Assembly: GCA_021161675.1 (NCBI GenBank) | Contig: JAGHAF010000030.1 | Location: 9,376-73,375 of the forward strand | DNA length: 64,000 nucleotides | DNA from: Planctomycetota bacterium | GTDB lineage: Bacteria > Planctomycetota > Brocadiia > SM23-32 | Direction: 5' to 3' | Shown here: positions 1 through 64,000 of the stretch, piece after piece | Layout: each line of letters begins with the position of its first letter | How positions within the stretch are numbered: the first letter of the stretch is position 1 | Position numbers and translations under genes: made by a program | The notes under the pieces: model-generated | Told to the model about the DNA's origin: nothing | What the model saw: only the letters and a program-made list of their open reading frames with translations | The model's database searches: none

Positions 1-263
1 TGCTGGCCTTCGCCGTACATGCCATTGGAGGGCTGCCGGAGTTCGGCGAACCCGTCATGGCTCGCGTGGCGGATGCGCCCGCCTCCTACTACCTGGAGAA
101 CGGGCTGAGCCAGACGGGATCGGCTAACATAGTGACCGCCGTGCTTCTGGACTTCCGCGGCTACGACACCCTTGGCGAGGCCACCGTGCTGTTCGGCGCG
201 ATTCTGGGCGCAATGACCTTGCTGCGCCGCAAGAGCAGAACTGACAAACCACGACAGGAGTAA
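1..263 (+). CDS. mrpA: Na+/H+ antiporter subunit MrpA/MnhA, C-terminal MnhB-like domain (partial; gene continues upstream of window)
   Basis: Open frame from nt 3 with no start in window. Motif GSANIVTAVLLDFRGYDTLGE is typical of the MnhB domain. Followed by mrpBCDEFG in canonical order. Confidence 0.7.
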   Translation, partial: LAFAVHAIGGLPEFGEPVMARVADAPASYYLENGLSQTGSANIVTAVLLDFRGYDTLGEATVLFGAILGAMTLLRRKSRTDKPRQE

Positions 264-269
264 CCGGCC

Positions 270-749
270 GTGAAAGAAACGAGCACAATAGTCAAGACCA
301 TTAGCCGGTGCGTGGTGGGGTTCATCTTCCTCTACGGCCTTTACATAGTCTGCTACGGTCATCTGACGCCGGGAGGAGGATTTACCGGCGGCGTGATCCT
401 GGCCTCGGCCTTTGTGCTCGAGATGCTGGCCTGGGGGAAGGAAGAGGCTCTGAAGAGTCTCCCCTTCAGACTGGCCAAGCCATTCGACAGCGCGGGCGCG
501 CTCGCTTTCCTCGTGCTGGGTCTGCTGGGGCTGCTGCTGGGTGGTGACTTCTTTGTGAACGTCATTCAGAAGGCTTACCCGGGCAAGCCGTTCTCCCTGT
601 TCAATGCCGGTATCATACCGCTGTGCAACATCGCCATTGCCATCAAGGTCTGCGCGTCGTTGTTCCTAGTAATACTGGTGCTCTCGGTGCTCCGGGTGGC
701 GGCCGGCGGCGGGACGGAAGATGACCTGACAACCCAGGAGGAGGAGTAA
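270..749 (+). CDS. mrpB: Na+/H+ antiporter subunit MrpB/MnhB
   Basis: GTG start with AGGAG 8 nt upstream. HLTPGGGFTGG motif and polytopic hydrophobic profile. Position in mrp operon. Confidence 0.75.
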   Translation: MKETSTIVKTISRCVVGFIFLYGLYIVCYGHLTPGGGFTGGVILASAFVLEMLAWGKEEALKSLPFRLAKPFDSAGALAFLVLGLLGLLLGGDFFVNVIQKAYPGKPFSLFNAGIIPLCNIAIAIKVCASLFLVILVLSVLRVAAGGGTEDDLTTQEEE

Positions 750-751
750 CT

Positions 752-1102
752 GTGCACTATTTCCTTTGCCTGCTGCTGCTGATGGTGGGACTTTTCGGGG
801 CACTGACGCAGAAGAACCTGATCAAGATCATACTCAGCGTCGCCATCATCGAGCACGCGGTGAATACGTTCCTCATCATGGTGGGATATCGCCATGATGG
901 AACGGCCCCGATCGTCGACCGGGCGCAGGTGGCAGGTTCCTCCTTTGCCTCCGGAGCGGTTGACCCACTGCCACAGGCGATGGTGCTGACGGCGATCGTC
1001 ATTAGCCTGGGCGTGCTGGCACTCATGGTGGCGGTGGCCATGCGGCTCTACCATACCTATGGCACTTACGATATCACGGAAATCCGAAAGCTGCGGGGAT
1101 AA
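752..1102 (+). CDS. mrpC: Na+/H+ antiporter subunit MrpC/MnhC (NuoK-like)
   Basis: GTG start after GGAGGAGGAG. 116 aa with three predicted TM helices. Synteny. Confidence 0.7.
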   Translation: MHYFLCLLLLMVGLFGALTQKNLIKIILSVAIIEHAVNTFLIMVGYRHDGTAPIVDRAQVAGSSFASGAVDPLPQAMVLTAIVISLGVLALMVAVAMRLYHTYGTYDITEIRKLRG

Positions 1103-1114
1103 GGAAGCGAGCCA

Positions 1115-2674
1115 ATGAAACTGTTGCCTTTAATGATTGCGATTCCACTCAGTGTGGCCTTCATCCTGCCACTGCTTCCGAAGAAGCGGCCCCGGATGGC
1201 CGACTGCCTGGCTGTCCTGGCCACGCTGGCCCTGCTCGCGCTGGCCGCCATGCTGATCGGCCAGAGCGGAGTTTACGCGCTTGGCGGCTGGCGCCCGCCG
1301 GTGGGCATCGTCCTGGTGCTGGACGGGCTCAGCTGGCTTGTGCTGATTACGGTGGCGCTGGTCAGCTTCCTCGTCACTGTGTTTTCGGCGCGCTACATGG
1401 AGCAGTACACCGCGCGGGGCCGATATTACGCGCTGTTCATGCTGATGGTGGCCGGTATGAACGGGGCTGTGCTGACGGGCGACATGTTCAACCTCTACGT
1501 TTTCATCGAGGTGGCCGCCGTGGCCTCCTACGCCCTGGTCGCCTTCGGCTGCCATGAGGAGGAGCTGGAGGCATCCTTCAAATACGCCGTGCTCGGATCC
1601 ATCGCATCCTCATTCATCCTCCTGGGGATTGCCCTGATGTACTGCCTGTTCGGCACAGTGAACATGGCCCACCTGGGGCAGAAAGTCAGCGCGTCCGGCC
1701 TGAACCGGGCGGCGATCTTCAGCCTCGTGTTATTCATAGCCGGCTTCGGCCTGAAGGCCGCGCTCGTGCCGTTCCACGCCTGGCTGCCGGACGCCCATCC
1801 CTCGGCGCCCGCGCCCATTTCCGCCATGCTCTCGGGCGTGCTGATTAAGGCCATCGGCGTTTACGCATTGATCAGAGTGCTTTTCAATGTGTTCGGCGTC
1901 ACGGCTCAGGTCGCCACGGCGTTGATGGTCCTTGGCACGATTTCCATGGTCGTAGCCATCTTGATGGCCCTCATCCAGTGGGACCTGAAGCGCCTGCTGG
2001 CCTACAGCAGCATCTCCCAGATCGGGTATGTCATGCTGGGCTTCGGCGTGGGAGGCGCTGTGCTGGCCGCCGGCGGCAGCCCGGTCATAGCTGCGCTGGG
2101 ATTCCTTGGCGCCCTGTTCCACCTGGTCAATCACGCCGTGTTCAAATCCCTGCTGTTCCTCAGCTCCGGCGCGCTCGAATACGCCACCGGCACCCGCCAG
2201 CTCAAGGAGATGGGCGGGCTCGGAAAAGAGATGCCGGTAACCGCCGGCGCGTCGCTGGTCGCCTCCTTGGCCATCGGAGGCGTGCCTCCGCTGAACGGCT
2301 TCTTCAGCAAGCTGATAATCATTCTGGCCTGCGTGAGCAGCGGACATTACGGCTTCGCTCTGGCGGCCGTGCTTGTCAGCATCTTCACCCTTGCCGTCTA
2401 CATGAAGGTGCAGAAATACGCGTTCCTGGGAAAACCGGCCGAAGGTCGGAAGTCCGTTCATGAAGTCCCCGCGGCAATGAGGATTCCAATGACATTGCTG
2501 GCCGTGCTGTGCCTGGGGATGAGCCTGATGCTGTTGCCAGGGCCGAAGAAGCGCGTCCTGGATCCGGCCGTGCAGGTCCTGATGGACCGCGACGCCTACA
2601 TTCAGAGCGTAATGGGCGTAGCGTCGGCTCTGGGCGCGGGGCAAGAGACGGACATGAAAATCGCGGAGAACTAA
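1115..2674 (+). CDS. mrpD: Na+/H+ antiporter subunit MrpD/MnhD (NuoL/M/N-family antiporter-like subunit)
   Basis: 519 aa. WLPDAHPSAPAPISAMLSGVLIKAIGVYALIR motif of the complex I antiporter-like family. Confidence 0.85.
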   Translation: MKLLPLMIAIPLSVAFILPLLPKKRPRMADCLAVLATLALLALAAMLIGQSGVYALGGWRPPVGIVLVLDGLSWLVLITVALVSFLVTVFSARYMEQYTARGRYYALFMLMVAGMNGAVLTGDMFNLYVFIEVAAVASYALVAFGCHEEELEASFKYAVLGSIASSFILLGIALMYCLFGTVNMAHLGQKVSASGLNRAAIFSLVLFIAGFGLKAALVPFHAWLPDAHPSAPAPISAMLSGVLIKAIGVYALIRVLFNVFGVTAQVATALMVLGTISMVVAILMALIQWDLKRLLAYSSISQIGYVMLGFGVGGAVLAAGGSPVIAALGFLGALFHLVNHAVFKSLLFLSSGALEYATGTRQLKEMGGLGKEMPVTAGASLVASLAIGGVPPLNGFFSKLIIILACVSSGHYGFALAAVLVSIFTLAVYMKVQKYAFLGKPAEGRKSVHEVPAAMRIPMTLLAVLCLGMSLMLLPGPKKRVLDPAVQVLMDRDAYIQSVMGVASALGAGQETDMKIAEN

Positions 2675-2676
2675 AA

Positions 2677-3186
2677 ATGCGTAAGATCTCCATGTTCGTG
2701 GTGTTGTACGTTGTCTGGTGCCTGCTGGTCTTCCCGTACGACCGGACAACGGGACAGTGGGACACCCAGAGCCTGCTGGTGGGACTGGTTGCCGCGCTGG
2801 TGGTGGTGGTGCTTTTCGGCAACGCGCTGCCCGATCGGTCCTGCTTTCTACTGGCCCCCCGGCGGTGGTTCTGGGCTCTGGTGTATATCCCGTTTTTCGC
2901 CTATTACTGCCTGAAGGCGAACCTCGAGGTGGCTTACCTTGTTCTTCATCCGGATATGCCCATCCGACCGGGCATTGTGAAAGTGCGCACCAGCCTGCGC
3001 ACCCGGGTTGCCATTACAGCCCTGGCTAACTCCATTACCCTGACGCCCGGCACCCTCACGGTGGATGCCGATGAAGATGGCACGCTGTACGTGCATTGGA
3101 TCGACGTGAAGTTCGCGGAAGACGACGAGGCCACGCGGGAGATCGTGAGCCGGTTCGAAGGCCATCTGCGCCGCATCTTCGAGTAA
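2677..3186 (+). CDS. mrpE: Na+/H+ antiporter subunit MrpE/MnhE
   Basis: ATG at 2677 three nt after the mrpD stop (the tracked ORF 2509.. is an upstream extension). 169 aa, N-terminal TM pair, synteny. Confidence 0.65.
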   Translation: MRKISMFVVLYVVWCLLVFPYDRTTGQWDTQSLLVGLVAALVVVVLFGNALPDRSCFLLAPRRWFWALVYIPFFAYYCLKANLEVAYLVLHPDMPIRPGIVKVRTSLRTRVAITALANSITLTPGTLTVDADEDGTLYVHWIDVKFAEDDEATREIVSRFEGHLRRIFE

Positions 3187-3210
3187 GAAAAAGAAGGCGA
3201 CAAATAGCTT

Positions 3211-3477
3211 ATGGAAGCATTTCTTTACACAGCGCTGGGTGTACTGGTAGCGACCTCCTACATGTGCCTCTACCGGATCGGAAGCGGGCCCACGGCGCCC
3301 GACCGCACCGTGGCCATTGACATCCTGGGAACGAGCCTGGTCGGCTTCTGCGCGCTGCTGTGCCTGCTAACCGGACGGGATTTCTACATGAACGTGGCCA
3401 TGGCGTGGGCGCTGCTCAGCTTCATCGGGACGATTGCGCTGGCCAAACACCTGGAAGGAATGGGATTCGATGAATGA
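3211..3477 (+). CDS. mrpF: Na+/H+ antiporter subunit MrpF/MnhF
   Basis: 88 aa, three TM helices, synteny. Confidence 0.65.
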   Translation: MEAFLYTALGVLVATSYMCLYRIGSGPTAPDRTVAIDILGTSLVGFCALLCLLTGRDFYMNVAMAWALLSFIGTIALAKHLEGMGFDE

Positions 3478-3811
3478 ATACATCGGCGTGGCTATAGTAA
3501 TCGTTGGGCTGGCGTTCGACGTGTTCGGGTGCGTCGGTCTGGTCAGGCTGCCGGATATCTACACGCGCCTTCAGGCAGCCACCAAGTGCGTTACCCTGGG
3601 CACTTGCATGATACTGATCGGGATAGCTATCTTGACGGGCCTGAACGCCACCGGGGTCAAGGCCCTGGTCTGCATGGCCTTCGTCCTGATAACCTCCCCC
3701 ACCGCCGCGCACGCCATCGCCCGTGGGGCCTACAAGTTCGGGGTCAAGCTGGAAGAACCGACCGTCGTTGACCGATATGCCGAGACCCAAACCGACGAGG
3801 GCAGGAGCTAA
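3470..3811 (+). CDS. mrpG: Na+/H+ antiporter subunit MrpG/MnhG
   Basis: Start MNEYIGV overlaps the mrpF stop. RLPDIYTRLQAATKCVTLG matches the MnhG signature. Confidence 0.7.
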   Translation: MNEYIGVAIVIVGLAFDVFGCVGLVRLPDIYTRLQAATKCVTLGTCMILIGIAILTGLNATGVKALVCMAFVLITSPTAAHAIARGAYKFGVKLEEPTVVDRYAETQTDEGRS

Positions 3812-3814
3812 CCG

Positions 3815-4408
3815 ATGCGCTTACCCAAACTGCGAGAACTCAAAGAAGCCATAACAGCCGTCCTGCGCGGCCCCTATACTGCCAGGTTCCCGGCGGAGCC
3901 CACCCCCCTGCCCGAGGCTTTTCGCGGCCAGCCCGTCTTCGACGAGGACGAGTGCGTCGGCTGCGGGGCCTGTTACGAAGCCTGCCCGCCAGATGCGATG
4001 GACCTGGTGGACGACGTCGAGGCCGGCGTACGCAGGATAACCATCCATCTGGACCGCTGCATCTTCTGCGGCCAGTGCGAGGCGAACTGCATCACGGAGA
4101 AAGGCATCAAGCTGAGCAACCATTACGATCTGGCCACCACCGACCGGGGCGAACTGCGCGAAAGCGTAGAAAAAGCGCTTTTGATCTGCGAGAGCTGCGG
4201 CGAGGTCATAGGACCGCGCGATCACGTCCGGTGGGTCGCCGAGCGGCTCGGGCCGTTGGGGTTCGCCAACCCCACGCTGCTGCTGACCGCGATGGAGGAC
4301 CTGGACGCGGCGGGTGGCGTTCCGACGCCCTCTGCCCACCTGCGCCGGGGCGACAAGCTGCGCATCACCTGCCCGAAGTGCCGCCAGGTTACATCCCTGC
4401 TCGCCTGA
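3815..4408 (+). CDS. NuoI/HycF/EchF-family 2x[4Fe-4S] ferredoxin-like subunit with extra C-terminal Cys pairs
   Basis: Two CxxCxxCxxxCP motifs (CVGCGACYEACP, CIFCGQCEANC). N-terminal RFPAEPTPLPEAFRG resembles the NuoI YPEEK..PRFRG loop. Extra CESCGEV...CPKCRQV near the C-terminus. Starts 4 nt after the mrpG stop. Confidence 0.8.
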   Translation: MRLPKLRELKEAITAVLRGPYTARFPAEPTPLPEAFRGQPVFDEDECVGCGACYEACPPDAMDLVDDVEAGVRRITIHLDRCIFCGQCEANCITEKGIKLSNHYDLATTDRGELRESVEKALLICESCGEVIGPRDHVRWVAERLGPLGFANPTLLLTAMEDLDAAGGVPTPSAHLRRGDKLRITCPKCRQVTSLLA

Positions 4409-4415
4409 GAGCTCG

Positions 4416-4934
4416 TCACCCCGATTCAGGAATCTTCAGCGCTTCAACGAGCGTCTCGACGGCCTTCTCCACCGCCCTGCTCACTTCATCGCTCATCTCA
4501 CTTCCCAGCGAGCAGTCGGCCGGCTCAGCCGCAAGCAGCAGGGGCCGGGCGCCGCACGCCGCCCGCAGGAACTCGGCCCCTACTGCGAGAGACGCCGAAT
4601 GAGTTGACATGTCGTCCTGGCGCAGCCGCTCCGGGCCCATGAGCCGAAGCGTGCCCGGCGGCCGGCCGCTGCGGACGGCGTCAACGAAGATGACGACCTC
4701 CGTGCCCAGCCTGGCAAGCCGTGGCAGTTCGTTCTCAGGAACGGCGCCGCCGTCCGCCACGAGGGCTCCGGTGCGACCGACAAGAGCCTGCGCCACGGAG
4801 GGGCCGAACCCGTCGTCGCCTCGCGCCACGTTGCCGACGCCGAGAATCGCGACGTGGCGCGGATCGGTCTTGCCGATCGCCTCGCGGAGCTGCGCAGCCA
4901 GCGATTTCGCTTCCATGCGGCGCGGCCTCCTCAT
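4416..4934 (-). CDS. [NiFe]-hydrogenase maturation endopeptidase (HycI/HyaD/HoxW family)
   Basis: ILGVGNVARGDDGFGPSVA motif, about 160 aa. Confidence 0.8.
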   Translation of the reverse strand: MRRPRRMEAKSLAAQLREAIGKTDPRHVAILGVGNVARGDDGFGPSVAQALVGRTGALVADGGAVPENELPRLARLGTEVVIFVDAVRSGRPPGTLRLMGPERLRQDDMSTHSASLAVGAEFLRAACGARPLLLAAEPADCSLGSEMSDEVSRAVEKAVETLVEALKIPESG

Positions 4935-5055
4935 GATGCGGGTTTAATAACTTACGGGAGAACTTCTACCACGGCGACACAACCAAGACAACGAAACGGC
5001 CCCGGCCGCCCGCCTTTGAAGGCGGGGGCCACCTGTAATAAACTGCACGTTTGCC

Positions 5056-5403
5056 ATGCATGAACTCAGCCTATCAGCGGGAATGCTCGACATCGCCCTT
5101 GAAGCCGCGAAGGCGCACGGCCACGCTTTGCGCGCGCTCAACATCAAGGTCGGCGCCCTGTCCAGCGCCAGCGCGGAGGCGCTCGACTTCTGCATGAAGA
5201 TGCTCCTCGATGAGAGAAGCATGGGGGATGTCGAGGTCCGAATCCGGGAGGCGCCGGCCCGGGCGCGCTGCGAATGCGGGTACGAAGGAGAGATCAAGAA
5301 CCTCTTTGAGGGGTGCCCGCGCTGCGGTGGCTTTCAGCGTGACATATTGGACGGCCAGGATGTCACTTTGGACACAATAGAGGTCGCAAATGACAAGGAT
5401 TAA
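5056..5403 (+). CDS. hypA: hydrogenase nickel incorporation protein HypA
   Basis: MHELSL start and C-terminal CxxC...CxxC zinc site. Confidence 0.9.
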   Translation: MHELSLSAGMLDIALEAAKAHGHALRALNIKVGALSSASAEALDFCMKMLLDERSMGDVEVRIREAPARARCECGYEGEIKNLFEGCPRCGGFQRDILDGQDVTLDTIEVANDKD

Positions 5404-6031
5404 GCTCAATCGGACAGCGCAAAGCCGGAACCAACCCGTCGCCGAGCAGAACCGGACCAAGTTCCAGGACGCCGGCGTGTTCGTGATGAACCTGATCGGC
5501 TCGCCCGGATGCGGCAAGACCACCATTCTAGAGTACACCGCGCGTCACTGTCCCGGCCAGTCAGCCGTAATCGTGGGCGACGTGAAGACCGCCCTCGACG
5601 CGGACCGTATCTTGCAGTGCGACATCCCGGCATACCCCATCGAGACCGGTGGCAGTTGCCACCTGTCGGCGCAGATGATCGCCGACACTATCGCCCGGCT
5701 CGATCTTGACCAGCTTGACTACCTGTTCATCGAGAACGTGGGCAACCTCGTCTGCCCCTCGACGATGGACCTGGGGGAGAACATCAAAGTCGGGGTTCTC
5801 AGCGTGCCCGAGGGCGACGAAAAAGTCCGGAAATATCCCGCCCTGTTCCTGCGGACCGAAGTGGTGTTCATCAACAAGGCCGACCTGCTCCCATACTGCC
5901 CATATGACGTAGAACGGGTCAAGGAAGACTGCCGCAAGGCAAGGCCGGACGTGAAGGTATTCGAGGTCAGCGCCGCGCAGGGGACCGGCTTTGGCCCGTG
6001 GATGGAGTTCCTGCGGCAACCTGACGTCTGA
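5390..6031 (+). CDS. hypB: hydrogenase nickel incorporation GTPase HypB
   Basis: GSPGCGKTT P-loop and G-domain length. No His-rich tract. Overlaps the hypA stop. Confidence 0.85.
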   Translation: MTRIKLNRTAQSRNQPVAEQNRTKFQDAGVFVMNLIGSPGCGKTTILEYTARHCPGQSAVIVGDVKTALDADRILQCDIPAYPIETGGSCHLSAQMIADTIARLDLDQLDYLFIENVGNLVCPSTMDLGENIKVGVLSVPEGDEKVRKYPALFLRTEVVFINKADLLPYCPYDVERVKEDCRKARPDVKVFEVSAAQGTGFGPWMEFLRQPDV

Positions 6032-6039
6032 GGGCAGGC

Positions 6040-8352
6040 GTGAATCATTCATCCGAAAGCACAGGCGCTTCACAGCGGCGAGTCCTGCTCAGGATCCGCG
6101 GCAGAGTGCAGGGCGTCGGCTTCCGCCCCACTATTTACCGGGTGGTCACGGCGCGCGGCTGCGCCGGCGCGATCCGCAACACGCCGCAGGGCGTCTTTCT
6201 CGATATCGAAGGCCCGGCAGGAGCCGTCACTGAGATCGTGGACGAGTTCCGGCGCATCATTCCCGAGCGCGCCCGTGTGGACGAACTCCTCATTGAAGAG
6301 GCCCAGCCGATGGGCCGCGATCGGTTCGTAATCGAGCCGAGCGCCACTTGCGGGGACAGCCTCCTGCCGATCCCACCGGACCTGGCCATGTGTCCGGCCT
6401 GCAAGGATGAACTGCATCAACCCGCTAACCGCCGGGCCGCCTATCCCTTCAACACCTGCACCGCGTGCGGCCCGCGTTTTAGCATCGCCCGGGCGGTGCC
6501 CTTCGACCGGCCGACAAGCGCCATGGACGAGTTCCCCCTCTGCGACGCCTGCCGCGCCGAGTATGAAGCCCCGGAGGACCGGCGTTTCCACGCGCAGACG
6601 ATGTCGTGTCCGCGTTGCGGTCCGTCCCTTACGTGGACGCCGAACCTGGACGAGTTGAAGTTCGAATCCTTGGCGCCGCTGGATGCCGCCCGCCGGGCGT
6701 TGGCGCGCGGGCGCATTGTGGCCGTCAAGGGCCTCGGCGGTTTCCATCTGGCCTGCGACGCCACGCGCGAGGAAGTCGTCGCAGAACTGCGCAAACGTAA
6801 GGAGCGCCCGCACAAGCCACTGGCTGTCATGACGCCGGACATCGAGAGCTGCCGCGGGTTGTGCATGGTAAGCCGGGGGGAGGAGGAGCTTCTGCGCTCC
6901 GCCTCCGCGCCTATTGTGCTCCTGAAGAAACGCCCTGCCGCGCCGCTTGCCGCAGGCGTCGCCCCGGGCCTCCGGCACGTCGGGGTTATGCTCGCCTATA
7001 CGCCGGTGCATCACATGCTTTTCGACGCGCCCGAGATGCCGCCCGCCCTCATTATGACCAGTTGCAACCGCGCGGACGAGCCCATCGCAATCAGCGCACA
7101 GGAAGTGCTCGAGAGGCTGGGCGACATCGCAGACGCCGTCCTCAGCAACGACCGGCCGATAATAAACCGCTGTGACGACTCCGTGTTCACCTTCCACGCG
7201 GGCGGCCCCGTCCCCATCCGGCGCAGCCGCGGATACGTGCCAGAGCCGATTCTTCTCGCCCGCGCGGGGCCTTCCGTTTTCGCCACCGGCGCCATGTGGA
7301 AGAACGCCTTCGCCCTGACCAGCGGCAGGCGCGCGTTCCTCAGCCAGCACATCGGGGACGTCTCCGACGCCGACAACGCCGCCCACTTCGAGGAAACGTT
7401 CCGCAGATTCTCCGCCCTGCTCAGGCTCGAGCCGGAGCTGATAGCCTGCGACCTGCACCCCGACTATCCGACCACGGCTTTCGCGCAACGCCTTGCCGAG
7501 GAACGCGGCCTACCGCTGGTCCAGGTCCAGCATCATCACGCCCACGTCGCCGCCACGCTCGCCGAACACCGCATCGAGGGGCGGGCAATCGGCGTGAGCA
7601 TGGACGGCGCCGGTCTCGGAGCGGACGGGGCGATATGGGGCGGTGAGTTCTTCATCGCGGACCAGGCCTCGTACGATCGGAAGTTCCACCTGCGCTACGT
7701 GCCCATGCCCGGCGGAGAGAAGGCCGTCCTCGAGCCCGACAGGATGGCCCTGGCGCACCTAACGGCGGCCGTCGGAGCCGACGAGGCCCGCGCCCGAATG
7801 CAACGATATCTCGGCCCTGAGAGGTGTGCCAGCCTGCTGGAGATCATGAAAAGGCGCCGCTACTCGCCGCCGACCTCAAGCTGCGGGCGCCTTTTCGACG
7901 CCGTCGCCGCGCTGCTGGACGTGCGCCACTCGATAACCTACGAAGGCCAGGCCGCCTGCGAGCTGGAGGCCATCACCGACGAAAGCGAACGCGGCAGCTA
8001 CGCCTTCTGCTACGATGGCGGCGAGATAGACTGCGCGCCGGTCTTCAGACTGGTCTGTGAAGACCTCGACGAGGGGACGAAGGCCCCTGTGATCGCCGCC
8101 CGATTCCACAACGCCGTGGTGGAGATGATCCGCGAGGGATGCCGCCGCCTGCGGGAGGAGACGGGAATCGTCCGGGTTGCCCTTTCCGGAGGGGTGATGC
8201 AAAACAGGCTCCTTGTCGACCGGACAGTGCCTGTCCTGCGCCAGGAGGGCTTCAACGTGCTGCTGCGCCGACGCGTGCCGCCTAACGACGGCGGCATCTG
8301 CCTCGGCCAGGCCGCCTGCGCCATAGCTCAACTTTCAACGACAGGGGGTTAG
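6040..8352 (+). CDS. hypF: carbamoyltransferase HypF
   Basis: 770 aa: acylphosphatase-like N-terminus, two CxxC zinc fingers (CPACK...CTACGPRF, CDACR...CPRCGP), YrdC-like and Kae1-like domains. Confidence 0.9.
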   Translation: MNHSSESTGASQRRVLLRIRGRVQGVGFRPTIYRVVTARGCAGAIRNTPQGVFLDIEGPAGAVTEIVDEFRRIIPERARVDELLIEEAQPMGRDRFVIEPSATCGDSLLPIPPDLAMCPACKDELHQPANRRAAYPFNTCTACGPRFSIARAVPFDRPTSAMDEFPLCDACRAEYEAPEDRRFHAQTMSCPRCGPSLTWTPNLDELKFESLAPLDAARRALARGRIVAVKGLGGFHLACDATREEVVAELRKRKERPHKPLAVMTPDIESCRGLCMVSRGEEELLRSASAPIVLLKKRPAAPLAAGVAPGLRHVGVMLAYTPVHHMLFDAPEMPPALIMTSCNRADEPIAISAQEVLERLGDIADAVLSNDRPIINRCDDSVFTFHAGGPVPIRRSRGYVPEPILLARAGPSVFATGAMWKNAFALTSGRRAFLSQHIGDVSDADNAAHFEETFRRFSALLRLEPELIACDLHPDYPTTAFAQRLAEERGLPLVQVQHHHAHVAATLAEHRIEGRAIGVSMDGAGLGADGAIWGGEFFIADQASYDRKFHLRYVPMPGGEKAVLEPDRMALAHLTAAVGADEARARMQRYLGPERCASLLEIMKRRRYSPPTSSCGRLFDAVAALLDVRHSITYEGQAACELEAITDESERGSYAFCYDGGEIDCAPVFRLVCEDLDEGTKAPVIAARFHNAVVEMIREGCRRLREETGIVRVALSGGVMQNRLLVDRTVPVLRQEGFNVLLRRRVPPNDGGICLGQAACAIAQLSTTGG

Positions 8353-8510
8353 GTATTTAGGCTATTAGACTATTAGTTACGGCAAAGCCAACGCTAAAGC
8401 CAACGGCAAAACTGTGGGCGGAAGCTTTCTTTTTCTGTTTTCATCCTTCATAATCTATCCTTCATCCTTCTGAAAGCGGTGCTGAGAGGTCCCTAAATAG
8501 CAGTTCACAA

Positions 8511-8724
8511 ACTTGCGACATCACATCTGGTGGGACCAGGCCGCCCGAGGCCGATCGGTACCCGTCCGCGTGGCCGGCCCGCCCACACACGGTAGGCGCG
8601 GCGTCCCCGCCGCGCCCGGGTCCGGCGGGGACGCCGGACCTACCGAAGGTGTTGGGTAAGCGCCGCGGGGCCGCGCTGCGGAGGCACTGAGCAGCATGTT
8701 GCATAATCATGAACTTGTATTTAG
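8511..8724 (+). promoter_or_regulatory. conserved element copy A upstream of hypC: conserved 5' block (ACTTGCGACATCACATCTGGTGGG), variable GC-rich hairpin interior, conserved 3' block (GCATGTTGCATAATCATGAACTTGTATTTAG)
   Basis: Termini nearly identical to copy B at 10153..10296. 5' TTGCGACAT can pair with 3' ATGTTGCAT as 8 bp with one G-U. Interior holds a strong hairpin GGCGTCCCCGCCG...CGGCGGGGACGCC. Confidence 0.5.
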
Positions 8725-8744
8725 ACGCTTAGAGTGAAAGAAAA

Positions 8745-8975
8745 ATGTGCCTGGCAATACCACTGAAGATAGTTGAAGTTGAGGGTCAAATCGGCAGAGT
8801 CAAACTGGATGCAACGACCCGCGAGGTGGGTCTCCAGTTACTTGACGACGCTCGCCCCGGCGATTACGTGCTTGTCCATGCCGGTTTCGCGATACAGAAG
8901 TTGGACGAGCAGGAGGCCGAGGAGACGTTGCGCCTGTGGGACGAGATGGCCCGCCTGGAATTGGGACAGCCATGA
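8745..8975 (+). CDS. hypC: hydrogenase assembly chaperone HypC
   Basis: MCLAIP N-terminus, 76 aa. Confidence 0.9.
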   Translation: MCLAIPLKIVEVEGQIGRVKLDATTREVGLQLLDDARPGDYVLVHAGFAIQKLDEQEAEETLRLWDEMARLELGQP

Positions 8976-10111
8976 GATTCATCGACGACTTCCGCAACGC
9001 GGAACATGTCAAGGCGCTCGCCGGGAGCATCGAGAGGCGTGCAGCGCAGGCGGGCAGGCCGTTGCGTTTCATGGAGGTCTGCGGCGGGCATACGATGGCC
9101 ATCCACCGATTCGGCCTTCCGCAACTGCTTCCCGAAAGCGTCGAACTGCTCAGCGGCCCCGGATGCCCCGTCTGTGTCACGCCGACCACGTATATTGATC
9201 GCGCAATTGAGCTGGGCCGCGATGGCGCCCTGCTGACCACGTTCGGCGACCTCTACCGCGTTCCCGGCAGCGAGCGCAGCGTGGAGGGAGCCTCCGCCGC
9301 GGGGCTTCTGGAGGCGCTGGTAGTCTATTCGCCGCGGGACGCCCTTCGCGCCGCTCAGGACAGCCACGACCGAGAGGTCGTGTTCCTCGCCATCGGATTC
9401 GAGACGACCGCGCCGACTGTCGCAGCGACGCTTCTAGAGGCGAAGCGCCTGGGCCTTCGGAACTTCCGCGTCCTGTCGGGACATAAGACCATGCCCCGCG
9501 CCCTCCGCGCTTTGTTAGAAGCGCCCGAGGTGGCGATAGACGGCTTCATTCTGCCGGGCCACGTCTGCACGATAACCGGCGCCAGGCCGTTTACCTTCAT
9601 TCCCGATGAGTTCGGCGTGCCCTGCTGCGTGACGGGGTTCGAACCGGCGGACATCCTGGCGAGCATAGAGAAGCTGACGGAGCTTTGTGGCCCGGGGCGG
9701 CGACCCGCCCTTGAGAACGCCTACCGCCGGGCTGTCCGGCCCGATGGCAACGAGAAGGCCCTCGCCCTACTGGAGCGCGTTATGGTCCCGGTCGACGCCC
9801 AATGGCGTGGGATCGGTCATATCCCGGGGAGCGGACTGGATTTGGGGCCGCAGTGGCTCGAGTTCCGCGTTGAGCCTCCCGACCCGGAGCGGCCCTCCGC
9901 GGAATATAGCGCCTGCCGCTGCGGGGATGTCCTTCGCGGGCTGATCAAGCCTGCGGAGTGTTCCCTCTTCGGCGAGGTCTGCACGCCGGACAGCCCCGTG
10001 GGGCCCTGCATGGTTTCGTCCGAAGGTTCCTGCGCGGCACACTTCAAATATGGTTCCCAAACATTCACCGCAGGGCTCGCAGAGATCGCAGAGAACGGCA
10101 AAGGATATTGA
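8972..10111 (+). CDS. hypD: hydrogenase maturation factor HypD
   Basis: Start MRFIDDFRN overlaps the hypC stop (ATGA). Motifs CGGHT, GPGCPVC and FEP-type C-terminus with CxxC. Confidence 0.9.
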   Translation: MRFIDDFRNAEHVKALAGSIERRAAQAGRPLRFMEVCGGHTMAIHRFGLPQLLPESVELLSGPGCPVCVTPTTYIDRAIELGRDGALLTTFGDLYRVPGSERSVEGASAAGLLEALVVYSPRDALRAAQDSHDREVVFLAIGFETTAPTVAATLLEAKRLGLRNFRVLSGHKTMPRALRALLEAPEVAIDGFILPGHVCTITGARPFTFIPDEFGVPCCVTGFEPADILASIEKLTELCGPGRRPALENAYRRAVRPDGNEKALALLERVMVPVDAQWRGIGHIPGSGLDLGPQWLEFRVEPPDPERPSAEYSACRCGDVLRGLIKPAECSLFGEVCTPDSPVGPCMVSSEGSCAAHFKYGSQTFTAGLAEIAENGKGY

Positions 10112-10152
10112 CTATTACGGCCGGTTTTTCAGTGTCTGAATAGGAGTTCAGG

Positions 10153-10296
10153 AAATTGCAACATCACATCTGGTGGGTCCGGTCCGCGCGAGACCGCTCA
10201 GCAGGCGCCCGCGTAGCCGGTCCCTCCTCACGGGCAGGCGCGGCGCACTCCAGAGGCAGTCAGCGGCATGTTGCATAATCATGAAGTTGTATTTAG
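10153..10296 (+). promoter_or_regulatory. conserved element copy B upstream of hypE (same conserved termini as copy A, shorter and different interior)
   Basis: AAATTGCAACATCACATCTGGTGGG ... GGCATGTTGCATAATCATGAAGTTGTATTTAG. 5' TTGCAACAT is fully complementary to 3' ATGTTGCA. Confidence 0.5.
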
Positions 10297-10373
10297 CGTG
10301 GCGTTAGTGTTCCCTGTGTCCTGAGTGCAGAGAGAAGCCTGAACTCTTACGATGAACCGGCAGAGGAACCAAT

Positions 10374-11384
10374 ATGACTGAAAAGACCATCAAACTGGGA
10401 CACGGCAGCGGCGGCAGCCTTACGCGCGCGCTGATCGAAGAGACTCTGCTGCGCTACTTCGACTCCCCCCTGCTGGCCGGCCTGCCGGACAGCGCGAAGG
10501 TTCAGCTCCAGGGCGTCCCCGCCGCTTTCACCACGGACACCTACGTGGTAGACCCGCTTTTCTTCCCGGGCGGCGACATCGGGAAGCTGGCCGTATACGG
10601 AACGGTCAACGACCTGGCCGTCGTAGGGGCCATCCCGCGCTTTATCTCCTGTGCGCTCATCATCGAGGAAGGGCTCCCGCAATCGGACCTGCGAACCATC
10701 CTGAGTTCCATGCGCCAGGCCGCAGATCACGCAGGCACGGAAGTGGTCACAGGCGATACGAAGGTCGTTCCACGAGGTAAAGCCGATTCGATCTTCATCA
10801 ATACCGCCGGCATTGGCGCGTTCCGCCCGGAGAGCGCCCTGCCCGATGCCGAGATGAAGGCGGGCGACGTCGTACTCGTCAGCGGCCCCATCGGGGACCA
10901 CGGCGCGGCTGTCCTATCGGCGCGAGAGGGCCTGAACCTGGACTCCGCCATCCTGAGCGATTGCGCCCCGGTGACAGAGGTGGCGCAGGCTATCCTCGCC
11001 GGCGCCAGGCGCACGTCGTTCCTGCGCGACGTCACCCGCGGGGGCCTTGTGACCATCCTGAACGAAGCCGTCGGCGGCGCCCCTCTCGGCCTCCTGCTCA
11101 GGGAACAGGACATACCGGTCCGCCCAGGGGTCCGCTCAATCTGCGAGCTATTGGGGCTCGACCCGTTCTACCTCGCCTGTGAGGGGCGGGTGGCGGCAGT
11201 GATTGACGCCGAAAGCGCCCCGATTGTGGTCGAGGCCGTCCGCAGAACCCCTGCAGGACAGGACGCGACGATCATCGGCGAGGCCACCGCAGAGTACGCG
11301 GGAGAAATAGTTATCGAGACGGCCTTCGGGACGCATCGCCTGGTGCAGATGCTCAGCGGGGAGCAACTGCCGCGCATTTGCTGA
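10374..11384 (+). CDS. hypE: carbamoyl dehydratase HypE
   Basis: PurM-like fold, HGSGG N-terminus, C-terminal PRIC. Confidence 0.9.
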   Translation: MTEKTIKLGHGSGGSLTRALIEETLLRYFDSPLLAGLPDSAKVQLQGVPAAFTTDTYVVDPLFFPGGDIGKLAVYGTVNDLAVVGAIPRFISCALIIEEGLPQSDLRTILSSMRQAADHAGTEVVTGDTKVVPRGKADSIFINTAGIGAFRPESALPDAEMKAGDVVLVSGPIGDHGAAVLSAREGLNLDSAILSDCAPVTEVAQAILAGARRTSFLRDVTRGGLVTILNEAVGGAPLGLLLREQDIPVRPGVRSICELLGLDPFYLACEGRVAAVIDAESAPIVVEAVRRTPAGQDATIIGEATAEYAGEIVIETAFGTHRLVQMLSGEQLPRIC

Positions 11385-11405
11385 GGATCGGACTCGAATG
11401 GTGGT

Positions 11406-11570
11406 TCATTTGCGCCGCAGCATTCCGCGCACGATCAGCTCCACGGCCTTGCTTTCGTCCATGCCCCGGCCCATGAGCGTCTGAAGCCGCCCGGAGTCCG
11501 CGCTTCCGATGGCGGCCTCGTGGGTCAGGCGCCAGGGAATAGCGCAGGTCGCTGGCTTTTGGAAGAGACA
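11406..11570 (-). pseudogene. remnant of a sufB/sufD-family Fe-S assembly gene (C-terminal ~40 codons only)
   Basis: Minus-strand frame reads ...LTHEAAIGSADSGRLQTLMGRGMDESKAVELIVRGMLRRK*. This matches the conserved SufB/SufD C-terminus (HEAxxxxIxxxQLFYLxxRGIxEExAxxMIVxGF). A stop lies immediately upstream in frame and there is no start. Confidence 0.4.
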
Positions 11571-11689
11571 TATTCATAGTCCTCATGTTTGACCTGGATA
11601 TAGCGCAAAAGTCAGAGTATAAACGCCCTCGGGCACAAAGCCACTTACAAACGGGAGGACATTTTCTCAACAAATCACTGCCGGGGCTC

Positions 11690-11718
11690 TTGACGAAAAC
11701 CCCCCTTTGCTTTACGTT
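11690..11718 (+). promoter_or_regulatory. candidate sigma-70 promoter for the hydrogenase structural genes (TTGACG-17 nt-TACGTT)
   Basis: Hexamers with 17-nt spacing about 100 nt upstream of the small-subunit ATG. GGGAGA RBS 7 nt before the ATG at 11821. Confidence 0.35.
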
Positions 11719-11820
11719 CATTGCCAGAGTTGCGCGACAGATGGCGACGAGCGCTTTTGTTGCCCTAATTCCTTCTTGCGCAGGGCCTTATCCCTATTCG
11801 TAAAGCTCCGGGAGAACCCC

Positions 11821-12675
11821 ATGGCATGTAATGAAGTTCCCGTTGTCTGGCTCCAGGGGGGCGGATGTTCGGGCTGCACCGTTTCCCTGGCGAACTCGCT
11901 GTTCCCGTCACTGCGAAACATCCTGCTCGATCAGCTCCTGCCTGGCACGCACCTGAGCCTTCTCTATCACCCCACCCTGATGGCCGGGCAAGGCGAGGGG
12001 GCCTTTTCAGTCCTGGACCGGCCGCTCGGTCAGGGCTACGTGCTCGCCATCGAGGGCGCCATTCCAGAGAACGATCAATTCTGCACCATCGGCGAGAAGA
12101 ACGGTCAGGAGGTGACGATTCTCTCCAAGTTCGTGGAACTGGCCTGCGACGCCTCGCTCGTGCTGGCCGTGGGAACGTGTTCTTCCTTCGGCGGGATACC
12201 CGCCGGCTCGCCCAATCCTGGCGGATTCGCTTCGGCCGGCCAGGTAGCGGCCAAATATGATATCACGACGCCGGTGGTGAACGTGCCGGGCTGCCCGGCT
12301 CACCCCGATTGGATAGTCACCGCCATAGCCGAATTCCTCTTGGCCGGCGCCGGGGGACTCAGGCTGGATGCGCTGGGACGGCCCATGTCCATTTACGGGC
12401 AACTGATACATGAGAACTGCCCCCGGCGCGCCTACTACGACGAGGGCAAATTCGCTGAGAAACCGGGCGACCCAGAGTGCCTCCACGAACTCGGCTGCAA
12501 GGGGCCGATCACATACGCGGACTGCCCACTTCGACGGTGGAACAACGCGACAAACTGGTGCGTCGGGGCCGGCGGGCCCTGCAACGGCTGCACTCAACCG
12601 GAGTACATTGACGAGACGACCCCCTTCTACCAGAAGCTGCCCGAGGACGCCCTGCCGAAGATCGGCCAGGCGTAA
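11821..12675 (+). CDS. [NiFe]-hydrogenase small subunit, cytoplasmic type (no Tat signal peptide)
   Basis: VVWLQGGGCSGC proximal-cluster motif. C-terminal CPRR..C / CLHELGCKGP / CPLRRWN..NWCVGAGGPCNGC medial and distal cluster ligands. Real start is the MACNEV ATG at 11821, not the tracked 11707. No RRxFxK motif. Confidence 0.9.
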   Translation: MACNEVPVVWLQGGGCSGCTVSLANSLFPSLRNILLDQLLPGTHLSLLYHPTLMAGQGEGAFSVLDRPLGQGYVLAIEGAIPENDQFCTIGEKNGQEVTILSKFVELACDASLVLAVGTCSSFGGIPAGSPNPGGFASAGQVAAKYDITTPVVNVPGCPAHPDWIVTAIAEFLLAGAGGLRLDALGRPMSIYGQLIHENCPRRAYYDEGKFAEKPGDPECLHELGCKGPITYADCPLRRWNNATNWCVGAGGPCNGCTQPEYIDETTPFYQKLPEDALPKIGQA

Positions 12676-12705
12676 TCGTTCACGCTGTTTCCACAGGAGA
12701 TAAGG

Positions 12706-14244
12706 ATGAGCAAAAGCACAATCACGATTGACCCCGTCACCCGGATCGAAGGTCATCTCGGGGTCCGCGTGGAGATGGAGGACGGCGTGATTACTGAGGC
12801 ACGGTGCTCGGGCACGCTTTTCCGGGGCCTGGAGATCATTCTGCGTGGAAGGGACCCTCGAGATGCCCCCATCCTGACTCAGCGCATCTGCGGAGTCTGC
12901 CCGCAGTCCCATGCGACCGCGTCTGCGCTGGCGCTTGATGAAGCATATGGCGTAACCGGCCGGATACCTCAGAACGGCCGCCTGCTGCGGGACATCATGT
13001 TGGGCGCTAATTTTCTCCAGTCGCACGTGCTGCACTTCTATCATCTGGCCGCGCTCGATTACGTGGACGTGACGGCAGTCCAGGGCTATACCGGGAGCGA
13101 TCCCGGCCTCCAATCGGTGAAGGGCTTTATCTCGCGCGGCCAACTGGCGCCGTTCGCGCCGCGCTACGAAGGGGATTATCGCCTCGAGCCCGATGAGAAC
13201 ATTGCGGCGACCAGACACTACATCGAGGCCCTCGACGTCCGGCGAAACGCCCACGAATTGGGGGCGCTGTTCGGCGGCAAAATGCCACATCAATGCACGG
13301 TCAACGTGGGGGGCGTGGGCACGGCGGTCAGCGCGGATAAGATCGTTCGGGCGCTGTCCTACGTCGAGAGTATCCTCGAGTTTATCGACAGCGCATATCT
13401 GCCGGACATCCTCCTCGTCGCCGGGCGTTATCCGGACTACTTCGATATCGGGAGGGGCTGCTCCCGGTTCCTCGCGTTCGGAGCCATGGAGTCAACCGGC
13501 ACGCCGCTTTTTGCTTCAGGCGTCCTCTCGCCCGATGGCCGGTTTTCGGATTTCGAGCGTGAGAATGTCAGTGAGGAAATCGCCACCTCTTACTACTCCG
13601 AGGAGTCGAAGGCCGACACGCCCTTTGACAGCACAACAGTGCCCAATGCGGAAAAGGACGGCGCCTATTCGTGGCTCAAGTCGCCGCGCTACGACGGAAA
13701 GCCCTGCGAGGTGGGGCCACTTGCGCGGATGATGGTCGGCCACGCCGCCGGCGACGAGCGCATTAGAACGGCTGTCGAAGCCCTGCTGGATCAAACCGGC
13801 CTCGACGCCTGCCGGCTCAACTCCACCCTCGGGAGGCACGCCGCCCGCGCGCTGGAGACCAAGCTGGTGGCCACCGCAATGCGAGAATGGATACTGGCCC
13901 TCAGGCCCGGCGAGCCGTGCACGCTGGCGCCGGAGGTCGTGGAATCCGGCCAGGGCGTCGGGCTGACCGAGGCCCCTCGCGGCGCGCTGAGCCACTGGGT
14001 CACGATTCAAGACGGCAAGCTAGCCAATTACCAGTGCGTGGTTCCCACGACGTGGAACGGCAGCCCTCGAGACAGTGAAGGCGTGCCGGGACCGATCGAA
14101 CAGGCGATTGAAGGCGAAGCCATCCGGGATTCGGACAATCCGTTCGAGATAGTGAGGATTATCCGCTCCTTTGATCCGTGCCTGGCGTGCGCCGTTCACC
14201 TGCAACGGCCCAGGGGCGAGTTACACATAGAGTTGCCCATATAG
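12706..14244 (+). CDS. [NiFe]-hydrogenase large subunit
   Basis: N-terminal L1 motif RICGVCPQSH. C-terminal L2 motif DPCLACAVH followed by a 14-aa extension (LQRPRGELHIELPI), the expected substrate of the maturation endopeptidase. 512 aa. Confidence 0.9.
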   Translation: MSKSTITIDPVTRIEGHLGVRVEMEDGVITEARCSGTLFRGLEIILRGRDPRDAPILTQRICGVCPQSHATASALALDEAYGVTGRIPQNGRLLRDIMLGANFLQSHVLHFYHLAALDYVDVTAVQGYTGSDPGLQSVKGFISRGQLAPFAPRYEGDYRLEPDENIAATRHYIEALDVRRNAHELGALFGGKMPHQCTVNVGGVGTAVSADKIVRALSYVESILEFIDSAYLPDILLVAGRYPDYFDIGRGCSRFLAFGAMESTGTPLFASGVLSPDGRFSDFERENVSEEIATSYYSEESKADTPFDSTTVPNAEKDGAYSWLKSPRYDGKPCEVGPLARMMVGHAAGDERIRTAVEALLDQTGLDACRLNSTLGRHAARALETKLVATAMREWILALRPGEPCTLAPEVVESGQGVGLTEAPRGALSHWVTIQDGKLANYQCVVPTTWNGSPRDSEGVPGPIEQAIEGEAIRDSDNPFEIVRIIRSFDPCLACAVHLQRPRGELHIELPI

Positions 14245-14269
14245 CATAAGAGAATCAAGGAGCTCGGCG

Positions 14270-14956
14270 ATGTTAGTGACCGAATTGAAGCCTCAAGATG
14301 AGATACTGGAGGGGCTTGCCGATGATTCCAGCGTCTTCCTTCTGGGCTGCGACGGGTGCGCAAGCGCCTGCGAAACCGGCGGGGCGGAGAACCTGCCCGC
14401 CCTGGCGGAAATGCTTCAGCAGGCAGGCAAGGAGCTGACCGGCCAGACCGCGGTTGACTACCTTTGCAACAAGTCTTTGATCCGCTCATACCTGCGCCCC
14501 TACGAGGCGCAAATAATGGACGCCGACAGCGTCCTGGTGGCCACGTGTGGGGTCGGCGTTCAATGTGTGGCCGACAGCGTCCTGAAGCGCGTCCGGACCG
14601 CTTGCAATACCGTCAACATGGGCGGCGTGAGCGGCGTGCAGATGTCGGGCGAACGCTGCGCCGAATGCGGCGACTGCCTGCTCAGCCAGACCGGCGGCAT
14701 CTGCCCCATCACCGCCTGCTCCAAGAGCATGGTCAACGGGCCGTGCGGCGGGACCTCCAGCGACGGGAAGTGCGAGGTGGACAACAAGCGCGACTGCGGC
14801 TGGTATCGGATCTATCAACGCCTGAAAGAACTCGACGCGCTCGACCAGATGAAGGTAATCATCCCGCCGAAACGACACGGCCTTTTCCTGCCCACTTACG
14901 AGACAATGACCGGCGAGTTCTGGGCCGTGGAAGGCCGGCCGGAGGGGGAGGCGTAA
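14270..14956 (+). CDS. cysteine-rich protein resembling MetV / methylene-THF reductase C-terminal-domain family (putative Fe-S or Zn electron-transfer partner)
   Basis: 228 aa. Motifs GCDGCASACETGG, ATCGVGVQCV, CAECGDCLLSQTGGICPITACSKSMVNGPCGGTSSDGKCEV, WYRIYQRL. Starts 26 nt after the large-subunit stop with an AGGAG RBS. Confidence 0.55.
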   Translation: MLVTELKPQDEILEGLADDSSVFLLGCDGCASACETGGAENLPALAEMLQQAGKELTGQTAVDYLCNKSLIRSYLRPYEAQIMDADSVLVATCGVGVQCVADSVLKRVRTACNTVNMGGVSGVQMSGERCAECGDCLLSQTGGICPITACSKSMVNGPCGGTSSDGKCEVDNKRDCGWYRIYQRLKELDALDQMKVIIPPKRHGLFLPTYETMTGEFWAVEGRPEGEA

Positions 14957-15004
14957 TCTGGCGAGAAGCGCGGGCGATAGACGTCCTGCCCGCCCCCTGC
15001 CGCC

Positions 15005-17077
15005 TCACCAGGACGGCGCCGCTTCGATCAGCTTCGCCGCCGCGTCGCTGTCGAGGGGCCTGGAGAAGAAGAAGCCCTGCGCATATTCGCACTCGAGTTC
15101 TCTGAGGCGGGCCAGGTGCTCAGCCGATTCTACGCCTTCCGCAACGACGGCCATGCCGAGGGAATGCGCCAACGTGATGATCGTGCGGACGATCTCGGCG
15201 TATTCCGCCTTCTTGTCCATGCCGCCGACGAAGCTGCTGTCTATCTTCAGCGTGCTTATGGGAAACTGGTGCAAGTAGCTGAGGGACGAATAACCCGTCC
15301 CGAAGTCATCCATCTCCAGCAGAACGCTCATAGCCTGGAGATCAAAGAGGATCCTGACCTGCTGTGGCGCGTTCTCCATTACCGTCGTCTCGGTAATCTC
15401 CAGCTTCAGGCACTCGGCGGCAAGGCCGGTTTCACGAAGAACGCGGCGCACGTGCGAGATAAGATCAGGCTCCGCAAACGTCTTGCTTGACAGGTTAACG
15501 TTCACTTCGAGGGGCCGCACAGAAGGAAACTGAGCCTGCCATTCGCAAGCCTGCTGGCAGGCTTCGTACATCACCCACTGGTCTATGGAAGCGATCTGGC
15601 CGCTATCTTCAGCGATAGGCAAGAACGCACCCGGCGCGATAACACCACGCTGCGGATGTTCCCAGCGCACAAGCGCCTCAAAGCCGGTGACCCTGCCGTC
15701 CTGGAGACGGATAATCGGTTGATACTGGATCGCCAGCTCGCGGCGATCCAAAGCCTTGCGCAGGTCCGCGTCTAATTGCAGGCGCAGGACCGCGTAATCG
15801 CGCATGTGCTGGTCAAAGATGCCGTAGCGCGCCTTGCCCTCGGCTTTGGCGTGGTACATGGCGGCGTCGGCATCGCGCAGCGCTTCCTCCGGGGTCTCGT
15901 ATACGCCGGCAGAGCCCAGTGCAATCCCGATGCTTGCGCTGACGAACACCTCTTGGCCCAGCACCTCAAGAGGCGGCGCAAGCCCTTCGAGCACCCGCTC
16001 AGCGATGGCGCCCGCGCCCCTGGCGTCGTGGACATCACCTGCCAGAATGGCGAACTCGTCCCCGCCAAGCCTTGCAACCATATCTATGGCGCGCATACAC
16101 TTCAGCAGCCTTCGGGAAGTCTCCATAAGCAGTCCATCGCCCGCCACGTGCCCAAGGCTGTCGTTGATAAACTTGAAATTATCCAGGTCCACAAGGAGCA
16201 CTGCGTAAACATAGCCGTCTTGCCGCCTGGCGCGTTGAATCGAATAACGCAGCCTCTCCATGAACAGAGCGCGATTCGGCAGGTCAGTCAGCCCGTCGTG
16301 GACTGCGCCGTACGCCAACTCCTCCTCCATGCGTTTGCGGCGGGTAACGTCACGGAGCAAGGCCAGGTGAGCCATTTGCCCCTTCCACTCCATTTCGGCC
16401 ACGCGCATTTCGGCCACTACCTGAGTTGCGTCGCCGCGAATGATCTGGAGTTCCTGCGTCCTTCCGCTCAGCACCGGAAAGCCGAAGGGCTCGTCAAGCA
16501 TGTCGGTGGCGCCCCGACCCATGAGCGCCTCACCGGCAGGATTGACAAGCTGCACAATGCCATCCTTGTTCACGATTATTATGCCATCGGCGCTTGTTCG
16601 GATGATGCTGCGAAAGCGGCCCTCGCTGGCCTTCAGCTCGTTCTCTCTCCGCTTATGCTCAAGGGCGGAACGCAGAACACGCTGGAGCATCCTGCCGCCA
16701 AAATCCCCCTTTACCAGGTAGTCGTCCGCATATCCGTAGCGGATTCCCTTCCGGACCACCTTGTTCAGAAGCTCGGTGAGCACGACAACAGGTATGTCCG
16801 GGGCCTTGCGGCGAAATTCCACAAGCGTATTGCGCCCTTTTGAATCCGGCAATTCAAGGTCCAGCAAGACCACGTCAATGCCGCCCTCGGCAATGCGCTT
16901 GAGTCCCGCGCGAAGGCAATCAGCCGATTCCAACGCAAAGGCGCTCTTTTGACCTTTCGCGAGCGCCGCCCGCACCAGTTCCACATCCCGAGGATTATGA
17001 TCGATAAGCAACACATTGATGGCGTCTGCGCTTATTCTACCGCCTCCGTGCATCGTCCACAGCAAGGATTGACTCAC
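15005..17077 (-). CDS. response regulator receiver-PAS-GGDEF-EAL protein (c-di-GMP turnover)
   Basis: N-terminal receiver domain with the phospho-acceptor Asp in VVLLDLELPD, a PAS domain, a GGDEF motif (RLGGDEF), and EAL-domain motifs (EVLVRW, DDFGTGYSSL). Confidence 0.85.
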   Translation of the reverse strand: MSQSLLWTMHGGGRISADAINVLLIDHNPRDVELVRAALAKGQKSAFALESADCLRAGLKRIAEGGIDVVLLDLELPDSKGRNTLVEFRRKAPDIPVVVLTELLNKVVRKGIRYGYADDYLVKGDFGGRMLQRVLRSALEHKRRENELKASEGRFRSIIRTSADGIIIVNKDGIVQLVNPAGEALMGRGATDMLDEPFGFPVLSGRTQELQIIRGDATQVVAEMRVAEMEWKGQMAHLALLRDVTRRKRMEEELAYGAVHDGLTDLPNRALFMERLRYSIQRARRQDGYVYAVLLVDLDNFKFINDSLGHVAGDGLLMETSRRLLKCMRAIDMVARLGGDEFAILAGDVHDARGAGAIAERVLEGLAPPLEVLGQEVFVSASIGIALGSAGVYETPEEALRDADAAMYHAKAEGKARYGIFDQHMRDYAVLRLQLDADLRKALDRRELAIQYQPIIRLQDGRVTGFEALVRWEHPQRGVIAPGAFLPIAEDSGQIASIDQWVMYEACQQACEWQAQFPSVRPLEVNVNLSSKTFAEPDLISHVRRVLRETGLAAECLKLEITETTVMENAPQQVRILFDLQAMSVLLEMDDFGTGYSSLSYLHQFPISTLKIDSSFVGGMDKKAEYAEIVRTIITLAHSLGMAVVAEGVESAEHLARLRELECEYAQGFFFSRPLDSDAAAKLIEAAPSW

Positions 17078-17292
17078 CGAAGTTATGATACGGACGCGCC
17101 GACCCCACTATCAAGAGGAACATGGCGATGGGATGGGGGATCACCGGCCAGGGCCGCCACGCCCGGCGTCAGGAACTCACAGCGGCCCGGGCCACTGAGT
17201 TGTCCCAGCCCGAGACGCAGTCTGAACGCGCAACCCGTGGGAGGCGCCAGGGCAGCGTTCAGCCCGCAATTGGCCGGGGACGATTCGCTTTG

Positions 17293-17766
17293 CTATGCCA
17301 ATGTCGCCACCCAATCGCCAAGCCAGCGGGTGATAACGATCACGACCACTGCAATCGCAATATGCTCTGATATAATCCCCCAGGGCGGCTTCTTCTGCGC
17401 CCTTGCGATTGCATAACTTAGGACGGTGAGAAGGCACAATCCGAAGGCAACGCTCACGATGATCGCAACAGAGAGCGGCAGGAGAAGCACCGGCACAACG
17501 AAAGTCATCGCGAACAGGAACTTCGCAAAGAAAGTCGCCGTTGTAGCGATCCAAATCTGTTTGGTAGTATGAGTGTTCTCCGATTCCTCTGAGATATGCA
17601 TACCAAGAGCATCAGAAAATGCGTCGGCAACTGCGATTGTAAGGATTGCACTGATGACGACCATCTTAGAGTGAGTGCCTGAATGCAGGCCGACCATCAC
17701 TCCAAGAGTCGTGATAATGGCCGAAGTAAGGCCAAAAGCAACGCCTTTGCGCAAATGATCCTTCAC
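17293..17766 (-). CDS. VIT1/CCC1-family (DUF125) membrane protein, putative iron/manganese transporter
   Basis: 157 aa, four predicted TM helices, GLxxGxxxxxAxxxGxxxA-like pattern. Weak assignment. Confidence 0.45.
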   Translation of the reverse strand: MKDHLRKGVAFGLTSAIITTLGVMVGLHSGTHSKMVVISAILTIAVADAFSDALGMHISEESENTHTTKQIWIATTATFFAKFLFAMTFVVPVLLLPLSVAIIVSVAFGLCLLTVLSYAIARAQKKPPWGIISEHIAIAVVVIVITRWLGDWVATLA

Positions 17767-18064
17767 GAATGCCCTCTACTATCTGGTTCACGGACAAGCC
17801 ACGTTACCGCTGCAACGGCATGATACCGAAACCAGAAGAGGGGCACAAGCACGCCACACGGACAGGGACGGCTGCGCAGTTATCGGCCCGCCACCCACAG
17901 GGGCTCGGCCTGTCGCCGTCCTTACGCCGACGCAGTTCGAAACGTTTTCCTGCCGAAACCGCCGGCGCCCGTTACTGCCTGAGCCTCGTATATGGGATAC
18001 AAGATGGAGAAGCTTGATGGCCGGCAGGGCATGCATTATGCTTTAGGCGCGACGTGCAATTAGC

Positions 18065-19747
18065 GTGAAAGTCCTGGTGCCCGATAAAATGAACGAAGAG
18101 CGCCTCAGCACAGCCGTGGACGGCCCGAACAGCCTCGCGGCCGGAGAGTTCGCCCCGGAGGGCCGGGAGGCGCTGGAACTGGCCATCCTCAGCGAGGTAA
18201 GCCGCACCATAGGCGACGCCCTCGAGCTGGAGAAGGTTTTCGAGGAGACAATGCGCGTCCTGGCAGGAAAGCTGCGGATGAAACGGGGCACGTTGGTGCT
18301 GCTGGACAGGACAGCTAATCGCCTAAAAATCGTAGCCGCTCATGGCCTGAGCCCCCAGGAAAAGCAACGAGGAAAATACCGGATAGGCGAAGGAGTTACT
18401 GGAAGGGTTGTGAAAACGGGGCAACCGGTCGCAATAGCAGATATCTGCAAGAACCCCTTATTCTTGAATCGCACTGGAGCCAGAGGCGCCGAGAAGGAGC
18501 GCGGCCACGTATCCTTCGTATGCGTCCCGCTGCGCGTGGACAACGAAGTCGTGGGCGCTATCAGCATAGACCGCGACTTCGTGGACGAGCAGACCCTCGC
18601 CAAGGACCAGCGCCTCCTCCATATAATCGGATCACTTATATCCCAAGCCATCAAGATAAACCGAATGGTGATGATAGACAGGCAACTGTTGCTCGATGAG
18701 AACGTCCGCCTGCGCAAGGACCTGACGTCCCGCTACAAGTTCGGCAGTATCGTGGCCGTCAGCGGCGCCATGAAGGACGTAGTCGCCACGGCGGCCACCG
18801 TCGCCAAGAGCGGCGCCACCGTCCTGATACGCGGCGAGACCGGCACGGGCAAGGAACTGATAGCAAGCGTGCTGCACTATAACAGCGACCGGGCGAAAGG
18901 CCCCTTTATAAAGGTCAATTGCAGCGCATTATCCGAAGGGCTGCTGGAGACCGAACTTTTCGGCCACGTCCGAGGCGCCTTCACCGGCGCCGTCGAGGAC
19001 CGCAAAGGCAGATTCGAGCTTGCCGACGGCGGCACGATATTCCTGGACGAAGTGGGCTCGATGAGCGAACAGCTCCAGGCAAAGCTTTTGCGCGTGCTCC
19101 AGGAGAGAGAATTCGAGCGGGTCGGCGGCGCCAAAACCATCGAGATTGACGTGCGAGTCGTTGCGGCGACAAACATGGACCTGGAGGAGCTTATGTCAGA
19201 AGGCGCCTTCAGGCAAGACCTGTTCTACCGCCTCAACGTGATACCCATCTTCATACCCCCCTTGCGAGAACGCCGGGAGGATATCCAGTTTCTGGTGCAG
19301 CATTTCCTGGACAAGTATAATGAACATTACGGCAAGGCCGTAGAGAAGATGTCTCGCCAGGTCATGGACGCGCTGCTGGAATATCCCTGGCCCGGCAACG
19401 TGCGTGAACTGGAAAGCTGCATCGAAAGGGCTGTCGTTCTCAGCCAGGACGGCGCCCTATCGATGAGTCTTCTGCCGATAAACATCCGCAGTTTCAGAGA
19501 ATCAGAAAGGCGCCCGGGGCCCATTCGGCAAGCTTCTGAGGATGTTCTGGCGCAGTTGATAAAGGGTCTACGCTCATCACACGTGTCAGGCGCGTCCGGT
19601 CTGCACACCACCGTTATATCACAGGTCGAGAAGGCGCTGCTAACAGAAATACTCGAAGCCAATGATCACGTGCAAACTCGAGCCGCCAGAGAGCTGGGCA
19701 TAACCCGTAACACTCTGCGCAAACGGATAAGAGAGTACGGACTTTAG
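18065..19747 (+). CDS. sigma-54-dependent transcriptional activator with N-terminal GAF domain (FhlA/HyfR/NifA-like)
   Basis: GAF region, AAA+ sigma-54 interaction domain (GETGTGKE Walker A, GAFTGA, ESELFGH, WPGNVREL), C-terminal Fis-type HTH. GTG start; alternative ATG at 18092. Confidence 0.85.
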   Translation: MKVLVPDKMNEERLSTAVDGPNSLAAGEFAPEGREALELAILSEVSRTIGDALELEKVFEETMRVLAGKLRMKRGTLVLLDRTANRLKIVAAHGLSPQEKQRGKYRIGEGVTGRVVKTGQPVAIADICKNPLFLNRTGARGAEKERGHVSFVCVPLRVDNEVVGAISIDRDFVDEQTLAKDQRLLHIIGSLISQAIKINRMVMIDRQLLLDENVRLRKDLTSRYKFGSIVAVSGAMKDVVATAATVAKSGATVLIRGETGTGKELIASVLHYNSDRAKGPFIKVNCSALSEGLLETELFGHVRGAFTGAVEDRKGRFELADGGTIFLDEVGSMSEQLQAKLLRVLQEREFERVGGAKTIEIDVRVVAATNMDLEELMSEGAFRQDLFYRLNVIPIFIPPLRERREDIQFLVQHFLDKYNEHYGKAVEKMSRQVMDALLEYPWPGNVRELESCIERAVVLSQDGALSMSLLPINIRSFRESERRPGPIRQASEDVLAQLIKGLRSSHVSGASGLHTTVISQVEKALLTEILEANDHVQTRAARELGITRNTLRKRIREYGL

Positions 19748-20009
19748 CCCGCTGGTTACGTTGTGCCCAGGTGGGCGCCTCGTAACCAGCGGCCCGTGTG
19801 TTCTCAGCAGCAGGGCCGATCTTTACCCCTCGGCGTATGTCCCTTTGCTGCGAGAGGTTGCGAGCAGCCCGGCGGTACTGCAGGCCTTCTCGCGGGTACT
19901 TTGGCACGAGGCTTGCTCTACTACTTCTCTCCTTATGTAGTCACAGAGCAAGCTTTGCTACGGTGCTCATCCCCCGAACCGGGAAACATAACCGAAGGAG
20001 TTTCTGAAC

Positions 20010-21257
20010 ATGGCGGATTTTAACGCGTTCGCCGTCGCACAGCAGCAGATCGATACGTGTGCACAGATTCTGGAGCTGCCCTCCAGCGTCCACGAAATGC
20101 TCCGCGCCCCCAAGCGGGAAATCCGTGTTTCCCTGCCCGTGAAGATGGACGACGGATCGGTGAAGGTCTTCCGGGGCTTTCGCGTCCAGTATAACGATGC
20201 GCTCGGTCCGACGAAGGGCGGCATCCGCTTCCACCCCGACGAGACCATCGACACTGTCCGGGCACTGGCGGCCTGGATGACATGGAAATGCGCGCTGGTT
20301 GACATCCCGCTCGGCGGCGCCAAGGGGGGCGTCATCTGCGATCCGAAGCAAATGTCCGCCGGCGAGTTGGAACGCCTCAGCCGGGCTTACATCCGTGCCA
20401 TGGCCCGTTTCATCGGACCGGAGACGGACATTCCGGCGCCCGATGTTTACACGACTCCGCAGATGATGGCCTGGATGATGGACGAATACTCCACGATCCG
20501 GCAGAAGAACCAGTTCGGCGTCATCACGGGCAAGCCGCTGCCTGTCGGGGGTTCGGCGGGCCGCGGCGACGCCACCGCACGCGGCGGCTGGTACGTCATA
20601 CGCGAGGCCGCCGAAGTGTGCGGCGTCGAGCTGGACGGCGCCATAGTAGCCATCCAGGGCTACGGGAACGCCGGAGCCTACGCGGCGAGACTCGCCACCG
20701 AAACCTATGGGTGCAAAGTTATCGCCGTCAGCGATAGCAAGGGCGGCATCACCAACCGCAACGGATTGGAGCCTGACGCCGTTGCACGCCACAAGGCGGA
20801 CACGGGCTCCGTGGTCGGCTTCCCGGGCTCAGAACCGGTTTCCAACGAGGCGCTGCTCGAGCTGGACGTTGACATTCTCATCCCGGCGGCACTCGAGAAC
20901 GTCATCACCGAAAGCAACGCCCCCAACGTGAAGGCGAAGATCGTCGGCGAGCTGGCCAACGGCCCGACGAGCCCCGAGGCGGACGATATACTTCATGCCG
21001 GCGGCGTGCACGTGCTGCCGGACTTCCTGTGTAACGCCGGCGGCGTGACCGTTTCCTACTTCGAGATGGTGCAGAACGCCTACATGTACTACTGGGACTT
21101 GGAGCAGGTCCACCGGCGGCTCGACGCCACGATGACGACGGCATACCGCGCCGTGCTCGACGTGGCCAGGGAGTATAACATTAACATGCGTCAGGCGGCC
21201 TACGTCGTAGCTGTCCGCCGCGTGACCGAAGCGATGCAACTGCGCGGTTGGGTCTGA
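20010..21257 (+). CDS. gdhA: glutamate dehydrogenase (Glu/Leu/Phe/Val dehydrogenase family)
   Basis: [12 protein letters not shown] and [10 protein letters not shown] motifs, 415 aa. Confidence 0.9.
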
Positions 21258-21370
21258 ATCCTTGCACAGCCAATTACGTTGACCTGTTCCACCGGCTGTG
21301 ATACTGTGAGCAAACACATGCGGGATCAAGCTCTGCCAAGCCATTTGCTCCGCGCACAAGGTGGATCACG

Positions 21371-22825
21371 ATGCGATTGGATCGACGTATGCCGTCCGGC
21401 GCCGGCGAGAAACCCCGCGAGGACTGTGGCATAATCGGAATATATGGCGTCCAGCGCGCCGCCGAACTCGTCTATGCCGGCCTGCACGCACTTCAACATC
21501 GTGGCCAGGAGTCCGCCGGGATAGTCGCCTCTGACGGTGCGCGCATTCATAGCAGAAAAGGGCTCGGCCTGCTATCGGAAGCCATTGACCGGCACGAACT
21601 CCATGACCTGTGCGGCCACATTGCCGTCGGGCACGTGCGTTACTCGACCACCGGCGCGAAGCGTGTTCAGAATATCCAGCCCCTTGTGACAGAATACTCA
21701 CGCGGCATCACCGTCATAGCGCACAATGGCAATCTGACGAACGCCCGGGCTCTGCGCCGGCTGTATCAATCGCACGGCTCTATATTCCAGACCTCCACCG
21801 ACAGCGAGATCATCGTTCACCTCCTGGCCGATCCTCAGCACGATAAGGCGCCCGACCCCCTTGCCAGCGCCCTCGGCCGCGTGGAGGGCGCTTACTCGCT
21901 GGTGCTTATGGACGCTTCCAATCTCGTGGCGGCTCGGGACCCGCATGGCTTCCGCCCGCTCTCCCTTGGCGCGCTGGAGGACGGTTACGTGGTCGCCAGC
22001 GAAACATGCGCCCTGGACCTTCTGGGCGCGGAGTTCATCCGGGACGTTGGGCCGGGCGAAATCATTGAGTTCGGAGAAGGCCGGCCGAATTCCAGGTATT
22101 TAGGCCGGCGCGACGGCAACCGGCTTGCGCACTGCATATTCGAGCACATTTACTTTGCCCGTCCGGACAGCGTGGTGTTCGGCGAGACCGTCCACAACGT
22201 CAGACGCAGACTCGGAGAAAACCTTGCAAGCGCCTGCCCCGTGGACGCTGACGTCGTTTGCCCCGTGCCGGACTCCGGCGACTGCGCTGCGCTCGGATAC
22301 TGCCATCGCTCCGGCATTCCGCTGGGCAGAGGGTTCGTGCGCAATCATTACATCGGGCGCACGTTCATCACACCGGCCGAAGAATCTCGTTCCTTCGGCG
22401 TGAAGATGAAGCTCAACGTGGTCCGGGACGTTGTTGCGGGGAAACGGGTCATCGTAGTGGACGACTCGATCGTGCGGGGCACCACCTGCAAGGCCCGAAT
22501 TCATACCCTTCGAGAAGCAGGCGCAAGGCAAGTGCATCTTCGTATCAGCGCTCCCCCTATCCGGTTCCCGTGTTTCTACGGGATTGACTTCCCCCACGCT
22601 GGCGAATTGATAGCCGCCGAGAAGTCCGTGGAAGAGATCCGCCGTTTTCTCGGGATTGACAGCCTTGGCTACCAGTCGGTCGAGGGGCTGCTCGCCGCCG
22701 TCCCGACTTCCAGAGACAGTTATTGTCTCGCATGCTTCACCGGTGAATACCCGGTCGAAGTCTCAGAGGACATGGGCAAGTACGCTATGGAGACGGGGCG
22801 CAGGGCTTACGACGAATCGAGATAG
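21371..22825 (+). CDS. purF: amidophosphoribosyltransferase
   Basis: CGIIGIYG N-terminal nucleophile region, PRTase motif VVDDSIVRGTT, C-terminal Cys ligands. Confidence 0.9.
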   Translation: MRLDRRMPSGAGEKPREDCGIIGIYGVQRAAELVYAGLHALQHRGQESAGIVASDGARIHSRKGLGLLSEAIDRHELHDLCGHIAVGHVRYSTTGAKRVQNIQPLVTEYSRGITVIAHNGNLTNARALRRLYQSHGSIFQTSTDSEIIVHLLADPQHDKAPDPLASALGRVEGAYSLVLMDASNLVAARDPHGFRPLSLGALEDGYVVASETCALDLLGAEFIRDVGPGEIIEFGEGRPNSRYLGRRDGNRLAHCIFEHIYFARPDSVVFGETVHNVRRRLGENLASACPVDADVVCPVPDSGDCAALGYCHRSGIPLGRGFVRNHYIGRTFITPAEESRSFGVKMKLNVVRDVVAGKRVIVVDDSIVRGTTCKARIHTLREAGARQVHLRISAPPIRFPCFYGIDFPHAGELIAAEKSVEEIRRFLGIDSLGYQSVEGLLAAVPTSRDSYCLACFTGEYPVEVSEDMGKYAMETGRRAYDESR

Positions 22826-22849
22826 TATTAGCAGGAGGTAGAGAACACG

Positions 22850-24184
22850 ATGGAGAATTCGGACGTGAAAGACATCCTGGCAAGAGCCCAGAAGGCCGGC
22901 GCAGAATTCGTCAGCTTATGGTTTACGGACATATTGGGCTTTCTGAAAAGCTTCGTGATAACAGCCAACGAGCTGGAGAACGCGCTTCGGGAAGGCATGG
23001 GCTTCGACGGCTCCTCCATAGAGGGTTTTGCCCGTATCGAGGAGTCCGACATGGTCGCCATGCCGGACCCCTCCACGTTTCAGATCCTGCCTTTGCAGCC
23101 AATTGACGGCGGCGCTACGGCCAGAATGTTCTGCAACATCCTCGAGCCTGACGGCTCTCCCTACGACGCCGACCCCAGGGCGCTTCTAAAGAAGCAGCTC
23201 AGCAAGGCCGAGAAGATGGGCTACACCTACTGCGTCGGACCTGAACTCGAATACTTTTACTTCAAGGGAACCGGGCCCATAACCGAGGGGTTGGACAAGT
23301 CCGGATACTTCGGCCTGACTCCACCCGACACGGGCTCAAGCATCAGGCGCCAGACGGTGCTGGCCCTCCAGAAAATGGGCATACCCGTCGAGTACATGCA
23401 CCACGAGGTGGCGCCGAGCCAGCACGAAATAGACCTCAGGTATACGGATGCGCTCAGGATGGCCGATCAGGTCATGACCTGCCGCCTTATCACAAAGGAA
23501 GTCGCCCAACGGCACGACACCTATGCCAGCTTCATGCCGAAGCCCGTTTTCGGCGAAAACGGGAGCGGAATGCACGTGCACCAGTCTTTGTTCTCAGACG
23601 GGCGCAACGCATTCTTCGACCCCGCAGACCCCCACCATCTTTCCGACGTAGCCAGACGCTTCATCGCCGGGCTCCTCAGGCATGCGCGTGATATCACCGC
23701 AGTCACCAACCAGTGGGTGAACTCGTACAAACGGCTCGTGCCGGGCTACGAGGCGCCGGTCTACGTCTCATGGGCGCGGCGCAATCGCTCTACCCTTGTG
23801 CGCGTTCCCATGTATAAACCAGGCAAGGAAAACTCCACTAGAATCGAGTACCGTTCTCCGGACCCGGCGTGTAATCCCTACCTGGTCTTCGCCGTTATGC
23901 TGGCAGCGGGCCTGGACGGCATCGAGCAAGACTATAGGCTGCCCGAACCAGTCGAGGAGAACATCTTTGAGATGAGCGCACAGCACCGCGCCGAAGTCGG
24001 CATCGACTCGCTGCCGGGGAACCTGTCCGAGGCGCTCCGGCTGGTGGAAGGTAGCCAGCTCGTTCAAGAGACCCTCGGCCAGCATGTATTTGAGAAATTC
24101 ATAGAAAACAAACGAATCGAATGGGACAGATACAAGATTCAGGTCAGCCGCTACGAACTGGAGGAGTATCTGCCAGTCTTGTAG
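22850..24184 (+). CDS. glnA: glutamine synthetase type I
   Basis: 444 aa with GS beta-grasp and catalytic domain motifs (MPKP, NGSGMH, ...SWARRNRS...). Confidence 0.9.
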   Translation: MENSDVKDILARAQKAGAEFVSLWFTDILGFLKSFVITANELENALREGMGFDGSSIEGFARIEESDMVAMPDPSTFQILPLQPIDGGATARMFCNILEPDGSPYDADPRALLKKQLSKAEKMGYTYCVGPELEYFYFKGTGPITEGLDKSGYFGLTPPDTGSSIRRQTVLALQKMGIPVEYMHHEVAPSQHEIDLRYTDALRMADQVMTCRLITKEVAQRHDTYASFMPKPVFGENGSGMHVHQSLFSDGRNAFFDPADPHHLSDVARRFIAGLLRHARDITAVTNQWVNSYKRLVPGYEAPVYVSWARRNRSTLVRVPMYKPGKENSTRIEYRSPDPACNPYLVFAVMLAAGLDGIEQDYRLPEPVEENIFEMSAQHRAEVGIDSLPGNLSEALRLVEGSQLVQETLGQHVFEKFIENKRIEWDRYKIQVSRYELEEYLPVL

Positions 24185-24272
24185 ACGCATCACACGTCCC
24201 GACGATCAGCGCGGACTTGATAACCGGGATAGCACGTACTCGTTTCCTCCACAAGTTCCTGGCCTGGCGACT

Positions 24273-25367
24273 ATGAGAGCGACAATCGCGCTCGAAGACG
24301 GCCGCATCTTTGAAGGTGAATCCTTCGGCGCGCCCGGCAAGCGCGCCGGAGAGGTCGTCTTCAACACCAGCATGACCGGCTACCAGGAAATCCTCACTGA
24401 CCCTTCCTATAAGGGCCAGATCGTCACCATGACCTACCCCCTGATCGGCAACTACGGCGTCAACCCCAAGGACGTCGAGTCGGCCGGGCCGAAAGTGGAG
24501 GGATTCCTGGTGCGCGAGCTCTGCCCCTTCCCCTCAAACCACGCTGCCACGGGTCCCCTGGCGGATTACCTGCTCCGGCATGGCGTAATCGCAATAACCG
24601 AGGTGGACACCCGCGCCCTGACCAGGCACATCCGGCTGGCCGGGGCGATGCGCTGCGTCATCGCCGTTGGCGAACACGCGCCTGACGACCTGGTGGCGGA
24701 GGCGCAGGCCGCCCCGGGACTCGTCGGCCGGGACATGGTCAAAGAGGTCACTTGCCCGGAAGGATATGAATTCTCCGATGGCTCGCAGCCCGCCGCCGGC
24801 GGCCCGCTGATAGTAGTCTACGACTTCGGAGTGAAGCGTAACATCCTGAGATCCCTGGCCGGGATGGGCTGCCGCGTGCGCGTCGTGCCGGCCTCCACGA
24901 GCGCCGATGATGCGCTGGCCCTGCAGCCCGCCGGCATACTGCTCTCGAACGGCCCCGGCGATCCTGCCGGGGCGCCTTACGCCGTCCGAGAGGTCAGGGG
25001 CCTGATCGGGCGCGCGCCTATCTTCGGCATATGCCTGGGGCATCAATTGCTGGGACTGGCGCTGGGCGGGAAAACCTACAAGCTCAAGTTCGGGCATCGC
25101 GGCTCGAACCACCCCGTCAAAGAACTCTCCACCGGGAAGATTGACATCACCTGCCAGAACCACGGTTTCTGCGTGGACATTGACTCCCTGGACCAGGACC
25201 AGGTGGAACTGACACACCTTAACCTCAACGACATGACCCTGGAGGGCATGCGGCACAAAGAGTTGCCCATCATGTCTGTCCAATACCACCCGGAAGCGTC
25301 CGCCGGGCCGCACGATGCCCGGCGTCTGTTCGGCTATTTCCTGCGGATGATAGAGATGGGGCGCTGA
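24273..25367 (+). CDS. carA: carbamoyl-phosphate synthase small (glutaminase) subunit
   Basis: GICLGHQLL triad region, 364 aa. Confidence 0.9.
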   Translation: MRATIALEDGRIFEGESFGAPGKRAGEVVFNTSMTGYQEILTDPSYKGQIVTMTYPLIGNYGVNPKDVESAGPKVEGFLVRELCPFPSNHAATGPLADYLLRHGVIAITEVDTRALTRHIRLAGAMRCVIAVGEHAPDDLVAEAQAAPGLVGRDMVKEVTCPEGYEFSDGSQPAAGGPLIVVYDFGVKRNILRSLAGMGCRVRVVPASTSADDALALQPAGILLSNGPGDPAGAPYAVREVRGLIGRAPIFGICLGHQLLGLALGGKTYKLKFGHRGSNHPVKELSTGKIDITCQNHGFCVDIDSLDQDQVELTHLNLNDMTLEGMRHKELPIMSVQYHPEASAGPHDARRLFGYFLRMIEMGR

Positions 25368-26905
25368 TGCGAGAGAGCGCAATAGTATTGGACTTCGGTT
25401 CGCAGTACAGTCAGCTAATTGCGCGGCGAGTGCGCGCCCTCGGCGTCTATTGCGAGATAGTCCCGCCCGGCGTTCTCATGGAAAAGCTGCGCAGAGACAA
25501 CGTGCGCGCCATCATCTTGTCCGGCGGGCCGGCCTCTGTCGTGACGGATGGAGCGCCGTCGCTCGACAAGGGCATCCTGGAGCTGGGCATCCCGCTCCTG
25601 GGGATTTGCTACGGCATGCAGCTTCTGGCGAAGCTTCTGGGTGGGACGGTTCGAGGCGCCGAATCTCGTGAATACGGCCCTGCGCTCCTCCACGTAGACG
25701 GCGCCAGGTGGCTGTTCGACGGGATGCCGGGCAAACTGGACGTCTGGATGAGCCACGGCGACCAGGTGGAGCGCCTGCCGGAAGGCTTTGAGCTTCTGGC
25801 TCACACGGCCAATTGCCCTGTGGCTGCCATGGGGCACAGCGAAAGGAAGATATACGGCGTGCAGTTCCACCCGGAGGTCGTCCATACTCCACGCGGCTCT
25901 GAGGTGCTCCGCAACTTCCTGTTCAACATCGCCGGCTGCAAGGGCGGATGGTCTATGGCCGGTTTCGTCGAGGAAGCCGTCGGCAAGATACGCGAGCGGG
26001 TTGGAAACGAGCGGGTATTGTGCGGCCTTTCCGGCGGCGTTGACTCCACGGTCACTGCCGCCTTGCTCGACCGCGCCATCGGGCGACGCTGCGTGGCCGT
26101 GTTTGTCGACAACGGGCTGCTGCGCATGGGCGAGGCGGAGGCCGTGCCGACGTTCTTCCGGGACGAATACCGGATCAACTTGCGAGTCGTGGACGCTCGG
26201 GAGCGATTCCTTGCCGCCCTGGAGGGCGTGACGGACCCCGAGCGGAAGCGGCACATAATAGGCCATATGTTCGTCGAGGTTTTCAAGGCGGAAGCGGACA
26301 AACTCGGCGACATCCCCTTCCTGGCTCAAGGGACGCTCTACCCGGACGTGATAGAAAGCACCTCTACCTTCGGCGGCCCATCCGCGCGGATCAAGAGTCA
26401 CCACAACGTGGGCGGGCTGCCGGACGACATAGATTTTGCGCTTGTGGAACCGCTCAGGGAGCTTTTCAAGGACGAAGTCCGTCAGCTCGGGCGCCGGCTC
26501 GGCCTGCCGGAGAAGGTGCTCACGCGTCAGCCTTTCCCCGGACCAGGACTGGCGGTTCGCATCATTGGCGAGGTGACCGATGAGCGCCTGCGAATGCTGC
26601 GCGAGGCCGACGCACGCGTGCAACAGGAGTTGGAAGACGAAGAGATATACGATCAGATCTGGCAGTCGTTCGCGCTCCTGCTGCCCGTCAAGAGTGTCGG
26701 CGTGATGGGCGATGAGCGCACCTACGGCAACGTCGTGGCCCTGCGCATCGTAAGCAGCGCGGACGGCATGACCTCCGACTGGGTCAAAGTGCCCTACGAA
26801 GTGCTGGGCCGCATATCCAGCCGCATTATCAACGAAGTGCGCGGCGTAGGTAGGGTCGTTTATGACATAAGCCCGAAACCCCCCAGCACAATCGAGTGGG
26901 AGTAA
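25367..26905 (+). CDS. guaA: GMP synthase (glutamine-hydrolysing)
   Basis: N-terminal class I GATase (GICYGMQ), SGGVDS PP-loop, C-terminal dimerisation domain. TGATG overlap with carA. Confidence 0.9.
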   Translation: MRESAIVLDFGSQYSQLIARRVRALGVYCEIVPPGVLMEKLRRDNVRAIILSGGPASVVTDGAPSLDKGILELGIPLLGICYGMQLLAKLLGGTVRGAESREYGPALLHVDGARWLFDGMPGKLDVWMSHGDQVERLPEGFELLAHTANCPVAAMGHSERKIYGVQFHPEVVHTPRGSEVLRNFLFNIAGCKGGWSMAGFVEEAVGKIRERVGNERVLCGLSGGVDSTVTAALLDRAIGRRCVAVFVDNGLLRMGEAEAVPTFFRDEYRINLRVVDARERFLAALEGVTDPERKRHIIGHMFVEVFKAEADKLGDIPFLAQGTLYPDVIESTSTFGGPSARIKSHHNVGGLPDDIDFALVEPLRELFKDEVRQLGRRLGLPEKVLTRQPFPGPGLAVRIIGEVTDERLRMLREADARVQQELEDEEIYDQIWQSFALLLPVKSVGVMGDERTYGNVVALRIVSSADGMTSDWVKVPYEVLGRISSRIINEVRGVGRVVYDISPKPPSTIEWE

Positions 26906-27510
26906 TGATTGCTGTCATCAGATACGGCGTCGGTAACGTCAAGAGTGTTCTCTGCGCCTTGCGTCATCTCGGCAGGGAGGCGATTCTCAGCTCCGACCCG
27001 GACGAGGTGGAAAGCGCCTCGGGCGTGATTCTCCCCGGCGTGGGCGCGTTTGCGACGGCCATGCAAAACTTGGAGCGTGACGGCCTGGACAGCGCCCTTT
27101 GCAGGATCAACAGCGCCGACAGACCGATCCTCGGCATCTGCCTCGGGTTGCAGCTTTTCTTCTCTGAAAGCGAGGAACATGGCTCCTACCGCGGGCTTGG
27201 ATTGCTGAGCGGGCGCGTGCGCAGATTCCCCCCCGGCGCCAAGGCGCCTCACATGGGATGGAACCAGGTCCGGCGGCAAAAGCCGTCTGCGCTCTTTGAC
27301 GGCATCCCGGACGATTCATTCTTTTACTTCGCGCACTCTTACTACGCACAGCCGGACGATACGGAGTCAATAATCGGCGTAACCGACTATGAGGGTTCTT
27401 TTGCATCCGCCGTTGCAAGGGAGAGCCTGTTCGGCGTGCAGTTCCACCCGGAAAAGAGCGGCCCCTGGGGCCTAAGAATGCTTGCTAACTTCTGCCACTT
27501 GTGTGAATAG
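26905..27510 (+). CDS. hisH: imidazole glycerol phosphate synthase glutaminase subunit HisH
   Basis: [15 protein letters not shown] start and GICLGLQ triad. Start chosen at the TAATG overlap with guaA; the tracked ORF begins 9 nt earlier. Confidence 0.85.
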
Positions 27511-27518
27511 GACATAGA

Positions 27519-28274
27519 ATGCTGGCAAAACGCATTATTCCATGCCTCGACGTAAAAAACGGCCGAGTCGTAAAAGGCGCCTCCTTCGTGTCCCTGCGTG
27601 ATGCCGGCGACCCGGTCGAAAGCGCGGCCCGCTATAGCGAAGCCGGCGCCGACGAACTGGTCTTCCTTGACATAACCGCCACCGTCGAGGCGCGCGCCAC
27701 CATTTGCGACCTGGTGGCGAGAGTGGCCGATGAGATTTCCATTCCGTTCACCGTAGGCGGTGGAATCGGCGCCACCAACCACATCAGCGACCTGCTGGAG
27801 GCCGGCGCGGACAAAGTCTCGATCAACACCGCCGCTGTGAAGAATAGACAGCTTATCACCCGCTCCGCGCAGACGTTCGGCTGCCAGTGCATAGTCGTGG
27901 CGATAGACGCAAAGCGGGCCGATGGATCATGGCTGGTTTCCATCGAATCGGGACGCACCCCTACGGACATCGATGCTATCGAATGGGCGCATCAGGTCGA
28001 AGGGCTCGGCGCCGGGGAAATCCTGCTTACATCAATAGATGCGGACGGCCACAAAACCGGCTACGACCTCGAGCTGACCGCAAAAGTCTCCGAAGCCGTG
28101 CGAATACCGGTAATCGCTTCCGGAGGCGCCGGAACTCCTCAGGACATATACAACGTGCTCACCGCAGGCAAGGCCGACGCAGCGCTGGCGGCCTCGATCT
28201 TCCATTATGGAAAGTTCAGCATAGCCGAGGTGAAACGCTATCTCGCCGAACGCTCCGTCCAGGTGCGCAGTTAG
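27519..28274 (+). CDS. hisF: imidazole glycerol phosphate synthase cyclase subunit HisF
   Basis: [21 protein letters not shown]-terminus, 251 aa TIM barrel. Confidence 0.9.
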
Positions 28275-28275
28275 A

Positions 28276-31200
28276 ATGCCAAAAAGAACCGACATCGAGA
28301 AGATACTCCTCATCGGCTCCGGACCGATCGTGATCGGCCAGGCCTGCGAATTCGATTATTCCGGCGCGCAAGCATGTAAGGCGCTCATCGAAGAGGGCTA
28401 CCAGGTCACGCTGCTCAACTCGAACCCGGCCACCATCATGACCGATCCGGTCATGGCCCATCGGACCTACATCGAACCGATAACGGCCGGCGTGCTGGCC
28501 AAAGTCATCGAGCGGGAGCGCCCGGACGCGCTGCTGGCTACGCTGGGCGGTCAGACCGCGCTGAACGTGGCCGTCCAGGCCTCTGAGGCGGGCGTGCTCG
28601 ACCGGTTCGCCGTGGAGATGATCGGCGCCAACGAGACGGCGATCAAATGCGCGGAGGACAGGCGTAAGTTCCGCGCGGCCCTTGAGGAAATCGGCGTGGA
28701 GATGCCCCGCAGCCGGGCCGTTTACTCGGTCCAAGAGGCGCGCGAGGCGGCCAGGGAGATCGGCTTTCCGCTGATAATACGCCCCAGCTTCACACTGGGC
28801 GGCACGGGGGCGTCCGTAGCGTATAACGTGGGGGAGTTTCAGACCGCCGCCGCGCGGGGCCTCGACGCGAGCATGATAGGCGAGGCGCTCATCGAGGAAT
28901 CCGTGATCGGCTGGAAGGAATACGAACTGGAGGTCATGCGCGACCGCAAGGATAACGTCGTCATAATTTGCTCGATCGAGAACATCGACGCCATGGGCGT
29001 CCACACGGGCGATTCGGTCACCGTAGCGCCGGCTCAGACGCTGACGGACAAACAGTACCAGAACATGCGCGACGCCGCCCTAGCCATTATCCGCAAGGTG
29101 GGCGTCGAGACGGGCGGCTCCAACATCCAGTTCGCCGTGCACCCGGACACGGGGCGGATGGTCGCCATTGAGATGAACCCCCGCGTGTCCCGCTCCTCGG
29201 CGCTCGCCAGCAAGGCCACCGGCTTCCCCATCGCCAAGATAGCCGCCAAGCTGGCGGTCGGCTACACACTCGACGAAATCCCCAACGACATCACCAGGGA
29301 GACGCCTGCCTGCTTTGAGCCCACTATTGACTACTGCGTCGTGAAGCTTCCGCGCTTCGCCTTCGAGAAGTTCCCCGACGCCGACGACACCCTCACTGTG
29401 TCCATGAAATCGGTCGGCGAAGCAATGGCGATCGGCCGCACCTTCAAGGAAGCTCTCCAGAAGGGCCTGCGGTCCCTTGAGACCGGCCTGAGCGGCCTGG
29501 ACAGGAAATGCGAAGCCAAAGTTGTCCCGGAGGACCTCCTCCCCATGCTCGCGCGACCGAACCCCTTGCGCCTGTTCTACGTCAAGCACGCCCTGAAGAA
29601 CAACATGCCCATCCAGCAGATAGCCGATCTGACACGCATTGACCCCTGGTTCCTTAACAACATCCGCCAGATCGTAGAGATGGAGCGGGAGCTCGGGTCC
29701 CTGAGCCCGGAGGAGTTACTCTCTGAGGAGTTCCTGCGAAAGGCAAAACGGACGGGCTTCTCCGACCGGCAGATCGCCGACCTCGGCGGCATGGACCCGG
29801 CGAAAGTCCGCCGCCGCAGAACCGACGTGGCAGTGCGCCCCGTCTACAGACTCGTTGACACCTGCGCAGCCGAGTTCGAGGCTTACACACCTTACTTCTA
29901 CTCCACCTACGAGTCCGAAGACGAAGCCCGGCCCGGCGCCAGAGAACGAGTCGTCATCATCGGCAGCGGCCCCAACCGAATCGGACAGGGCATCGAATTC
30001 GACTACTGCTGCGTCCACGCCGCGCTGGCCGCCCGCGAGGACGGTTACGATAGCATAATGATCAACTCCAACCCCGAAACGGTCTCCACGGACTACGACA
30101 CGGCCAACCGGCTCTACTTCGAGCCGCTCACCGCTGAGGACGTGCTGAACATCGTCGAGGCCGAGAAGCCCTACGGCGTGATACTCCAGTTCGGCGGCCA
30201 GACTCCGCTGAACATCTCAGCCGAGCTCGAGGCCAACGGCGTCCCTCTGCTGGGCACAAGCCCCCGGAGCATAGACCTGGCCGAAGACCGCGAACATTTC
30301 AGCCAGATTCTGCGCGAACTGGGCCTCAAACAGGCCCCCAGCGGCATTGCCACCACCTATGAAGCAGCATTGCAGCTTGCCAGGCGGATAGGCTACCCAG
30401 TGCTTGTGCGCCCCAGCTACGTATTGGGCGGACGGGCAATGGAGATCGTCTACGACGCCCAGGAACTGAAGCGCTTCATGCGCGAGGCCCTGAAGGCGTC
30501 CCCTGAGGGGTCCGTTCTGGTGGACAAGTTCCTGGAAGACGCCATCGAGGTTGACGTGGACGCCATAAGCGACGGACATCGCACCGTAATAGGCGCCATA
30601 ATGGAGCACATCGAGCAGGCAGGCGTTCACTCCGGCGACAGCGCGTGCGTCATCCCGCCGCAGACGCTCTCGCGACAGTTGCAGGACGAGATCGCCCGCC
30701 AGACAAGAGAACTTTCCAGCGCTCTCGATATCGTCGGCCTCATGAACATCCAGTTCGCCGTTCAGCAGGGCGAGGTATACGTCCTGGAGCTGAACCCGCG
30801 CGCCTCACGCACCATCCCATTCGTCTCGAAGGCCACCGGCGTGCCGCTGGCCAGGCTGGCGACAAAGGTGATGCTCGGCCGTTCCCTGGAGGAACTCGGA
30901 CTGACCGAGGAAGTCCGAATCAAGCACGTAGCCGTCAAGGAGGCCGTGTTCCCGTTCACCCGCTTCACCGGTATAGACACGCAGCTCGGCCCCGAGATGA
31001 AGTCCACGGGCGAGGTGATGGGCATCGCGGACGACTTTGGCATGGCGTTCGCCAAGGCACAGCTCGCGGCCGGACAGGACCTGTTGAAGGAAGGAGCGGT
31101 TTTCTTCAGCCTGTGCCAGCGGGATAAGACGTCTCTGTCCGCCGGTGTGGCTCGAAAGTTCTCGCAGATGGGGTTCGAGCTGGTAGCCACCGAGGGCACC

Positions 31201-31530
31201 GCCGCATTCTTGCGCGCTAGCGACATCCCCTGCCAACGCATAAACAAGGTGCGCGAAGGCAGGCCCCACGTGGTGGACGCAATGATCAACGGCGAGATCG
31301 GCCTGGTGATAAACACCCCAAGCGGCAAGAACCCGCGCCAGGACGAGATCGCCATACGCAGCACTGCCTGGGCGCGCAGGGTTCCCATCATCACCACCAT
31401 CCAGGGCGCGGTGGCCGCAGCGGAGGCCATCGCGGGGCTCAAGGAGCACTACCTCACCGTCAAGACCCTCCAGGAGTACATCATCGAAACCCACGGTGAA
31501 GCGCCGACGCCGCACGGAGCTCGTGTGTGA
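28276..31530 (+). CDS. carB: carbamoyl-phosphate synthase large subunit
   Basis: 1084 aa, duplicated ATP-grasp halves, MGS-like C-terminus. Confidence 0.95.
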
Positions 31531-31554
31531 CTTTCGCTATCCCCCTCCCCCCCG

Positions 31555-31583
31555 TTGACAGAATTGCTCCGATCCCATAGAAT
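31555..31583 (+). promoter_or_regulatory. candidate sigma-70 promoter TTGACA-17 nt-TAGAAT upstream of the arsR operon, followed by an AT-rich candidate operator (ATATCTAAATATATGAATA)
   Basis: Near-consensus hexamers at 31555..31560 and 31578..31583 with 17-nt spacing, about 100 nt before the arsR ATG, in a GC-rich genome. Confidence 0.45.
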
Positions 31584-31681
31584 ATCTAAATATATGAATA
31601 CTTCGATGATTCAAGAAACGCCCGCACTACGAAGCGCATTGCTGCCGTGAGCGCGAACACGCTTATGATGGGAGGCTTTGT

Positions 31682-31972
31682 ATGAGCGATGTTGAGCAAT
31701 ACTCCACAGTGTTCAAGGCGTTGTCGGCGCCCGTTCGGCTGCGCCTGCTGGGTATCCTGCCTGGAGACGACCGGGAAGGCGCCCTCTCCGTCTGCAATCT
31801 GGCCGAGAAACTGGGCATCTCCCAGCCTTGCCTGTCACACCACCTTAACATCCTGAGGTGCGCCGGCCTGGTGCGTTTCAAAAAGGACGGTTGCAGCACC
31901 TTCTATTTCGTAGACCGCAGCTACGTGGAGAGGCAGCTCGCCGGTTTCCGCAAGTGGATGGTGGAGCGATGA
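31682..31972 (+). CDS. ArsR/SmtB-family transcriptional regulator
   Basis: 96 aa, winged HTH (LSAPVRLRLLGIL...CNLAEKLGISQPCLSHHLNILRCAGLV). Confidence 0.75.
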   Translation: MSDVEQYSTVFKALSAPVRLRLLGILPGDDREGALSVCNLAEKLGISQPCLSHHLNILRCAGLVRFKKDGCSTFYFVDRSYVERQLAGFRKWMVER

Positions 31973-32925
31973 AGATCGCATTGATTTACGACGAGCCCTC
32001 CCCGCAGGGAGAAGGCGCCTGGGTGGAAGCGGAGTACGAGTCCCCCCGCACTATTGAGGCGCTGCTGGCGGCCATCGGCGCACACTGTGAGGAGGCGGTG
32101 CGCGTCCCGTTCGGTCCAGACCTGATCGAAAGGCTGCGGGCGGAAGGGCCGGACCTGGCTTTCAATATCGTCGAAGGCCGCGACGGGCCTTCGCGAGAGT
32201 CCATCGCGCCTGCCGTACTGGACTTTCTCGGGATACCCTACACAGGTTCCGACGGGGTTGCTCTCGGGATTTCGCTGAATAAGGCGCTGACCAAGCGCCT
32301 GGCATCCCAGCTCGGAATCCCGACTCCGGCGTTCTTTCTGGTTCACTCCGCACAGGAGGCCGTAGAGCGGGCCGCCGGGCTTGAATATCCAGTCCTGGTC
32401 AAGCCCAATTTCGGTGGTTCGAGCGTCGGGATTGGGCCGGAGAGCATCGTGCGATGCCCGGAGGCCCTTGCGCAAGTCGTCGAACGCGAACTCGCCCGTT
32501 ATAGTCAGCCCTGTCTGGTAGAGGCCTACGTAGAAGGCGAAGACCTTACGCTGGGCCTGCTCGGAAGCGATGATCTGGAAGCGCTGCCTGCCGGTAAGGT
32601 GATAACGCCCGGGGGAATCTACTCGGAGCTGGCGAAGAAGACGCACGAACGAGAAATCCTCTGTCCCTACGACGTCCCCCAGGAAGTCGAGGGAAAGCTG
32701 AGAGACTGGTCAGTGAAAATATTCCGGGCGATCGGCGCCCGCGACTTCGCCCGCGCGGACTACGTGCTGGGCGCCGATGGTCAACCGTGGTTTCTGGAGA
32801 TCAACCCCCTGCCGGGCCTGAGCCCCTACTATGGAGTGTTGCCCGTACTGGCCCAGGCCGCGGGATACACTCATTCGCAACTGATTGGGAGGATAATCAG
32901 CATTGTCCAGCAACGCCTTGCTTGA
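31969..32925 (+). CDS. ATP-grasp ligase of the D-alanine--D-alanine ligase family
   Basis: Start MKIALIYDE overlaps the arsR stop (ATGA). Ddl-like N-domain, ATP-grasp central domain (YPVLVKPNFGGSSVGI, FLEINPLPGL). Confidence 0.7.
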   Translation: MKIALIYDEPSPQGEGAWVEAEYESPRTIEALLAAIGAHCEEAVRVPFGPDLIERLRAEGPDLAFNIVEGRDGPSRESIAPAVLDFLGIPYTGSDGVALGISLNKALTKRLASQLGIPTPAFFLVHSAQEAVERAAGLEYPVLVKPNFGGSSVGIGPESIVRCPEALAQVVERELARYSQPCLVEAYVEGEDLTLGLLGSDDLEALPAGKVITPGGIYSELAKKTHEREILCPYDVPQEVEGKLRDWSVKIFRAIGARDFARADYVLGADGQPWFLEINPLPGLSPYYGVLPVLAQAAGYTHSQLIGRIISIVQQRLA

Positions 32926-34000
32926 CGGAGATAAGAGAACGGCCGCCGACTGGCGAGAAGAGCTGCAGAGCAGTGTTCGCACCCTTGAGCAGCTTGAGAA
33001 GTTCATCAACCTAACGCCGGAGGAACGCGAGGGGATAGAACAATGCCAGGGCGTCTTCAACTGGGGCATCAGCCCATACTATGCTTCGCTGATGGACCGG
33101 GACGACCCGGGCTGTCCCATTCGGCGTCAGGTGGTGCCGCGGATCGAGGAACTGCACGACCCGATCGGCGTCTGGGACCCGCTCAGAGAGCAGGATCACT
33201 CGCCTGTCGAGAACCTCATCCATGTCTATGAGGATCGGGTGGCCTTCTGCGTCAGCTCCCTCTGTCCGACGTTCTGCAGATTCTGTCTGCGCAAGCGGAT
33301 GGTGGACACGCTGGGCTGTCCGATCTCCGAAGACAACTTCGAAGAGGGCCTGGATTACATCCGTCGCACGCCGGCCATCCGCGACGTCCTGCTGACCGGT
33401 GGGGACCCTCTCCTGATGGAGGACGAACGGATCGAACGGATCGTAGCCAGGGTCCACGAGATACCTCACGTGGAACTGGTGCGCATCGGCAGCCGCTCCC
33501 CCTGCACGCTGCCCTCGCGCATAACGGAGGAACTGTGCGAGCGGCTTGCGCGACATCAGCCGTTCTGGATCAACACGCATTTCAATCACCCGAAGGAACT
33601 CACGCCGCAGGCCGTGGCCGCCTGCGGGCGGATCGTGGACCACGGCATCCCGTTGGGCAACCAGACCGTGCTGCTGAAGGGTATCAACGACGACGCGCGT
33701 ATCCTCAAGGAACTGGGTGAGCGCCTCGTCGCGGCGCGCGTGAGGCCGTACTACGTCTACCAGTGCCAGGTCCTTCAAGGAACGCATCACTTCCGCGTGC
33801 AAATCGAGGCAGGAGTGCGGATGATGCGAGACCTGCGCGGCAGGACGAGCGGCTTCGCAATACCACAGTACGTGCTTGACACCCCCTACGGGAAGGTCCC
33901 GCTCAATTATCAGTACATACGCGGCCGGGAAGGCAACGAGGTCATCCTGGAAACATTCTCGGGAAAGATATGGCGCGAACCGAACCCACAGTCATCGTGA
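32903..34000 (+). CDS. KamA-family radical SAM aminomutase (lysine 2,3-aminomutase-like)
   Basis: CPTFCRFCLRKRM (CxxxCxxC with the aminomutase context) plus PLP-binding region. 365 aa. Confidence 0.8.
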   Translation: MSSNALLDGDKRTAADWREELQSSVRTLEQLEKFINLTPEEREGIEQCQGVFNWGISPYYASLMDRDDPGCPIRRQVVPRIEELHDPIGVWDPLREQDHSPVENLIHVYEDRVAFCVSSLCPTFCRFCLRKRMVDTLGCPISEDNFEEGLDYIRRTPAIRDVLLTGGDPLLMEDERIERIVARVHEIPHVELVRIGSRSPCTLPSRITEELCERLARHQPFWINTHFNHPKELTPQAVAACGRIVDHGIPLGNQTVLLKGINDDARILKELGERLVAARVRPYYVYQCQVLQGTHHFRVQIEAGVRMMRDLRGRTSGFAIPQYVLDTPYGKVPLNYQYIRGREGNEVILETFSGKIWREPNPQSS

Positions 34001-35808
34001 TATGCCTGGGCAACCCGGGCGAGCGATTCGCCGGCAGCCGCCACAACGCCGGCTTTATTCTCGCCGATCACCTCGCCCAACGGAGGCAGTTCGGGCCCTT
34101 TCAGCCACTGGAAGGGACCGAGGCACTCGCCGCCGAAGGGACGCTTGCCAACATGCGCACCCTGCTGGTCAAGCCGACCACGGCAATGAATGACTGCGGC
34201 CGCGTAGTGTCCCCCCTCGCAAGGGACTACTCGTTCGACGAACACCTCTGGGTCGTCATCCATGACGACCTGGACCTGCCGCTGGGCAGCGTCAAAGGAC
34301 GTCAGAAAGGCGGCCATGGAGGCCATAACGGGGTGCGCTCTCTCCTGGAGGCCGCCGGCCGGCGGGACCTGGCGCGCGTGAAGCTGGGCGTGAGTTCTCG
34401 GCGGAAGGCCGACTACGAATCGGTAGCCGATTTCCTGCTCTCGAAATTCCACCCGGAGGAACTCCGCAGCCTACAGGAGGTCTTCCCTGACGCGGAGAAG
34501 GTATTGACGGATCAGATAAACTCCTTCGTGGTCGCCGCCACCGGACGAGACCGCCTCCAGGAGACTGCCCGGCGCTATCGCAAGGGCGCACTGGAAGAGG
34601 CGCGCACGGCCCTCGACGGGATTCCTGCGAGCTCACCATATCCCGTTATACTGCGTGGGCGCCAGATGCGCCGCGCCTTCGACGTCGTCACGGCGCTGGC
34701 AAAGCTGCTGAGAAAAGCCAGAGCGCTCGCCGCCAAGAACGGAGGGTTCAGGCGGCGCCTGGTCGAGTTTATACCGGACGAGCTGCGTCCGTTGCTGCCA
34801 CCATGCAACGGCTCGCAGCGGCTGTTCTTCGCAGCAGACCTCCACATTCTCGGGCAACGCTTGAAGGTCATAGAGCTTAACTGCGCCGTCGGCTACGGCC
34901 ATTATGCGGCGCTGGCTGACGAGGCGCTGTTCCCCATCGTGCGCCGGATAGCTGGCGAAGCTGAGCGGCCCAATGAATGGAACTTTGCCGCCTTCCTTCA
35001 CCGCCATGGGCTCAGGCCGTTGCACGAGTCCGGCGCCGGGGGCATTGCGTTCCTGCGTGGGTTCGGCGGCGAGGACATGTTCAACGTGGACGAGCTGGAG
35101 GGCGTGGCGAGGCGTATCGAGCGAGATACGGGCCTGCACGTGCCGCTGTGTCACGAGCGCGACCTGGCGCTGCGTAAAGACGGCCTCTACCTGGGCGGAA
35201 CCGGCCGAGTGGACCTGCTCTACGTGGAGGAGAACCTCTCGGAGTGGCCGGGCCCGGCCGACGACTCGCCGGTCCGGCGGGCCGTTGAGAGCGGCCTCGT
35301 GAGGACGTTTCCTGAGTTGGAGATGTTCCTTTACACCAGCAAGGGTTTTCTGTCTCTGCTCGCCGACCCCGAAGTGCAGGACATGCTTGGGCCCGACGAG
35401 GCGGAGCAGAAGGTTCTGCGCGAGAACATCCTCTGGTCGCACCCCCTTGACCGACACATCGAGCCAGCGGCCTACTACATGCTGGAGCAGGGGCTGCGAG
35501 TAGTGGTCAAGGACGCCCTGGGCGGGGGCGGCCGCGGGGTGACGGTGCTGCGGCCGGGCTCCTCCTCGCAACAGGCCGGGCACATCCTTCGCCGCCGTAT
35601 GGTGGAGGGTCGAAGCATCGTGCAGGGCTACTTCGAGGCCGGACGCTGGGCGGAAGATGACGACCTCAGGTTCGACGTTCGCGTGCTGTGCGCCGCCCAC
35701 GAGGGCGACATCACGATAGGACCGGTCTACGGGCGCATCTTCCGAGGGGCCAAGCTCAGCCTCTCCGGGCCCGACGCCGGCGTGGCGCCGGTTTATGCGC
35801 TCAGATAG
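33970..35808 (+). CDS. peptidyl-tRNA hydrolase (Pth) domain fused to a ~420-aa C-terminal domain of unknown function with ATP-grasp-like features
   Basis: N-terminal ~190 aa match the Pth family (TVIVICLGNPGERFAGSRHNAGF...HDDLDLPLGSVK...GGHGGHNGVRS). The C-terminal 420 aa lack Pth similarity and carry Gly-rich KDALGGGGRGVTV and FDVRVL motifs. One uninterrupted 612-codon frame. Confidence 0.6.
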   Translation: MARTEPTVIVICLGNPGERFAGSRHNAGFILADHLAQRRQFGPFQPLEGTEALAAEGTLANMRTLLVKPTTAMNDCGRVVSPLARDYSFDEHLWVVIHDDLDLPLGSVKGRQKGGHGGHNGVRSLLEAAGRRDLARVKLGVSSRRKADYESVADFLLSKFHPEELRSLQEVFPDAEKVLTDQINSFVVAATGRDRLQETARRYRKGALEEARTALDGIPASSPYPVILRGRQMRRAFDVVTALAKLLRKARALAAKNGGFRRRLVEFIPDELRPLLPPCNGSQRLFFAADLHILGQRLKVIELNCAVGYGHYAALADEALFPIVRRIAGEAERPNEWNFAAFLHRHGLRPLHESGAGGIAFLRGFGGEDMFNVDELEGVARRIERDTGLHVPLCHERDLALRKDGLYLGGTGRVDLLYVEENLSEWPGPADDSPVRRAVESGLVRTFPELEMFLYTSKGFLSLLADPEVQDMLGPDEAEQKVLRENILWSHPLDRHIEPAAYYMLEQGLRVVVKDALGGGGRGVTVLRPGSSSQQAGHILRRRMVEGRSIVQGYFEAGRWAEDDDLRFDVRVLCAAHEGDITIGPVYGRIFRGAKLSLSGPDAGVAPVYALR

Positions 35809-35834
35809 CCAGACAGCGGAACTCAAGGTGCGCT

Positions 35835-36443
35835 CTACTTGGGGGCCGCCTCCCTCGCTTCAAGCACGGAGACGGCCGTCGCAGCGAAAAGGTTCGCAGC
35901 AAACGCCGGCGCCGGCTTGTAGGCGGGCGTAAAATAGCGACTGTTCACGATGCGCATCCCGTTCTCCCGGCAGAAGCGCCGGAAATCCTTAACCGTCAGC
36001 ACACGAAGGTTCGGCGTGTCGTGCCACCTGTAAGGCAACGTCTTCGTGATCGGGGCGCGGCCCCCGAATAGCAGTTGCAGGCGGATGCGCCAGTGTCCGA
36101 AGTTCGGATAACTGATAATCGAACGCCGGCCCACGCGCAGCATCTCACGCGCCACTTGCGCCGGATTCAGAGCTTGCTGGAGGGTCTGGCTCAGGATAAC
36201 GCAGTCGAAGCTTCCGTCCCGGAACATGCTCATCCCTTCCAGCATGTCCCCGTGGTAGACGGGCACGCCCCGGCGTATGCACTCCCTGACCGCCTGCTCA
36301 TTGATCTCTATGCCACGCGCCTCAACCCCCTTGTCGCGGATTAGACGTTGCAGTAAGGCGCCGTCGCCGCAGCCGAGGTCGAGGACCCTGGCGCCTTGCG
36401 GGATATGCGCCTCGATGTATTCGTAGTCAATGCGAACGCCCAT
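35835..36443 (-). CDS. metW: methionine biosynthesis protein MetW (class I SAM-dependent methyltransferase fold)
   Basis: VLDLGCGDGALL motif, ~200 aa, immediately downstream of metX. Confidence 0.75.
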   Translation of the reverse strand: MGVRIDYEYIEAHIPQGARVLDLGCGDGALLQRLIRDKGVEARGIEINEQAVRECIRRGVPVYHGDMLEGMSMFRDGSFDCVILSQTLQQALNPAQVAREMLRVGRRSIISYPNFGHWRIRLQLLFGGRAPITKTLPYRWHDTPNLRVLTVKDFRRFCRENGMRIVNSRYFTPAYKPAPAFAANLFAATAVSVLEAREAAPK

Positions 36444-37618
36444 TAGCCGGTCGCCTCCTGTGCGTTCGCAAGAAAACTACGAATCACGTCCTCAAGCCCG
36501 GGATTCTCGAGCAAGAAAATATCGTGCCCGTATGGCGACTCCAGCTCGCAGAAGCTGACACGGACGCCATTTGCCTGCAGGGCGCGCACCAACTCGCGGG
36601 ATTGGTAAGTCGGAAATAGCCAGTCGCCGGTGAAGGAGACCACCAGGAAACGGCTCTTTACGCCGCGGAAGGCTTCGACGGCGCCGCCCAAATCGCTCGC
36701 CAGGTCGAAGTAATCCATCGCCTTTGTGATGTAGAGGTAGCTGTTGGCGTCGAAGCGTCCTACGAACTTGCCCCCCTGGTGGCGAAGGTAGCTTTCGACC
36801 TGAAAATCCGGCGGCCCGAAATCGTATCCAACGTCCTCCCTGTCCTGGAGGCGGCGACCGAACTTCTCGTGCATGGACTGATCGCTCAGGTAAGTGATAT
36901 GCCCGATCATGCGTGCCACGGCGAGCCCGCGTGCGGGCGGATTGCCACTGTAGTAGTCGCCGCCGTTCCAGTTCGGGTCGGCGTAGATAGCCTGCCGGCC
37001 TACTTCGTCGAAGGCGATCGCCTGGGCGCTGAGCCTGGTGGCGGTGGCAATTGGCACGACGCAGCGCACGATGTCCGGATAGTCGATCGCCCAGCGAAGC
37101 GCCTGCATCCCGCCGAATGAGCCGCCGATCACGCATAAGAGCTGGTCCAGCTCGAGATGCCGGCTCACGAGCGCGTGCTGCACCTTCACCATGTCTTCCA
37201 CCGTGACCATGGGAAAGTCCAGGCCGAAAGGCTCTCCCGTTTTGGGATTGACGGAAGACGGGCCGGTGCTCCCCTTACAGGCGCCGATGATGTTCGAGCA
37301 GATCACGAAGTACTTGCGGGTGTCTATGGGCTTGCCCGGGCCGACCATGATGTCCCACCAGCCGGGCTCCGGATCGTCTGGCGAGTACCTGCCGCACACG
37401 TGCGCGTCGCCTGAAAGCGCGTGGCATATCAAGATGGCGTTGTCGCGCTCGGGCGAGAGCGTCCCGCAGGTCTCGTAGGCCACGGTGATCGGGCCGAGCT
37501 TCGCGCCGCAACGCAGGGGCAGTTCGTTCGGCGGCTCCGCGAACTGCCAGTGCTTGGTCTCAACTATGTCGAACGATTGCTCGTCGTTCATTGCCGCTAC
37601 CCGCTCAGAGCCTGGCAC
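36443..37618 (-). CDS. metX: homoserine O-acetyltransferase MetX
   Basis: alpha/beta hydrolase with [10 protein letters not shown] nucleophile elbow, 391 aa. Confidence 0.85.
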
Positions 37619-38883
37619 AGGTCTTCTTTGATGTCTTCGATGTCCTCGATCCCGACCGAAAGGCGGATGAAGTCCTCGGTAACGCCCGTCTGCAACAGTT
37701 CCTCTGCGCTGAGTTGCTGGTGCGTCGTGCTGGCGGGATGAATGGCGAGCGTGCGGGCGTCGCCGATGTTGGCCAGGTGGCTTATCAGCCGGAGTCCGTC
37801 AATGAACTTCTTGCCGGCCTCCCGGCCGCCCTTGACTCCGAACCCGACCATGCCGCCGAAGCCGCCAGAGAGATAGCGGGTCGCCAGTTCATACGCCGGG
37901 TGATCCGGCAGGCCGGGGTAGTTCACCCAGCTCACCTTGGGATGCTCCTGCAGGAACCGGACGACTTCGAGAGCGTTCTCACAGTGTCTCGGCATGCGCA
38001 CGTGCAGCGTCTCGATGCCCTGGAGGATGAGAAAAGCGTTCATCGGGCTGATGCAGCCGCCCAGGTCCCGCAGCATCCGCACGCGGAGCCGGGCGACGTA
38101 CGCCGCTTCGCCGAAGGTTTCGAGGAAGCGCAGCCCATGGTAGGCGGGATCGGGCTCCAGCATCTCCGGGAACCGTCCGCTTCCGGCCCAATCGAACCCG
38201 CCTCCCCCGGCAATGAGTCCGCCGATGCTGTTGCCATGACCGCCCAGGTACTTGGTAAGCGAGTGCACGACAATGTCCGCCCCGTGCTCCAGAGGGCGGC
38301 ACAGATAGGGCGTCGCCATCGTATTGTCCACCATCACTGGTATTCCCTGTGCGTGTGCGACCTGGCAAATGGCCTGGAAATCAGGCACCGTCAGGCGCGG
38401 GTTCCCGATCGTCTCCAGAAAGATGAGCCTGGTGCGATCGGTGATGGCCGCCTCGAACTCGCGAGGGTCGTCCGTGTCGGTGAAGACGACGTCAATACCC
38501 ATCTTCTGCGGGAAGGTCTGGCTGAAGAGTGTGTACGTGCCTCCGTAGAGGCCGCTGGAGGAGACGATCTGGTCGCCCTTTCCAAGGATGGCCAGGCAGG
38601 CCGCGTTGGTTGCGCTCATCCCGCTGGAGAACGCCACGGCGCCGACTGCGCCCTCGAGCATCGCCACCCGCTTCTCCAGAACGTCCGTGGTGGGATTCAT
38701 GATGCGGGTGTAGATGTAGCCCGGCTCTTCCAGAGCGAAGAGCCGGGCGGCGTGGTCGCTGTTCTCGAAGACGTAGGAGGTGGTCTGGTAAATGGGGACG
38801 GCACGGGCATGTGTGTCGCTGTCCGGCACGTGCCCCCCGAGCAAGCAGGCAGTAGCGAACTTCAGTTCAGGCTTCTCGTTCAT
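37597..38883 (-). CDS. metY: O-acetylhomoserine aminocarboxypropyltransferase (sulfhydrylase) MetY
   Basis: PLP Cys/Met-metabolism family, 428 aa, [10 protein letters not shown] lysine motif. Confidence 0.85.
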
Positions 38884-38923
38884 CTCGTTCTCCCTGGTGC
38901 AAAAGGTGAAGGTGTACCAAGGG

Positions 38924-39313
38924 TTACGTCTTCCGGCCTACCTTCTCGCGGTAGTCCAGAACAGCGGCCTGAAGGGCCTCTTCCGCAAGGACGGAGCAAT
39001 GCCGCTTCCGGGCGGGCAGTCCGCCGAGCGCCTCGGTGACCGCCCTATTCGAGATTTCCAGCGCTTCCTCGACGGTTTTGCCCTTCACCATTTCCGTCAC
39101 GATGCTGCTGCTGGCGATAGCTGCCGCGCAGCCAAACGTCTGAAACTTCGCGTCCACGATGCGGCCGTCCTCCACCTTGATGAACAACTTCATAATGTCC
39201 CCACACACCGGGTTGCCCACCAGCCCCACGCCGTCCGCATTATCAATGACACCAATGTTGCGCGGATTCGTGAAGTAATCCATCACTTTCTCGCTGTAGC
39301 CATCCAACGCCAT
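38924..39313 (-). CDS. NifU/IscU-type Fe-S cluster assembly scaffold
   Basis: 129 aa with [16 protein letters not shown] and a third Cys spaced as in IscU scaffolds. Confidence 0.8.
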
Positions 39314-39368
39314 GATTCTACTCGATTCTGAAGCCCTGAGTGTAAATGTTCATCCTCTGGCCGAATGC

Positions 39369-40184
39369 CTATTCCTTGCGCAGCGGTTCATTCAGGCTCC
39401 CCGACCTGTAGCCCTGGAGGTCAAGCGTGACGTAGACAAACCCCAGGGCCTTGAATTCCTCCACCACCTTCGCGTTCACCTCCGGTTCGGCAAGCCGGTG
39501 GACACGGTCGGCCTCCACTTCTATGCGCGCCAGGGCGCCATGGCTCCTGACCCTGACCTGGCTGAATCCCATTTGCCTGAGCAGCTTCTCGGCCTGCTCC
39601 ACGCGGGCGAGTTTCTCAGCCGTTATCGCCTCCCCGTAGGGGAAGCGCGAGGCCAGGCACGCCATCGAGGGACGGTCCCAGGTTGGCAGACCCATTTCCT
39701 TGGACAGCGCTCGGATGTCGGCCTTCGTGAGGCTGGCCTCCACGAGGGGGCTCTTCACCCCCGCCTCCTTGGCGGCTTTCGTGCCGGGCCGGAAGTCCGA
39801 GCAGTCGTCGAGGTTGGTCGCATCGAGCACAAAGGCGATGCCTTCGCGCTGCGCAATGTCCAGCAGCCTTCGGAACAACTCCCTTTTGCAGTAGTAGCAG
39901 CGCTGGGGCGGGTTCGCTGAGAAGTCCTCGTCAGCCAACTCATCTGTGGAGATCGTCTCATGTCTCACGCCCAGCGAACGCGCTATCCGGCGCGCCTCCT
40001 GGAGTTCCTCCTGCGGATAGATCGCAGAGGCAGCCGTAACGGCGAGGACTTTGCCGTTCAACACGTCGGCCGCGACTTTGAGCAGGAACGTGCTGTCAAC
40101 GCCGCCGGAGTACGCTATCAGGGCGCTGGCCATGCGGCCGAGTGTCGCGCGCAGGCTCTGGAGTTTTTTTTGTGTCGCGATCAT
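39369..40184 (-). CDS. PP-loop ATP pyrophosphatase (TIGR00268/LarE-like putative sulfur transferase)
   Basis: AYSGGVDST PP-loop and conserved CYYCK motif. Confidence 0.65.
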   Translation of the reverse strand: MIATQKKLQSLRATLGRMASALIAYSGGVDSTFLLKVAADVLNGKVLAVTAASAIYPQEELQEARRIARSLGVRHETISTDELADEDFSANPPQRCYYCKRELFRRLLDIAQREGIAFVLDATNLDDCSDFRPGTKAAKEAGVKSPLVEASLTKADIRALSKEMGLPTWDRPSMACLASRFPYGEAITAEKLARVEQAEKLLRQMGFSQVRVRSHGALARIEVEADRVHRLAEPEVNAKVVEEFKALGFVYVTLDLQGYRSGSLNEPLRKE

Positions 40185-41257
40185 TCCACAATCCCTCCGC
40201 CCAGAACGGTGTCGCCGTCGTAGAAAACCGCCGATTGCCCGGAGGCGACCGCCGCCTGCGGCGCCTGAAACGCCACCTCCGCGCAGCCGTCCCCATCTGG
40301 GGCGACGAGAGCCGGGACCTCCGGCTGGCGGTAACGGACCTTTACCGTGACATTCAGCGGGCCTTCCGGCCTCTCGAAAGCAATCCAGTTCATATTCGTG
40401 ACACGCAGCCTGGAGAGCATCAGTTCCTTCCGTGCGCCAACAACGACCGTTCTGAGCGCCGGCTGGACGGCGAGAACGTACAGGGCCTCAGCGGCCGCAA
40501 TGCCCAGGCCCTTGCGCTGGCCCACGGTGTAGAAGGCGACCCCGCTGTGCTCGCCCAGCACGTCGCCGCGCGTGTTCACTATGGGTCCGGGCTGGAGTGA
40601 CTCCGAGAATCTTTCCGCCAGGAACCGCCGGTAGTCTCCGTCCGCGACAAAGCAGACGTCCTGGCTTGCAGGCCTGTCATGAACCGCCAGCCCAAAGGAC
40701 TTCGCCCGTTTTCGTGTCTCCTCTTTGGTCATCTCACCCAACGGGAACATGGCGCGTGAAAGCTGCTCTTGGGAAAGCGAATAAAGGAAGTAAGACTGGT
40801 CTTTAGCGGCGTCCAGCCCCTTTTTCAGCAGATACCTGCCCGTGCGCCTGTCGCGGCAGAGCCTGGCGTAATGGCCCGTCGCTACGCCAGCGGCGCCGAG
40901 GGAATCCGCAAAGTCGAGAAGCCGCCCGAACTTCACGGCGCGATTGCACTCCACGCATGGGTTCGGCGTCCTCCCCGCCAGGTAGGCGCGGCAGAAATAA
41001 TCAACGACCGTTTCCTCAAAGAACTCCACGTAATCGAGCGCGTAGAACGGGATGCCGATGACGGAGGCCGCGCGGCGCGCCACGTCCGCTCCTGCGACCC
41101 CGCAGCAGCCACGCCGGCCTTCCCCGGGCGAGCCCGGATTCGCCAGCTTCAGCGTGACGCCTATCGCCTCACACTCCTGCGCCTTGAGCAACGCGGCGGC
41201 GGTCGAAGAGTCCACCCCGCCGGACATCGCTACCAGTATTGGCTTTTGAGCCGTCAT
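40181..41257 (-). CDS. mnmA: tRNA-specific 2-thiouridylase MnmA
   Basis: VAMSGGVDSS PP-loop, 358 aa with catalytic Cys positions. Confidence 0.85.
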   Translation of the reverse strand: MTAQKPILVAMSGGVDSSTAAALLKAQECEAIGVTLKLANPGSPGEGRRGCCGVAGADVARRAASVIGIPFYALDYVEFFEETVVDYFCRAYLAGRTPNPCVECNRAVKFGRLLDFADSLGAAGVATGHYARLCRDRRTGRYLLKKGLDAAKDQSYFLYSLSQEQLSRAMFPLGEMTKEETRKRAKSFGLAVHDRPASQDVCFVADGDYRRFLAERFSESLQPGPIVNTRGDVLGEHSGVAFYTVGQRKGLGIAAAEALYVLAVQPALRTVVVGARKELMLSRLRVTNMNWIAFERPEGPLNVTVKVRYRQPEVPALVAPDGDGCAEVAFQAPQAAVASGQSAVFYDGDTVLGGGIVE

Positions 41258-41259
41258 CT

Positions 41260-42174
41260 CTACGCCTTCACTGTTTCCACCATTCTATCAACGGCCGCGG
41301 CGGCCCTTGCCCTGACGGCCTCCGGCACTCGCACCTCGTGCTTCATCTCCTCCAGAGACCACAGGACATTCTGGAGGTCTATTCGTTTCATGTTCGGACA
41401 GACTGCGGCTTCCGACGCGGGGTAAAATCGTTTCCCGGGGTTCTCCTTTCGCAGACGATGCAGCAAGCCGACCTCCGTGCCCATGATCAGCTCCTCGCTC
41501 GAGCATTCCCGAGCATAACGGCACATACCGCCGGTGGAAAGGGTGCGGTCGGCCAATGCGACCACCTCCGCAGTGCATTCCGGGTGAACCATCACCTCGG
41601 CCCCTGGATGTTCCTGCTTCAGGCGCAGGATATCCGCCGCGAGAATCCTGACGTGGGTGGGGCAGTAGCCGTCGTAAAGGATCAGGCTCCGGCCGGTTTG
41701 GGACGCCACGTAGGAGCCCAGGTATTTGTCGGGAAAGAAGATTATCTCCGTTTCGGCTTCTATGGACTCCACGACGTCCACGGCGTTCGCTGAAGTGCAG
41801 CAGTAGTCGCTCTCTGCTTTCACCGCAGCGCTGGAGTTCACGTAGCTCACAACGACGGCTCCGGGGCGGCGAGCTTTCATCTCCAGCAGGCGCTCCACGG
41901 GCGCCATGTCTACCATCGGGCAGCCGGCGCGGACGTCCGGGATCAGAACGCTCTTATCGGGGCACAGGATCGAGGCCGTCTCGGCCATGAAGTAGACCCC
42001 GCAAAAGACAATTACGCCGGCCTCGCTCGCGGCAGCCTTCCGGCTCAAGCCCAGCGAATCGCCGACGTAGTCGGCAATATCCTGCACCTCCGGCAACTGG
42101 TAGTTGTGCGCCAGGATAATGGCGCCCCTCCGCTCCTTGAGCGCCCTGATTCGTTCAGTGATGGACTTTCTCAA
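41260..42174 (-). CDS. nadA: quinolinate synthase NadA
   Basis: 304 aa, ILAHNYQ motif and three conserved Cys. Confidence 0.85.
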   Translation of the reverse strand: MRKSITERIRALKERRGAIILAHNYQLPEVQDIADYVGDSLGLSRKAAASEAGVIVFCGVYFMAETASILCPDKSVLIPDVRAGCPMVDMAPVERLLEMKARRPGAVVVSYVNSSAAVKAESDYCCTSANAVDVVESIEAETEIIFFPDKYLGSYVASQTGRSLILYDGYCPTHVRILAADILRLKQEHPGAEVMVHPECTAEVVALADRTLSTGGMCRYARECSSEELIMGTEVGLLHRLRKENPGKRFYPASEAAVCPNMKRIDLQNVLWSLEEMKHEVRVPEAVRARAAAAVDRMVETVKA

Positions 42175-43370
42175 CTCTCTACCCCCCCCGCTTCTTGCGC
42201 ATACAGGGGAGACATCTGACGGAGACGCTGGACGATCTCAATCAGCGACTCCACCACAAAGTCCATTTCCTCCTCGGTGTTATCACGGCCGAGTGAGAAC
42301 CGCAGGCTTCCCTGCGCCAGGGACGGCTCCACACCCATTGCGGCCAGGACGTGCGACGGCTCAAGCGTTCCAGACGTACACGCGGAGCCCGTTGACACGG
42401 CAATCCCACGCATGTCCAGGTTGAGAAGCAGCGACTCACCCTCGATGAAGGCGAAGCTCATGTTCAGCACGTTCGGAAGCCTTCTCTCCGGGGGGCCGTT
42501 CAGATGTACGTGTGCTATTTTCTCTCGTATTCCGCGTTCAAGGCGATCCCTGAGCGCGGCCAACCGGGGGGCGACGCAAGGTATTTCCCCTGTTGCGAGT
42601 TGCACGGCCTTTGCAAGGCCCACGATCGAAGCGACGTTTTCAGTTCCGGCGCGCCGATGGCCTTCATGATGTCCGCCATGGATTATCGGGTCGAATCGCG
42701 AGCCGCTGCGAACGTAGAGCGCGCCGATGCCCTTGGGAGCGTATATCTTATGCCCGGAGAGCGTGAGCAAGTCAACGCCCAATTCTTCCACGTCCACTGG
42801 AATCTTTCCAAGGGCCTGCACCGCATCCGTATGCAGCAGAACGCCCCTCTCTTTCGTAATCTCCGCGATTTCCGCAAGGGGCTCAATCGTTCCGGTTTCG
42901 TTGTTCGCCAGCATTATGGTCACAAGCGTCGTGTCCGGCCGGATCGCATCTTCGAGGACCGCCGGCTCAACGATCCCGAAACGGTCAACCGGCAGATACG
43001 TCACCTCGTAGCCTTCACCCTCGAGGAACTTACAGGAATTCAGGACGGCGTGATGCTCGATCTGCGAGGTGATCAGGCGCTTTCCTTTCTTGCGGTTTGC
43101 ATGCGCTACGCCTTTGATGGCAAGGTTATCCCCCTCGGTGCCGCCGCCGGTGAAGTATATCTCCTTCGCCTTGGCCCCGAGGCAAGCGGCGACGGCTTCC
43201 CTTGCGTCCTCGAGCGCTTTCTTTGCGCTTTGCCCGAACCTGTGAATGCTAGAGGCGTTCCCGAAGGTCTCCGAGAAATAGGGCAGCATCGCCTCCAGGA
43301 CTTCCTGGCGCACGGGCGTCGTCGCAGAATGATCCAGATAAATCGGCTTCATGTTCCTATATCCCCGCAC
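42171..43370 (-). CDS. cysteine desulfurase (NifS/IscS family)
   Basis: PLP fold-type [11 protein letters not shown] lysine motif, C-terminal active-site Cys loop (STGSACTSG). Confidence 0.85.
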
Positions 43371-44070
43371 CGTCCTGCAAGGCCATTGAATGCCGCAGGA
43401 CTACAGATGGTTGTTCACGCCAACACTCGGCCGCAGCGCCCTGCTCAACTGTGGCAAGGCGCTCGTTGATCCGTTCCTGTTCCGCTTCGATTTTGCCAAA
43501 CATCTCCAACACGGGGTCCGGCAGGTTAGCGTGCTCCAGCGCCGCGGAAGCCCCGCGCTTCTCCCGTATGTCCCGCCCCGGAACACCCACTACGGTGGCC
43601 CCGGGCGAGACTGACCTGATGACAACAGATCCGGCGCCTATCCGCGCCTTCTCCCCGACGACGATCGGCCCCAGCAGCACCGCTCCCGCACCGATCACAA
43701 CGCCGTCCTGGACAGTGGGGTGCCGCTTTTTTTTCTCCAGCGACGTCCCGCCCAGAACCACCCCCTGGTACATCAGCACGTCGGCTCCTATCTCAGCCGT
43801 CTCTCCTATCACCACCCCCATGCCGTGATCAATAAAGAACCTCCTGCCTATCCTCGCGCCGGGATGTATCTCAATGCCCGTCAGGAAACGGCTCACGTGA
43901 GATAGCAGCCGCCCAAACAGCCGCAGCTTGTGCGTCCAGAGCCAATGCGCCGCCCGATGCAACCATGTCGCGTGAAGCCCCGGGTAGCATAGAAGCACCT
44001 CGAGGACGCCCCTCGCGGCGGGGTCCTCCCGAAAGACCGTTCTGATGTCTTCTCTTATCCGGCTCAACAA
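43357..44070 (-). CDS. cysE: serine O-acetyltransferase
   Basis: Left-handed beta-helix hexapeptide repeats, 237 aa. Confidence 0.8.
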
Positions 44071-44086
44071 TGTCCGCTCTCCTCGA

Positions 44087-45013
44087 CTATTGCTGGAACA
44101 GCCAGGTAGTCAGGTATCGTTCGCCCGTATCGGGCAGGATCGCCACGATCAGCTTCCCCGCGTTCTCCTCACGCTGCGCCAGATGGACGGCCGCGTGCGC
44201 CGCGGCGCCCGAAGATATCCCCGCCAGGATGCCTTCCTCCTTTGCCAACCGCCGGGCCATTTCACCGGCTTGAGCGCTCGAAACCTGGATCACCTCATCC
44301 ACCAGCTCCATTCGCAGCACATCAGGGACGAAGCCCGCCCCGATGCCCTGTATCTTGTGGGGCCCCGGCTTCCCGCCGGAAAGCGCCGGCGAGTCCTGCG
44401 GCTCCACCGCGACCGCCAGGAACCCGGGCTTACGCGGCTTGATCGCCTCGGCGATGCCGGTTATCGTCCCGCCGGTCCCGACGCCCGAAACGAGGATGTC
44501 AACCTCGCCGTCGGTGTCTTTCCAGATTTCCTCGGCCGTCGTCTCGCGATGCACAGCCGGATTGGCCGGGTTCTTGAACTGCTGCGGCATGTAAGCGTGC
44601 GGGGTTGCGCGCAACAGTTGCCCGGCCTTCTCGATGGCGCCGGGCATGCCTTCTGCGCCGGGGGTCAGCACAAGCTCGGCTCCCAGGACCTGCAGCAGTT
44701 GGCGCCGTTCCACGCTCATGGTGTCCGGCATCGTCAGGGTCAGCCTGTAGCCCCGGGCGGCGCACACGAACGCCAGGGCAATGCCCGTATTGCCACTTGT
44801 CGGTTCGATGATCACCGTGTCCCGCCCTATCAGCCCGCGCTGCTCGGCGTCATCTATCATGCTGAGCGCGATCCTGTCCTTGACGCTGCCGCACGGGTTG
44901 AAGGACTCAAGCTTGCCCACGACCCGGGCGCCGGCGTCTTGAGCAATCCGAGCAAGGCGCACGAGCGGCGTGCCACCGACGGTTTCCGTAATGTCCTGGT
45001 AGATTCTTGCCAT
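44087..45013 (-). CDS. cysK: cysteine synthase A (O-acetylserine sulfhydrylase)
   Basis: PLP fold-type II, KDR lysine motif (SVKDRIA), GTGGT loop. Confidence 0.85.
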
Positions 45014-45049
45014 TCAATCGTCCCTCCAGGTTGGTTTCAAGTTCTTCAT

Positions 45050-45493
45050 TCAGATGTGATACATCAGGCAGTGCGGACCAACCTTCTGCCCCTTCCTTTC
45101 GACCAGGTCTTGAAGGCTCGTGTTCTGGAGAACGTTCTCGATGGACTCCTTCAGTTCCACCCACGTATCGCGGGTCGGGCAAACGTTCTTCATGGGACAC
45201 GCGCCCGGCTCATCCACGCAATCCGTCGGCGCGGTGTCCCCCTCGAGAACATGGTAGATATCATTGAGGCTAATGCTTGCCGGCGGCCTTGCCAGGGAGT
45301 AGCCGCCCTGCACACCACGGTGGGCCACTATCAGGCCCGCCGCCTTCAGCCTGGACACAATCTGCTCCAGATACTTAGCGGAAACGCCCTCCCTCTGCGC
45401 TATGTCTCGCACTGAGACCGTGCCGTCAGGGAAAGCCACGCCAAGATCGACCATGGCCCTCGCTCCGTAGCGCACTCTTGTGGAAAGCTTCAT
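45050..45493 (-). CDS. Rrf2-family transcriptional regulator, IscR-like (three Cys)
   Basis: MKLSTRVRYG N-terminus, wHTH, and CxxxxxCxxxxC cysteines (CVDEPGACPMKNVC). Confidence 0.8.
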   Translation of the reverse strand: MKLSTRVRYGARAMVDLGVAFPDGTVSVRDIAQREGVSAKYLEQIVSRLKAAGLIVAHRGVQGGYSLARPPASISLNDIYHVLEGDTAPTDCVDEPGACPMKNVCPTRDTWVELKESIENVLQNTSLQDLVERKGQKVGPHCLMYHI

Positions 45494-45706
45494 AAGACGC
45501 CTCTCGCATCAAGTATTCCTACCGACACGCTATGATTTTACCAACTCCAGCTACCCGTGTCAAGACATTGCAGAAAATCTGAGAGAATCGCCCCTGTTTC
45601 GCGACGCGGACTTCGAAGCTGAGGCCGCGTAAAGGCGCCCCCGCCCTTTTCCTACTCTTCTACGGGCCGCTGCGACAGAATCCTTGTCACGCAAGGCGCC
45701 CCTCGT

Positions 45707-46564
45707 TCATTGTTCTGTCGAATCGGACTCGGCCGACTTGCTCTCCTGGATGGCCCACTCCAGTTGCTCCTCCAATTCTTCCAGCTCTATCAGCATGGAA
45801 GCGCGCACGGAATGGGCCGGCAGGCGGCTCTTGAGGTCTTCTATTCTCCTCCTCAATTCGTCCGCCTGGCTCGGAGCGGGTCTGCTGGCGTATATGTGCG
45901 AGCAGTCGTCGAGGCTGGTCTCGGCGTCGAGGTTTTCGACCTGAAGGGGCCGAACGTCGTAGCCAATTCCTGTCAGCAAAGTTGTGACATCGTCCGCTGA
46001 GTGCCCGAGCTCTTTGAGATACTCACGATGGAGTTCACAGAATATCTGTGGCCCCTGCTCCTCGAGAATTCGCTTCGCGCCCCGGAGAACGAGCAGCTCG
46101 CTGCCTTCGCAGTCCAGGTATAGAAGGTCGACTCTGTCGATCTTGTGCTCCGCCACAAAGTCAGCTATGTTCGTAGCTTCCACCCGCAACATCTCTGCGT
46201 CTTCCGCCGGCGTTATGCCGCTTTCTCCGCCACGCTTGTAGAGCTCGATGCGCCCTGGCTGGTTGCTCAGGGCAAGCTGGTGGGCGCTCACGTTCTGCGC
46301 GTCATTACGCACGAGGCTCGCCTTCAGCTCTTCATAGAACTCGGGCACGGGTTCGAAGGTGTACAGGCGCCCTTCACTGCCAATCTCTCTGGCTATGGCA
46401 ACGGCAGTCACGCCCCGGTTGGCGCCTGCCTCGATGACGTGCATGCCCGGCCTCAGAACAGAGCGCAGAAACTCCACCTCTCCTGCCTCGTGCGGGCTGT
46501 TCTGCAGTTCGCGCCGGAACTCCTCAGACTCAAGGACGAATTCATTCATCCGCTTTCTTTCCAC
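45707..46564 (-). CDS. FkbM-family methyltransferase
   Basis: VIEAGANRG, LYTFEP and DLLYLDCEGSE motifs. Confidence 0.6.
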   Translation of the reverse strand: MERKRMNEFVLESEEFRRELQNSPHEAGEVEFLRSVLRPGMHVIEAGANRGVTAVAIAREIGSEGRLYTFEPVPEFYEELKASLVRNDAQNVSAHQLALSNQPGRIELYKRGGESGITPAEDAEMLRVEATNIADFVAEHKIDRVDLLYLDCEGSELLVLRGAKRILEEQGPQIFCELHREYLKELGHSADDVTTLLTGIGYDVRPLQVENLDAETSLDDCSHIYASRPAPSQADELRRRIEDLKSRLPAHSVRASMLIELEELEEQLEWAIQESKSAESDSTEQ

Positions 46565-47114
46565 CGACTTTCAGAGGGTATTCTTTCTCCCCTGCGCGAA
46601 TGGAGACCTCGAGCCAGTTCTCCGGGGGGACGAACGGGCATGCGTAGTCTTCGCTGTATGCGCACCACGGATTATAGGCGGCATTCAGATCGAGGATCCA
46701 TTTGCCTTCCTTCGTGAGGTGCTCATATGGCTTCAGGTCCAAATATCTGCCTGCTCCGTAGCTCTCCGCGCCGCTTGTTGCGTCCTTGAATGGTACGAAA
46801 AGTCCCTCTTCATTAGGATCGCTCTTGTAGGCTTGAAGGACATATCGCTGACCGGCCACATCGAAAGCAAATGCCCCCCAACGCAACAGTTCTCTTACGC
46901 GGCCAGCGGTATCGCCTACGTGGAGGATCTGCTTTTCTTTGTGCTCGTCCATCTTGATCTCGTTGCGATACGCTGGATCGGGCGGCCAGTAGGCCAGCCC
47001 CCGGAAGATACGGCGGTCCTCCGCAGATAAGGGCGATTGCGGATGAGAAGCGAAGAAAATATCCTTGCGCCTTCTTTCCGCCTCAACCCGTTTTTTCCAT
47101 GTGTCTACGTCCAT
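46542..47114 (-). CDS. DUF1684-family protein
   Basis: Conserved YxLNPWCAY...YACPFVPPENWL pattern, 190 aa. Confidence 0.55.
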   Translation of the reverse strand: MDVDTWKKRVEAERRRKDIFFASHPQSPLSAEDRRIFRGLAYWPPDPAYRNEIKMDEHKEKQILHVGDTAGRVRELLRWGAFAFDVAGQRYVLQAYKSDPNEEGLFVPFKDATSGAESYGAGRYLDLKPYEHLTKEGKWILDLNAAYNPWCAYSEDYACPFVPPENWLEVSIRAGEKEYPLKVGGKKADE

Positions 47115-47147
47115 TGCCTTCTCCGTTCGTCCCTCTTAGCGCCTCTG

Positions 47148-47321
47148 CTATTCGGGGAGCGAGAGAGCGTTGTTCGGACATGCTTCAACGCACCTACCAC
47201 ACTCCGTGCACAGCTCAGCGCTCACTACCGCCACATCCGCGACGCTGATCGCTCCCTGAGGGCATTCATCCTCGCAAATACCACATGCCACGCATTTGTC
47301 TCCGTCAACGATCGCAGCCAT
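47148..47321 (-). CDS. small 2x[4Fe-4S] ferredoxin (57 aa; not in the ORF track)
   Basis: Minus-strand translation MAAIVDGDKCVACGICEDECPQGAISVADVAVVSAELCTECGRCVEACPNNALSLPE* carries two CxxCxxCxxxCP motifs. AGGAGA RBS 7 nt upstream. Confidence 0.75.
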   Translation of the reverse strand: MAAIVDGDKCVACGICEDECPQGAISVADVAVVSAELCTECGRCVEACPNNALSLPE

Positions 47322-47363
47322 TTCAATTCTCCTGCTATTTGCTGTATTCAGCCGCCTTTCTGC

Positions 47364-47585
47364 TCAGTGGCGTTCCTTACTCGCTGGAGCAGTGGCGCGC
47401 TTTTCCACGGTGACCACAGATTCCATGAAATCAACGCTTAGGATTTCCGCATCCAGTTCGGCGGTATTGCCGAACAGATCAATTATTCGCAGCCCTCCGG
47501 CTGTGCGCTCGATCCGGGCGACATCGCCGAAGACATCCGGTCCCTGTTCTTCCACACCAGCAAACTCTATTCGCGCCAGGCACAT
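47364..47585 (-). CDS. CooT-like small nickel-binding protein
   Basis: 73 aa starting MC (Cys2 is the Ni ligand in CooT). Gly/Asp/Val pattern resembles the CooT beta-barrel. Located next to cooC. Confidence 0.5.
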   Translation of the reverse strand: MCLARIEFAGVEEQGPDVFGDVARIERTAGGLRIIDLFGNTAELDAEILSVDFMESVVTVEKRATAPASKERH

Positions 47586-47787
47586 GATCGTGCTCCCATG
47601 AAGTGAGCCGTGTCAAGACAAAAATTCGAGGCTTCGGTGCGTGGAGTCGACCAATCTCCCATTCGCGCTCGTCCACGCCATTGCGGGGCCGCACACTAAG
47701 CTGGTCCTGTCTGGAGGGGACGCCCATTCTCCTTTTCGCGCCTGCCCTTACGGGCGGCGAGGTAGTGGACATGCGGGCTCCTTTCGC

Positions 47788-48597
47788 TCAATTGCCTTTT
47801 GGGGCCTCAGCGACGGCCAGGATGGAATCCACGAACGATCGGACTTCATCTGCAACCGGTTCCACATTCAGCGCCTTCCCCTCCAGCCCGCCCAGCAGGA
47901 ACTCCTGGCGGAAGGGTATCGCCGAAAGCGCCTGAACGCCCCGCCGCTCGAGGGCCCCTCGGAGCTGGGCCCCAATCTTTTCACTGCTGACTTTGTTCAG
48001 AACCGCTCCCGCGAATCTGGCCCCCGCTTGCGAGGCCAGCGCTTTGATCCGTTCGGCCAAAGTGACAGACTCCAGAGACGGCTCGGCAACCACCATCACT
48101 GCATCGACGCTCGTCTCTACGCCACGGCCGAAATGCTCCACGCCGGCTTCCATGTCCACGACCACAACCTCGTCGTCATCTGTGCGCACCTTCTTGAGAA
48201 ACTCCCGGCTCAGCACACCCATCGGACATGCGCATCCCTCCAGGGCCTGATGGATCTTCCCGATGCACACCAGCCCGACGCCGTCCGCCCATTGCACGTA
48301 GGCGTCTGGCAGCTCGTCCGTGCGGAACTCGTCGCGCGCCAACACAGACTTCTCCCGGTCATCAGCGTCCTCCGTGAAGCCTGTGCGCAGGACGCGCTGA
48401 ATGCTCTTTTTCCCGCCAGCCAGTTCCATCAAGGGGTTGGGCGGCTCGTCGAGGCCGAGCATCCAGTAAAGCCCCGCATTCGATTCGTCTGAATCGACCA
48501 CCAGCACCCGTTTCCCTCTCCTTTGGAGTTCCGCCGCCAGAAGGGCGACCACAGTGCTCTTGCCGCTGCCGCCTTTCCCACAGATACATATCTTCAT
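47788..48597 (-). CDS. cooC: CooC/AcsF-family nickel-insertion ATPase (MinD/ParA fold)
   Basis: Start MKICICGKGGSGKST (deviant Walker A). Internal GCAC motif matches the CooC CxC Ni site. The tracked ORF extends 24 codons upstream. Confidence 0.7.
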   Translation of the reverse strand: MKICICGKGGSGKSTVVALLAAELQRRGKRVLVVDSDESNAGLYWMLGLDEPPNPLMELAGGKKSIQRVLRTGFTEDADDREKSVLARDEFRTDELPDAYVQWADGVGLVCIGKIHQALEGCACPMGVLSREFLKKVRTDDDEVVVVDMEAGVEHFGRGVETSVDAVMVVAEPSLESVTLAERIKALASQAGARFAGAVLNKVSSEKIGAQLRGALERRGVQALSAIPFRQEFLLGGLEGKALNVEPVADEVRSFVDSILAVAEAPKGN

Positions 48598-49235
48598 GCC
48601 ATTTCCTTCCCTGCCGGGCCCTTGCGCCCTTCGGCCCAGATGAGCTGGCCCTGTGCGATAAGCCTGCACTCGACGTCCGTAAAGCCCGCCTTCCTCAGCA
48701 GTTCCACGACTTCGGTTGGTGTCAAATAGCTTTCATTCCACAGCCGCTGCGCCAGCGAGTCACGTGGGAAGTCCACCACCAGAATCTCGCCCCCACTACG
48801 CAGAACCCGCCGGGCTTCTCTGAGCACTTCCAGCGGTTCCTGCATCTCGTGAAGGGCGTGTGCGCTCAGCGCAGCATCGACCGAATCGTCGTAGATGAAT
48901 TCAAGCCTCCGCGCATCGGCTTCGCGGCACTCAACACTGCCCTGCCCGCCGGGCTCTTCCGAGAAGCCACTGCCGTAGATGTCCACTCCGACCACGTGCT
49001 GGGCATTCTCGCGGGCCAGAAAACGGGCGAGTTCACAAGAACCGCAGCCGAGGTCGACAACGTGATGGGCGAAACTCAGCCTGGCTGCAATGCGTGCCCG
49101 GATGTCGTGCTCAATTCGCTCGTAGAAATCCTCCGGTACGTCGAGGCTCTCAACTTGATTCTTCTCAGCAGGCATTGATGGCCACTCCACTAGGATAAGG
49201 GCCCGCCCGGGTTCTGCCGGGGGGGGGGGAACCAT
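48594..49235 (-). CDS. class I SAM-dependent methyltransferase
   Basis: VDLGCGSCELARFLA motif I, ~210 aa. Confidence 0.6.
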   Translation of the reverse strand: MVPPPPAEPGRALILVEWPSMPAEKNQVESLDVPEDFYERIEHDIRARIAARLSFAHHVVDLGCGSCELARFLARENAQHVVGVDIYGSGFSEEPGGQGSVECREADARRLEFIYDDSVDAALSAHALHEMQEPLEVLREARRVLRSGGEILVVDFPRDSLAQRLWNESYLTPTEVVELLRKAGFTDVECRLIAQGQLIWAEGRKGPAGKEMA

Positions 49236-49238
49236 CGC

Positions 49239-49877
49239 TCACTTGTGCGCCTCCAGTAGCCGCAGGTAGCCGCGGTAGAAGGGGTAAGACCTGAAGTCTG
49301 CGAATCCAGCCGATCGCAACATCCCCTCCAGGTCCAATTCAAGAAACTCAAGGGCCAACTCGCACTCCACGCGAGTAAAAGCCCAACGCAAGGGGCGCCA
49401 CACCTTTCCCAGATCGAATTCGCTGTAATCCAAAATCCACAGAGCGCCTCCTGGCTTCAACGCCTTGTAAGCGTTCGCAATTATCTGCTCTTTGCTGTCA
49501 TTCTCGAACCCGTGAAAGACAAAAAAGAGGCACGCCTTGTCAAACTCGGCGTCAAGATTGAGAGGGCGTTCAATCCGAGCCTTTAGAAAGCCGACCTGCG
49601 GGTATCCTCGGCAGCGGGATCGCGATTGCCGAAGCATTTCCTCGCCGGTGTCAACACCGAGCACGCGCCCGGTGGGCCCGACCATTTTTGTCATCAGGCA
49701 CGCGTTGCGCCCAGTCCCCGACCCAAGGTCCAGTACGCCATCCCCCAGCTTTAACTCCATCCTGGCCAGGACAGCCCGTAGGAAATGGCGATACGTTCCC
49801 AGGAAAAGAAGGTCCATTACCAGATCGTAATGCCGGGCAAAGAAACCGTGCACCTCCACTTTGCTCCGTCGTGTCAT
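49239..49877 (-). CDS. class I SAM-dependent methyltransferase (UbiE/COQ5-like)
   Basis: LDLGSGTGRNA motif I and VGPTGRVLGVD motif. Confidence 0.6.
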   Translation of the reverse strand: MTRRSKVEVHGFFARHYDLVMDLLFLGTYRHFLRAVLARMELKLGDGVLDLGSGTGRNACLMTKMVGPTGRVLGVDTGEEMLRQSRSRCRGYPQVGFLKARIERPLNLDAEFDKACLFFVFHGFENDSKEQIIANAYKALKPGGALWILDYSEFDLGKVWRPLRWAFTRVECELALEFLELDLEGMLRSAGFADFRSYPFYRGYLRLLEAHK

Positions 49878-49879
49878 CT

Positions 49880-50197
49880 TTAAATCAGGGATAAAACTAA
49901 ACGCAGGCTCGCGTGATCGCTGTTATTGGTGTAATGGAACAGAAACCCGAAATATGCCGCTTTACCAAGGAGCAAAGGCTTGAACTGCCAATCAGGATAA
50001 AATGTCCAATCCACCTGCACCCCCTTATGCGCCAGGTTGCGGGCCTGGACGGACCTGCTCGCCACAACCGGTGTTGAGACATGCACACTTCGCCCCTGCG
50101 ATAACCGCAGAAGGAAAAGACCGGCGCGCCAGGGCAGCAAGACCACTACCAACCCGATGAGCACAGTTCCGAATCGAGATGAGATCGAACCTTTCAT
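49880..50197 (-). CDS. hypothetical small membrane protein
   Basis: 105 aa with an N-terminal TM segment. Its stop abuts the start of the downstream methyltransferase. Lower GC than surroundings. Weak. Confidence 0.3.
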   Translation of the reverse strand: MKGSISSRFGTVLIGLVVVLLPWRAGLFLLRLSQGRSVHVSTPVVASRSVQARNLAHKGVQVDWTFYPDWQFKPLLLGKAAYFGFLFHYTNNSDHASLRLVLSLI

Positions 50198-50270
50198 TGT
50201 CTTGGCGTCCTGGATTCTCTGGCAACAGAAAGGAATTCTGACGGCCTGCCCTCAAAGAATGGAAACGGCA

Positions 50271-50894
50271 CTACCGACAACATGTCCTTAAGCTGAACCA
50301 ACCCGATCCCCTTTGTGTTTCATTAGAAAACCAGCCTGCATCTACTGACTCGTCGGGTAGGGGCGCGTCCGTTGGTGTGCCCGTTTTTTCAGGTACAAAT
50401 GTAGCCTCTATGTTGTCCGCCGTATTCCCCCTGGCCCTACCCATCAATTCATAAAGGACACCTTTCTCTTTATCTACGGCATACACCCGTCCTTGGGGAC
50501 CGACTACCCTGGCAAGAATTAGACTGTAGTCCCCATTGCCGCATCCGAAATCCATTACTGTCTGACCTTCCCTCACACCAACCCGTCTCAATAGGTCCGG
50601 CCCATCGCGCTCCAGAAACCTCGCAACGGAAATGATCGCCCTGGCTATAAGAAAACTCTTTATCCACCTGGTGTATGGCTCTGAAGGGCTACGTTTATTG
50701 TCACTCCTGCGGTACCAATTCCCATAGGCGCCCACAGGGATTCCCACTTCATCTGCGGTGGCCGATCGCGACAAACCTTCGCCGCGCCGCCATTCCTCCA
50801 ATTTCTTCAAGTATAGCTCGATAGGTGTGCTGCTCATTTGGACTTCCTCATCCAGAGCGTACAGAAGCGAGCGGGAGACCATGCGCCGACACAC
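50271..50894 (-). CDS. class I SAM-dependent methyltransferase
   Basis: VMDFGCGNGDYS motif I and VGPQGRVYAVD motif. Resembles the methyltransferase at 49239..49877. Confidence 0.6.
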   Translation of the reverse strand: MCRRMVSRSLLYALDEEVQMSSTPIELYLKKLEEWRRGEGLSRSATADEVGIPVGAYGNWYRRSDNKRSPSEPYTRWIKSFLIARAIISVARFLERDGPDLLRRVGVREGQTVMDFGCGNGDYSLILARVVGPQGRVYAVDKEKGVLYELMGRARGNTADNIEATFVPEKTGTPTDAPLPDESVDAGWFSNETQRGSGWFSLRTCCR

Positions 50895-51756
50895 CCACCC
50901 GGTCTTCCTGGCTCACCATGTCTGTGAAACGCCCGCCTGACTGAACCAGCCAACGTGATGACGGGGAATGTAGCAGCCAGGCTGAGGCCAAACAGGTAAC
51001 CGTGAGAGGCTTCGATGGTCTGAGCGAACTTCATGAGGAAAACAACCAGGAGCGCGGTGGGCGCTATCCCGATCATAATAGTTGAAGCCCGCCGCGCGGG
51101 TGCTATATGTTTCTAGAAATAACGATGCCAAACTGCGGCTCCAGCAAAAAGGAAATTTAACACACCTACCCCAAGGGCTACCATTCAGATAACGAAAAGC
51201 GCCGGCGCCAGCCGCGTATCTGCCAAGTACACATCCATGGACCACGCTCCGAGCACGGGTATTATCAGGTCAGAGACGGGCCGAATGAACCAGGGGAGTT
51301 GGCGTGTTCCAGAGCAGCATTTTTCTTGAGGAACTGGGGGCGGATGATCAGAAAGCCAAAGGTAAAGATCCCCGCTGCCCCGATGAAGAAGAATATTGCT
51401 CCCAGATAGTACGCAACAGTCGGCCCGAACAGAAGCGGCCCCAGTTTTCTCGTCCCTGTGCCGGCAAGAATGAAGCTGATCGGAACGGTCGGGAAGAAGT
51501 TCCCCCGCACGCGATCAGCCAGGTCCTTCTTCACCTCGTCGGGATACCAGAAGAACCGGAGCGCCCAGGGCGCCAGCACCCCAACGAACATCAAGCTCGC
51601 CACCAGGTAGTACCCCAACCCGATGTAGAGCGCTGGAGAAAACGGCCGTGCTACCTCTGGGGACACCTGCATGGTGATCATTATCGCCGCCGTTCCCATC
51701 ACCCCCGCGGCCCATTCGGGCCCAAAATGCCACACAATTCGCCTGATCATCCTCAT
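50834..51756 (-). pseudogene. probable disrupted TDT-family (TehA/Mae1-like) transporter gene
   Basis: 51265..51756 encodes a 163-aa N-terminal fragment with the GPEWAAGVMGTAAI signature and five TM helices. A further hydrophobic fragment lies in another frame (50834..51076). No single intact frame spans the region. Confidence 0.3.
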
Positions 51757-52234
51757 TCTCGCTCATGCACGGAGACTCGTCGCCTGGCGCCAATCACCGC
51801 CGGTCGCTACCACTGCGTTTCTGCTCCCAATCGCACCTTCCGTTTGCATCGCATAGAGAACACCAAACGGCCCTAACACTCTCGCCACCCCACTATCGAG
51901 TTGCCCCGGTCTCCAGTTAGGCCGGCTCGGTGTTCAACATATCGAACATGGTAGCATACCTCGAAGACTATGTCAAAGTAAGAACTCGAAAACTTCGCCT
52001 ATGGCCAAACTCAACGGCCGGTTTGGCGAAAGGAGCAGCGGCAAAACGCTCAGAGGTCGCCCCGCTCGCGCAGAAGTGCTTCGTGGTCTGCGCAACACAC
52101 AAATTCTTCACCAGGAGCGCTGGATTTGGCCATGCCACTGCCTGAAGACTCTGTGTTCCGCTGGCGTTGGTAATTCAGCGGCGCTTCATGCCGCCCCTTC
52201 TTGCCCTGGTCGTCGTATGCGGCTCCCCCGCGGC

Positions 52235-53110
52235 TCATCCGTAGAGCGCCACCACCACCAGTCCGGCCACTATCGCCACAGCCGCCGGCAGGCGCACGGC
52301 CAGTCCACGTTCGCGGTAAATCCTGAACGCCAGCGCCACCCCGATCAGGATGCTGAATTGGCGAAAGGCCAGCAGGTAGCTGGTCTGCGGCGCCATCTGG
52401 AAAGCCCATAGCACCAGCGCATAACCTGAAAAACCTAATACGGCGCCGATAGCCGGCAGTCCCCAGCCGACCTCCCCGGCGCGCTCTTTCTGCGTCGCAA
52501 AGAGCGCATGGATTGTGAGGTAGCTGAGGCACGACATGATGTGGAACAAGCCGCAGTATATGACCGCGCTGGCCAGCCCCGGCCGAACGGTCTCCGCCCC
52601 GATCTTGTCGAGCATGGTGTAGCCGACGATCGTCGCCGCCGTGAGCAGTATCCACAGGATCGACCTGGCGCGGTAGCGCTTGAGGGCGAAGTCACCGTAG
52701 GATTCCTGCGGAGCCAGAACGCACCCCCCCACAACCATCAACAGGCCAACCCAGCCCAGCCCGGTCGGATGACGACCGCGCAGCATGTCCAGCAATGCCA
52801 CTATTAGCACCGGCGTCGCCCTGGCCACCGGGTAGACGACGGTGAAGTCCGACATGCTGTACGCCAGTCCGAGGAACCGGTAGTAAAGCCCGACTATCAC
52901 GCCCGAGGCCGCCACGCAGAAACACGCCTTCAGAGGAAAGGAATAAGGAAAGCGCGTGGCAATGCCGATGGCCGCCAGGCCGATAGGGATCGAGAGAATT
53001 AGCATGTGGCGGAAGAAAAGGAGCTCCCGCCGCCCGCGCCGGGCCAGCAGATTCCACCCCGCGTGCATGAAACACGAGATGAGGATCAGGACAATGGGCA
53101 ACAGGGACAT
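52235..53110 (-). CDS. EamA/DMT-superfamily permease
   Basis: About 10 predicted TM helices, duplicated EamA-like halves, YPVARATPVL motif. Confidence 0.5.
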   Translation of the reverse strand: MSLLPIVLILISCFMHAGWNLLARRGRRELLFFRHMLILSIPIGLAAIGIATRFPYSFPLKACFCVAASGVIVGLYYRFLGLAYSMSDFTVVYPVARATPVLIVALLDMLRGRHPTGLGWVGLLMVVGGCVLAPQESYGDFALKRYRARSILWILLTAATIVGYTMLDKIGAETVRPGLASAVIYCGLFHIMSCLSYLTIHALFATQKERAGEVGWGLPAIGAVLGFSGYALVLWAFQMAPQTSYLLAFRQFSILIGVALAFRIYRERGLAVRLPAAVAIVAGLVVVALYG

Positions 53111-53308
53111 TGCCGGCTCCAACTGGCACAGGGCGTGCGGGAAACGAGTCGGCATTATAGCGCCAATGCTTCTGTCCGCAACGGCGGCGGAACGGGCATC
53201 TCACGAGCCGCGCGGCAATGACTTGACAACACCCCCACCCAGTGCGCATACTGACGGATAGCGCTACTTGCCGCTCTACTCCGACGATATAGACACAGGT
53301 CGCCACCT

Positions 53309-54457
53309 ATGGACACCCGCGAGAAACTCGCGGTTCTCGCTGACGATTCGCGCTACGATCTGTCGTGCGCGTGTGGCACGAAGAAAGGGGTTGATCGTCG
53401 CCAACGCGGCGAGGACGGCATGTGGCTCTACCCGGTCTCGCTGCCACGCGGCGGGACATCGGTGCTGCTGAAGACACTGCTCTCGAACGCCTGCGACAAT
53501 GATTGCCGCTACTGCCCGCTTCGCAGCGCCGGCGATTTCCGCCGCTGCGCCATCGCCCCGGAAGACTTGGCGCGGGCATTTATGGGGTACCTGCGGCAGA
53601 AGAAAGTCTTCGGCCTCTTTCTCAGCTCCGCAGTTATCCGAGACCCCGACTACACGATGGACCGCATGATCGCCGCCGTAAGGACGCTGCGCGCCAGATA
53701 CAAGTATCGCGGTTACGTTCACCTGAAGATCATTCCCGGCGCCTCGGACGCCGCCATCGAGGAAGCCATCAGCCTGGCCACCACGGTTTCTTTAAACGTG
53801 GAGGCGCCGACCCGCGCCGCCTTTCGGACGCTGACAAGCTCGAAGGATTACGACCGCGACATCGTGCGACCGATTCGCCTGATAAGCCGCCTGACGGCCC
53901 GGGGCGGGCCGCATGACCGCGTCAAGCAGACGACCCAGTTCATAGTCGGCGCCGCCGGTGAAAGCGACGCGGACATCGTTGACGCCTCCTTCGGCCTTTA
54001 CAAACGCCTCGGCCTCAGTCGCGTGTATTTCAGCGCTTACCAACGCGGGCTGGGCGAGCCCGACCTGCCCGGCGAAAGGCATCCGCCAGCGCGGCCCCAG
54101 GACGCGTTGACGCGCGAACATCGCCTGTATCAGGTCGACTGGCTGATTCGCAAATACGGTTTCTCCGCAGAGGAGATACCCTTCGGAACGGACGGGAATC
54201 TTTCGCTCGAGGCGGATCCAAAGCAGATATGGGCGGAACGCCATCCCGAACGCTTCCCGGTAGACATCAACAAGGCGGACAAACTCGAACTGCTCCGCGT
54301 GCCGGGCGTTGGAGAAATCACCGCCGGGCGCATCCTTGAGATACGCAAAGGCGGAGGGAGGATAAGGTCAATCAGCCAGCTCGGCAGGCCCGGGAAGCGC
54401 CTGCGAAAGGCGGAGGGGTACATCAAGTTCGGCTACAAGCGCCGGCGGACAGGCTGA
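53309..54457 (+). CDS. radical SAM protein with C-terminal helix-hairpin-helix (ComEA-like) DNA-binding domain
   Basis: CDNDCRYC (CxxxCxxC) and a C-terminal VDINKADKLELLRVPGVGEITAGRILEIRK HhH motif. Confidence 0.7.
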   Translation: MDTREKLAVLADDSRYDLSCACGTKKGVDRRQRGEDGMWLYPVSLPRGGTSVLLKTLLSNACDNDCRYCPLRSAGDFRRCAIAPEDLARAFMGYLRQKKVFGLFLSSAVIRDPDYTMDRMIAAVRTLRARYKYRGYVHLKIIPGASDAAIEEAISLATTVSLNVEAPTRAAFRTLTSSKDYDRDIVRPIRLISRLTARGGPHDRVKQTTQFIVGAAGESDADIVDASFGLYKRLGLSRVYFSAYQRGLGEPDLPGERHPPARPQDALTREHRLYQVDWLIRKYGFSAEEIPFGTDGNLSLEADPKQIWAERHPERFPVDINKADKLELLRVPGVGEITAGRILEIRKGGGRIRSISQLGRPGKRLRKAEGYIKFGYKRRRTG

Positions 54458-54674
54458 TGTTTGGGCTCAGGCGGGGAGCAGACGCAGAGGATATGCCCTC
54501 CATTAGAGGCCATGTCCTTCCGCAACTTTTCCATTGGTTTCATTTACAGAACCGGTTATCCTGGAGATCAGGACGGCGGCTATTGGCGGCAACACCCTTG
54601 TGACATCCAGGCGCCTGATTCACGATGGCACTGCGAAATGATCGCGCGCGCATAGGGCGCGAAGCGCTAACTTT

Positions 54675-55727
<1,053 letters not shown>

Positions 55728-55764
55728 CTTAGATGCTATCAATTCGGCGCGTCTCTGAACCTCG

Positions 55765-56700
55765 ATGGAGCGCCCACATGGATGCTCTGCGGAGGGCTTT
55801 CCGATGAGAGCTGCGCGCAAGTATCTCGATCCGGTCTTGTTGAGCAAGCTGGGAAACATGGAGCTTGTGGCGCGCTGTGTAATGGAGGGTTTCTACACAG
55901 GACTGCATCCGAGCCCGTTTCACGGGTTCAGCGTCGAATACAGCGACCACAGGCCATATCAGCCCGGCGATGAACTGAGGTACCTTGACTGGAAGGTATT
56001 GGGCAGGAGTGACAAGCTTTACATCAAGCAGTTCCACCAGGAGACCAACCTGTCGGCCTACATCCTTCTCGACAGCAGCAAGAGCATGTCGTTTGCGGGC
56101 GAAGGAGCGGTCAGCAAAGTGGACTACGGCTCGTTCCTCTGCGCAGGGCTCGCCTACCTGATGTTGCGCCAGGGGGACAGGGTGGGCCTGACGCTGTTCA
56201 GCGACCGGATCACAAACTGGATTCCGGCCAGGTCAACACGCGCTCACCTCCACACCATCCTCGCCGCGCTGCAACACAACGAGGTGTCCGGGAAGACCAA
56301 TATCGCGGACACGCTTCACAGCGTCGCCGACATGGCGCATCAGCGGGGACTTTTCATAGTCATCTCCGACCTCATTGACGACGTCGAGGAACTATACAAC
56401 GGACTTGCCCACCTGAGCTATCTGCGCCACGACGTGGTCTTGTTCCACGTGCTGGATCACCAGGAACTGGCGCTCGACTATGAGGGGCTTATCGAGTTCG
56501 AGGATGTCGAGTCGGGAAGCAGGATTAGGACCTTCCCGCAGTCGCTGCGGGACTCCTACCGGCAGCGTGTTCAGCGCTTCGTTGACGACGTGGCGAGGAC
56601 GGCGGGCGAGCATCGCATAGACTACTGCCTTCTCGACACGTCGGAGCCTTTGGATCGGGCGCTGATTGTCTACCTGGCGAAAAGAAAGGCACTGATGTGA
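55765..56700 (+). CDS. DUF58-family protein (vWA-like, MoxR partner)
   Basis: Conserved YxPGDxxRxIDW-like motif (YQPGDELRYLDWKV), 311 aa, adjacent to moxR. Confidence 0.7.
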   Translation: MERPHGCSAEGFPMRAARKYLDPVLLSKLGNMELVARCVMEGFYTGLHPSPFHGFSVEYSDHRPYQPGDELRYLDWKVLGRSDKLYIKQFHQETNLSAYILLDSSKSMSFAGEGAVSKVDYGSFLCAGLAYLMLRQGDRVGLTLFSDRITNWIPARSTRAHLHTILAALQHNEVSGKTNIADTLHSVADMAHQRGLFIVISDLIDDVEELYNGLAHLSYLRHDVVLFHVLDHQELALDYEGLIEFEDVESGSRIRTFPQSLRDSYRQRVQRFVDDVARTAGEHRIDYCLLDTSEPLDRALIVYLAKRKALM

Positions 56701-58754
56701 GTTTTGCGCAGGCGATATTCCTGATGGGTTCGGTTGCGGTTCTGGCCCCTGTGCTTGCGCATCTTTTTGCGCGGCCCCGCTTCCGGCGCCTGCCCTTCAC
56801 GCTGCTTCGTTTCTTGCGCGCCGGCCAGAAGGACGTCCAGGCCAGAAGGAAGCTGCGCGACCTGCTGCTCCTACTGCTGCGATGCGCGATAATAGTGCTG
56901 ATTGCCATGCTCTTCGCCGGCCCCAGGTTGCTGGCGCGCTCACCAGGCAGCAACGCGCGTGACCTTTACTTCCTCGGCCTGGATAATTCGCTCTCCATGG
57001 CCTATAGCGACGGCCCGCAGAGCTACTTCCAAAGCATGCTCGATGCGGCCGCCGATTACATCCGCTCGGCGCCCTCGGGCTCCCTGTTCAACCTGTATGC
57101 GCTGGCCTCCGGCGAGCGCGGCGCCAACCTGAGCAGTGAGCAGGCGCTTGCCTTCCTTCGGCAGCTTGCCGTCGTGCCCTCCGTCTCCGAGCCGGACGGA
57201 TTTATCGGCGCCCTTCGCAGCGCCCAGCAGCGCCGCCATCCGGACGACAGGATCAGTTCGCTGCTGCTCAGCGATTTCACGCCGAAGATGATGGAGCGCC
57301 TGGGCGAACTGAGCGGCCCTGTCCTCGTTGACGACGCCCGCTATAAGATGATCTCCTCTGAGGGGCCGATCCATAACGCCGCACCGGTTGATGCGCACGT
57401 CACGGATCTGGCGCAGGGCAAGCTGCACGTCAGCGCTACGGTCGCCAACTACGGATCAGTCACAAAGCCCCGCGCTCTGGAGGCGCGCCTGGGCGGCAAG
57501 AAGGCCGCCGCCGTGCAAGTCGCTGCCGCAGCCACTCAGAATTACCGCCTCGCCATCCCGGTTGAGGGCGCGCGGCAGGCCGAGTCGTGCCTTCCGATAG
57601 AGCTTTCCCTCTCCGGCGGAGACGGCCTGCGGGAGGATGATACGTTCTACCTGGCGGCCATCCTGCCCGAGGAAAGCAAGAGGCAGGTCGTACTGATAGG
57701 AAGCGACAGGCGGGAACTGTTCCTGCTGAGAACGGCTCTGAACTCACTCTCGCTGATGAACGCTTATGAGACGGTGAGTGTGAAGGAGGCAACATTCGCG
57801 GCGTCTCACGGCGAGGCCCTGGCCGGCGCCGACGTGGCCGTCTTCGCGGGCATGCCAGATGCGCTCAGCGATGGGGCTGACGAGATAAGCTCCTTTGTTC
57901 AGAACGGCGGAAGGGCCGTTTTCTTCCTGACCAGGGACCTTAGCGCCGATGCGCTCGACAGGCTGTGGCGCGCGGACGTTCTGCCCGCCCTCCCCCGCCG
58001 CTACCACGAGGGGGCGACCCACGTGGCGCCGAGCAACGTCTACACCGACGCGTTGAGCCCCGACGGCAAAGCCATCAAAGCCCTGTGTAATTACAAAATC
58101 GAGACGATCCTCTTCCTCGGCTCCTTTGACTGCGAGCAGTCGCCGGCAGGCGCATGTCTGTGGCGATTGCAGAACGGCAACGGTTTTGTCTATTTCAAAC
58201 ACCATGGCAACGGCAGCGCAGTATTGATCAACACGAGCGCCGATGATTCACTTGGCGCCCTGACCAGGTCCAGGGCGGCCGTTGCGTTCTGCAGATATCT
58301 GCTGGGCCCATCCACTGCGCCCCTTCAGAACAGCTTCGCCTCTGACGAGACCATAGTTCTGGCCCTGCCGCAATCCGAATCGGAAGACGCCGCCCAAGAG
58401 CGCCGGCTCTACGTGATGACGCCCTCCGGAGAGCCGTGCGCCGCCCAGGTGTCTGGTTCGACCGCATCGGTGCAGTGCCCGCATCAGATCGGATGGGTCA
58501 AGACGCTGACAAGGCCCGCCAGCTACGCCGGGGTGAACCCGCCCAGGGGCGAGACGGACATGCAGGCGCCCGCCAAGGAGGTCGTCGCCGACCTGATGGG
58601 ACGTATCTTCCCCGTCGCGGAGGGGAAGGATATGGCCGCGGCGTCCCGGAATGGGCTCGACAAAGACAACCGACCGATCTGGCGCTTCTTTGCGTGGCTC
58701 ATCATTGGACTAGTCCTGTTCGAATCATTCGTCGCCAATAAGGTGAAACGATAA
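56697..58754 (+). CDS. BatA-type N-terminal double-TM domain protein with large extracytoplasmic region
   Basis: Two N-terminal TM helices with the aerotolerance-operon N-domain pattern (LLRFLRAG...RKLRDLLLLLLR), a C-terminal TM, 685 aa. Confidence 0.5.
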   Translation: MSFAQAIFLMGSVAVLAPVLAHLFARPRFRRLPFTLLRFLRAGQKDVQARRKLRDLLLLLLRCAIIVLIAMLFAGPRLLARSPGSNARDLYFLGLDNSLSMAYSDGPQSYFQSMLDAAADYIRSAPSGSLFNLYALASGERGANLSSEQALAFLRQLAVVPSVSEPDGFIGALRSAQQRRHPDDRISSLLLSDFTPKMMERLGELSGPVLVDDARYKMISSEGPIHNAAPVDAHVTDLAQGKLHVSATVANYGSVTKPRALEARLGGKKAAAVQVAAAATQNYRLAIPVEGARQAESCLPIELSLSGGDGLREDDTFYLAAILPEESKRQVVLIGSDRRELFLLRTALNSLSLMNAYETVSVKEATFAASHGEALAGADVAVFAGMPDALSDGADEISSFVQNGGRAVFFLTRDLSADALDRLWRADVLPALPRRYHEGATHVAPSNVYTDALSPDGKAIKALCNYKIETILFLGSFDCEQSPAGACLWRLQNGNGFVYFKHHGNGSAVLINTSADDSLGALTRSRAAVAFCRYLLGPSTAPLQNSFASDETIVLALPQSESEDAAQERRLYVMTPSGEPCAAQVSGSTASVQCPHQIGWVKTLTRPASYAGVNPPRGETDMQAPAKEVVADLMGRIFPVAEGKDMAAASRNGLDKDNRPIWRFFAWLIIGLVLFESFVANKVKR

Positions 58755-61700
58755 TGGCCCCCGCGGCGGAAGAAGCGCTCAGACATCTTGTCATGCGGGT
58801 CAAAGAGGTAAGGCGCTGGCTGGTCGCCCTCTCAGCGCTGAAGGTGGCCGCGCTGCTCTTTCTGTTCGTGACGGTGTACGTAGCCGTCTTCGCCTATGCG
58901 GACCATCACCTGCACATGGGGCTCACGGCGCGGCTTGCGGCGCTCTGCCTGCTGATCGCCGGGTCGTGTGGGGCGCTCTATGCGCTCGCCAGGTCACTGA
59001 TTTCTCACGTATCGTGCAGCCGCGCGGCGAATCACATCGAGAGCAAGATCAGCTTCCGCCAGCAGCTCGTTACGGCCATCGAGTACGACGAGAATAAGGC
59101 AGACTACCTCTATTCCGAGGCGCTGGCCGACTGCGTGGTGCAGCGGGTCTTTGAAGCCAGCGCGGACATAGATTTCAAGACCACCGTCGCCAGGCGTAAT
59201 GCCTACCTGTTTTCTGTAATGATAGCCCTCGGTATGTGCGGCGTGCTCTTTTTCGCGCACAACCACTATGTATTCTTCTCCACTTACCTGGCGCGGCTGA
59301 CACGGCCGCTTGAGCAAGTCGAGCCGATTCCAACCACCGAGCTGATAGCCCTGACGGGAGACATCGTTACCGAACCTGACGTGAAAATCCGCCTGGCAGC
59401 GGAAATCAGAGGGCGCATCCCCAAGAAGGGCCTGCTGGTAATCGAGGACACGCGGCCCGCCCCGCCCTACGGCCATCCGCAGGTCATAGAGACCCAACCC
59501 CGCGCCGATGGTGAGGGGCCGCCGCGCCTGGAGGAAGAGCTTTCGCTGAAACGCGGCGACTACCGCTACCGGTTCGAGGCCGGAAAAGCCGCCAGTTACC
59601 GGCACAAGATACACGTTTCATCCGTGCCTAAGATAGCAAGCATGACGGCGCGTGTCACCCTGCCCGGGGACACTGCGATCCAGCCGTATGTCGAGGACGT
59701 GCAGGACTTTACCCTGAGCGTTATCGAAGGTTCTGAGATCGAACTCACCGTCAGGGCGACCGAGAAACTGAGCAAAGCCCTTGTGACGGGCTTGAACGGG
59801 CAAGTAGTCGAAGCGCAGCCCGAGATGAACGGCTCGTTCATAATGCCCTTCAAAGCTGACAGGGAAGGCGAGTTGAAGTTGGAACTTGTGGGCGAAGAGA
59901 ACGTTGCGAACCGGGACATCCCGCCCTTGAGGATTGAGTTCCGAGAGCTCTCCTCCCCTCGGATAGAGCTGGTTTCGCCCGAGCGCGACTATATGGCCAC
60001 AAACGTCGCGAGCGTGCCCGTGACATTCCAACTCTATGATGACTTCGGCTTGCAGAAAGCCGCAATCTATTTCGAGTTCCCCAACGGGGAGCGCAGACAG
60101 ATAGGAATGCCGCTCGAGCGCGGCGTCCGAAGCGCAACGGACACTTACACGCTGGAGCTGGAAGACTACGACCTGAGCGTGGGCGATGCCATCGTGTTCC
60201 ACGCGGAGGCGAGCGGCATCCGGATCGCAACTCCGAAACCGCAGAACCGCGCATCGAAGAGCAATATCTACTTCGTCGAGATCATTCCATACAGGTCCTG
60301 GTGGCAGGCGAGCCAGGATTTAGATATAGGAGGCGAGCTCTACGTAATTGAGACGCTCAAAGATATCCTGGAATACACCCGCGCCATACTCAAGAAAACC
60401 TGGGCCCTGACTGACAAAGAGGAGTTGACAGCGCAGGACAAGTCGCAGCTCGATTCCATCAACGAAGACGTCACTTACAGCGCCGAGCATCTGCGAACTG
60501 TCCGCGACAGCCCGGTCTTTCAGTTTACGCCGGCCGAGATCGCTGCGATCAACGGCGTCCTGGCCGATTTCGACGAAGCAAGCGCCCAGCTTGCGGGCTA
60601 CGACCCCGCTTCCGCGCTGCCCCCCGAGGACAAGGCATATCGAACGCTCCGCAAGCTGGTTGGCGAAAAATGGAAGGAGCCGCCCGCCCACGGGCCAGGC
60701 TTCACCCCACCCAGCAAGCCTAAGCCTGACACGATTGAAGTCGTCAAGAATACCTACCTGCGCAAGTACGACAGCGAAGCGATCGCCCAAATGTTTGACA
60801 CGCTGACTCGCAAACTCGCCGCGGCGACCTACCACGAGGAAAACCTGAAGAAAGAGTTCGACCGTTTCCTTGCCGAACAGCGAGAGCCTCCCATCCACAG
60901 AGGCAGCCCGGAAACACCTGAGTCCGGCGCAGGAGACCAAAGCGGCGAGGGCGAGGGCGAAGGTTCGGGGCAACGAAGCAGCCAACAGGAGCAAGGCCAA
61001 GAGTCGGAGGCGGGGCAGGCCCAAGCCCCTGGCGAGAGCGACAACACACAGGCTCAAGGGCAGGAACCCGGAGCCGGCGAGGGCGAAGGCCAGGGGCAGG
61101 CGAGCAGCGCACAGGCCCGGCAGGCGCCCTCTGGCGCCGCCCCTGCCGAGGGAGGCGGCGCGGAGCCCGCCCAGCCCCCACCGGACCAGCCGGGAGTCGA
61201 GGGCCAGGGAGAAGGCGAGGGTCAAAGTGAAAGCGCACAGCCGCAAGCCCAGGAACCCGCGCCGGGCCAGCGCGGCGCCCCCGGTCACGGAGGCGCATCA
61301 GAAGGGCAGGCCCAACAGTCGGCTCCAGACCAAGGTGAGGGTCAGAAAGGCAGCCCACAGTCGGAAACCCGGGAACCGACCTCAACCCAGGGCGGCGCTG
61401 CCGGTCCGGGAGTCGGATCAGGAGCTAAGACCGAAGAATCGGCTTCGCCAGGCGGCCAGGGCCACGGAGGCGCATCGGGAGCGGATGCCGAAGAAACGGG
61501 TTCGGGCGAGGGCCTGGGCCAGGGAGGCCCACGAAGGGCAGGAAGCCGGCAGTTTCGCTCGAACGGAGGCGAAGCCCACGGAGGCGCATCAGGAACGGAA
61601 GCCGAAAAATCAGGTTCGGGCGGTTTCTCCGGCAAGACCGCCCACCGTGAGGGCGCTCAGTCCGGCGGCAGCCAGGGCAAAAGCGAGGACGAGGGAGGCG

Positions 61701-62641
61701 CATCAGGAACGGAAACCGAAAAATCGAGTACGGGGGCCTCCTCTGACAAATCCGGCGCCCGGCAGCGAGACCAGGCCGGCGGCGCTCAGGGAAAGGGCAA
61801 AGCCAGGGGCCACGGAGGCGTATCAGGCGCGCAAGCCGGAGAGTCGGGATCGAGCGGCTCTTCCGGCAGGGCGAGCTCACAGGAACGTATGCAAATGTTT
61901 CAGGCCAAACAGGCGGCTCTGCGAGAAGCGGCCTCGCAGATGAAAGCCGACCTCGCGCGGTTGCCTTCCGACGTAGGCACGCGCGAGGACGATGGGCAGA
62001 AAGGCACACCAAAGGCGGATGCCGACAAGCACCTGGCCCGCGCAATCACGAGCATGGAGGAGTTTGACGAGAAGATGCACGAGGCGCAGTTCAAAAGCCT
62101 TGCGAGTGACAAATCCGCCGCCGAGGGTTTGCGGAAGGCTCTCCAGAAAGCGTCTGAGGAGCTTGCGCTTGCCAGCAGTGCTCTCCGCAAGAAGTTGAGC
62201 GACACCCGGGAAGAGCTGGCTTCATATTACCAGGACCGCGCAGAGAAACTCTTCCAGTTGGCGCAGACCCTTGAAAAGCGCCTCACGCCCGCCCAGGAGA
62301 AGCGGATAATGGCACAGCTCCTGGAGGCGAAGGAACTCCTTGATAACGCCGCAAAGTCGCAGCCGAGCGCGAACTCATCTGCAGCGCCGAGCGATCTCGC
62401 CGCGCGTGCGCAGGCCGGCCCCGGCCATCTCCTCAACGATCAAGAGCTCTGGCGAGTCAACCCCAAAGCAGAAGAAGCGCGCCTGCTGGCGCGCCAATTC
62501 CTGGCTCTCGCCATCCGGACGGCGAAAAAGCAGAGCAAGCTAATTGAACAGGAAGTGTCTGATGCGGACTTCCACGAGATGGAAAGTAAATTCTTCGAGA
62601 ACGCGGCCAGGTACGACAGCCGCGAGACGGATGGCGAATGA
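58754..62641 (+). CDS. large membrane-anchored hypothetical protein with a ~400-aa acidic Gly/Ser/Gln/Glu-rich disordered region of ~38-aa tandem repeats and a C-terminal coiled-coil region
   Basis: One uninterrupted 1295-codon frame. N-terminal TM helices. Repeats HGGASG(A/T)(D/E)AE(E/K)(T/S)GSG between about aa 900 and 1050. ATGA overlap with the next gene. Confidence 0.5.
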   Translation: MAPAAEEALRHLVMRVKEVRRWLVALSALKVAALLFLFVTVYVAVFAYADHHLHMGLTARLAALCLLIAGSCGALYALARSLISHVSCSRAANHIESKISFRQQLVTAIEYDENKADYLYSEALADCVVQRVFEASADIDFKTTVARRNAYLFSVMIALGMCGVLFFAHNHYVFFSTYLARLTRPLEQVEPIPTTELIALTGDIVTEPDVKIRLAAEIRGRIPKKGLLVIEDTRPAPPYGHPQVIETQPRADGEGPPRLEEELSLKRGDYRYRFEAGKAASYRHKIHVSSVPKIASMTARVTLPGDTAIQPYVEDVQDFTLSVIEGSEIELTVRATEKLSKALVTGLNGQVVEAQPEMNGSFIMPFKADREGELKLELVGEENVANRDIPPLRIEFRELSSPRIELVSPERDYMATNVASVPVTFQLYDDFGLQKAAIYFEFPNGERRQIGMPLERGVRSATDTYTLELEDYDLSVGDAIVFHAEASGIRIATPKPQNRASKSNIYFVEIIPYRSWWQASQDLDIGGELYVIETLKDILEYTRAILKKTWALTDKEELTAQDKSQLDSINEDVTYSAEHLRTVRDSPVFQFTPAEIAAINGVLADFDEASAQLAGYDPASALPPEDKAYRTLRKLVGEKWKEPPAHGPGFTPPSKPKPDTIEVVKNTYLRKYDSEAIAQMFDTLTRKLAAATYHEENLKKEFDRFLAEQREPPIHRGSPETPESGAGDQSGEGEGEGSGQRSSQQEQGQESEAGQAQAPGESDNTQAQGQEPGAGEGEGQGQASSAQARQAPSGAAPAEGGGAEPAQPPPDQPGVEGQGEGEGQSESAQPQAQEPAPGQRGAPGHGGASEGQAQQSAPDQGEGQKGSPQSETREPTSTQGGAAGPGVGSGAKTEESASPGGQGHGGASGADAEETGSGEGLGQGGPRRAGSRQFRSNGGEAHGGASGTEAEKSGSGGFSGKTAHREGAQSGGSQGKSEDEGGASGTETEKSSTGASSDKSGARQRDQAGGAQGKGKARGHGGVSGAQAGESGSSGSSGRASSQERMQMFQAKQAALREAASQMKADLARLPSDVGTREDDGQKGTPKADADKHLARAITSMEEFDEKMHEAQFKSLASDKSAAEGLRKALQKASEELALASSALRKKLSDTREELASYYQDRAEKLFQLAQTLEKRLTPAQEKRIMAQLLEAKELLDNAAKSQPSANSSAAPSDLAARAQAGPGHLLNDQELWRVNPKAEEARLLARQFLALAIRTAKKQSKLIEQEVSDADFHEMESKFFENAARYDSRETDGE
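61440..61900 (+). repeat. four degenerate tandem DNA repeats of ~110-118 nt inside the giant ORF
   Basis: Recurring ggccacggaggcgcatcaggaacggaagccgaaaaatc...ggttcgggcgg units starting near 61467, 61575, 61693 and 61810. Confidence 0.6.
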
Positions 62642-64000
62642 TCCTTGCTGACTACCCCGGTCATCTTATCGCAGCGGCGCTGCTGGCTGTCGTGGCGGCT
62701 CTTCTGGCGCTTACTTATCGCGCGGAGGGCGCCCGCTATGCTGGCCGATGGCGTTGGATACTCGGCGGCCTGCGCTACGTCGCTCTGGCGGCCTTGCTTG
62801 TCGTAATCTGGAACCCGTCCCGCATCTTGAAGACTGAGACCACCGCTCGCAATACCGTCCTGGTGGTCTTCGACACCAGCGAGAGCATGTCAATCGCGGA
62901 CTGCGATGGCAGAAGCCGTCTGGACGAGGCGATTCGCATATTCCGAGAATCCCTGAGGCCGGGCAGCCCTGAGAGACCGCGTTACAGGGTTTACGGATTT
63001 GACACCTCATACTACGAAAGCGGTGTGCTGGAGGCCCTTCACAGGTGGGGACCGCGAACGAACCTGCGCGCCGCGTGCGCCTTGCTCAGCAACCGCCCGC
63101 ACAGCGCCAGCGGCGGCAAGACCAGCGGGGTAGTCGTCTTCACTGATGGTCAGGCCGAACAGAAACTGGTGGACTCCTACCTGCGGCCGACCGACAAGGA
63201 AACAAGGTTCGCCCTTATAGGCGTCGGCTCGCCGGAGTTGCATGACAACCTGGCGATCACCTCCATAGAGGCGCCGCCCAGAGCAACGATTGACACCGCG
63301 TATGACGTGCAGGTGCAGGTCAGCGCCACGTGTTCAGAACCGATGAACGCCGCAATCACGCTCTTAAAGGATGAATCAGTTATAGGCGTTCGGCAGCTGC
63401 GCGTCGCGGGCGGCGGCAGTGACGTTACAGTCGCTTTTCGCGTCCTGGCCGACCGGCTGGGCGAGCAGTGCTTCGAGGCGCGGATTGAGCTTTCCGAGGG
63501 CGAGGTCAATCTGGCCGACAACGTGCGACGGACAACGGTCCAGGTGATCGAGCCGCCCTTTCTAAAAGCGCTGCTGTATTCGCAAGTCCTGAACTCTGAT
63601 ATTGGGAAGGTGCGGTCGGCCCTCGCAAGGGACAAGAGGGTCCGGCTTGATGTGGCCTTGGACGTCATAAAGGGCTCTGCCCTGTCCGACATGGCCGGCG
63701 CCGCGTCCGGTTACGCCAGCCTGCCGCGGGATGCCGCCGGTTTCCGCAAGTACGACGCTATCATCCTGGGGCCTTGCTCCATGGACTCGTTTTCCGCAAC
63801 TCAGATCGAGGGCCTGTACAGTTTCGTCGCCGAGAGGGGCGGCGGCCTTATTCTGCTGCCCGGGCGCGGCCAGTACAGCATGTCAAATTCAAGCAACAAA
63901 TTGATCAGGGCATTGATCCCGGCGGAGTTCCTGCTCGCCGCCCGGGGATACCCGGTCAGTGCGGAAAACTCTCTTCAATTGACGGCGGATGGCATCGCGC
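62638..64000 (+). CDS. BatA-like von Willebrand factor A domain membrane protein (partial; continues past window end)
   Basis: Open frame to the window end. N-terminal TM helices and vWA MIDAS start VLVVFDTSESM. Confidence 0.65.
   Translation, partial: MILADYPGHLIAAALLAVVAALLALTYRAEGARYAGRWRWILGGLRYVALAALLVVIWNPSRILKTETTARNTVLVVFDTSESMSIADCDGRSRLDEAIRIFRESLRPGSPERPRYRVYGFDTSYYESGVLEALHRWGPRTNLRAACALLSNRPHSASGGKTSGVVVFTDGQAEQKLVDSYLRPTDKETRFALIGVGSPELHDNLAITSIEAPPRATIDTAYDVQVQVSATCSEPMNAAITLLKDESVIGVRQLRVAGGGSDVTVAFRVLADRLGEQCFEARIELSEGEVNLADNVRRTTVQVIEPPFLKALLYSQVLNSDIGKVRSALARDKRVRLDVALDVIKGSALSDMAGAASGYASLPRDAAGFRKYDAIILGPCSMDSFSATQIEGLYSFVAERGGGLILLPGRGQYSMSNSSNKLIRALIPAEFLLAARGYPVSAENSLQLTADGIA

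Follow-up and report, generated by a model that had tools for sequence, protein, structure and literature searches.

A Pth1-type peptidyl-tRNA hydrolase domain fused to a circularly permuted ATP-grasp ligase domain in a conserved four-gene cassette of a Planctomycetota lineage

The open reading frame MCD6415530.1 encodes a genuine bifunctional protein, in which a helical linker joins a Pth1 (peptidyl-tRNA hydrolase) domain to a C-terminal, circularly permuted ATP-grasp ligase domain (Table 1). In the window, which is the whole 64-kb stretch of DNA analyzed here, the fusion gene closes a translationally coupled, self-contained cassette in which the genes for an ArsR-type regulator, a Ddl-like ligase and a KamA-family aminomutase precede it in this order, and this cassette is a conserved feature of the SM23_32-type lineage of Brocadiia (Planctomycetota). 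As the best explanation of the whole, to which we give a probability of roughly 0.35, we propose by analogy with known enzymes that the cassette serves a beta-amino-acid amide or peptide pathway in which Pth would be functionally coupled to the second ligation.

Table 1. Genes of the cassette, the gene next to it and the segments of the fusion protein, with positions in the window.
Feature	Position	Strand	Remarks
ArsR/SmtB-type winged-helix regulator, 96 aa	31682..31972	+	first cassette gene
Ddl-like classical ATP-grasp ligase, 318 aa	31969..32925	+	Pfam Dala_Dala_lig_C, E 3.7e-36
KamA-family radical-SAM amino acid 2,3-aminomutase, 365 aa	32903..34000	+	
Pth::ligase fusion ORF, 612 aa, MCD6415530.1	33970..35808	+	fourth and last cassette gene
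Pth1 domain, residues 9-185	33994..34524	+	
Helical linker, residues 186-221	34525..34632	+	secondary structure, AF2 model
Circularly permuted ATP-grasp acid-amine ligase domain, residues 222-612 (GspS/YgiC/GSH-synthetase-like)	34633..35805	+	
metW	35835..36443	-	convergent with the fusion gene

The ORF listing gives the fusion gene as one unbroken frame with an ATG start. An earlier note on this DNA, made from its letters alone, had claimed that the frame runs past residue ~190 without a stop, and this is borne out by 25 more full-length homologues of 607-625 aa, which match 98-100% of the query at 54-69% identity, come from independent NCBI, JGI, ENA and Logan assemblies and have the same architecture. 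Because all 25 of these proteins align across the Pth/ligase junction, the fusion is not a sequencing frameshift. The fusion is encoded in 16 species-representative MAGs of the SM23_32 / 'Ca. Brocadiia' lineage, and 13 intact genomic copies have it in one continuous frame. The dN/dS values were 0.19-0.29 for the Pth segment, 0.14-0.26 for the ligase segment and 0.28-0.59, the highest of the three, for the linker; the Pth and ligase halves are under similar purifying selection. Isolated, fragmentary cases appear to be split, P0031/L006 lying at a contig end and L009 having a gap of 2 nt, but the joining of a pth gene and a ligase gene by a sequencing or assembly frameshift is ruled out for all practical purposes by the 26 independent full-length proteins, the 13 genomic copies and the selection that acts across the junction.

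The AlphaFold2 model of the 612-aa protein was confident throughout (mean pLDDT 89.6, pTM 0.73), and in this model the linker, with a pLDDT of 76-92, prolongs the last helix of the Pth domain, so that a long helix (H172-206) results. The N-terminal MARTEP of the fusion is conserved in the clade; since the overlapping 3' end of the KamA-family gene constrains the N-terminus, it is uninformative on the history of the domains.

Residues 9-184 matched Pfam PF01195 Pept_tRNA_hydro (E 1.2e-44, 152.8 bits; cut-off 27), and the domain passed the NCBIfam equivalog TIGR00447 'pth' (152.4 bits; cut-off 100) and had the Pth1 fold (TM 0.86 in the comparison with canonical bacterial Pth1). N15 of GNPG, H25 of RHN, N74 of MN, D99 of HDDLD and N120 of GHNG, as well as R111 and K138, were invariant in 25 sequences, in agreement with the earlier claim that the N-terminus carries all the hallmark motifs of Pth. 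When mapped to the E. coli numbering by motif rather than by a computed alignment to 2pth, the first five would correspond to Asn10, His20, Asn68, Asp93 and Asn114, the catalytic and substrate-binding residues of E. coli Pth, while R111 and K138 would be the counterparts of Lys105 and Arg133, which clamp the 5' phosphate of tRNA. Judging from these residues, the Pth1 domain is canonical and apparently catalytically competent. As an esterase, Pth1 removes acyl groups linked to ribose; it hydrolyzes N-acyl-aminoacyl-tRNA and spares free aminoacyl-tRNA, and we know of no amidase activity of Pth1.

The canonical bacterial Pth1 enzymes (E. coli 2pth, M. tuberculosis 2z2i) share the full-length domain and all hallmark motifs with the fusion, but they are free-standing proteins of ~190 aa, whereas in the fusion the domain takes up the N-terminal third of 612 residues and belongs to a cassette that looks biosynthetic. 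CRS2, the chloroplast group II intron splicing factor and Pth1 homologue that was among the sequence and structure matches, illustrates that the Pth1 fold can be recruited beyond bulk peptidyl-tRNA recycling; CRS2, however, is a single-domain protein acting via protein-RNA complexes, whereas the Pth domain of the fusion retains every catalytic motif. In the one example examined, the canonical Planctomycetota pth sits in prs-rplY-pth-rpsF-ssb-rplI; the product of this gene shares only ~42% identity with the fused Pth, against 50-71% with its own relatives. Searches by tblastn with the canonical Planctomycetota Pth, L25, S6, SSB, L9 and Prs as queries found no second pth besides the fused copies in the window and 27 loci, and neither the Pth-domain and canonical-Pth searches nor the cluster look-up returned a stand-alone Pth that could be traced to an assembly with the fusion.

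The assignment of the ligase domain needed fold and profile-profile comparison. Residues 200-612 gave only sub-threshold ATP-grasp matches against Pfam, NCBIfam and PDB sequences: the query had no match at E<=0.1 to GSP_synth (PF03738), CP_ATPgrasp_1 (PF04174) or CP_ATPgrasp_2 (PF14403) and did not reach their gathering cut-offs, and the best sub-threshold Pfam match (CP_ATPgrasp_1, E 6.7e-4) occurred in 2 of 11 clade members. Because it scores below the gathering cut-offs, the domain is a superfamily relative that stands outside the curated Pfam families. By hhalign, it aligned over 376 columns with a set of 13 proteins, 9 of which match CP_ATPgrasp_2, 6 CP_ATPgrasp_1 and 3 GSP_synth, at a probability of 99.9% (E 2.6e-34), and its fold matched solved members of the permuted ATP-grasp branch (GspS / YgiC / eukaryotic GSH synthetase / CP_ATPgrasp). 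In the permuted ATP-grasp order the Lys and the Gly-rich loop come after the Mg-binding D...ExN motif, and the fusion has D290, E302 and N304 upstream of K514, G518-G523, Q552, D569, R571 and R589. Residues D290, E302, N304, K514, G518, G520, G521, R522, D569 and R589, which we assume to bind Mg and ATP by analogy with ATP-grasp enzymes, were invariant down to 20% identity. The motifs quoted in the earlier note were found (LGGGGRGV at residues 517-524, FDVRVL at 568-573 and VYGRI at 586-590), and its suggestion of an ATP-grasp-like fold proved correct, the branch being the circularly permuted one. Taken together, these comparisons show, by analogy with characterized enzymes, a circularly permuted ATP-grasp acid-amine ligase with an intact predicted Mg-ATP site, and the domain forms a rare family of its own, most of whose nearest relatives carry Pth.

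Among the known enzymes, the CP_ATPgrasp_1/2 families (e.g. PDB 3n6x) are homologous along the whole domain and have the same permuted motif order, although the query falls below their Pfam cut-offs. Of the YgiC / YjfC peptide-spermidine ligases (PDB 7uka), YgiC is a free-standing protein of ~370 aa without Pth, with 13% identity. In E. coli Gss/GspSA (PDB 2io7) and the trypanothione synthetase-amidase (2vpm), the ligase identity is ~12-14% and the genomic setting differs from the one here, with its aminomutase and Ddl-like ligase. Moreover, the hydrolase of GspSA is a CHAP cysteine amidase, whereas the N-terminus of the fusion has the Pth1 fold and no CHAP amidase.

The conserved cassette is the main clue to the function of the fusion. 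Its stop overlapping the start of the Ddl-like gene (ATGA), the ArsR-type gene lies directly upstream of that gene, at 56-63% identity, in every locus with enough flank, and its orthologues in L001, L003 and L006 were called HTH_20/HTH_5. A CVC(D/E)L motif was present in 8 of 14 loci (SVCNL here), and the Cys residues in SQPCLSHHL and DGCS were invariant. The length of the Ddl-like protein is counted from a conserved MKIALIYDE start, the longest ORF starting at 31858; the gene is 58-69% identical across cassettes, and the protein passed only for the generic Dala_Dala_lig_C domain and was below all NCBIfam D-Ala-D-Ala ligase cut-offs (best NF002378, 169.5 bits; cut-off 243). The aminomutase gene, which shares its last 31 nt with the start of the fusion gene, is the most conserved of the cassette (77-83% identity). 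Its product passed the KamA family TIGR00238 (312.8 bits; cut-off 199), and the Lys, Arg and Glu 2,3-aminomutase equivalogs gave ~400-410 bits, all below their cut-offs (AblA 410; cut-off 525). When compared with lysine 2,3-aminomutase 2A5H (E 6.7e-108), it has Gln at the position of Asp293 and keeps Asp330, the two residues of C. subterminale LAM that bind the epsilon-ammonium group; the enzyme thus has neither the equivalog score nor both Asp residues of a lysine-specific aminomutase.

The cassette is conserved while its flanks differ, it has no exporter gene, and within the clade the fusion always goes together with the 2,3-aminomutase. No tRNA genes or RNA elements, including T-boxes, were found in 31000..36500 or in the window. 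As for anti-phage defense, the three cassette enzymes had no PADLOC match and the regulator gave only generic wHTH matches. The earlier interpretation, which overall is partly supported and in which the coupling of release from tRNA to ligation is a hypothesis, had overlooked this four-gene cassette with its second ATP-grasp ligase and its radical-SAM 2,3-aminomutase.

A profile search of 1.84e9 representatives brought up distant relatives of the fusion. The nearest ligase relatives outside the clade were mostly Pth fusions (P0153, P0154, P0156, P0161, P0168 and P0253), and outside the clade at least six 50%-identity clusters, all very divergent, have this Pth plus ligase architecture. The distant Pth domains retain the His20, Asn68 and Asp93 positions, with the Asn10 and Asn114 positions altered, and from sequence they look specialized, not housekeeping. 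In all five distant loci examined, the gene directly upstream of the fusion looks like a second ATP-grasp-type ligase. This partner matches Pfam ATP-grasp_3 in L026 and L027, and its ATP-grasp reading in L025, L004 and L005 comes from short motifs only: the partners in L004 and L005 had no Pfam, PDB or hhalign assignment, and the partner in L025 had no Pfam match and only a sub-threshold hhalign match over an ExN-type motif. A hydrolase gene is nearby in L025, L026, L027 and L005, an arginyl-tRNA synthetase gene follows the fusion in one distant locus only, and the distant Pth::ligase fusions are without an aminomutase neighbor. The pairing of Pth with this ligase family is not an isolated case.

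One clade member, L023, has no Pth domain. Its KamA, Ddl-like and ArsR genes are as similar to those of the other members as those are to each other, and it branches among the other members in the Ddl-like and ArsR trees. Its ligase, on the other hand, is the most divergent (mean identity 0.53 vs 0.60-0.65) and has lost the otherwise invariant Arg of the G-loop to a replacement. This pattern is the one expected of co-adapted domains after the secondary loss of one of them. A ligase core as the ancestral state, joined late by Pth, was considered for L023, and the trees and identities favor secondary loss.

For the proposed pathway, the product would be a small intracellular amide or peptide containing a beta-amino acid. 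The aminomutase would supply the beta-amino acid, and two successive ATP-dependent ligations, each via an acyl-phosphate intermediate, would build the product. In the most likely form of the coupling, the ligase domain of the fusion would activate a carboxylate and join it to the alpha-amino group of an aminoacyl-tRNA, which would give an N-acyl-aminoacyl-tRNA, the substrate class of Pth1; the fused Pth would then free the product and recycle the tRNA. That the ligase uses aminoacyl-tRNA as amine donor, with the fused Pth1 as a built-in release activity hydrolyzing N-acyl-aminoacyl-tRNA, is a tentative reading by analogy, to which we would give a minority chance. It would amount to the three-step chemistry of PEARLs, built from unrelated folds and with a dedicated release domain. 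PEARLs phosphorylate a carboxylate at an ATP-grasp-like site and condense it with aminoacyl-tRNA, after which the tRNA ester is hydrolyzed (PMC11962472). The likeness is one of working alike only, in that the two domains of the fusion would supply the same steps; no sequence or fold relationship between the LanB-like PEARLs and the fusion was detected. Furthermore, PEARLs lack a Pth domain and their substrates are ribosomal scaffold peptides, and for the fusion ligase the use of aminoacyl-tRNA is a proposal.

The proposed explanation, coupling of the two activities included, is supported by the conservation of the fusion under selection, the conserved cassette with its differing flanks, the recurrence of Pth fusions among the distant relatives, the divergence of the Pth-less L023 ligase, the chemical precedent of the PEARLs and the arginyl-tRNA synthetase gene behind one distant fusion. 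In addition, the fourth position behind an ArsR-type repressor would be an odd place for an essential housekeeping gene. Against coupling, the Pth is fully canonical with an equivalog score, which fits a housekeeping Pth equally well; the existence of the Pth-less L023 cassette means that the ligase may not strictly need Pth; the adjacency to the arginyl-tRNA synthetase gene is limited to a single locus, and no tRNA gene, T-box or RNA element is near the cassette; and, to our knowledge, every characterized enzyme of the GspS / YgiC / GSH-synthetase superfamily works on a free amine rather than on aminoacyl-tRNA.

A doubtful but serious alternative is that the cell's essential, housekeeping Pth was relocated and fused by chance to an unrelated small-molecule ligase, with no chemical coupling and at most co-expression. 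The equivalog cut-off of TIGR00447 is passed, the hallmark motifs and the basic tRNA-clamp positions are invariant, no second Pth was found within the window or the fetched flanks, and the cassette exists without Pth in L023, all of which would suit such a fusion. Chance is hard to square, however, with at least six very divergent 50%-identity clusters having derived Pth motifs, and the position of the gene as the last of an operon headed by an ArsR-type regulator, the ~42% identity to the canonical Planctomycetota Pth that was examined and the faster evolution of the ligase after the loss of Pth in L023 also speak against it.

It is unlikely that the two domains are an antagonistic pair like GspSA, in which the Pth-fold domain would undo or edit the ligase product and set its steady-state level, its substrate being an ester or amide other than a tRNA ester. 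Pth1 acts as an esterase on ribose-linked acyl groups and is not known to have amidase activity, and the invariant basic R111 and K138 argue that tRNA is still the substrate. We consider it similarly improbable that the hydrolase acts first, with Pth freeing a peptide or N-acyl-amino acid from its tRNA ester and the ligase re-activating the carboxylate to cap it with an amine. Candidates for the amine would be the beta-amino acid, the dipeptide of the Ddl-like enzyme or a polyamine, and the last step would resemble the YgiC/YjfC peptide-spermidine ligases; yet an activated ester would be hydrolyzed only for the acid to be re-activated with ATP, which is a waste of energy, and the usual specificity of ATP-grasp ligases sits badly with the heterogeneity of drop-off peptides. 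Detoxification, in which cells that produce a beta-amino acid would risk its mischarging onto tRNA and Pth would deacylate the beta-aminoacyl-tRNA (without an alpha-ammonium group) and return the beta-amino acid to the ligase, would fit the strict link of the clade fusion to the aminomutase, but it is very unlikely given the distant fusions without an aminomutase neighbor, and we know of no precedent for it.

The usual view of Pth1 is that of a housekeeping enzyme with one domain and one purpose, and of an antibiotic target. A search of the available literature library for Pth combined in a relevant way with ATP-grasp, glutathionylspermidine or aminomutase found nothing, one for the specificity residues of lysine 2,3-aminomutase gave no usable result, and we found no description of a Pth::amide-ligase fusion. 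In the fusion, it is stably joined to an amide ligase of the GspS/YgiC type, and several divergent clusters have the same arrangement, with a candidate ATP-grasp partner ligase encoded upstream in each, which points to an unrecognized connection of tRNA-ester chemistry with the synthesis of small molecules by ATP-grasp enzymes. Should the Pth be no more than the housekeeping enzyme, an unusual gene fusion and a new family of circularly permuted ATP-grasp ligases remain. If the ligase does use aminoacyl-tRNA, PEARL-type tRNA-dependent amide synthesis would have been invented a second time, independently, and Pth1 would have its first known biosynthetic, non-housekeeping role; the fusion would then define a conserved module of two ATP-grasp ligases plus Pth in several divergent lineages. 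If the coupling is real, four genes with one bifunctional enzyme and a natural Pth-less control would make a compact, testable system, which could yield a new tRNA-dependent amide-forming biocatalyst and a new beta-amino-acid metabolite of an uncultured Planctomycetota lineage.

The earlier note had described a peptidyl-tRNA hydrolase (Pth) domain running without a stop into a second domain, here called Pth::ligase. Residues 9-184 of the encoded protein (MCD6415530.1, recorded as 'aminoacyl-tRNA hydrolase [Planctomycetes bacterium]') gave matches to Pept_tRNA_hydro in Pfam (E 1.2e-44) and to TIGR00447, the 'pth' equivalog of NCBIfam (152.4 bits vs a cut-off of 100). When 5.8 billion proteins were searched, 25 more full-length ones were recovered (607-625 aa, 54-69% identity over 98-100% of the query) from independent NCBI, JGI, ENA and Logan assemblies, and the domain junction aligned across them without disruption. 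Pairwise dN/dS was 0.19-0.29 in the Pth part, 0.14-0.26 in the ligase part and 0.28-0.59 in the linker, and the low values in the first two indicate that both halves are kept by selection. Taken together, the homologues, the junction alignment and the dN/dS values demonstrate that the fusion is genuine. When one genome per GTDB species was scanned, the ligase domain was found in 16 MAGs, all labeled Planctomycetes SM23_32, 'Candidatus Brocadiaceae' or 'Candidatus Brocadiia', with the continuous frame intact in 13. Since these 13 copies and the homologues from independent assemblies continue across the junction, a sequencing frameshift there is dismissed.

The apparent splits in two copies are best explained as assembly problems. 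One (P0031/L006) adjoins a contig end. In the other (L009, 1421..1949, LJUE01000129.1, Planctomycetes SM23_32), the Pth domain is broken by a gap of 2 nt close to locus position 1536, which probably reflects faulty assembly and not a pseudogene, because the near-identical P0005 from ENA is unbroken at that point. The conserved N-terminus of the fusion (MARTEP/MARTQ) is encoded in 33970..34000, a 31-nt overlap with the 3' end of the KamA gene (...WREPNP...), so its conservation reflects dual coding and not a functional N-terminal motif. A 397-aa antisense ORF inside the fusion gene (34633..35826, minus strand) was not taken for a gene, as it is an expected by-product of coding DNA of about 65% G+C.

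Features of the fusion gene, its cassette and the flanking genes
Feature	Coordinates	Strand	Remarks
carB (carbamoyl-phosphate synthase large subunit)	within 28276..31530		upstream; 1084-aa ORF, read from translation
ArsR/SmtB-type regulator	31682..31972
Ddl-like classical ATP-grasp ligase	31969..32925		below every true D-Ala-D-Ala ligase cut-off
KamA-family radical-SAM 2,3-aminomutase	32903..34000
Pth::ligase ORF	33970..35808	+	ATG start, uninterrupted, 612 aa
metW	within 35835..38883	-	downstream; Pfam and NCBIfam matches
metX-like homoserine acetyltransferase, then O-acetylhomoserine sulfhydrylase	within 35835..38883	-	read from translations

Sequence-family searches of the C-terminal domain gave sub-threshold ATP-grasp matches only. 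In the AlphaFold2 model, the domain matches a group of acid-amine ligases of the circularly permuted ATP-grasp type, and human glutathione synthetase was found independently by Foldseek (E 2.4e-15). Its profile aligned over 376 columns (hhalign probability 99.9%, E 2.6e-34) with that of stand-alone ~450-aa proteins bearing CP_ATPgrasp_1/2 and GSP_synth signatures. In PMC12568646, YgiC and YjfC are classed as peptide-spermidine ligases and Cp1B as an acid-amino acid ligase. The motifs GGGGRGV, FDVRVL and VYGRI, quoted in the earlier note, were located at residues 518-524, 568-573 and 586-590. The motif order is permuted (D290...E302-x-N304, then K514, the Gly-rich loop 518-524, Q552, D569-x-R571 and R589), and D290, E302, N304, K514, G518, G520, G521, R522, D569 and R589 are invariant even at 20-26% identity. 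The structure match, the hhalign probability and the permuted order bear out the ATP-grasp-like fold proposed before, and the '420-aa domain of unknown function' is predicted to be an intact ATP-dependent amide ligase. Since the domain reached no Pfam cut-off and its profile matched, at E<=1e-3, no more than 126 proteins among 1.84 billion representatives, it is, judged from sequence, a new and rare family inside a known superfamily.

The fusion gene is the last of a tightly packed cassette with overlapping reading frames. The four genes (ArsR-type regulator, Ddl-like ligase, KamA-family aminomutase and Pth::ligase) keep their order in all related loci whose flanks are long enough; the surrounding genes vary. 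In the window the cassette is flanked by genes of ordinary metabolism, and other genomes have different flanks. No exporter gene was found in any flank inspected, which speaks for a product kept inside the cell and against a secreted antibiotic. For the aminomutase, the Lys, Arg and Glu 2,3-aminomutase equivalogs gave about equal scores, all below cut-off. Of the two Asp residues that bind the epsilon-ammonium group in lysine 2,3-aminomutase, Asp293 is replaced by Gln and Asp330 is retained; the Gln and the scores below cut-off suggest that the enzyme probably belongs to a distinct substrate class. At 8 of the 14 related loci the regulator carries the ArsR-like motif CVC(D/E)L, for which the window copy has SVCNL, and two further Cys, in SQPCLSHHL and DGCS, are invariant. 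These cysteines suggest a switch that responds to metalloids, metals or thiols.

One locus, L023 (7455..11233, CAWDVO010000015.1), has the full four-gene cassette with a ligase lacking the Pth domain: the protein starts MARTEPHVSG... and runs directly into the ligase domain. Its KamA, Ddl-like and ArsR proteins resemble those of the other members as closely as these resemble one another, and the Ddl-like and ArsR trees place L023 among them. The L023 ligase has diverged the most (mean identity 0.53 vs 0.60-0.65), and the Arg of the otherwise invariant GGGGRGV is replaced with Asp (GGGGDGV). Since the outgroups are Pth-fused, the simplest history is a secondary loss of Pth, after which the ligase changed faster or decayed. 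This pattern fits co-adapted Pth and ligase domains and is no proof of a Pth-independent ligase function. A cytochrome bd oxidase subunit I gene comes after the L023 ligase; because the two genes adjoin, P0151 (554 aa), a called product containing the ligase C-terminal part and cytochrome bd subunit I, is probably a gene-calling or assembly fusion.

The nearest ligase-domain relatives outside the clade are mostly Pth fusions as well (P0153, P0154, P0156, P0161, P0168 and P0253; 615-821 aa). Their Pth domains are more derived, with Ser at the Asn10 position (E. coli numbering) and Lys or Arg at the Asn114 position in most; the His20, Asn68 and Asp93 positions are retained. In all five distant loci examined, the directly upstream gene looks like a second ATP-grasp-type ligase: it has a Pfam ATP-grasp_3 match in L026 and L027, an ExN-type motif without Pfam match in L025, and in L004 and L005 it encodes a conserved 412-433-aa protein without Pfam match whose motifs are putatively ATP-grasp-like. 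A hydrolase gene lies near the fusion in four loci, namely Peptidase_S51 (L025, L026), HAD (L027) and AstE/AspA-like (L005). The Peptidase_S51 family includes cyanophycinase and dipeptidase E. It appears that the recurring unit is 'ATP-grasp ligase + Pth::permuted ATP-grasp ligase', to which lineages add accessories of their own, the aminomutase in the case of the clade studied. L025 (3206..7313), L026 (3..4685) and a 47-kb JGI contig have an ATP-grasp-type ligase (putative in L025), then the fusion, then Peptidase_S51; on the JGI contig, EF-G-like and EF-Tu genes lie 1-9 kb downstream. At L005 (5780..11755), the AstE/AspA-like deacylase and the 433-aa protein are upstream of the fusion gene, and an arginyl-tRNA synthetase is directly downstream. 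P0030 (646 aa, from a Logan assembly, outside the window) combines ligase and Pth in another way: a Mur-ligase (PF08245/PF02875) forms its N-terminal part and a Pth1 domain its C-terminal part.

The analysis establishes what the two catalytic domains are and that both are intact, that the cassette is conserved, and that Pth and this kind of ligase are repeatedly associated. Most likely, the cassette would build a small beta-amino-acid-containing amide via two acyl-phosphate ligations. As the favored reading of the whole pathway (probability about 0.35), the second ligation would be tRNA-coupled: the ligase would join an activated carboxylate to the alpha-amine of an aminoacyl-tRNA, and the resulting N-acyl-aminoacyl-tRNA would be a Pth1 substrate, free aminoacyl-tRNA being spared, so that the fused Pth would free the product and make the tRNA available again. 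PEARL enzymes carry out the same step sequence at an ATP-grasp-like site (PMC11962472). The likeness lies in carboxylate activation, condensation with aminoacyl-tRNA and release, which for Pth::ligase are proposed only.

It is less likely, though still a serious contender, that a housekeeping Pth is merely fused to the ligase. The fused domain is perfectly canonical, and no second pth was found in the 64-kb window or within stretches of at most about 10 kb either side of the related genes. On the other hand, the Pth domains of the distant fusions are derived, the gene is placed behind an ArsR-type regulator, and the fused domain is only ~42% similar to the one canonical Planctomycetota Pth examined. 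That Pth is encoded in prs-rplY-pth-rpsF-ssb-rplI, and its own relatives share 50-71% identity with it. It is rather unlikely that the two domains form a GspSA-like synthetase/hydrolase pair with a non-tRNA product as its target, and equally so that hydrolysis comes first, with the freed carboxylate then capped as in YgiC. Deacylation of a mischarged beta-aminoacyl-tRNA is highly improbable.

Both domains are from known superfamilies, and hydrolase-ligase fusions are already known in the same ligase superfamily (GspSA and trypanothione synthetase-amidase). In the literature searched, we found no description of Pth fused to a GspS/ATP-grasp-type ligase or associated with an aminomutase cassette. 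If the tRNA dependence is true, Pth::ligase would be a plausible route to something categorically new.

Follow-up and report, generated by a model that had tools for sequence, protein, structure and literature searches.

The window, by which we mean the whole 64,000-nucleotide stretch of DNA analysed, carries on its minus strand three genes between positions 47148 and 48597 that the first-pass annotation had read as cooC, cooT and a small ferredoxin gene. All three were found at those positions. They encode a CooC-type P-loop ATPase of 269 amino acids that apparently belongs to a distinct subfamily without CODH linkage (47788-48597), a CooT-type small beta-barrel protein of 73 amino acids with an N-terminal Met-Cys (47364-47585), and a 57-aa 2x[4Fe-4S] ferredoxin (47148-47321). 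The ferredoxin has two CxxCxxCxxxCP motifs, CVACGICEDECP and CTECGRCVEACP, with cysteines at 10/13/16/20 and 38/41/44/48, and matched the Fer4 (E=4e-18) and Fer4_7 (E=2.5e-13) profiles.

The neighbours, all on the minus strand, were also as first described, namely a DUF1684 protein and four SAM-dependent methyltransferases, one of which is apparently truncated. The class-I methyltransferase next to the ATPase, MT_a (48594-49235; Methyltransf_11, E=2e-16), is 213 aa long from the first ATG and 193 aa long if the second Met is the start, and its stop codon and the start codon of the ATPase share a 4-nt overlap. A second class-I enzyme, MT_b (49239-49877; 212 aa; Methyltransf_25, E=6.4e-18), lies beyond it. 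Alignments showed two invariant cysteines and one conserved cysteine in MT_a and several conserved cysteines in MT_b, one of them invariant in an 'EC.LA' motif. On the other side of the ferredoxin gene are the 190-aa DUF1684 protein (46542-47114; PF07920, E=5.8e-45), which has a conserved cysteine pair in CAYSEDYACP and is homologous to PDB 2lnu and 2lok, both deposited as 'uncharacterized protein', and a 285-aa FkbM-family methyltransferase (45707-46564; TIGR01444, E=5.8e-29) with a C-terminal helical tail (~45710-45877) that carries a 'PAHS' motif, LPAHSVRASMLIELEELEEQLE. The next unit is opened by an Rrf2-family regulator gene (45050-45493), which has its own strong promoter-like site (45563-45535, scan score 11/12) and is followed by cysK, cysE, nifS and nadA. 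As judged from their sequences, the methyltransferases beside the pair are generic class-I SAM methyltransferases. Their assignment as ArsM, CpaM or DVU_1556 was rejected, with scores of 56-67 bits against NCBIfam cut-offs of 155-263. No family with a known metal requirement was among their matches.

The upstream end of the gene row is less regular. An ORF of 105 aa (49880-50197) without a recognisable family had no match in Pfam or NCBIfam, is annotated as a gene in near-identical contigs, and may be a remnant of the gene upstream of it. The fourth methyltransferase gene (50271-50894), which resembles a further family, MT_c, matched Methyltransf_25 at profile positions 1-72 of 97 only, and its similarity to an intact MT_c representative ends after '...DESVDA'; because similarity is lost part-way through the domain, the gene is probably frameshifted or truncated. 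The short form recurs in three independent assemblies. Farther upstream lies a 163-aa N-terminal fragment of a SLAC1/TehA-type anion or tellurite-resistance channel (51265-51756), whose PF03595 match is limited to profile positions 1-136 of 331. The same fragment is present in independent contigs, and it is probably outside the functional operon.

The start codon of the ATPase gene is the ATG used by every homologue. The protein has a deviant Walker A motif, GKGGSGKST, at residues 7-15 with a cysteine directly before the P-loop (CGKGGSGKST), and further contains DSDESN, EAGVEHFGRG and a Cys-x-Cys metal motif, GKIHQALEGCACP. Its top sequence match in the PDB, and the sole one over the full length, was C. 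hydrogenoformans CooC1 (3kje; E=3.6e-16, residues 1-242 against 1-230). In this alignment the 'GCACP' of the ATPase falls on the Cys-x-Cys 'QCYC' of CooC1, with C122-A-C124 opposite C-Y-C, and the Cys-x-Cys is invariant in 16 of 16 members of the ATPase clade examined. Matches to MinD were weaker, with the strongest stretch confined to the N-terminal part; the top NCBIfam match, archaeal MinD, scored far under its cut-off, and the match to the ArsA_ATPase profile spanned the P-loop only. The AlphaFold model (pLDDT 86) has a SIMIBI fold that matched MinD, CooC1 and NifH with probability 1.0, and the structure search gave no separation of CooC from MinD, ParA or NifH. NCBI names the ATPase merely 'P-loop NTPase' and its 73-aa partner 'CooT family nickel-binding protein'. 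Full-length similarity and the CXC motif indicate that the ATPase is closer to CooC than to MinD or Mrp. Its earlier identification as CooC thus stood in part: the full-length CooC1 match and the CXC motif support it, whereas the fold is undiscriminating and the protein sits in a clade of its own, 20-32% identical to CooC1-type proteins.

The 73-aa protein was suggested to be CooT, and a profile search agreed: it scored 35.6 bits with Pfam PF10133 (CooT), for which the gathering cut-off is 27, and residues 1-61 aligned with the complete profile (positions 1-60 of 60). The protein opens with MCLARIEF, i.e. it keeps Cys2, which in R. rubrum CooT is the ligand of Ni. This residue is present in 47 of 48 CooT-like relatives encoded beside the ATPase clade and is invariant in a further alignment. 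When the AlphaFold model (pLDDT 79) was compared with the PDB by Foldseek, the top seven matches were all CooT structures (6fan, 5n76, 6y8v; E from 1.5e-4 to 6.8e-3, TM 0.67-0.84), and the first match other than CooT had E=0.06. The profile, Cys2 and the predicted fold together indicate that the protein is CooT-like. Fusions of the CooT domain to other proteins were considered as a clue to the client and rejected: an exhaustive representative search gave only 20 matches, of which 19 were small stand-alone proteins and one was a weak partial match in a 1211-aa protein.

A spacer of 202 nt (47586-47787, minus strand), which holds a TTGACA-like hexamer, separates the ATPase gene from the CooT-like gene, compared with ~10-60 nt in most relatives (56 loci measured). 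The long spacer and the two degraded-looking upstream genes suggest that the operon may be partly decaying at this locus. A riboswitch such as NiCo, in the operon or in the spacer, was rejected for want of an Rfam match; Rfam gave nothing at gathering score across the window and nothing at E<=1 within 45000-52500.

The window had been said to contain no CODH or acetyl-CoA synthase gene, and both the domain search and tblastn came back empty. There was no Prismane/CooS domain in the large ORFs of the window, and tblastn with D. kuznetsovii CooS, AcsB and CFeSP as queries gave no match across ~73 kb of contig, the window plus 8.9 kb upstream of it. A cooS gene just outside the window in the same operon, the case that would have undone the earlier reading, was likewise absent from the operon and its surroundings, including the 8.9 kb upstream. 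The contig encodes two [NiFe]-hydrogenases, one of the group-4 Mbh/Mrp type and another whose large subunit lies at 12706-14244; both are 33-50 kb from the pair. The statement that the hydrogenase has its own HypA and HypB was correct: hypA, hypB, hypF, hypC, hypD, hypE and hycI are all beside the hydrogenase genes in the window. That cooC and cooT normally lie beside cooS was too strong a premise for CooT, since PMC6006190, citing Timm et al., gives CODH as absent from 26 of 111 CooT-containing proteomes and present in 85 of 111.

Relatives of the ATPase form a compact group. Identity is at least 51% inside the clade and 20-32% to 119 CooC1-type proteins, and the split between the two received 86-92% bootstrap in a tree whose reference was CooC1-type proteins only, CooC3, R. 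rubrum CooC and archaeal types being left out. The cysteine before the P-loop, DSDESN and GKIHQALEGCACP are invariant signatures of the clade's own. On this sequence evidence, the ATPase belongs to a distinct clade, separate from CooC1-type proteins. Relatives with the EGCACP[MI]G or CGKGGS motifs occur in at least 571 species genomes, which span many anaerobic phyla, and a search of the literature on this clade found nothing relevant. One MAG (CAZUUK01) holds four paralogues of the ATPase, suggesting that there are several clients.

We analyzed the neighbours of the ATPase by an HMM scan over all ORFs of 87 loci that carry a relative. A CODH/ACS gene was found by tblastn within ~10 kb in only three of the 87 (L082, L051 and L084), whereas two CooC1-type controls lay directly beside CooS, ACS or CFeSP genes. 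In L082 the genes for CooS, a radical SAM protein, PtsI, the CooC-like protein, the CooT-like protein, NifU and MTHFR follow one another on one strand; no second, canonical CooC was found next to the ACS genes in the stretches examined of L051 and L084. In 59 of 84 loci a same-strand CooT-like gene began no more than 400 nt downstream of the ATPase gene; counted anywhere in the locus, CooT-like genes were present in 70 of 87. At least one of five SAM methyltransferase families was encoded within 2 kb in 44 of the 87 loci, and the methyltransferase genes often share the orientation of the ATPase gene. The 4-nt overlap of the MT_a stop and the ATPase start was seen in 10 loci, whose identified hosts include Planctomycetota, Armatimonadota, Bacillota and 'Zipacnadia', and the MT_b family was upstream of the ATPase within 700 nt in nine loci and within 5 kb in 13. 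Within 5 kb, DUF1684 was present in 12 of 87 loci and DUF1638 in 25 of 87, the latter directly after the CooT-like gene in many Anaerolineae. RACo, which is also part of the canonical acs operon, was present in seven loci. Other recurrent neighbours were thioredoxin with its reductase, Grx, NifU, Mrp, small ferredoxins and Fur regulators; the HMM counts for MinD-Fer4 and Mrp are inflated by the ATPase itself, and for those two the cluster counts apply. The neighbours vary strongly by lineage (methyltransferases, DUF1638/RACo, Trx/TrxR, NifU/Mrp, MBL or radical SAM), and no single conserved client emerged from them across the 87 loci.

These data lead us to favour, tentatively and at somewhat less than an even chance, the explanation that the pair is an orphan CooC/CooT-type metallochaperone module, a widespread uncharacterised subfamily not dedicated to a neighbouring CODH. 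Because the subfamily stands mostly beside methyltransferase, thiol-redox and Fe-S genes, the pair probably loads nickel or a similar metal. By analogy with its characterised counterparts, the module would most likely carry out an ATP-driven, thiolate-based delivery of a metal, probably Ni, to a client other than CODH. A dimer of the CooT-like protein would capture a thiophilic divalent metal, likeliest Ni(II), through Cys2 and the N-terminus, and would hand it to a four-cysteine site formed by the CXC motifs at the ATPase dimer interface. Binding and hydrolysis of ATP might then release the metal into the client or remodel the client site, and the ferredoxin could maintain the cysteines, or the site in the client, in the reduced state. 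The client is probably encoded in the same operon, which is the weakest step of the explanation. The first candidate is the translationally coupled methyltransferase MT_a, followed by MT_b and the DUF1684 protein, both with conserved cysteines, and by the FkbM enzyme. The first-pass annotation had also proposed that this CooC matures some other nickel or Fe-S enzyme, possibly the adjacent proteins; the separate clade and the 84 of 87 loci without CODH/ACS within ~10 kb favour the former, and the adjacent proteins stand as candidates only.

The pair could instead be an ordinary nickel-insertion system for CODH/ACS that acts in trans on CooS/ACS encoded elsewhere in the genome, with RACo, DUF1638, ferredoxins, NifU and Mrp as further Wood-Ljungdahl maintenance factors. 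Many host groups, among them Desulfobacterales, Dehalococcoidia and Methanosarcinales, use the Wood-Ljungdahl pathway, and a distant CODH/ACS client is therefore plausible. The three relatives within 10 kb of CooS or AcsB/CFeSP, among them L082 with CooS and MTHFR on the same strand, keep action in trans a live rival, and the seven loci with RACo, a canonical acs operon gene, and the 25 with DUF1638, thought to aid cobalamin recharging, point the same way, as does the presence of CODH in 85 of 111 CooT-containing proteomes (PMC6006190). We nevertheless consider it unlikely, if still a serious contender: CODH/ACS genes are missing from the ~10 kb around the ATPase in 84 of 87 loci, whereas both CooC1-type controls adjoin theirs, the ~73 kb of contig searched has none, the clade is only 20-32% identical to CooC1-type proteins, one MAG holds as many as four paralogues, and the tight coupling to SAM methyltransferases would be left unexplained. 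DUF1638 and RACo could also belong to a cobalt or corrinoid module, in which the pair would repair or load a corrinoid methyl-transfer system together with SAM methyltransferases that remethylate Co(II). The position of DUF1638 right after the CooT-like gene in many Anaerolineae, a protein with an AcsC-type N-terminal FeS domain in Dehalococcoidia operons of the clade, and weak NCBIfam matches of the methyltransferases to the corrinoid-protein-associated CpaM are consistent with this. A B12-binding or CdhD-type corrinoid protein, however, was seen beside the pair in L084 only, the window itself lacks DUF1638 and RACo, and the methyltransferases score well under the CpaM cut-off. The chemistry of CooT and CooC is moreover established for Ni and Zn, and we regard a corrinoid role as highly improbable.

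A different role for the methyltransferases would be expected if the locus were an island that detoxifies and methylates metals or metalloids (As, Sb, Te, Se or a soft metal), in which ferredoxin or thioredoxin supplies reducing power and the thiolates of the CooT-like and CooC-like proteins capture the toxic ion for the SAM methyltransferases, much as ArsD passes arsenite to ArsA. In several loci the pair is bordered by genes for ArsR-family regulators (within 5 kb in seven of 87), Trx, TrxR and Grx are found repeatedly, and one relative locus encodes an ArsP-like permease together with an FMN reductase and a protein for cation efflux. Several methyltransferases recur as well, with conserved cysteines in MT_a and MT_b; their best NCBIfam matches include, weakly, arsenite methyltransferase models, and in the window a TehA-type channel fragment lies just upstream. 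These methyltransferases reach only 67 bits against 263 for ArsM, however, and lack the ArsM C-terminal domain; no ArsC, Acr3 or ArsB was recognised among the annotated neighbours, and the ArsR representative is without the classic CVC arsenite site. The operon of the window has no ArsR, the genes for TehA and the fourth methyltransferase appear to be broken there, and DUF1638, RACo, NifU and Mrp would find no explanation, so that detoxification appears distinctly unlikely. It is hardly credible that the two [NiFe]-hydrogenases of the contig obtain their nickel from the pair, beside HypA/HypB or in their place. The presence of both enzymes shows that the cell clearly needs nickel, but the full set from hypA to hycI is beside them, the neighbour families that recur in the 87 loci include no hydrogenase genes, and R. 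rubrum CooC, CooT and CooJ were reported not to mature the Coo hydrogenase (PMC6006190).

The metallochaperone explanation can be set against known systems. The ATPase shares with the CooC1/AcsF type (3kje; R. rubrum CooC) the MinD-type SIMIBI fold, the deviant Walker A motif, an IEH..RG segment and a Cys-x-Cys that aligns residue for residue. It differs in that its clade is 20-32% identical to CooC1, has its own signatures, lies away from cooS/acsB in 84 of 87 loci and is sometimes translationally coupled to a SAM methyltransferase. The CooT-like protein has the Met-Cys start and, by prediction, the beta-barrel of the known CooTs (5n76 and 6y8v from R. rubrum, 6fan from C. hydrogenoformans; TM up to 0.84), but it is 19-23% identical to the solved proteins, has a C-terminal extension of ~10 residues, and is partnered by the non-CODH ATPase clade and not by cooS and cooJ. 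A phmmer search of the PDB with this protein gave no match. HypB/HypA and UreG/UreE follow the logic of the model proposed above for the pair, a SIMIBI NTPase with an interface metal site and a small metal-binding partner; their families and clients differ from those of the pair. ArsA/ArsD likewise combines a related P-loop ATPase, in which cysteines form the metal(loid) sites, with a small chaperone that also relies on cysteines, an analogy only: by sequence the ATPase is not a member, and no arsenic pump genes were recognised nearby.

To our knowledge, the literature regards CooC and CooT as specific to CODH. The finding at the family level, a separate and highly conserved CooC/CooT-type clade that is rarely near CODH/ACS, is new. 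If its client is not CODH/ACS, the clade would point to an unrecognised metal-dependent enzyme or metal-handling pathway that is common in anaerobes. The label 'CO dehydrogenase maturation factor', which KEGG-style pipelines give to these genes, may wrongly suggest CO metabolism in MAGs. Cultured hosts of the clade, e.g. Desulfosarcina widdelii and Syntrophus aciditrophicus, make this reading directly testable.

A bolder proposal, which we put forward as a low-probability one, is that the pair and the coupled methyltransferase constitute a new soft-metal (e.g. nickel) enzyme system, with the 'PAHS' element as a third docking or metal-binding partner. Two versions can be envisaged: the chaperones would metallate the methyltransferase or a neighbour, or they would feed a methylation of the metal or metalloid itself. 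Few systems that mature nickel enzymes are known (Hyp, Ure, CooCTJ/AcsF, Lar and F430/MCR), and such a nickel or other soft-metal enzyme system, if real, would add a client class to this short list. The 'PAHS' helical element could be comparable, as a third partner, to CooJ of R. rubrum, which is coiled-coil and histidine-rich; the element has one conserved His and one conserved Met but no histidine-rich tract, and the likeness proposed is one of role, not of homology. Besides this tail, the motif was seen in other proteins and, near the pair, in a small ORF of its own. The tail family had no significant match in Pfam or NCBIfam, and a word-indexed homologue search with the tail returned four small proteins only. 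One of the four, from Thermincola potens, is encoded next to a ferredoxin, a Nitro_FeMo-Co protein, a MerR regulator and a TrxR-like gene.

The CooC/CooT pair lies in a tight string of genes on the minus strand (45.7-50.9 kb) of a Planctomycetota MAG, to which families were assigned with Pfam and NCBIfam. In transcription order, the string begins with a SAM methyltransferase gene (50271-50894) whose similarity is lost part-way through the domain, and continues with a 105-aa ORF without a recognised family (49880-50197), two class-I SAM methyltransferases of the families MT_b (49239-49877) and MT_a (48594-49235), a P-loop ATPase of 269 aa (47788-48597), a CooT-like protein of 73 aa (47364-47585), a 57-aa ferredoxin with two canonical CxxCxxCxxxCP motifs (47148-47321), a DUF1684 protein (46542-47114) and, last, an FkbM-family methyltransferase (45707-46564). 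Next comes a unit with a strong promoter-like site of its own and the order Rrf2, cysK, cysE, nifS, nadA. The first-pass annotation had counted four SAM methyltransferases in the operon; all four are present, but the one at 50271-50894 looks truncated, departing from its own family after 'DESVDA'. Upstream of the string, also on the minus strand, a SLAC1/TehA channel gene is represented by an N-terminal fragment of 163 aa (51265-51756; profile positions 1-136 of 331). Short versions of both genes recur in three independent metagenome contigs, suggesting that they are real decayed genes and not assembly errors. G+C is lowest in this part of the minus strand (0.555, 49880-51756).

The ATPase and CooT-like genes are separated by an unusual spacer of 202 nt (47586-47787), most relatives having about 10-60 nt. 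The spacer contains a TTGACA-like hexamer, returned no Rfam match, and may hold an internal promoter or regulatory element. Downstream of the string, a minus-strand run of sulfur-amino-acid and Fe-S genes (35835-45493) includes Rrf2, cysK, cysE, a nifS-type desulfurase, nadA, an mnmA-like tRNA thiolase, a PP-loop ATPase, a NifU_N protein and an O-acetylhomoserine sulfhydrylase-like gene; judged by ORF features, the stretch 35835-37618 appears to hold metX and metW. This run may be functionally unrelated to the CooC/CooT string.

We examined the identity of the two putative chaperones. The ATPase carries the deviant Walker A motif GKGGSGKST, and its closest solved relative by sequence is CooC1 of C. 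hydrogenoformans (3kje, E=3.6e-16, residues 1-242 aligned), with C122-A-C124 aligning exactly with the Cys-x-Cys metal motif of CooC1. Matches to MinD were weaker, and the strongest MinD stretch was N-terminal. The AlphaFold model (pLDDT 86) showed a MinD/CooC/NifH fold, but because its two top matches were archaeal MinD (1hyq) and CooC1, the fold does not discriminate CooC from MinD. The 73-aa protein begins with Met-Cys and passed the Pfam CooT profile check (35.6 bits; gathering threshold 27); the only PDB matches of its model (pLDDT 79) were CooT structures, solved by crystallography or NMR (6fan, 5n76, 6y8v; TM 0.67-0.84), with no other entry under E=0.06. Together with the two ferredoxin motifs, these results confirm the CooC-type, CooT-type and ferredoxin genes that had been annotated at 47148-48597. 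The proteins are recognisable members of known families, and the CooT-like one is already annotated so: NCBI names it 'CooT family nickel-binding protein' (MCD6415545.1) and the ATPase 'P-loop NTPase' (MCD6415546.1). JGI/KEGG-style pipelines name members of the ATPase clade 'CO dehydrogenase maturation factor', a label that could wrongly steer metabolic reconstructions from MAGs in the direction of CO metabolism.

A search of 5.8 billion proteins with the ATPase gave 5,602 matches at E<=1e-10, the best 120 of which were all 54-100% identical to it. Alignment of 16 of these 120 revealed the invariant blocks C-GKGGSGKST, DSDESN, GKIHQALEGCACP, EAGxEHFGRGxETS and EPSLES. When genomes, one per species, were scanned for two invariant-block motifs, at least 571 had a confirmed relative; the hosts include Planctomycetota, Chloroflexota (Dehalococcoidia, Anaerolineae), Armatimonadota, Nitrospiraceae, Bacillota, one Methanosarcinales archaeon and, among Desulfobacterota, an isolate (Desulfosarcina widdelii) and MAGs classified as Syntrophus aciditrophicus. 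One Planctomycetota MAG, CAZUUK01, has four paralogues (loci L015, L017, L030, L073), each in a different neighbourhood, which suggests several clients or conditions. Members of the clade are at least 51% identical to each other and 20-32% identical to 119 relatives of CooC1, and neighbour-joining split the two groups with 86-92% bootstrap. On this basis the ATPase is, by sequence, most likely a CooC-family protein of a distinct subfamily.

No CODH or acetyl-CoA synthase gene had been noticed in the window, and our searches bear this out: a domain scan of its large ORFs found no Prismane/CooS domain, and tblastn with the bona fide CooS, AcsB and CFeSP of Desulfofundulus kuznetsovii returned nothing from the window or from 8.9 kb upstream of it, taken from the 92.6-kb ENA contig. 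We then compared 87 loci holding the ATPase or a relative (the window, six loci with pre-computed Pfam tables and 80 genome loci) by clustering ORFs and searching cluster-built HMMs against all ORFs. A CooT-like gene started on the same strand within 400 nt downstream of the ATPase in 59 of the 84 loci with enough sequence, and was present somewhere in 70 of the 87; Cys2 was retained in 47 of 48 CooT-like proteins. CODH/ACS genes were rare. CooS was seen solely in L082, a Deltaproteobacteria MAG locus and the best counter-example to a complete lack of CODH linkage, where one strand (3990-13211) carries Nitro_FeMo-Co, CooS, radical SAM, a PtsI-like PEP-utilising enzyme, CooC-like, CooT-like, NifU and MetV/MetF (MTHFR) genes. 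AcsB lies 7.6 kb away in L051, and AcsB and CFeSP are on the opposite strand in L084. With the same tools, the control genes, C. hydrogenoformans CooC1 and a D. kuznetsovii homologue, directly adjoined CooS, ACS and CFeSP. Timm et al., as cited in PMC6006190, counted 26 of 111 CooT-containing proteomes without CODH.

At least one of five SAM methyltransferase families occurred within 2 kb of the ATPase in 44 of the 87 loci and within 5 kb in 51. In ten loci, the identified ones including Planctomycetota, Armatimonadota, Bacillota and 'Zipacnadia', the MT_a stop codon overlaps the ATPase start codon by 4 nt, the tightest conserved link of the ATPase to any non-chaperone gene. In the MT_a alignment two cysteines are invariant and a third is conserved; in that of MT_b one is invariant and several are conserved. 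DUF1684, whose PDB structures are solely 'uncharacterized protein', has a conserved Cys pair. DUF1638 was found within 5 kb in 25 of the 87 loci. Other recurrent neighbours were thioredoxin reductase, thioredoxin, glutaredoxin, small ferredoxins, NifU/IscU, Mrp, MinD-ferredoxin ATPases with Nitro_FeMo-Co proteins, an MBL-fold protein, a radical SAM protein, FmdB zinc ribbons, RACo, DUF1684 and Fur- or ArsR-family regulators. In two Dehalococcoidia loci, L043 (about 8.8-15.4 kb) and L060, nine genes separate the ATPase and CooT-like genes in a long operon: Fur, small ferredoxin, MT_b, Nfu-like 85-aa protein, ATPase, glutaredoxin-like, GroES-like, YfhL ferredoxin, TrxR, MT_c methyltransferase, 165-aa ORF, thioredoxin, AcsC-type FeS-domain protein, cysteine-rich 116-aa protein and CooT-like. 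In several Dehalococcoidia (L047, L061, L081, L086 and L087), the pair is attached to a gene cluster that recurs between loci and encodes Nitro_FeMo-Co proteins, two MinD-ferredoxin ATPases and an Mrp-type ATPase, a set similar to the 'orange protein' (orp) genes of Desulfovibrio.

In R. rubrum, each CooT dimer takes up one Ni by way of Cys2; CooC1 has at its interface a CXC site that binds Ni or Zn and lets the metal go when ATP binds (PMC6006190 and work by Dobbek and Cavazza). By analogy, we infer that the CooT-like dimer would capture a thiophilic divalent ion, most likely Ni(II), and pass it to a four-cysteine site of the ATPase dimer, and that ATP turnover would deliver the ion into a client or remodel the client site, while the co-transcribed ferredoxin would maintain the thiolates or the client in reduced form. 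The client would preferably be operon-encoded, with MT_a the first candidate, followed by MT_b, DUF1684 and FkbM. The sequence and fold determinants, the pairing, the separate clade and the lack of CODH linkage are observations; the metal, the order of transfer and the client are derived from the analogy.

The strongest rival, which we consider possible but less likely, is that the pair acts in trans on CODH/ACS encoded elsewhere in the genome. The Wood-Ljungdahl pathway can occur in most host lineages of the clade, CooS or AcsB is close to three of the relatives, and RACo and, probably, DUF1638 are corrinoid-reactivation factors, RACo also occurring within the canonical acs operon. The same two neighbours point to a possible part in cobalt or corrinoid handling, but neither is present in the window and, apart from L084, no corrinoid protein was seen in the neighbourhoods. 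The ArsR regulators, the several methyltransferases, the thiol reductases and the remnants of transporters would all be accounted for by an island for metal(loid) methylation or detoxification; however, the methyltransferases score far under ArsM cut-offs, and no arsenic pump gene was recognised among the annotated neighbours.

Two nickel enzymes are encoded on the same contig as the orphan pair. The window's first 14,244 nt, together with the 8.9 kb upstream, encode a group-4 Mbh/Mrp-type membrane [NiFe]-hydrogenase that comprises antiporter-like subunits, an FAD/NAD-binding subunit and a CooF/HycB-like Fe-S protein. Next come hycI, hypA, hypB, hypF, hypC, hypD and hypE and, after them, the genes for the small (about 11707-12675) and large (12706-14244) subunits of another [NiFe]-hydrogenase. 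Because a full hyp set stands beside them, it is unlikely that the pair helps the hydrogenases. An operon-encoded client remains our preferred reading, and the system would be clearly interesting if the client proves other than CODH/ACS. In the searchable literature, we found nothing on a distinct, very widespread CooC/CooT subfamily or its systematic separation from CODH/ACS, on its translational coupling to a SAM methyltransferase or the shared 'PAHS' element described below, or on its genomic setting amid thiol-redox, Fe-S and Fur/ArsR-regulated genes.

The window FkbM methyltransferase ends in a helical tail, ...LKSRLPAHSVRASMLIELEELEEQLE (45710-45877, minus strand), that contains this element of about 40 residues, with the conserved pattern '...DLK.R.PAHS(V/I).P(S/A)M..ELEELEE.L' and no match to Pfam or NCBIfam models. 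Three forms were seen: FkbM homologues of Planctomycetota loci end in it, the ATPase itself carries it as a C-terminal extension in P0118 and L022, and elsewhere it is a free ORF with a stop-to-stop frame of about 50-115 codons. The free ORF often directly precedes the ATPase gene, L077 and L085 (both S. aciditrophicus-type) being examples of this form. The element was counted in about 19 of the 87 loci. The carriers named are the window, L012-L017, L022, L031, L035, L066, L071, L074, L077, L085, P0118 and the Thermincola loci L094-L096, and a free copy in Thermincola potens has a ferredoxin, a Nitro_FeMo-Co protein, MerR and a TrxR-like gene as neighbours. We speculate that the element may be a docking or metal-binding helix. 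One copy is named 'putative two-component sensor histidine kinase' in UniRef.
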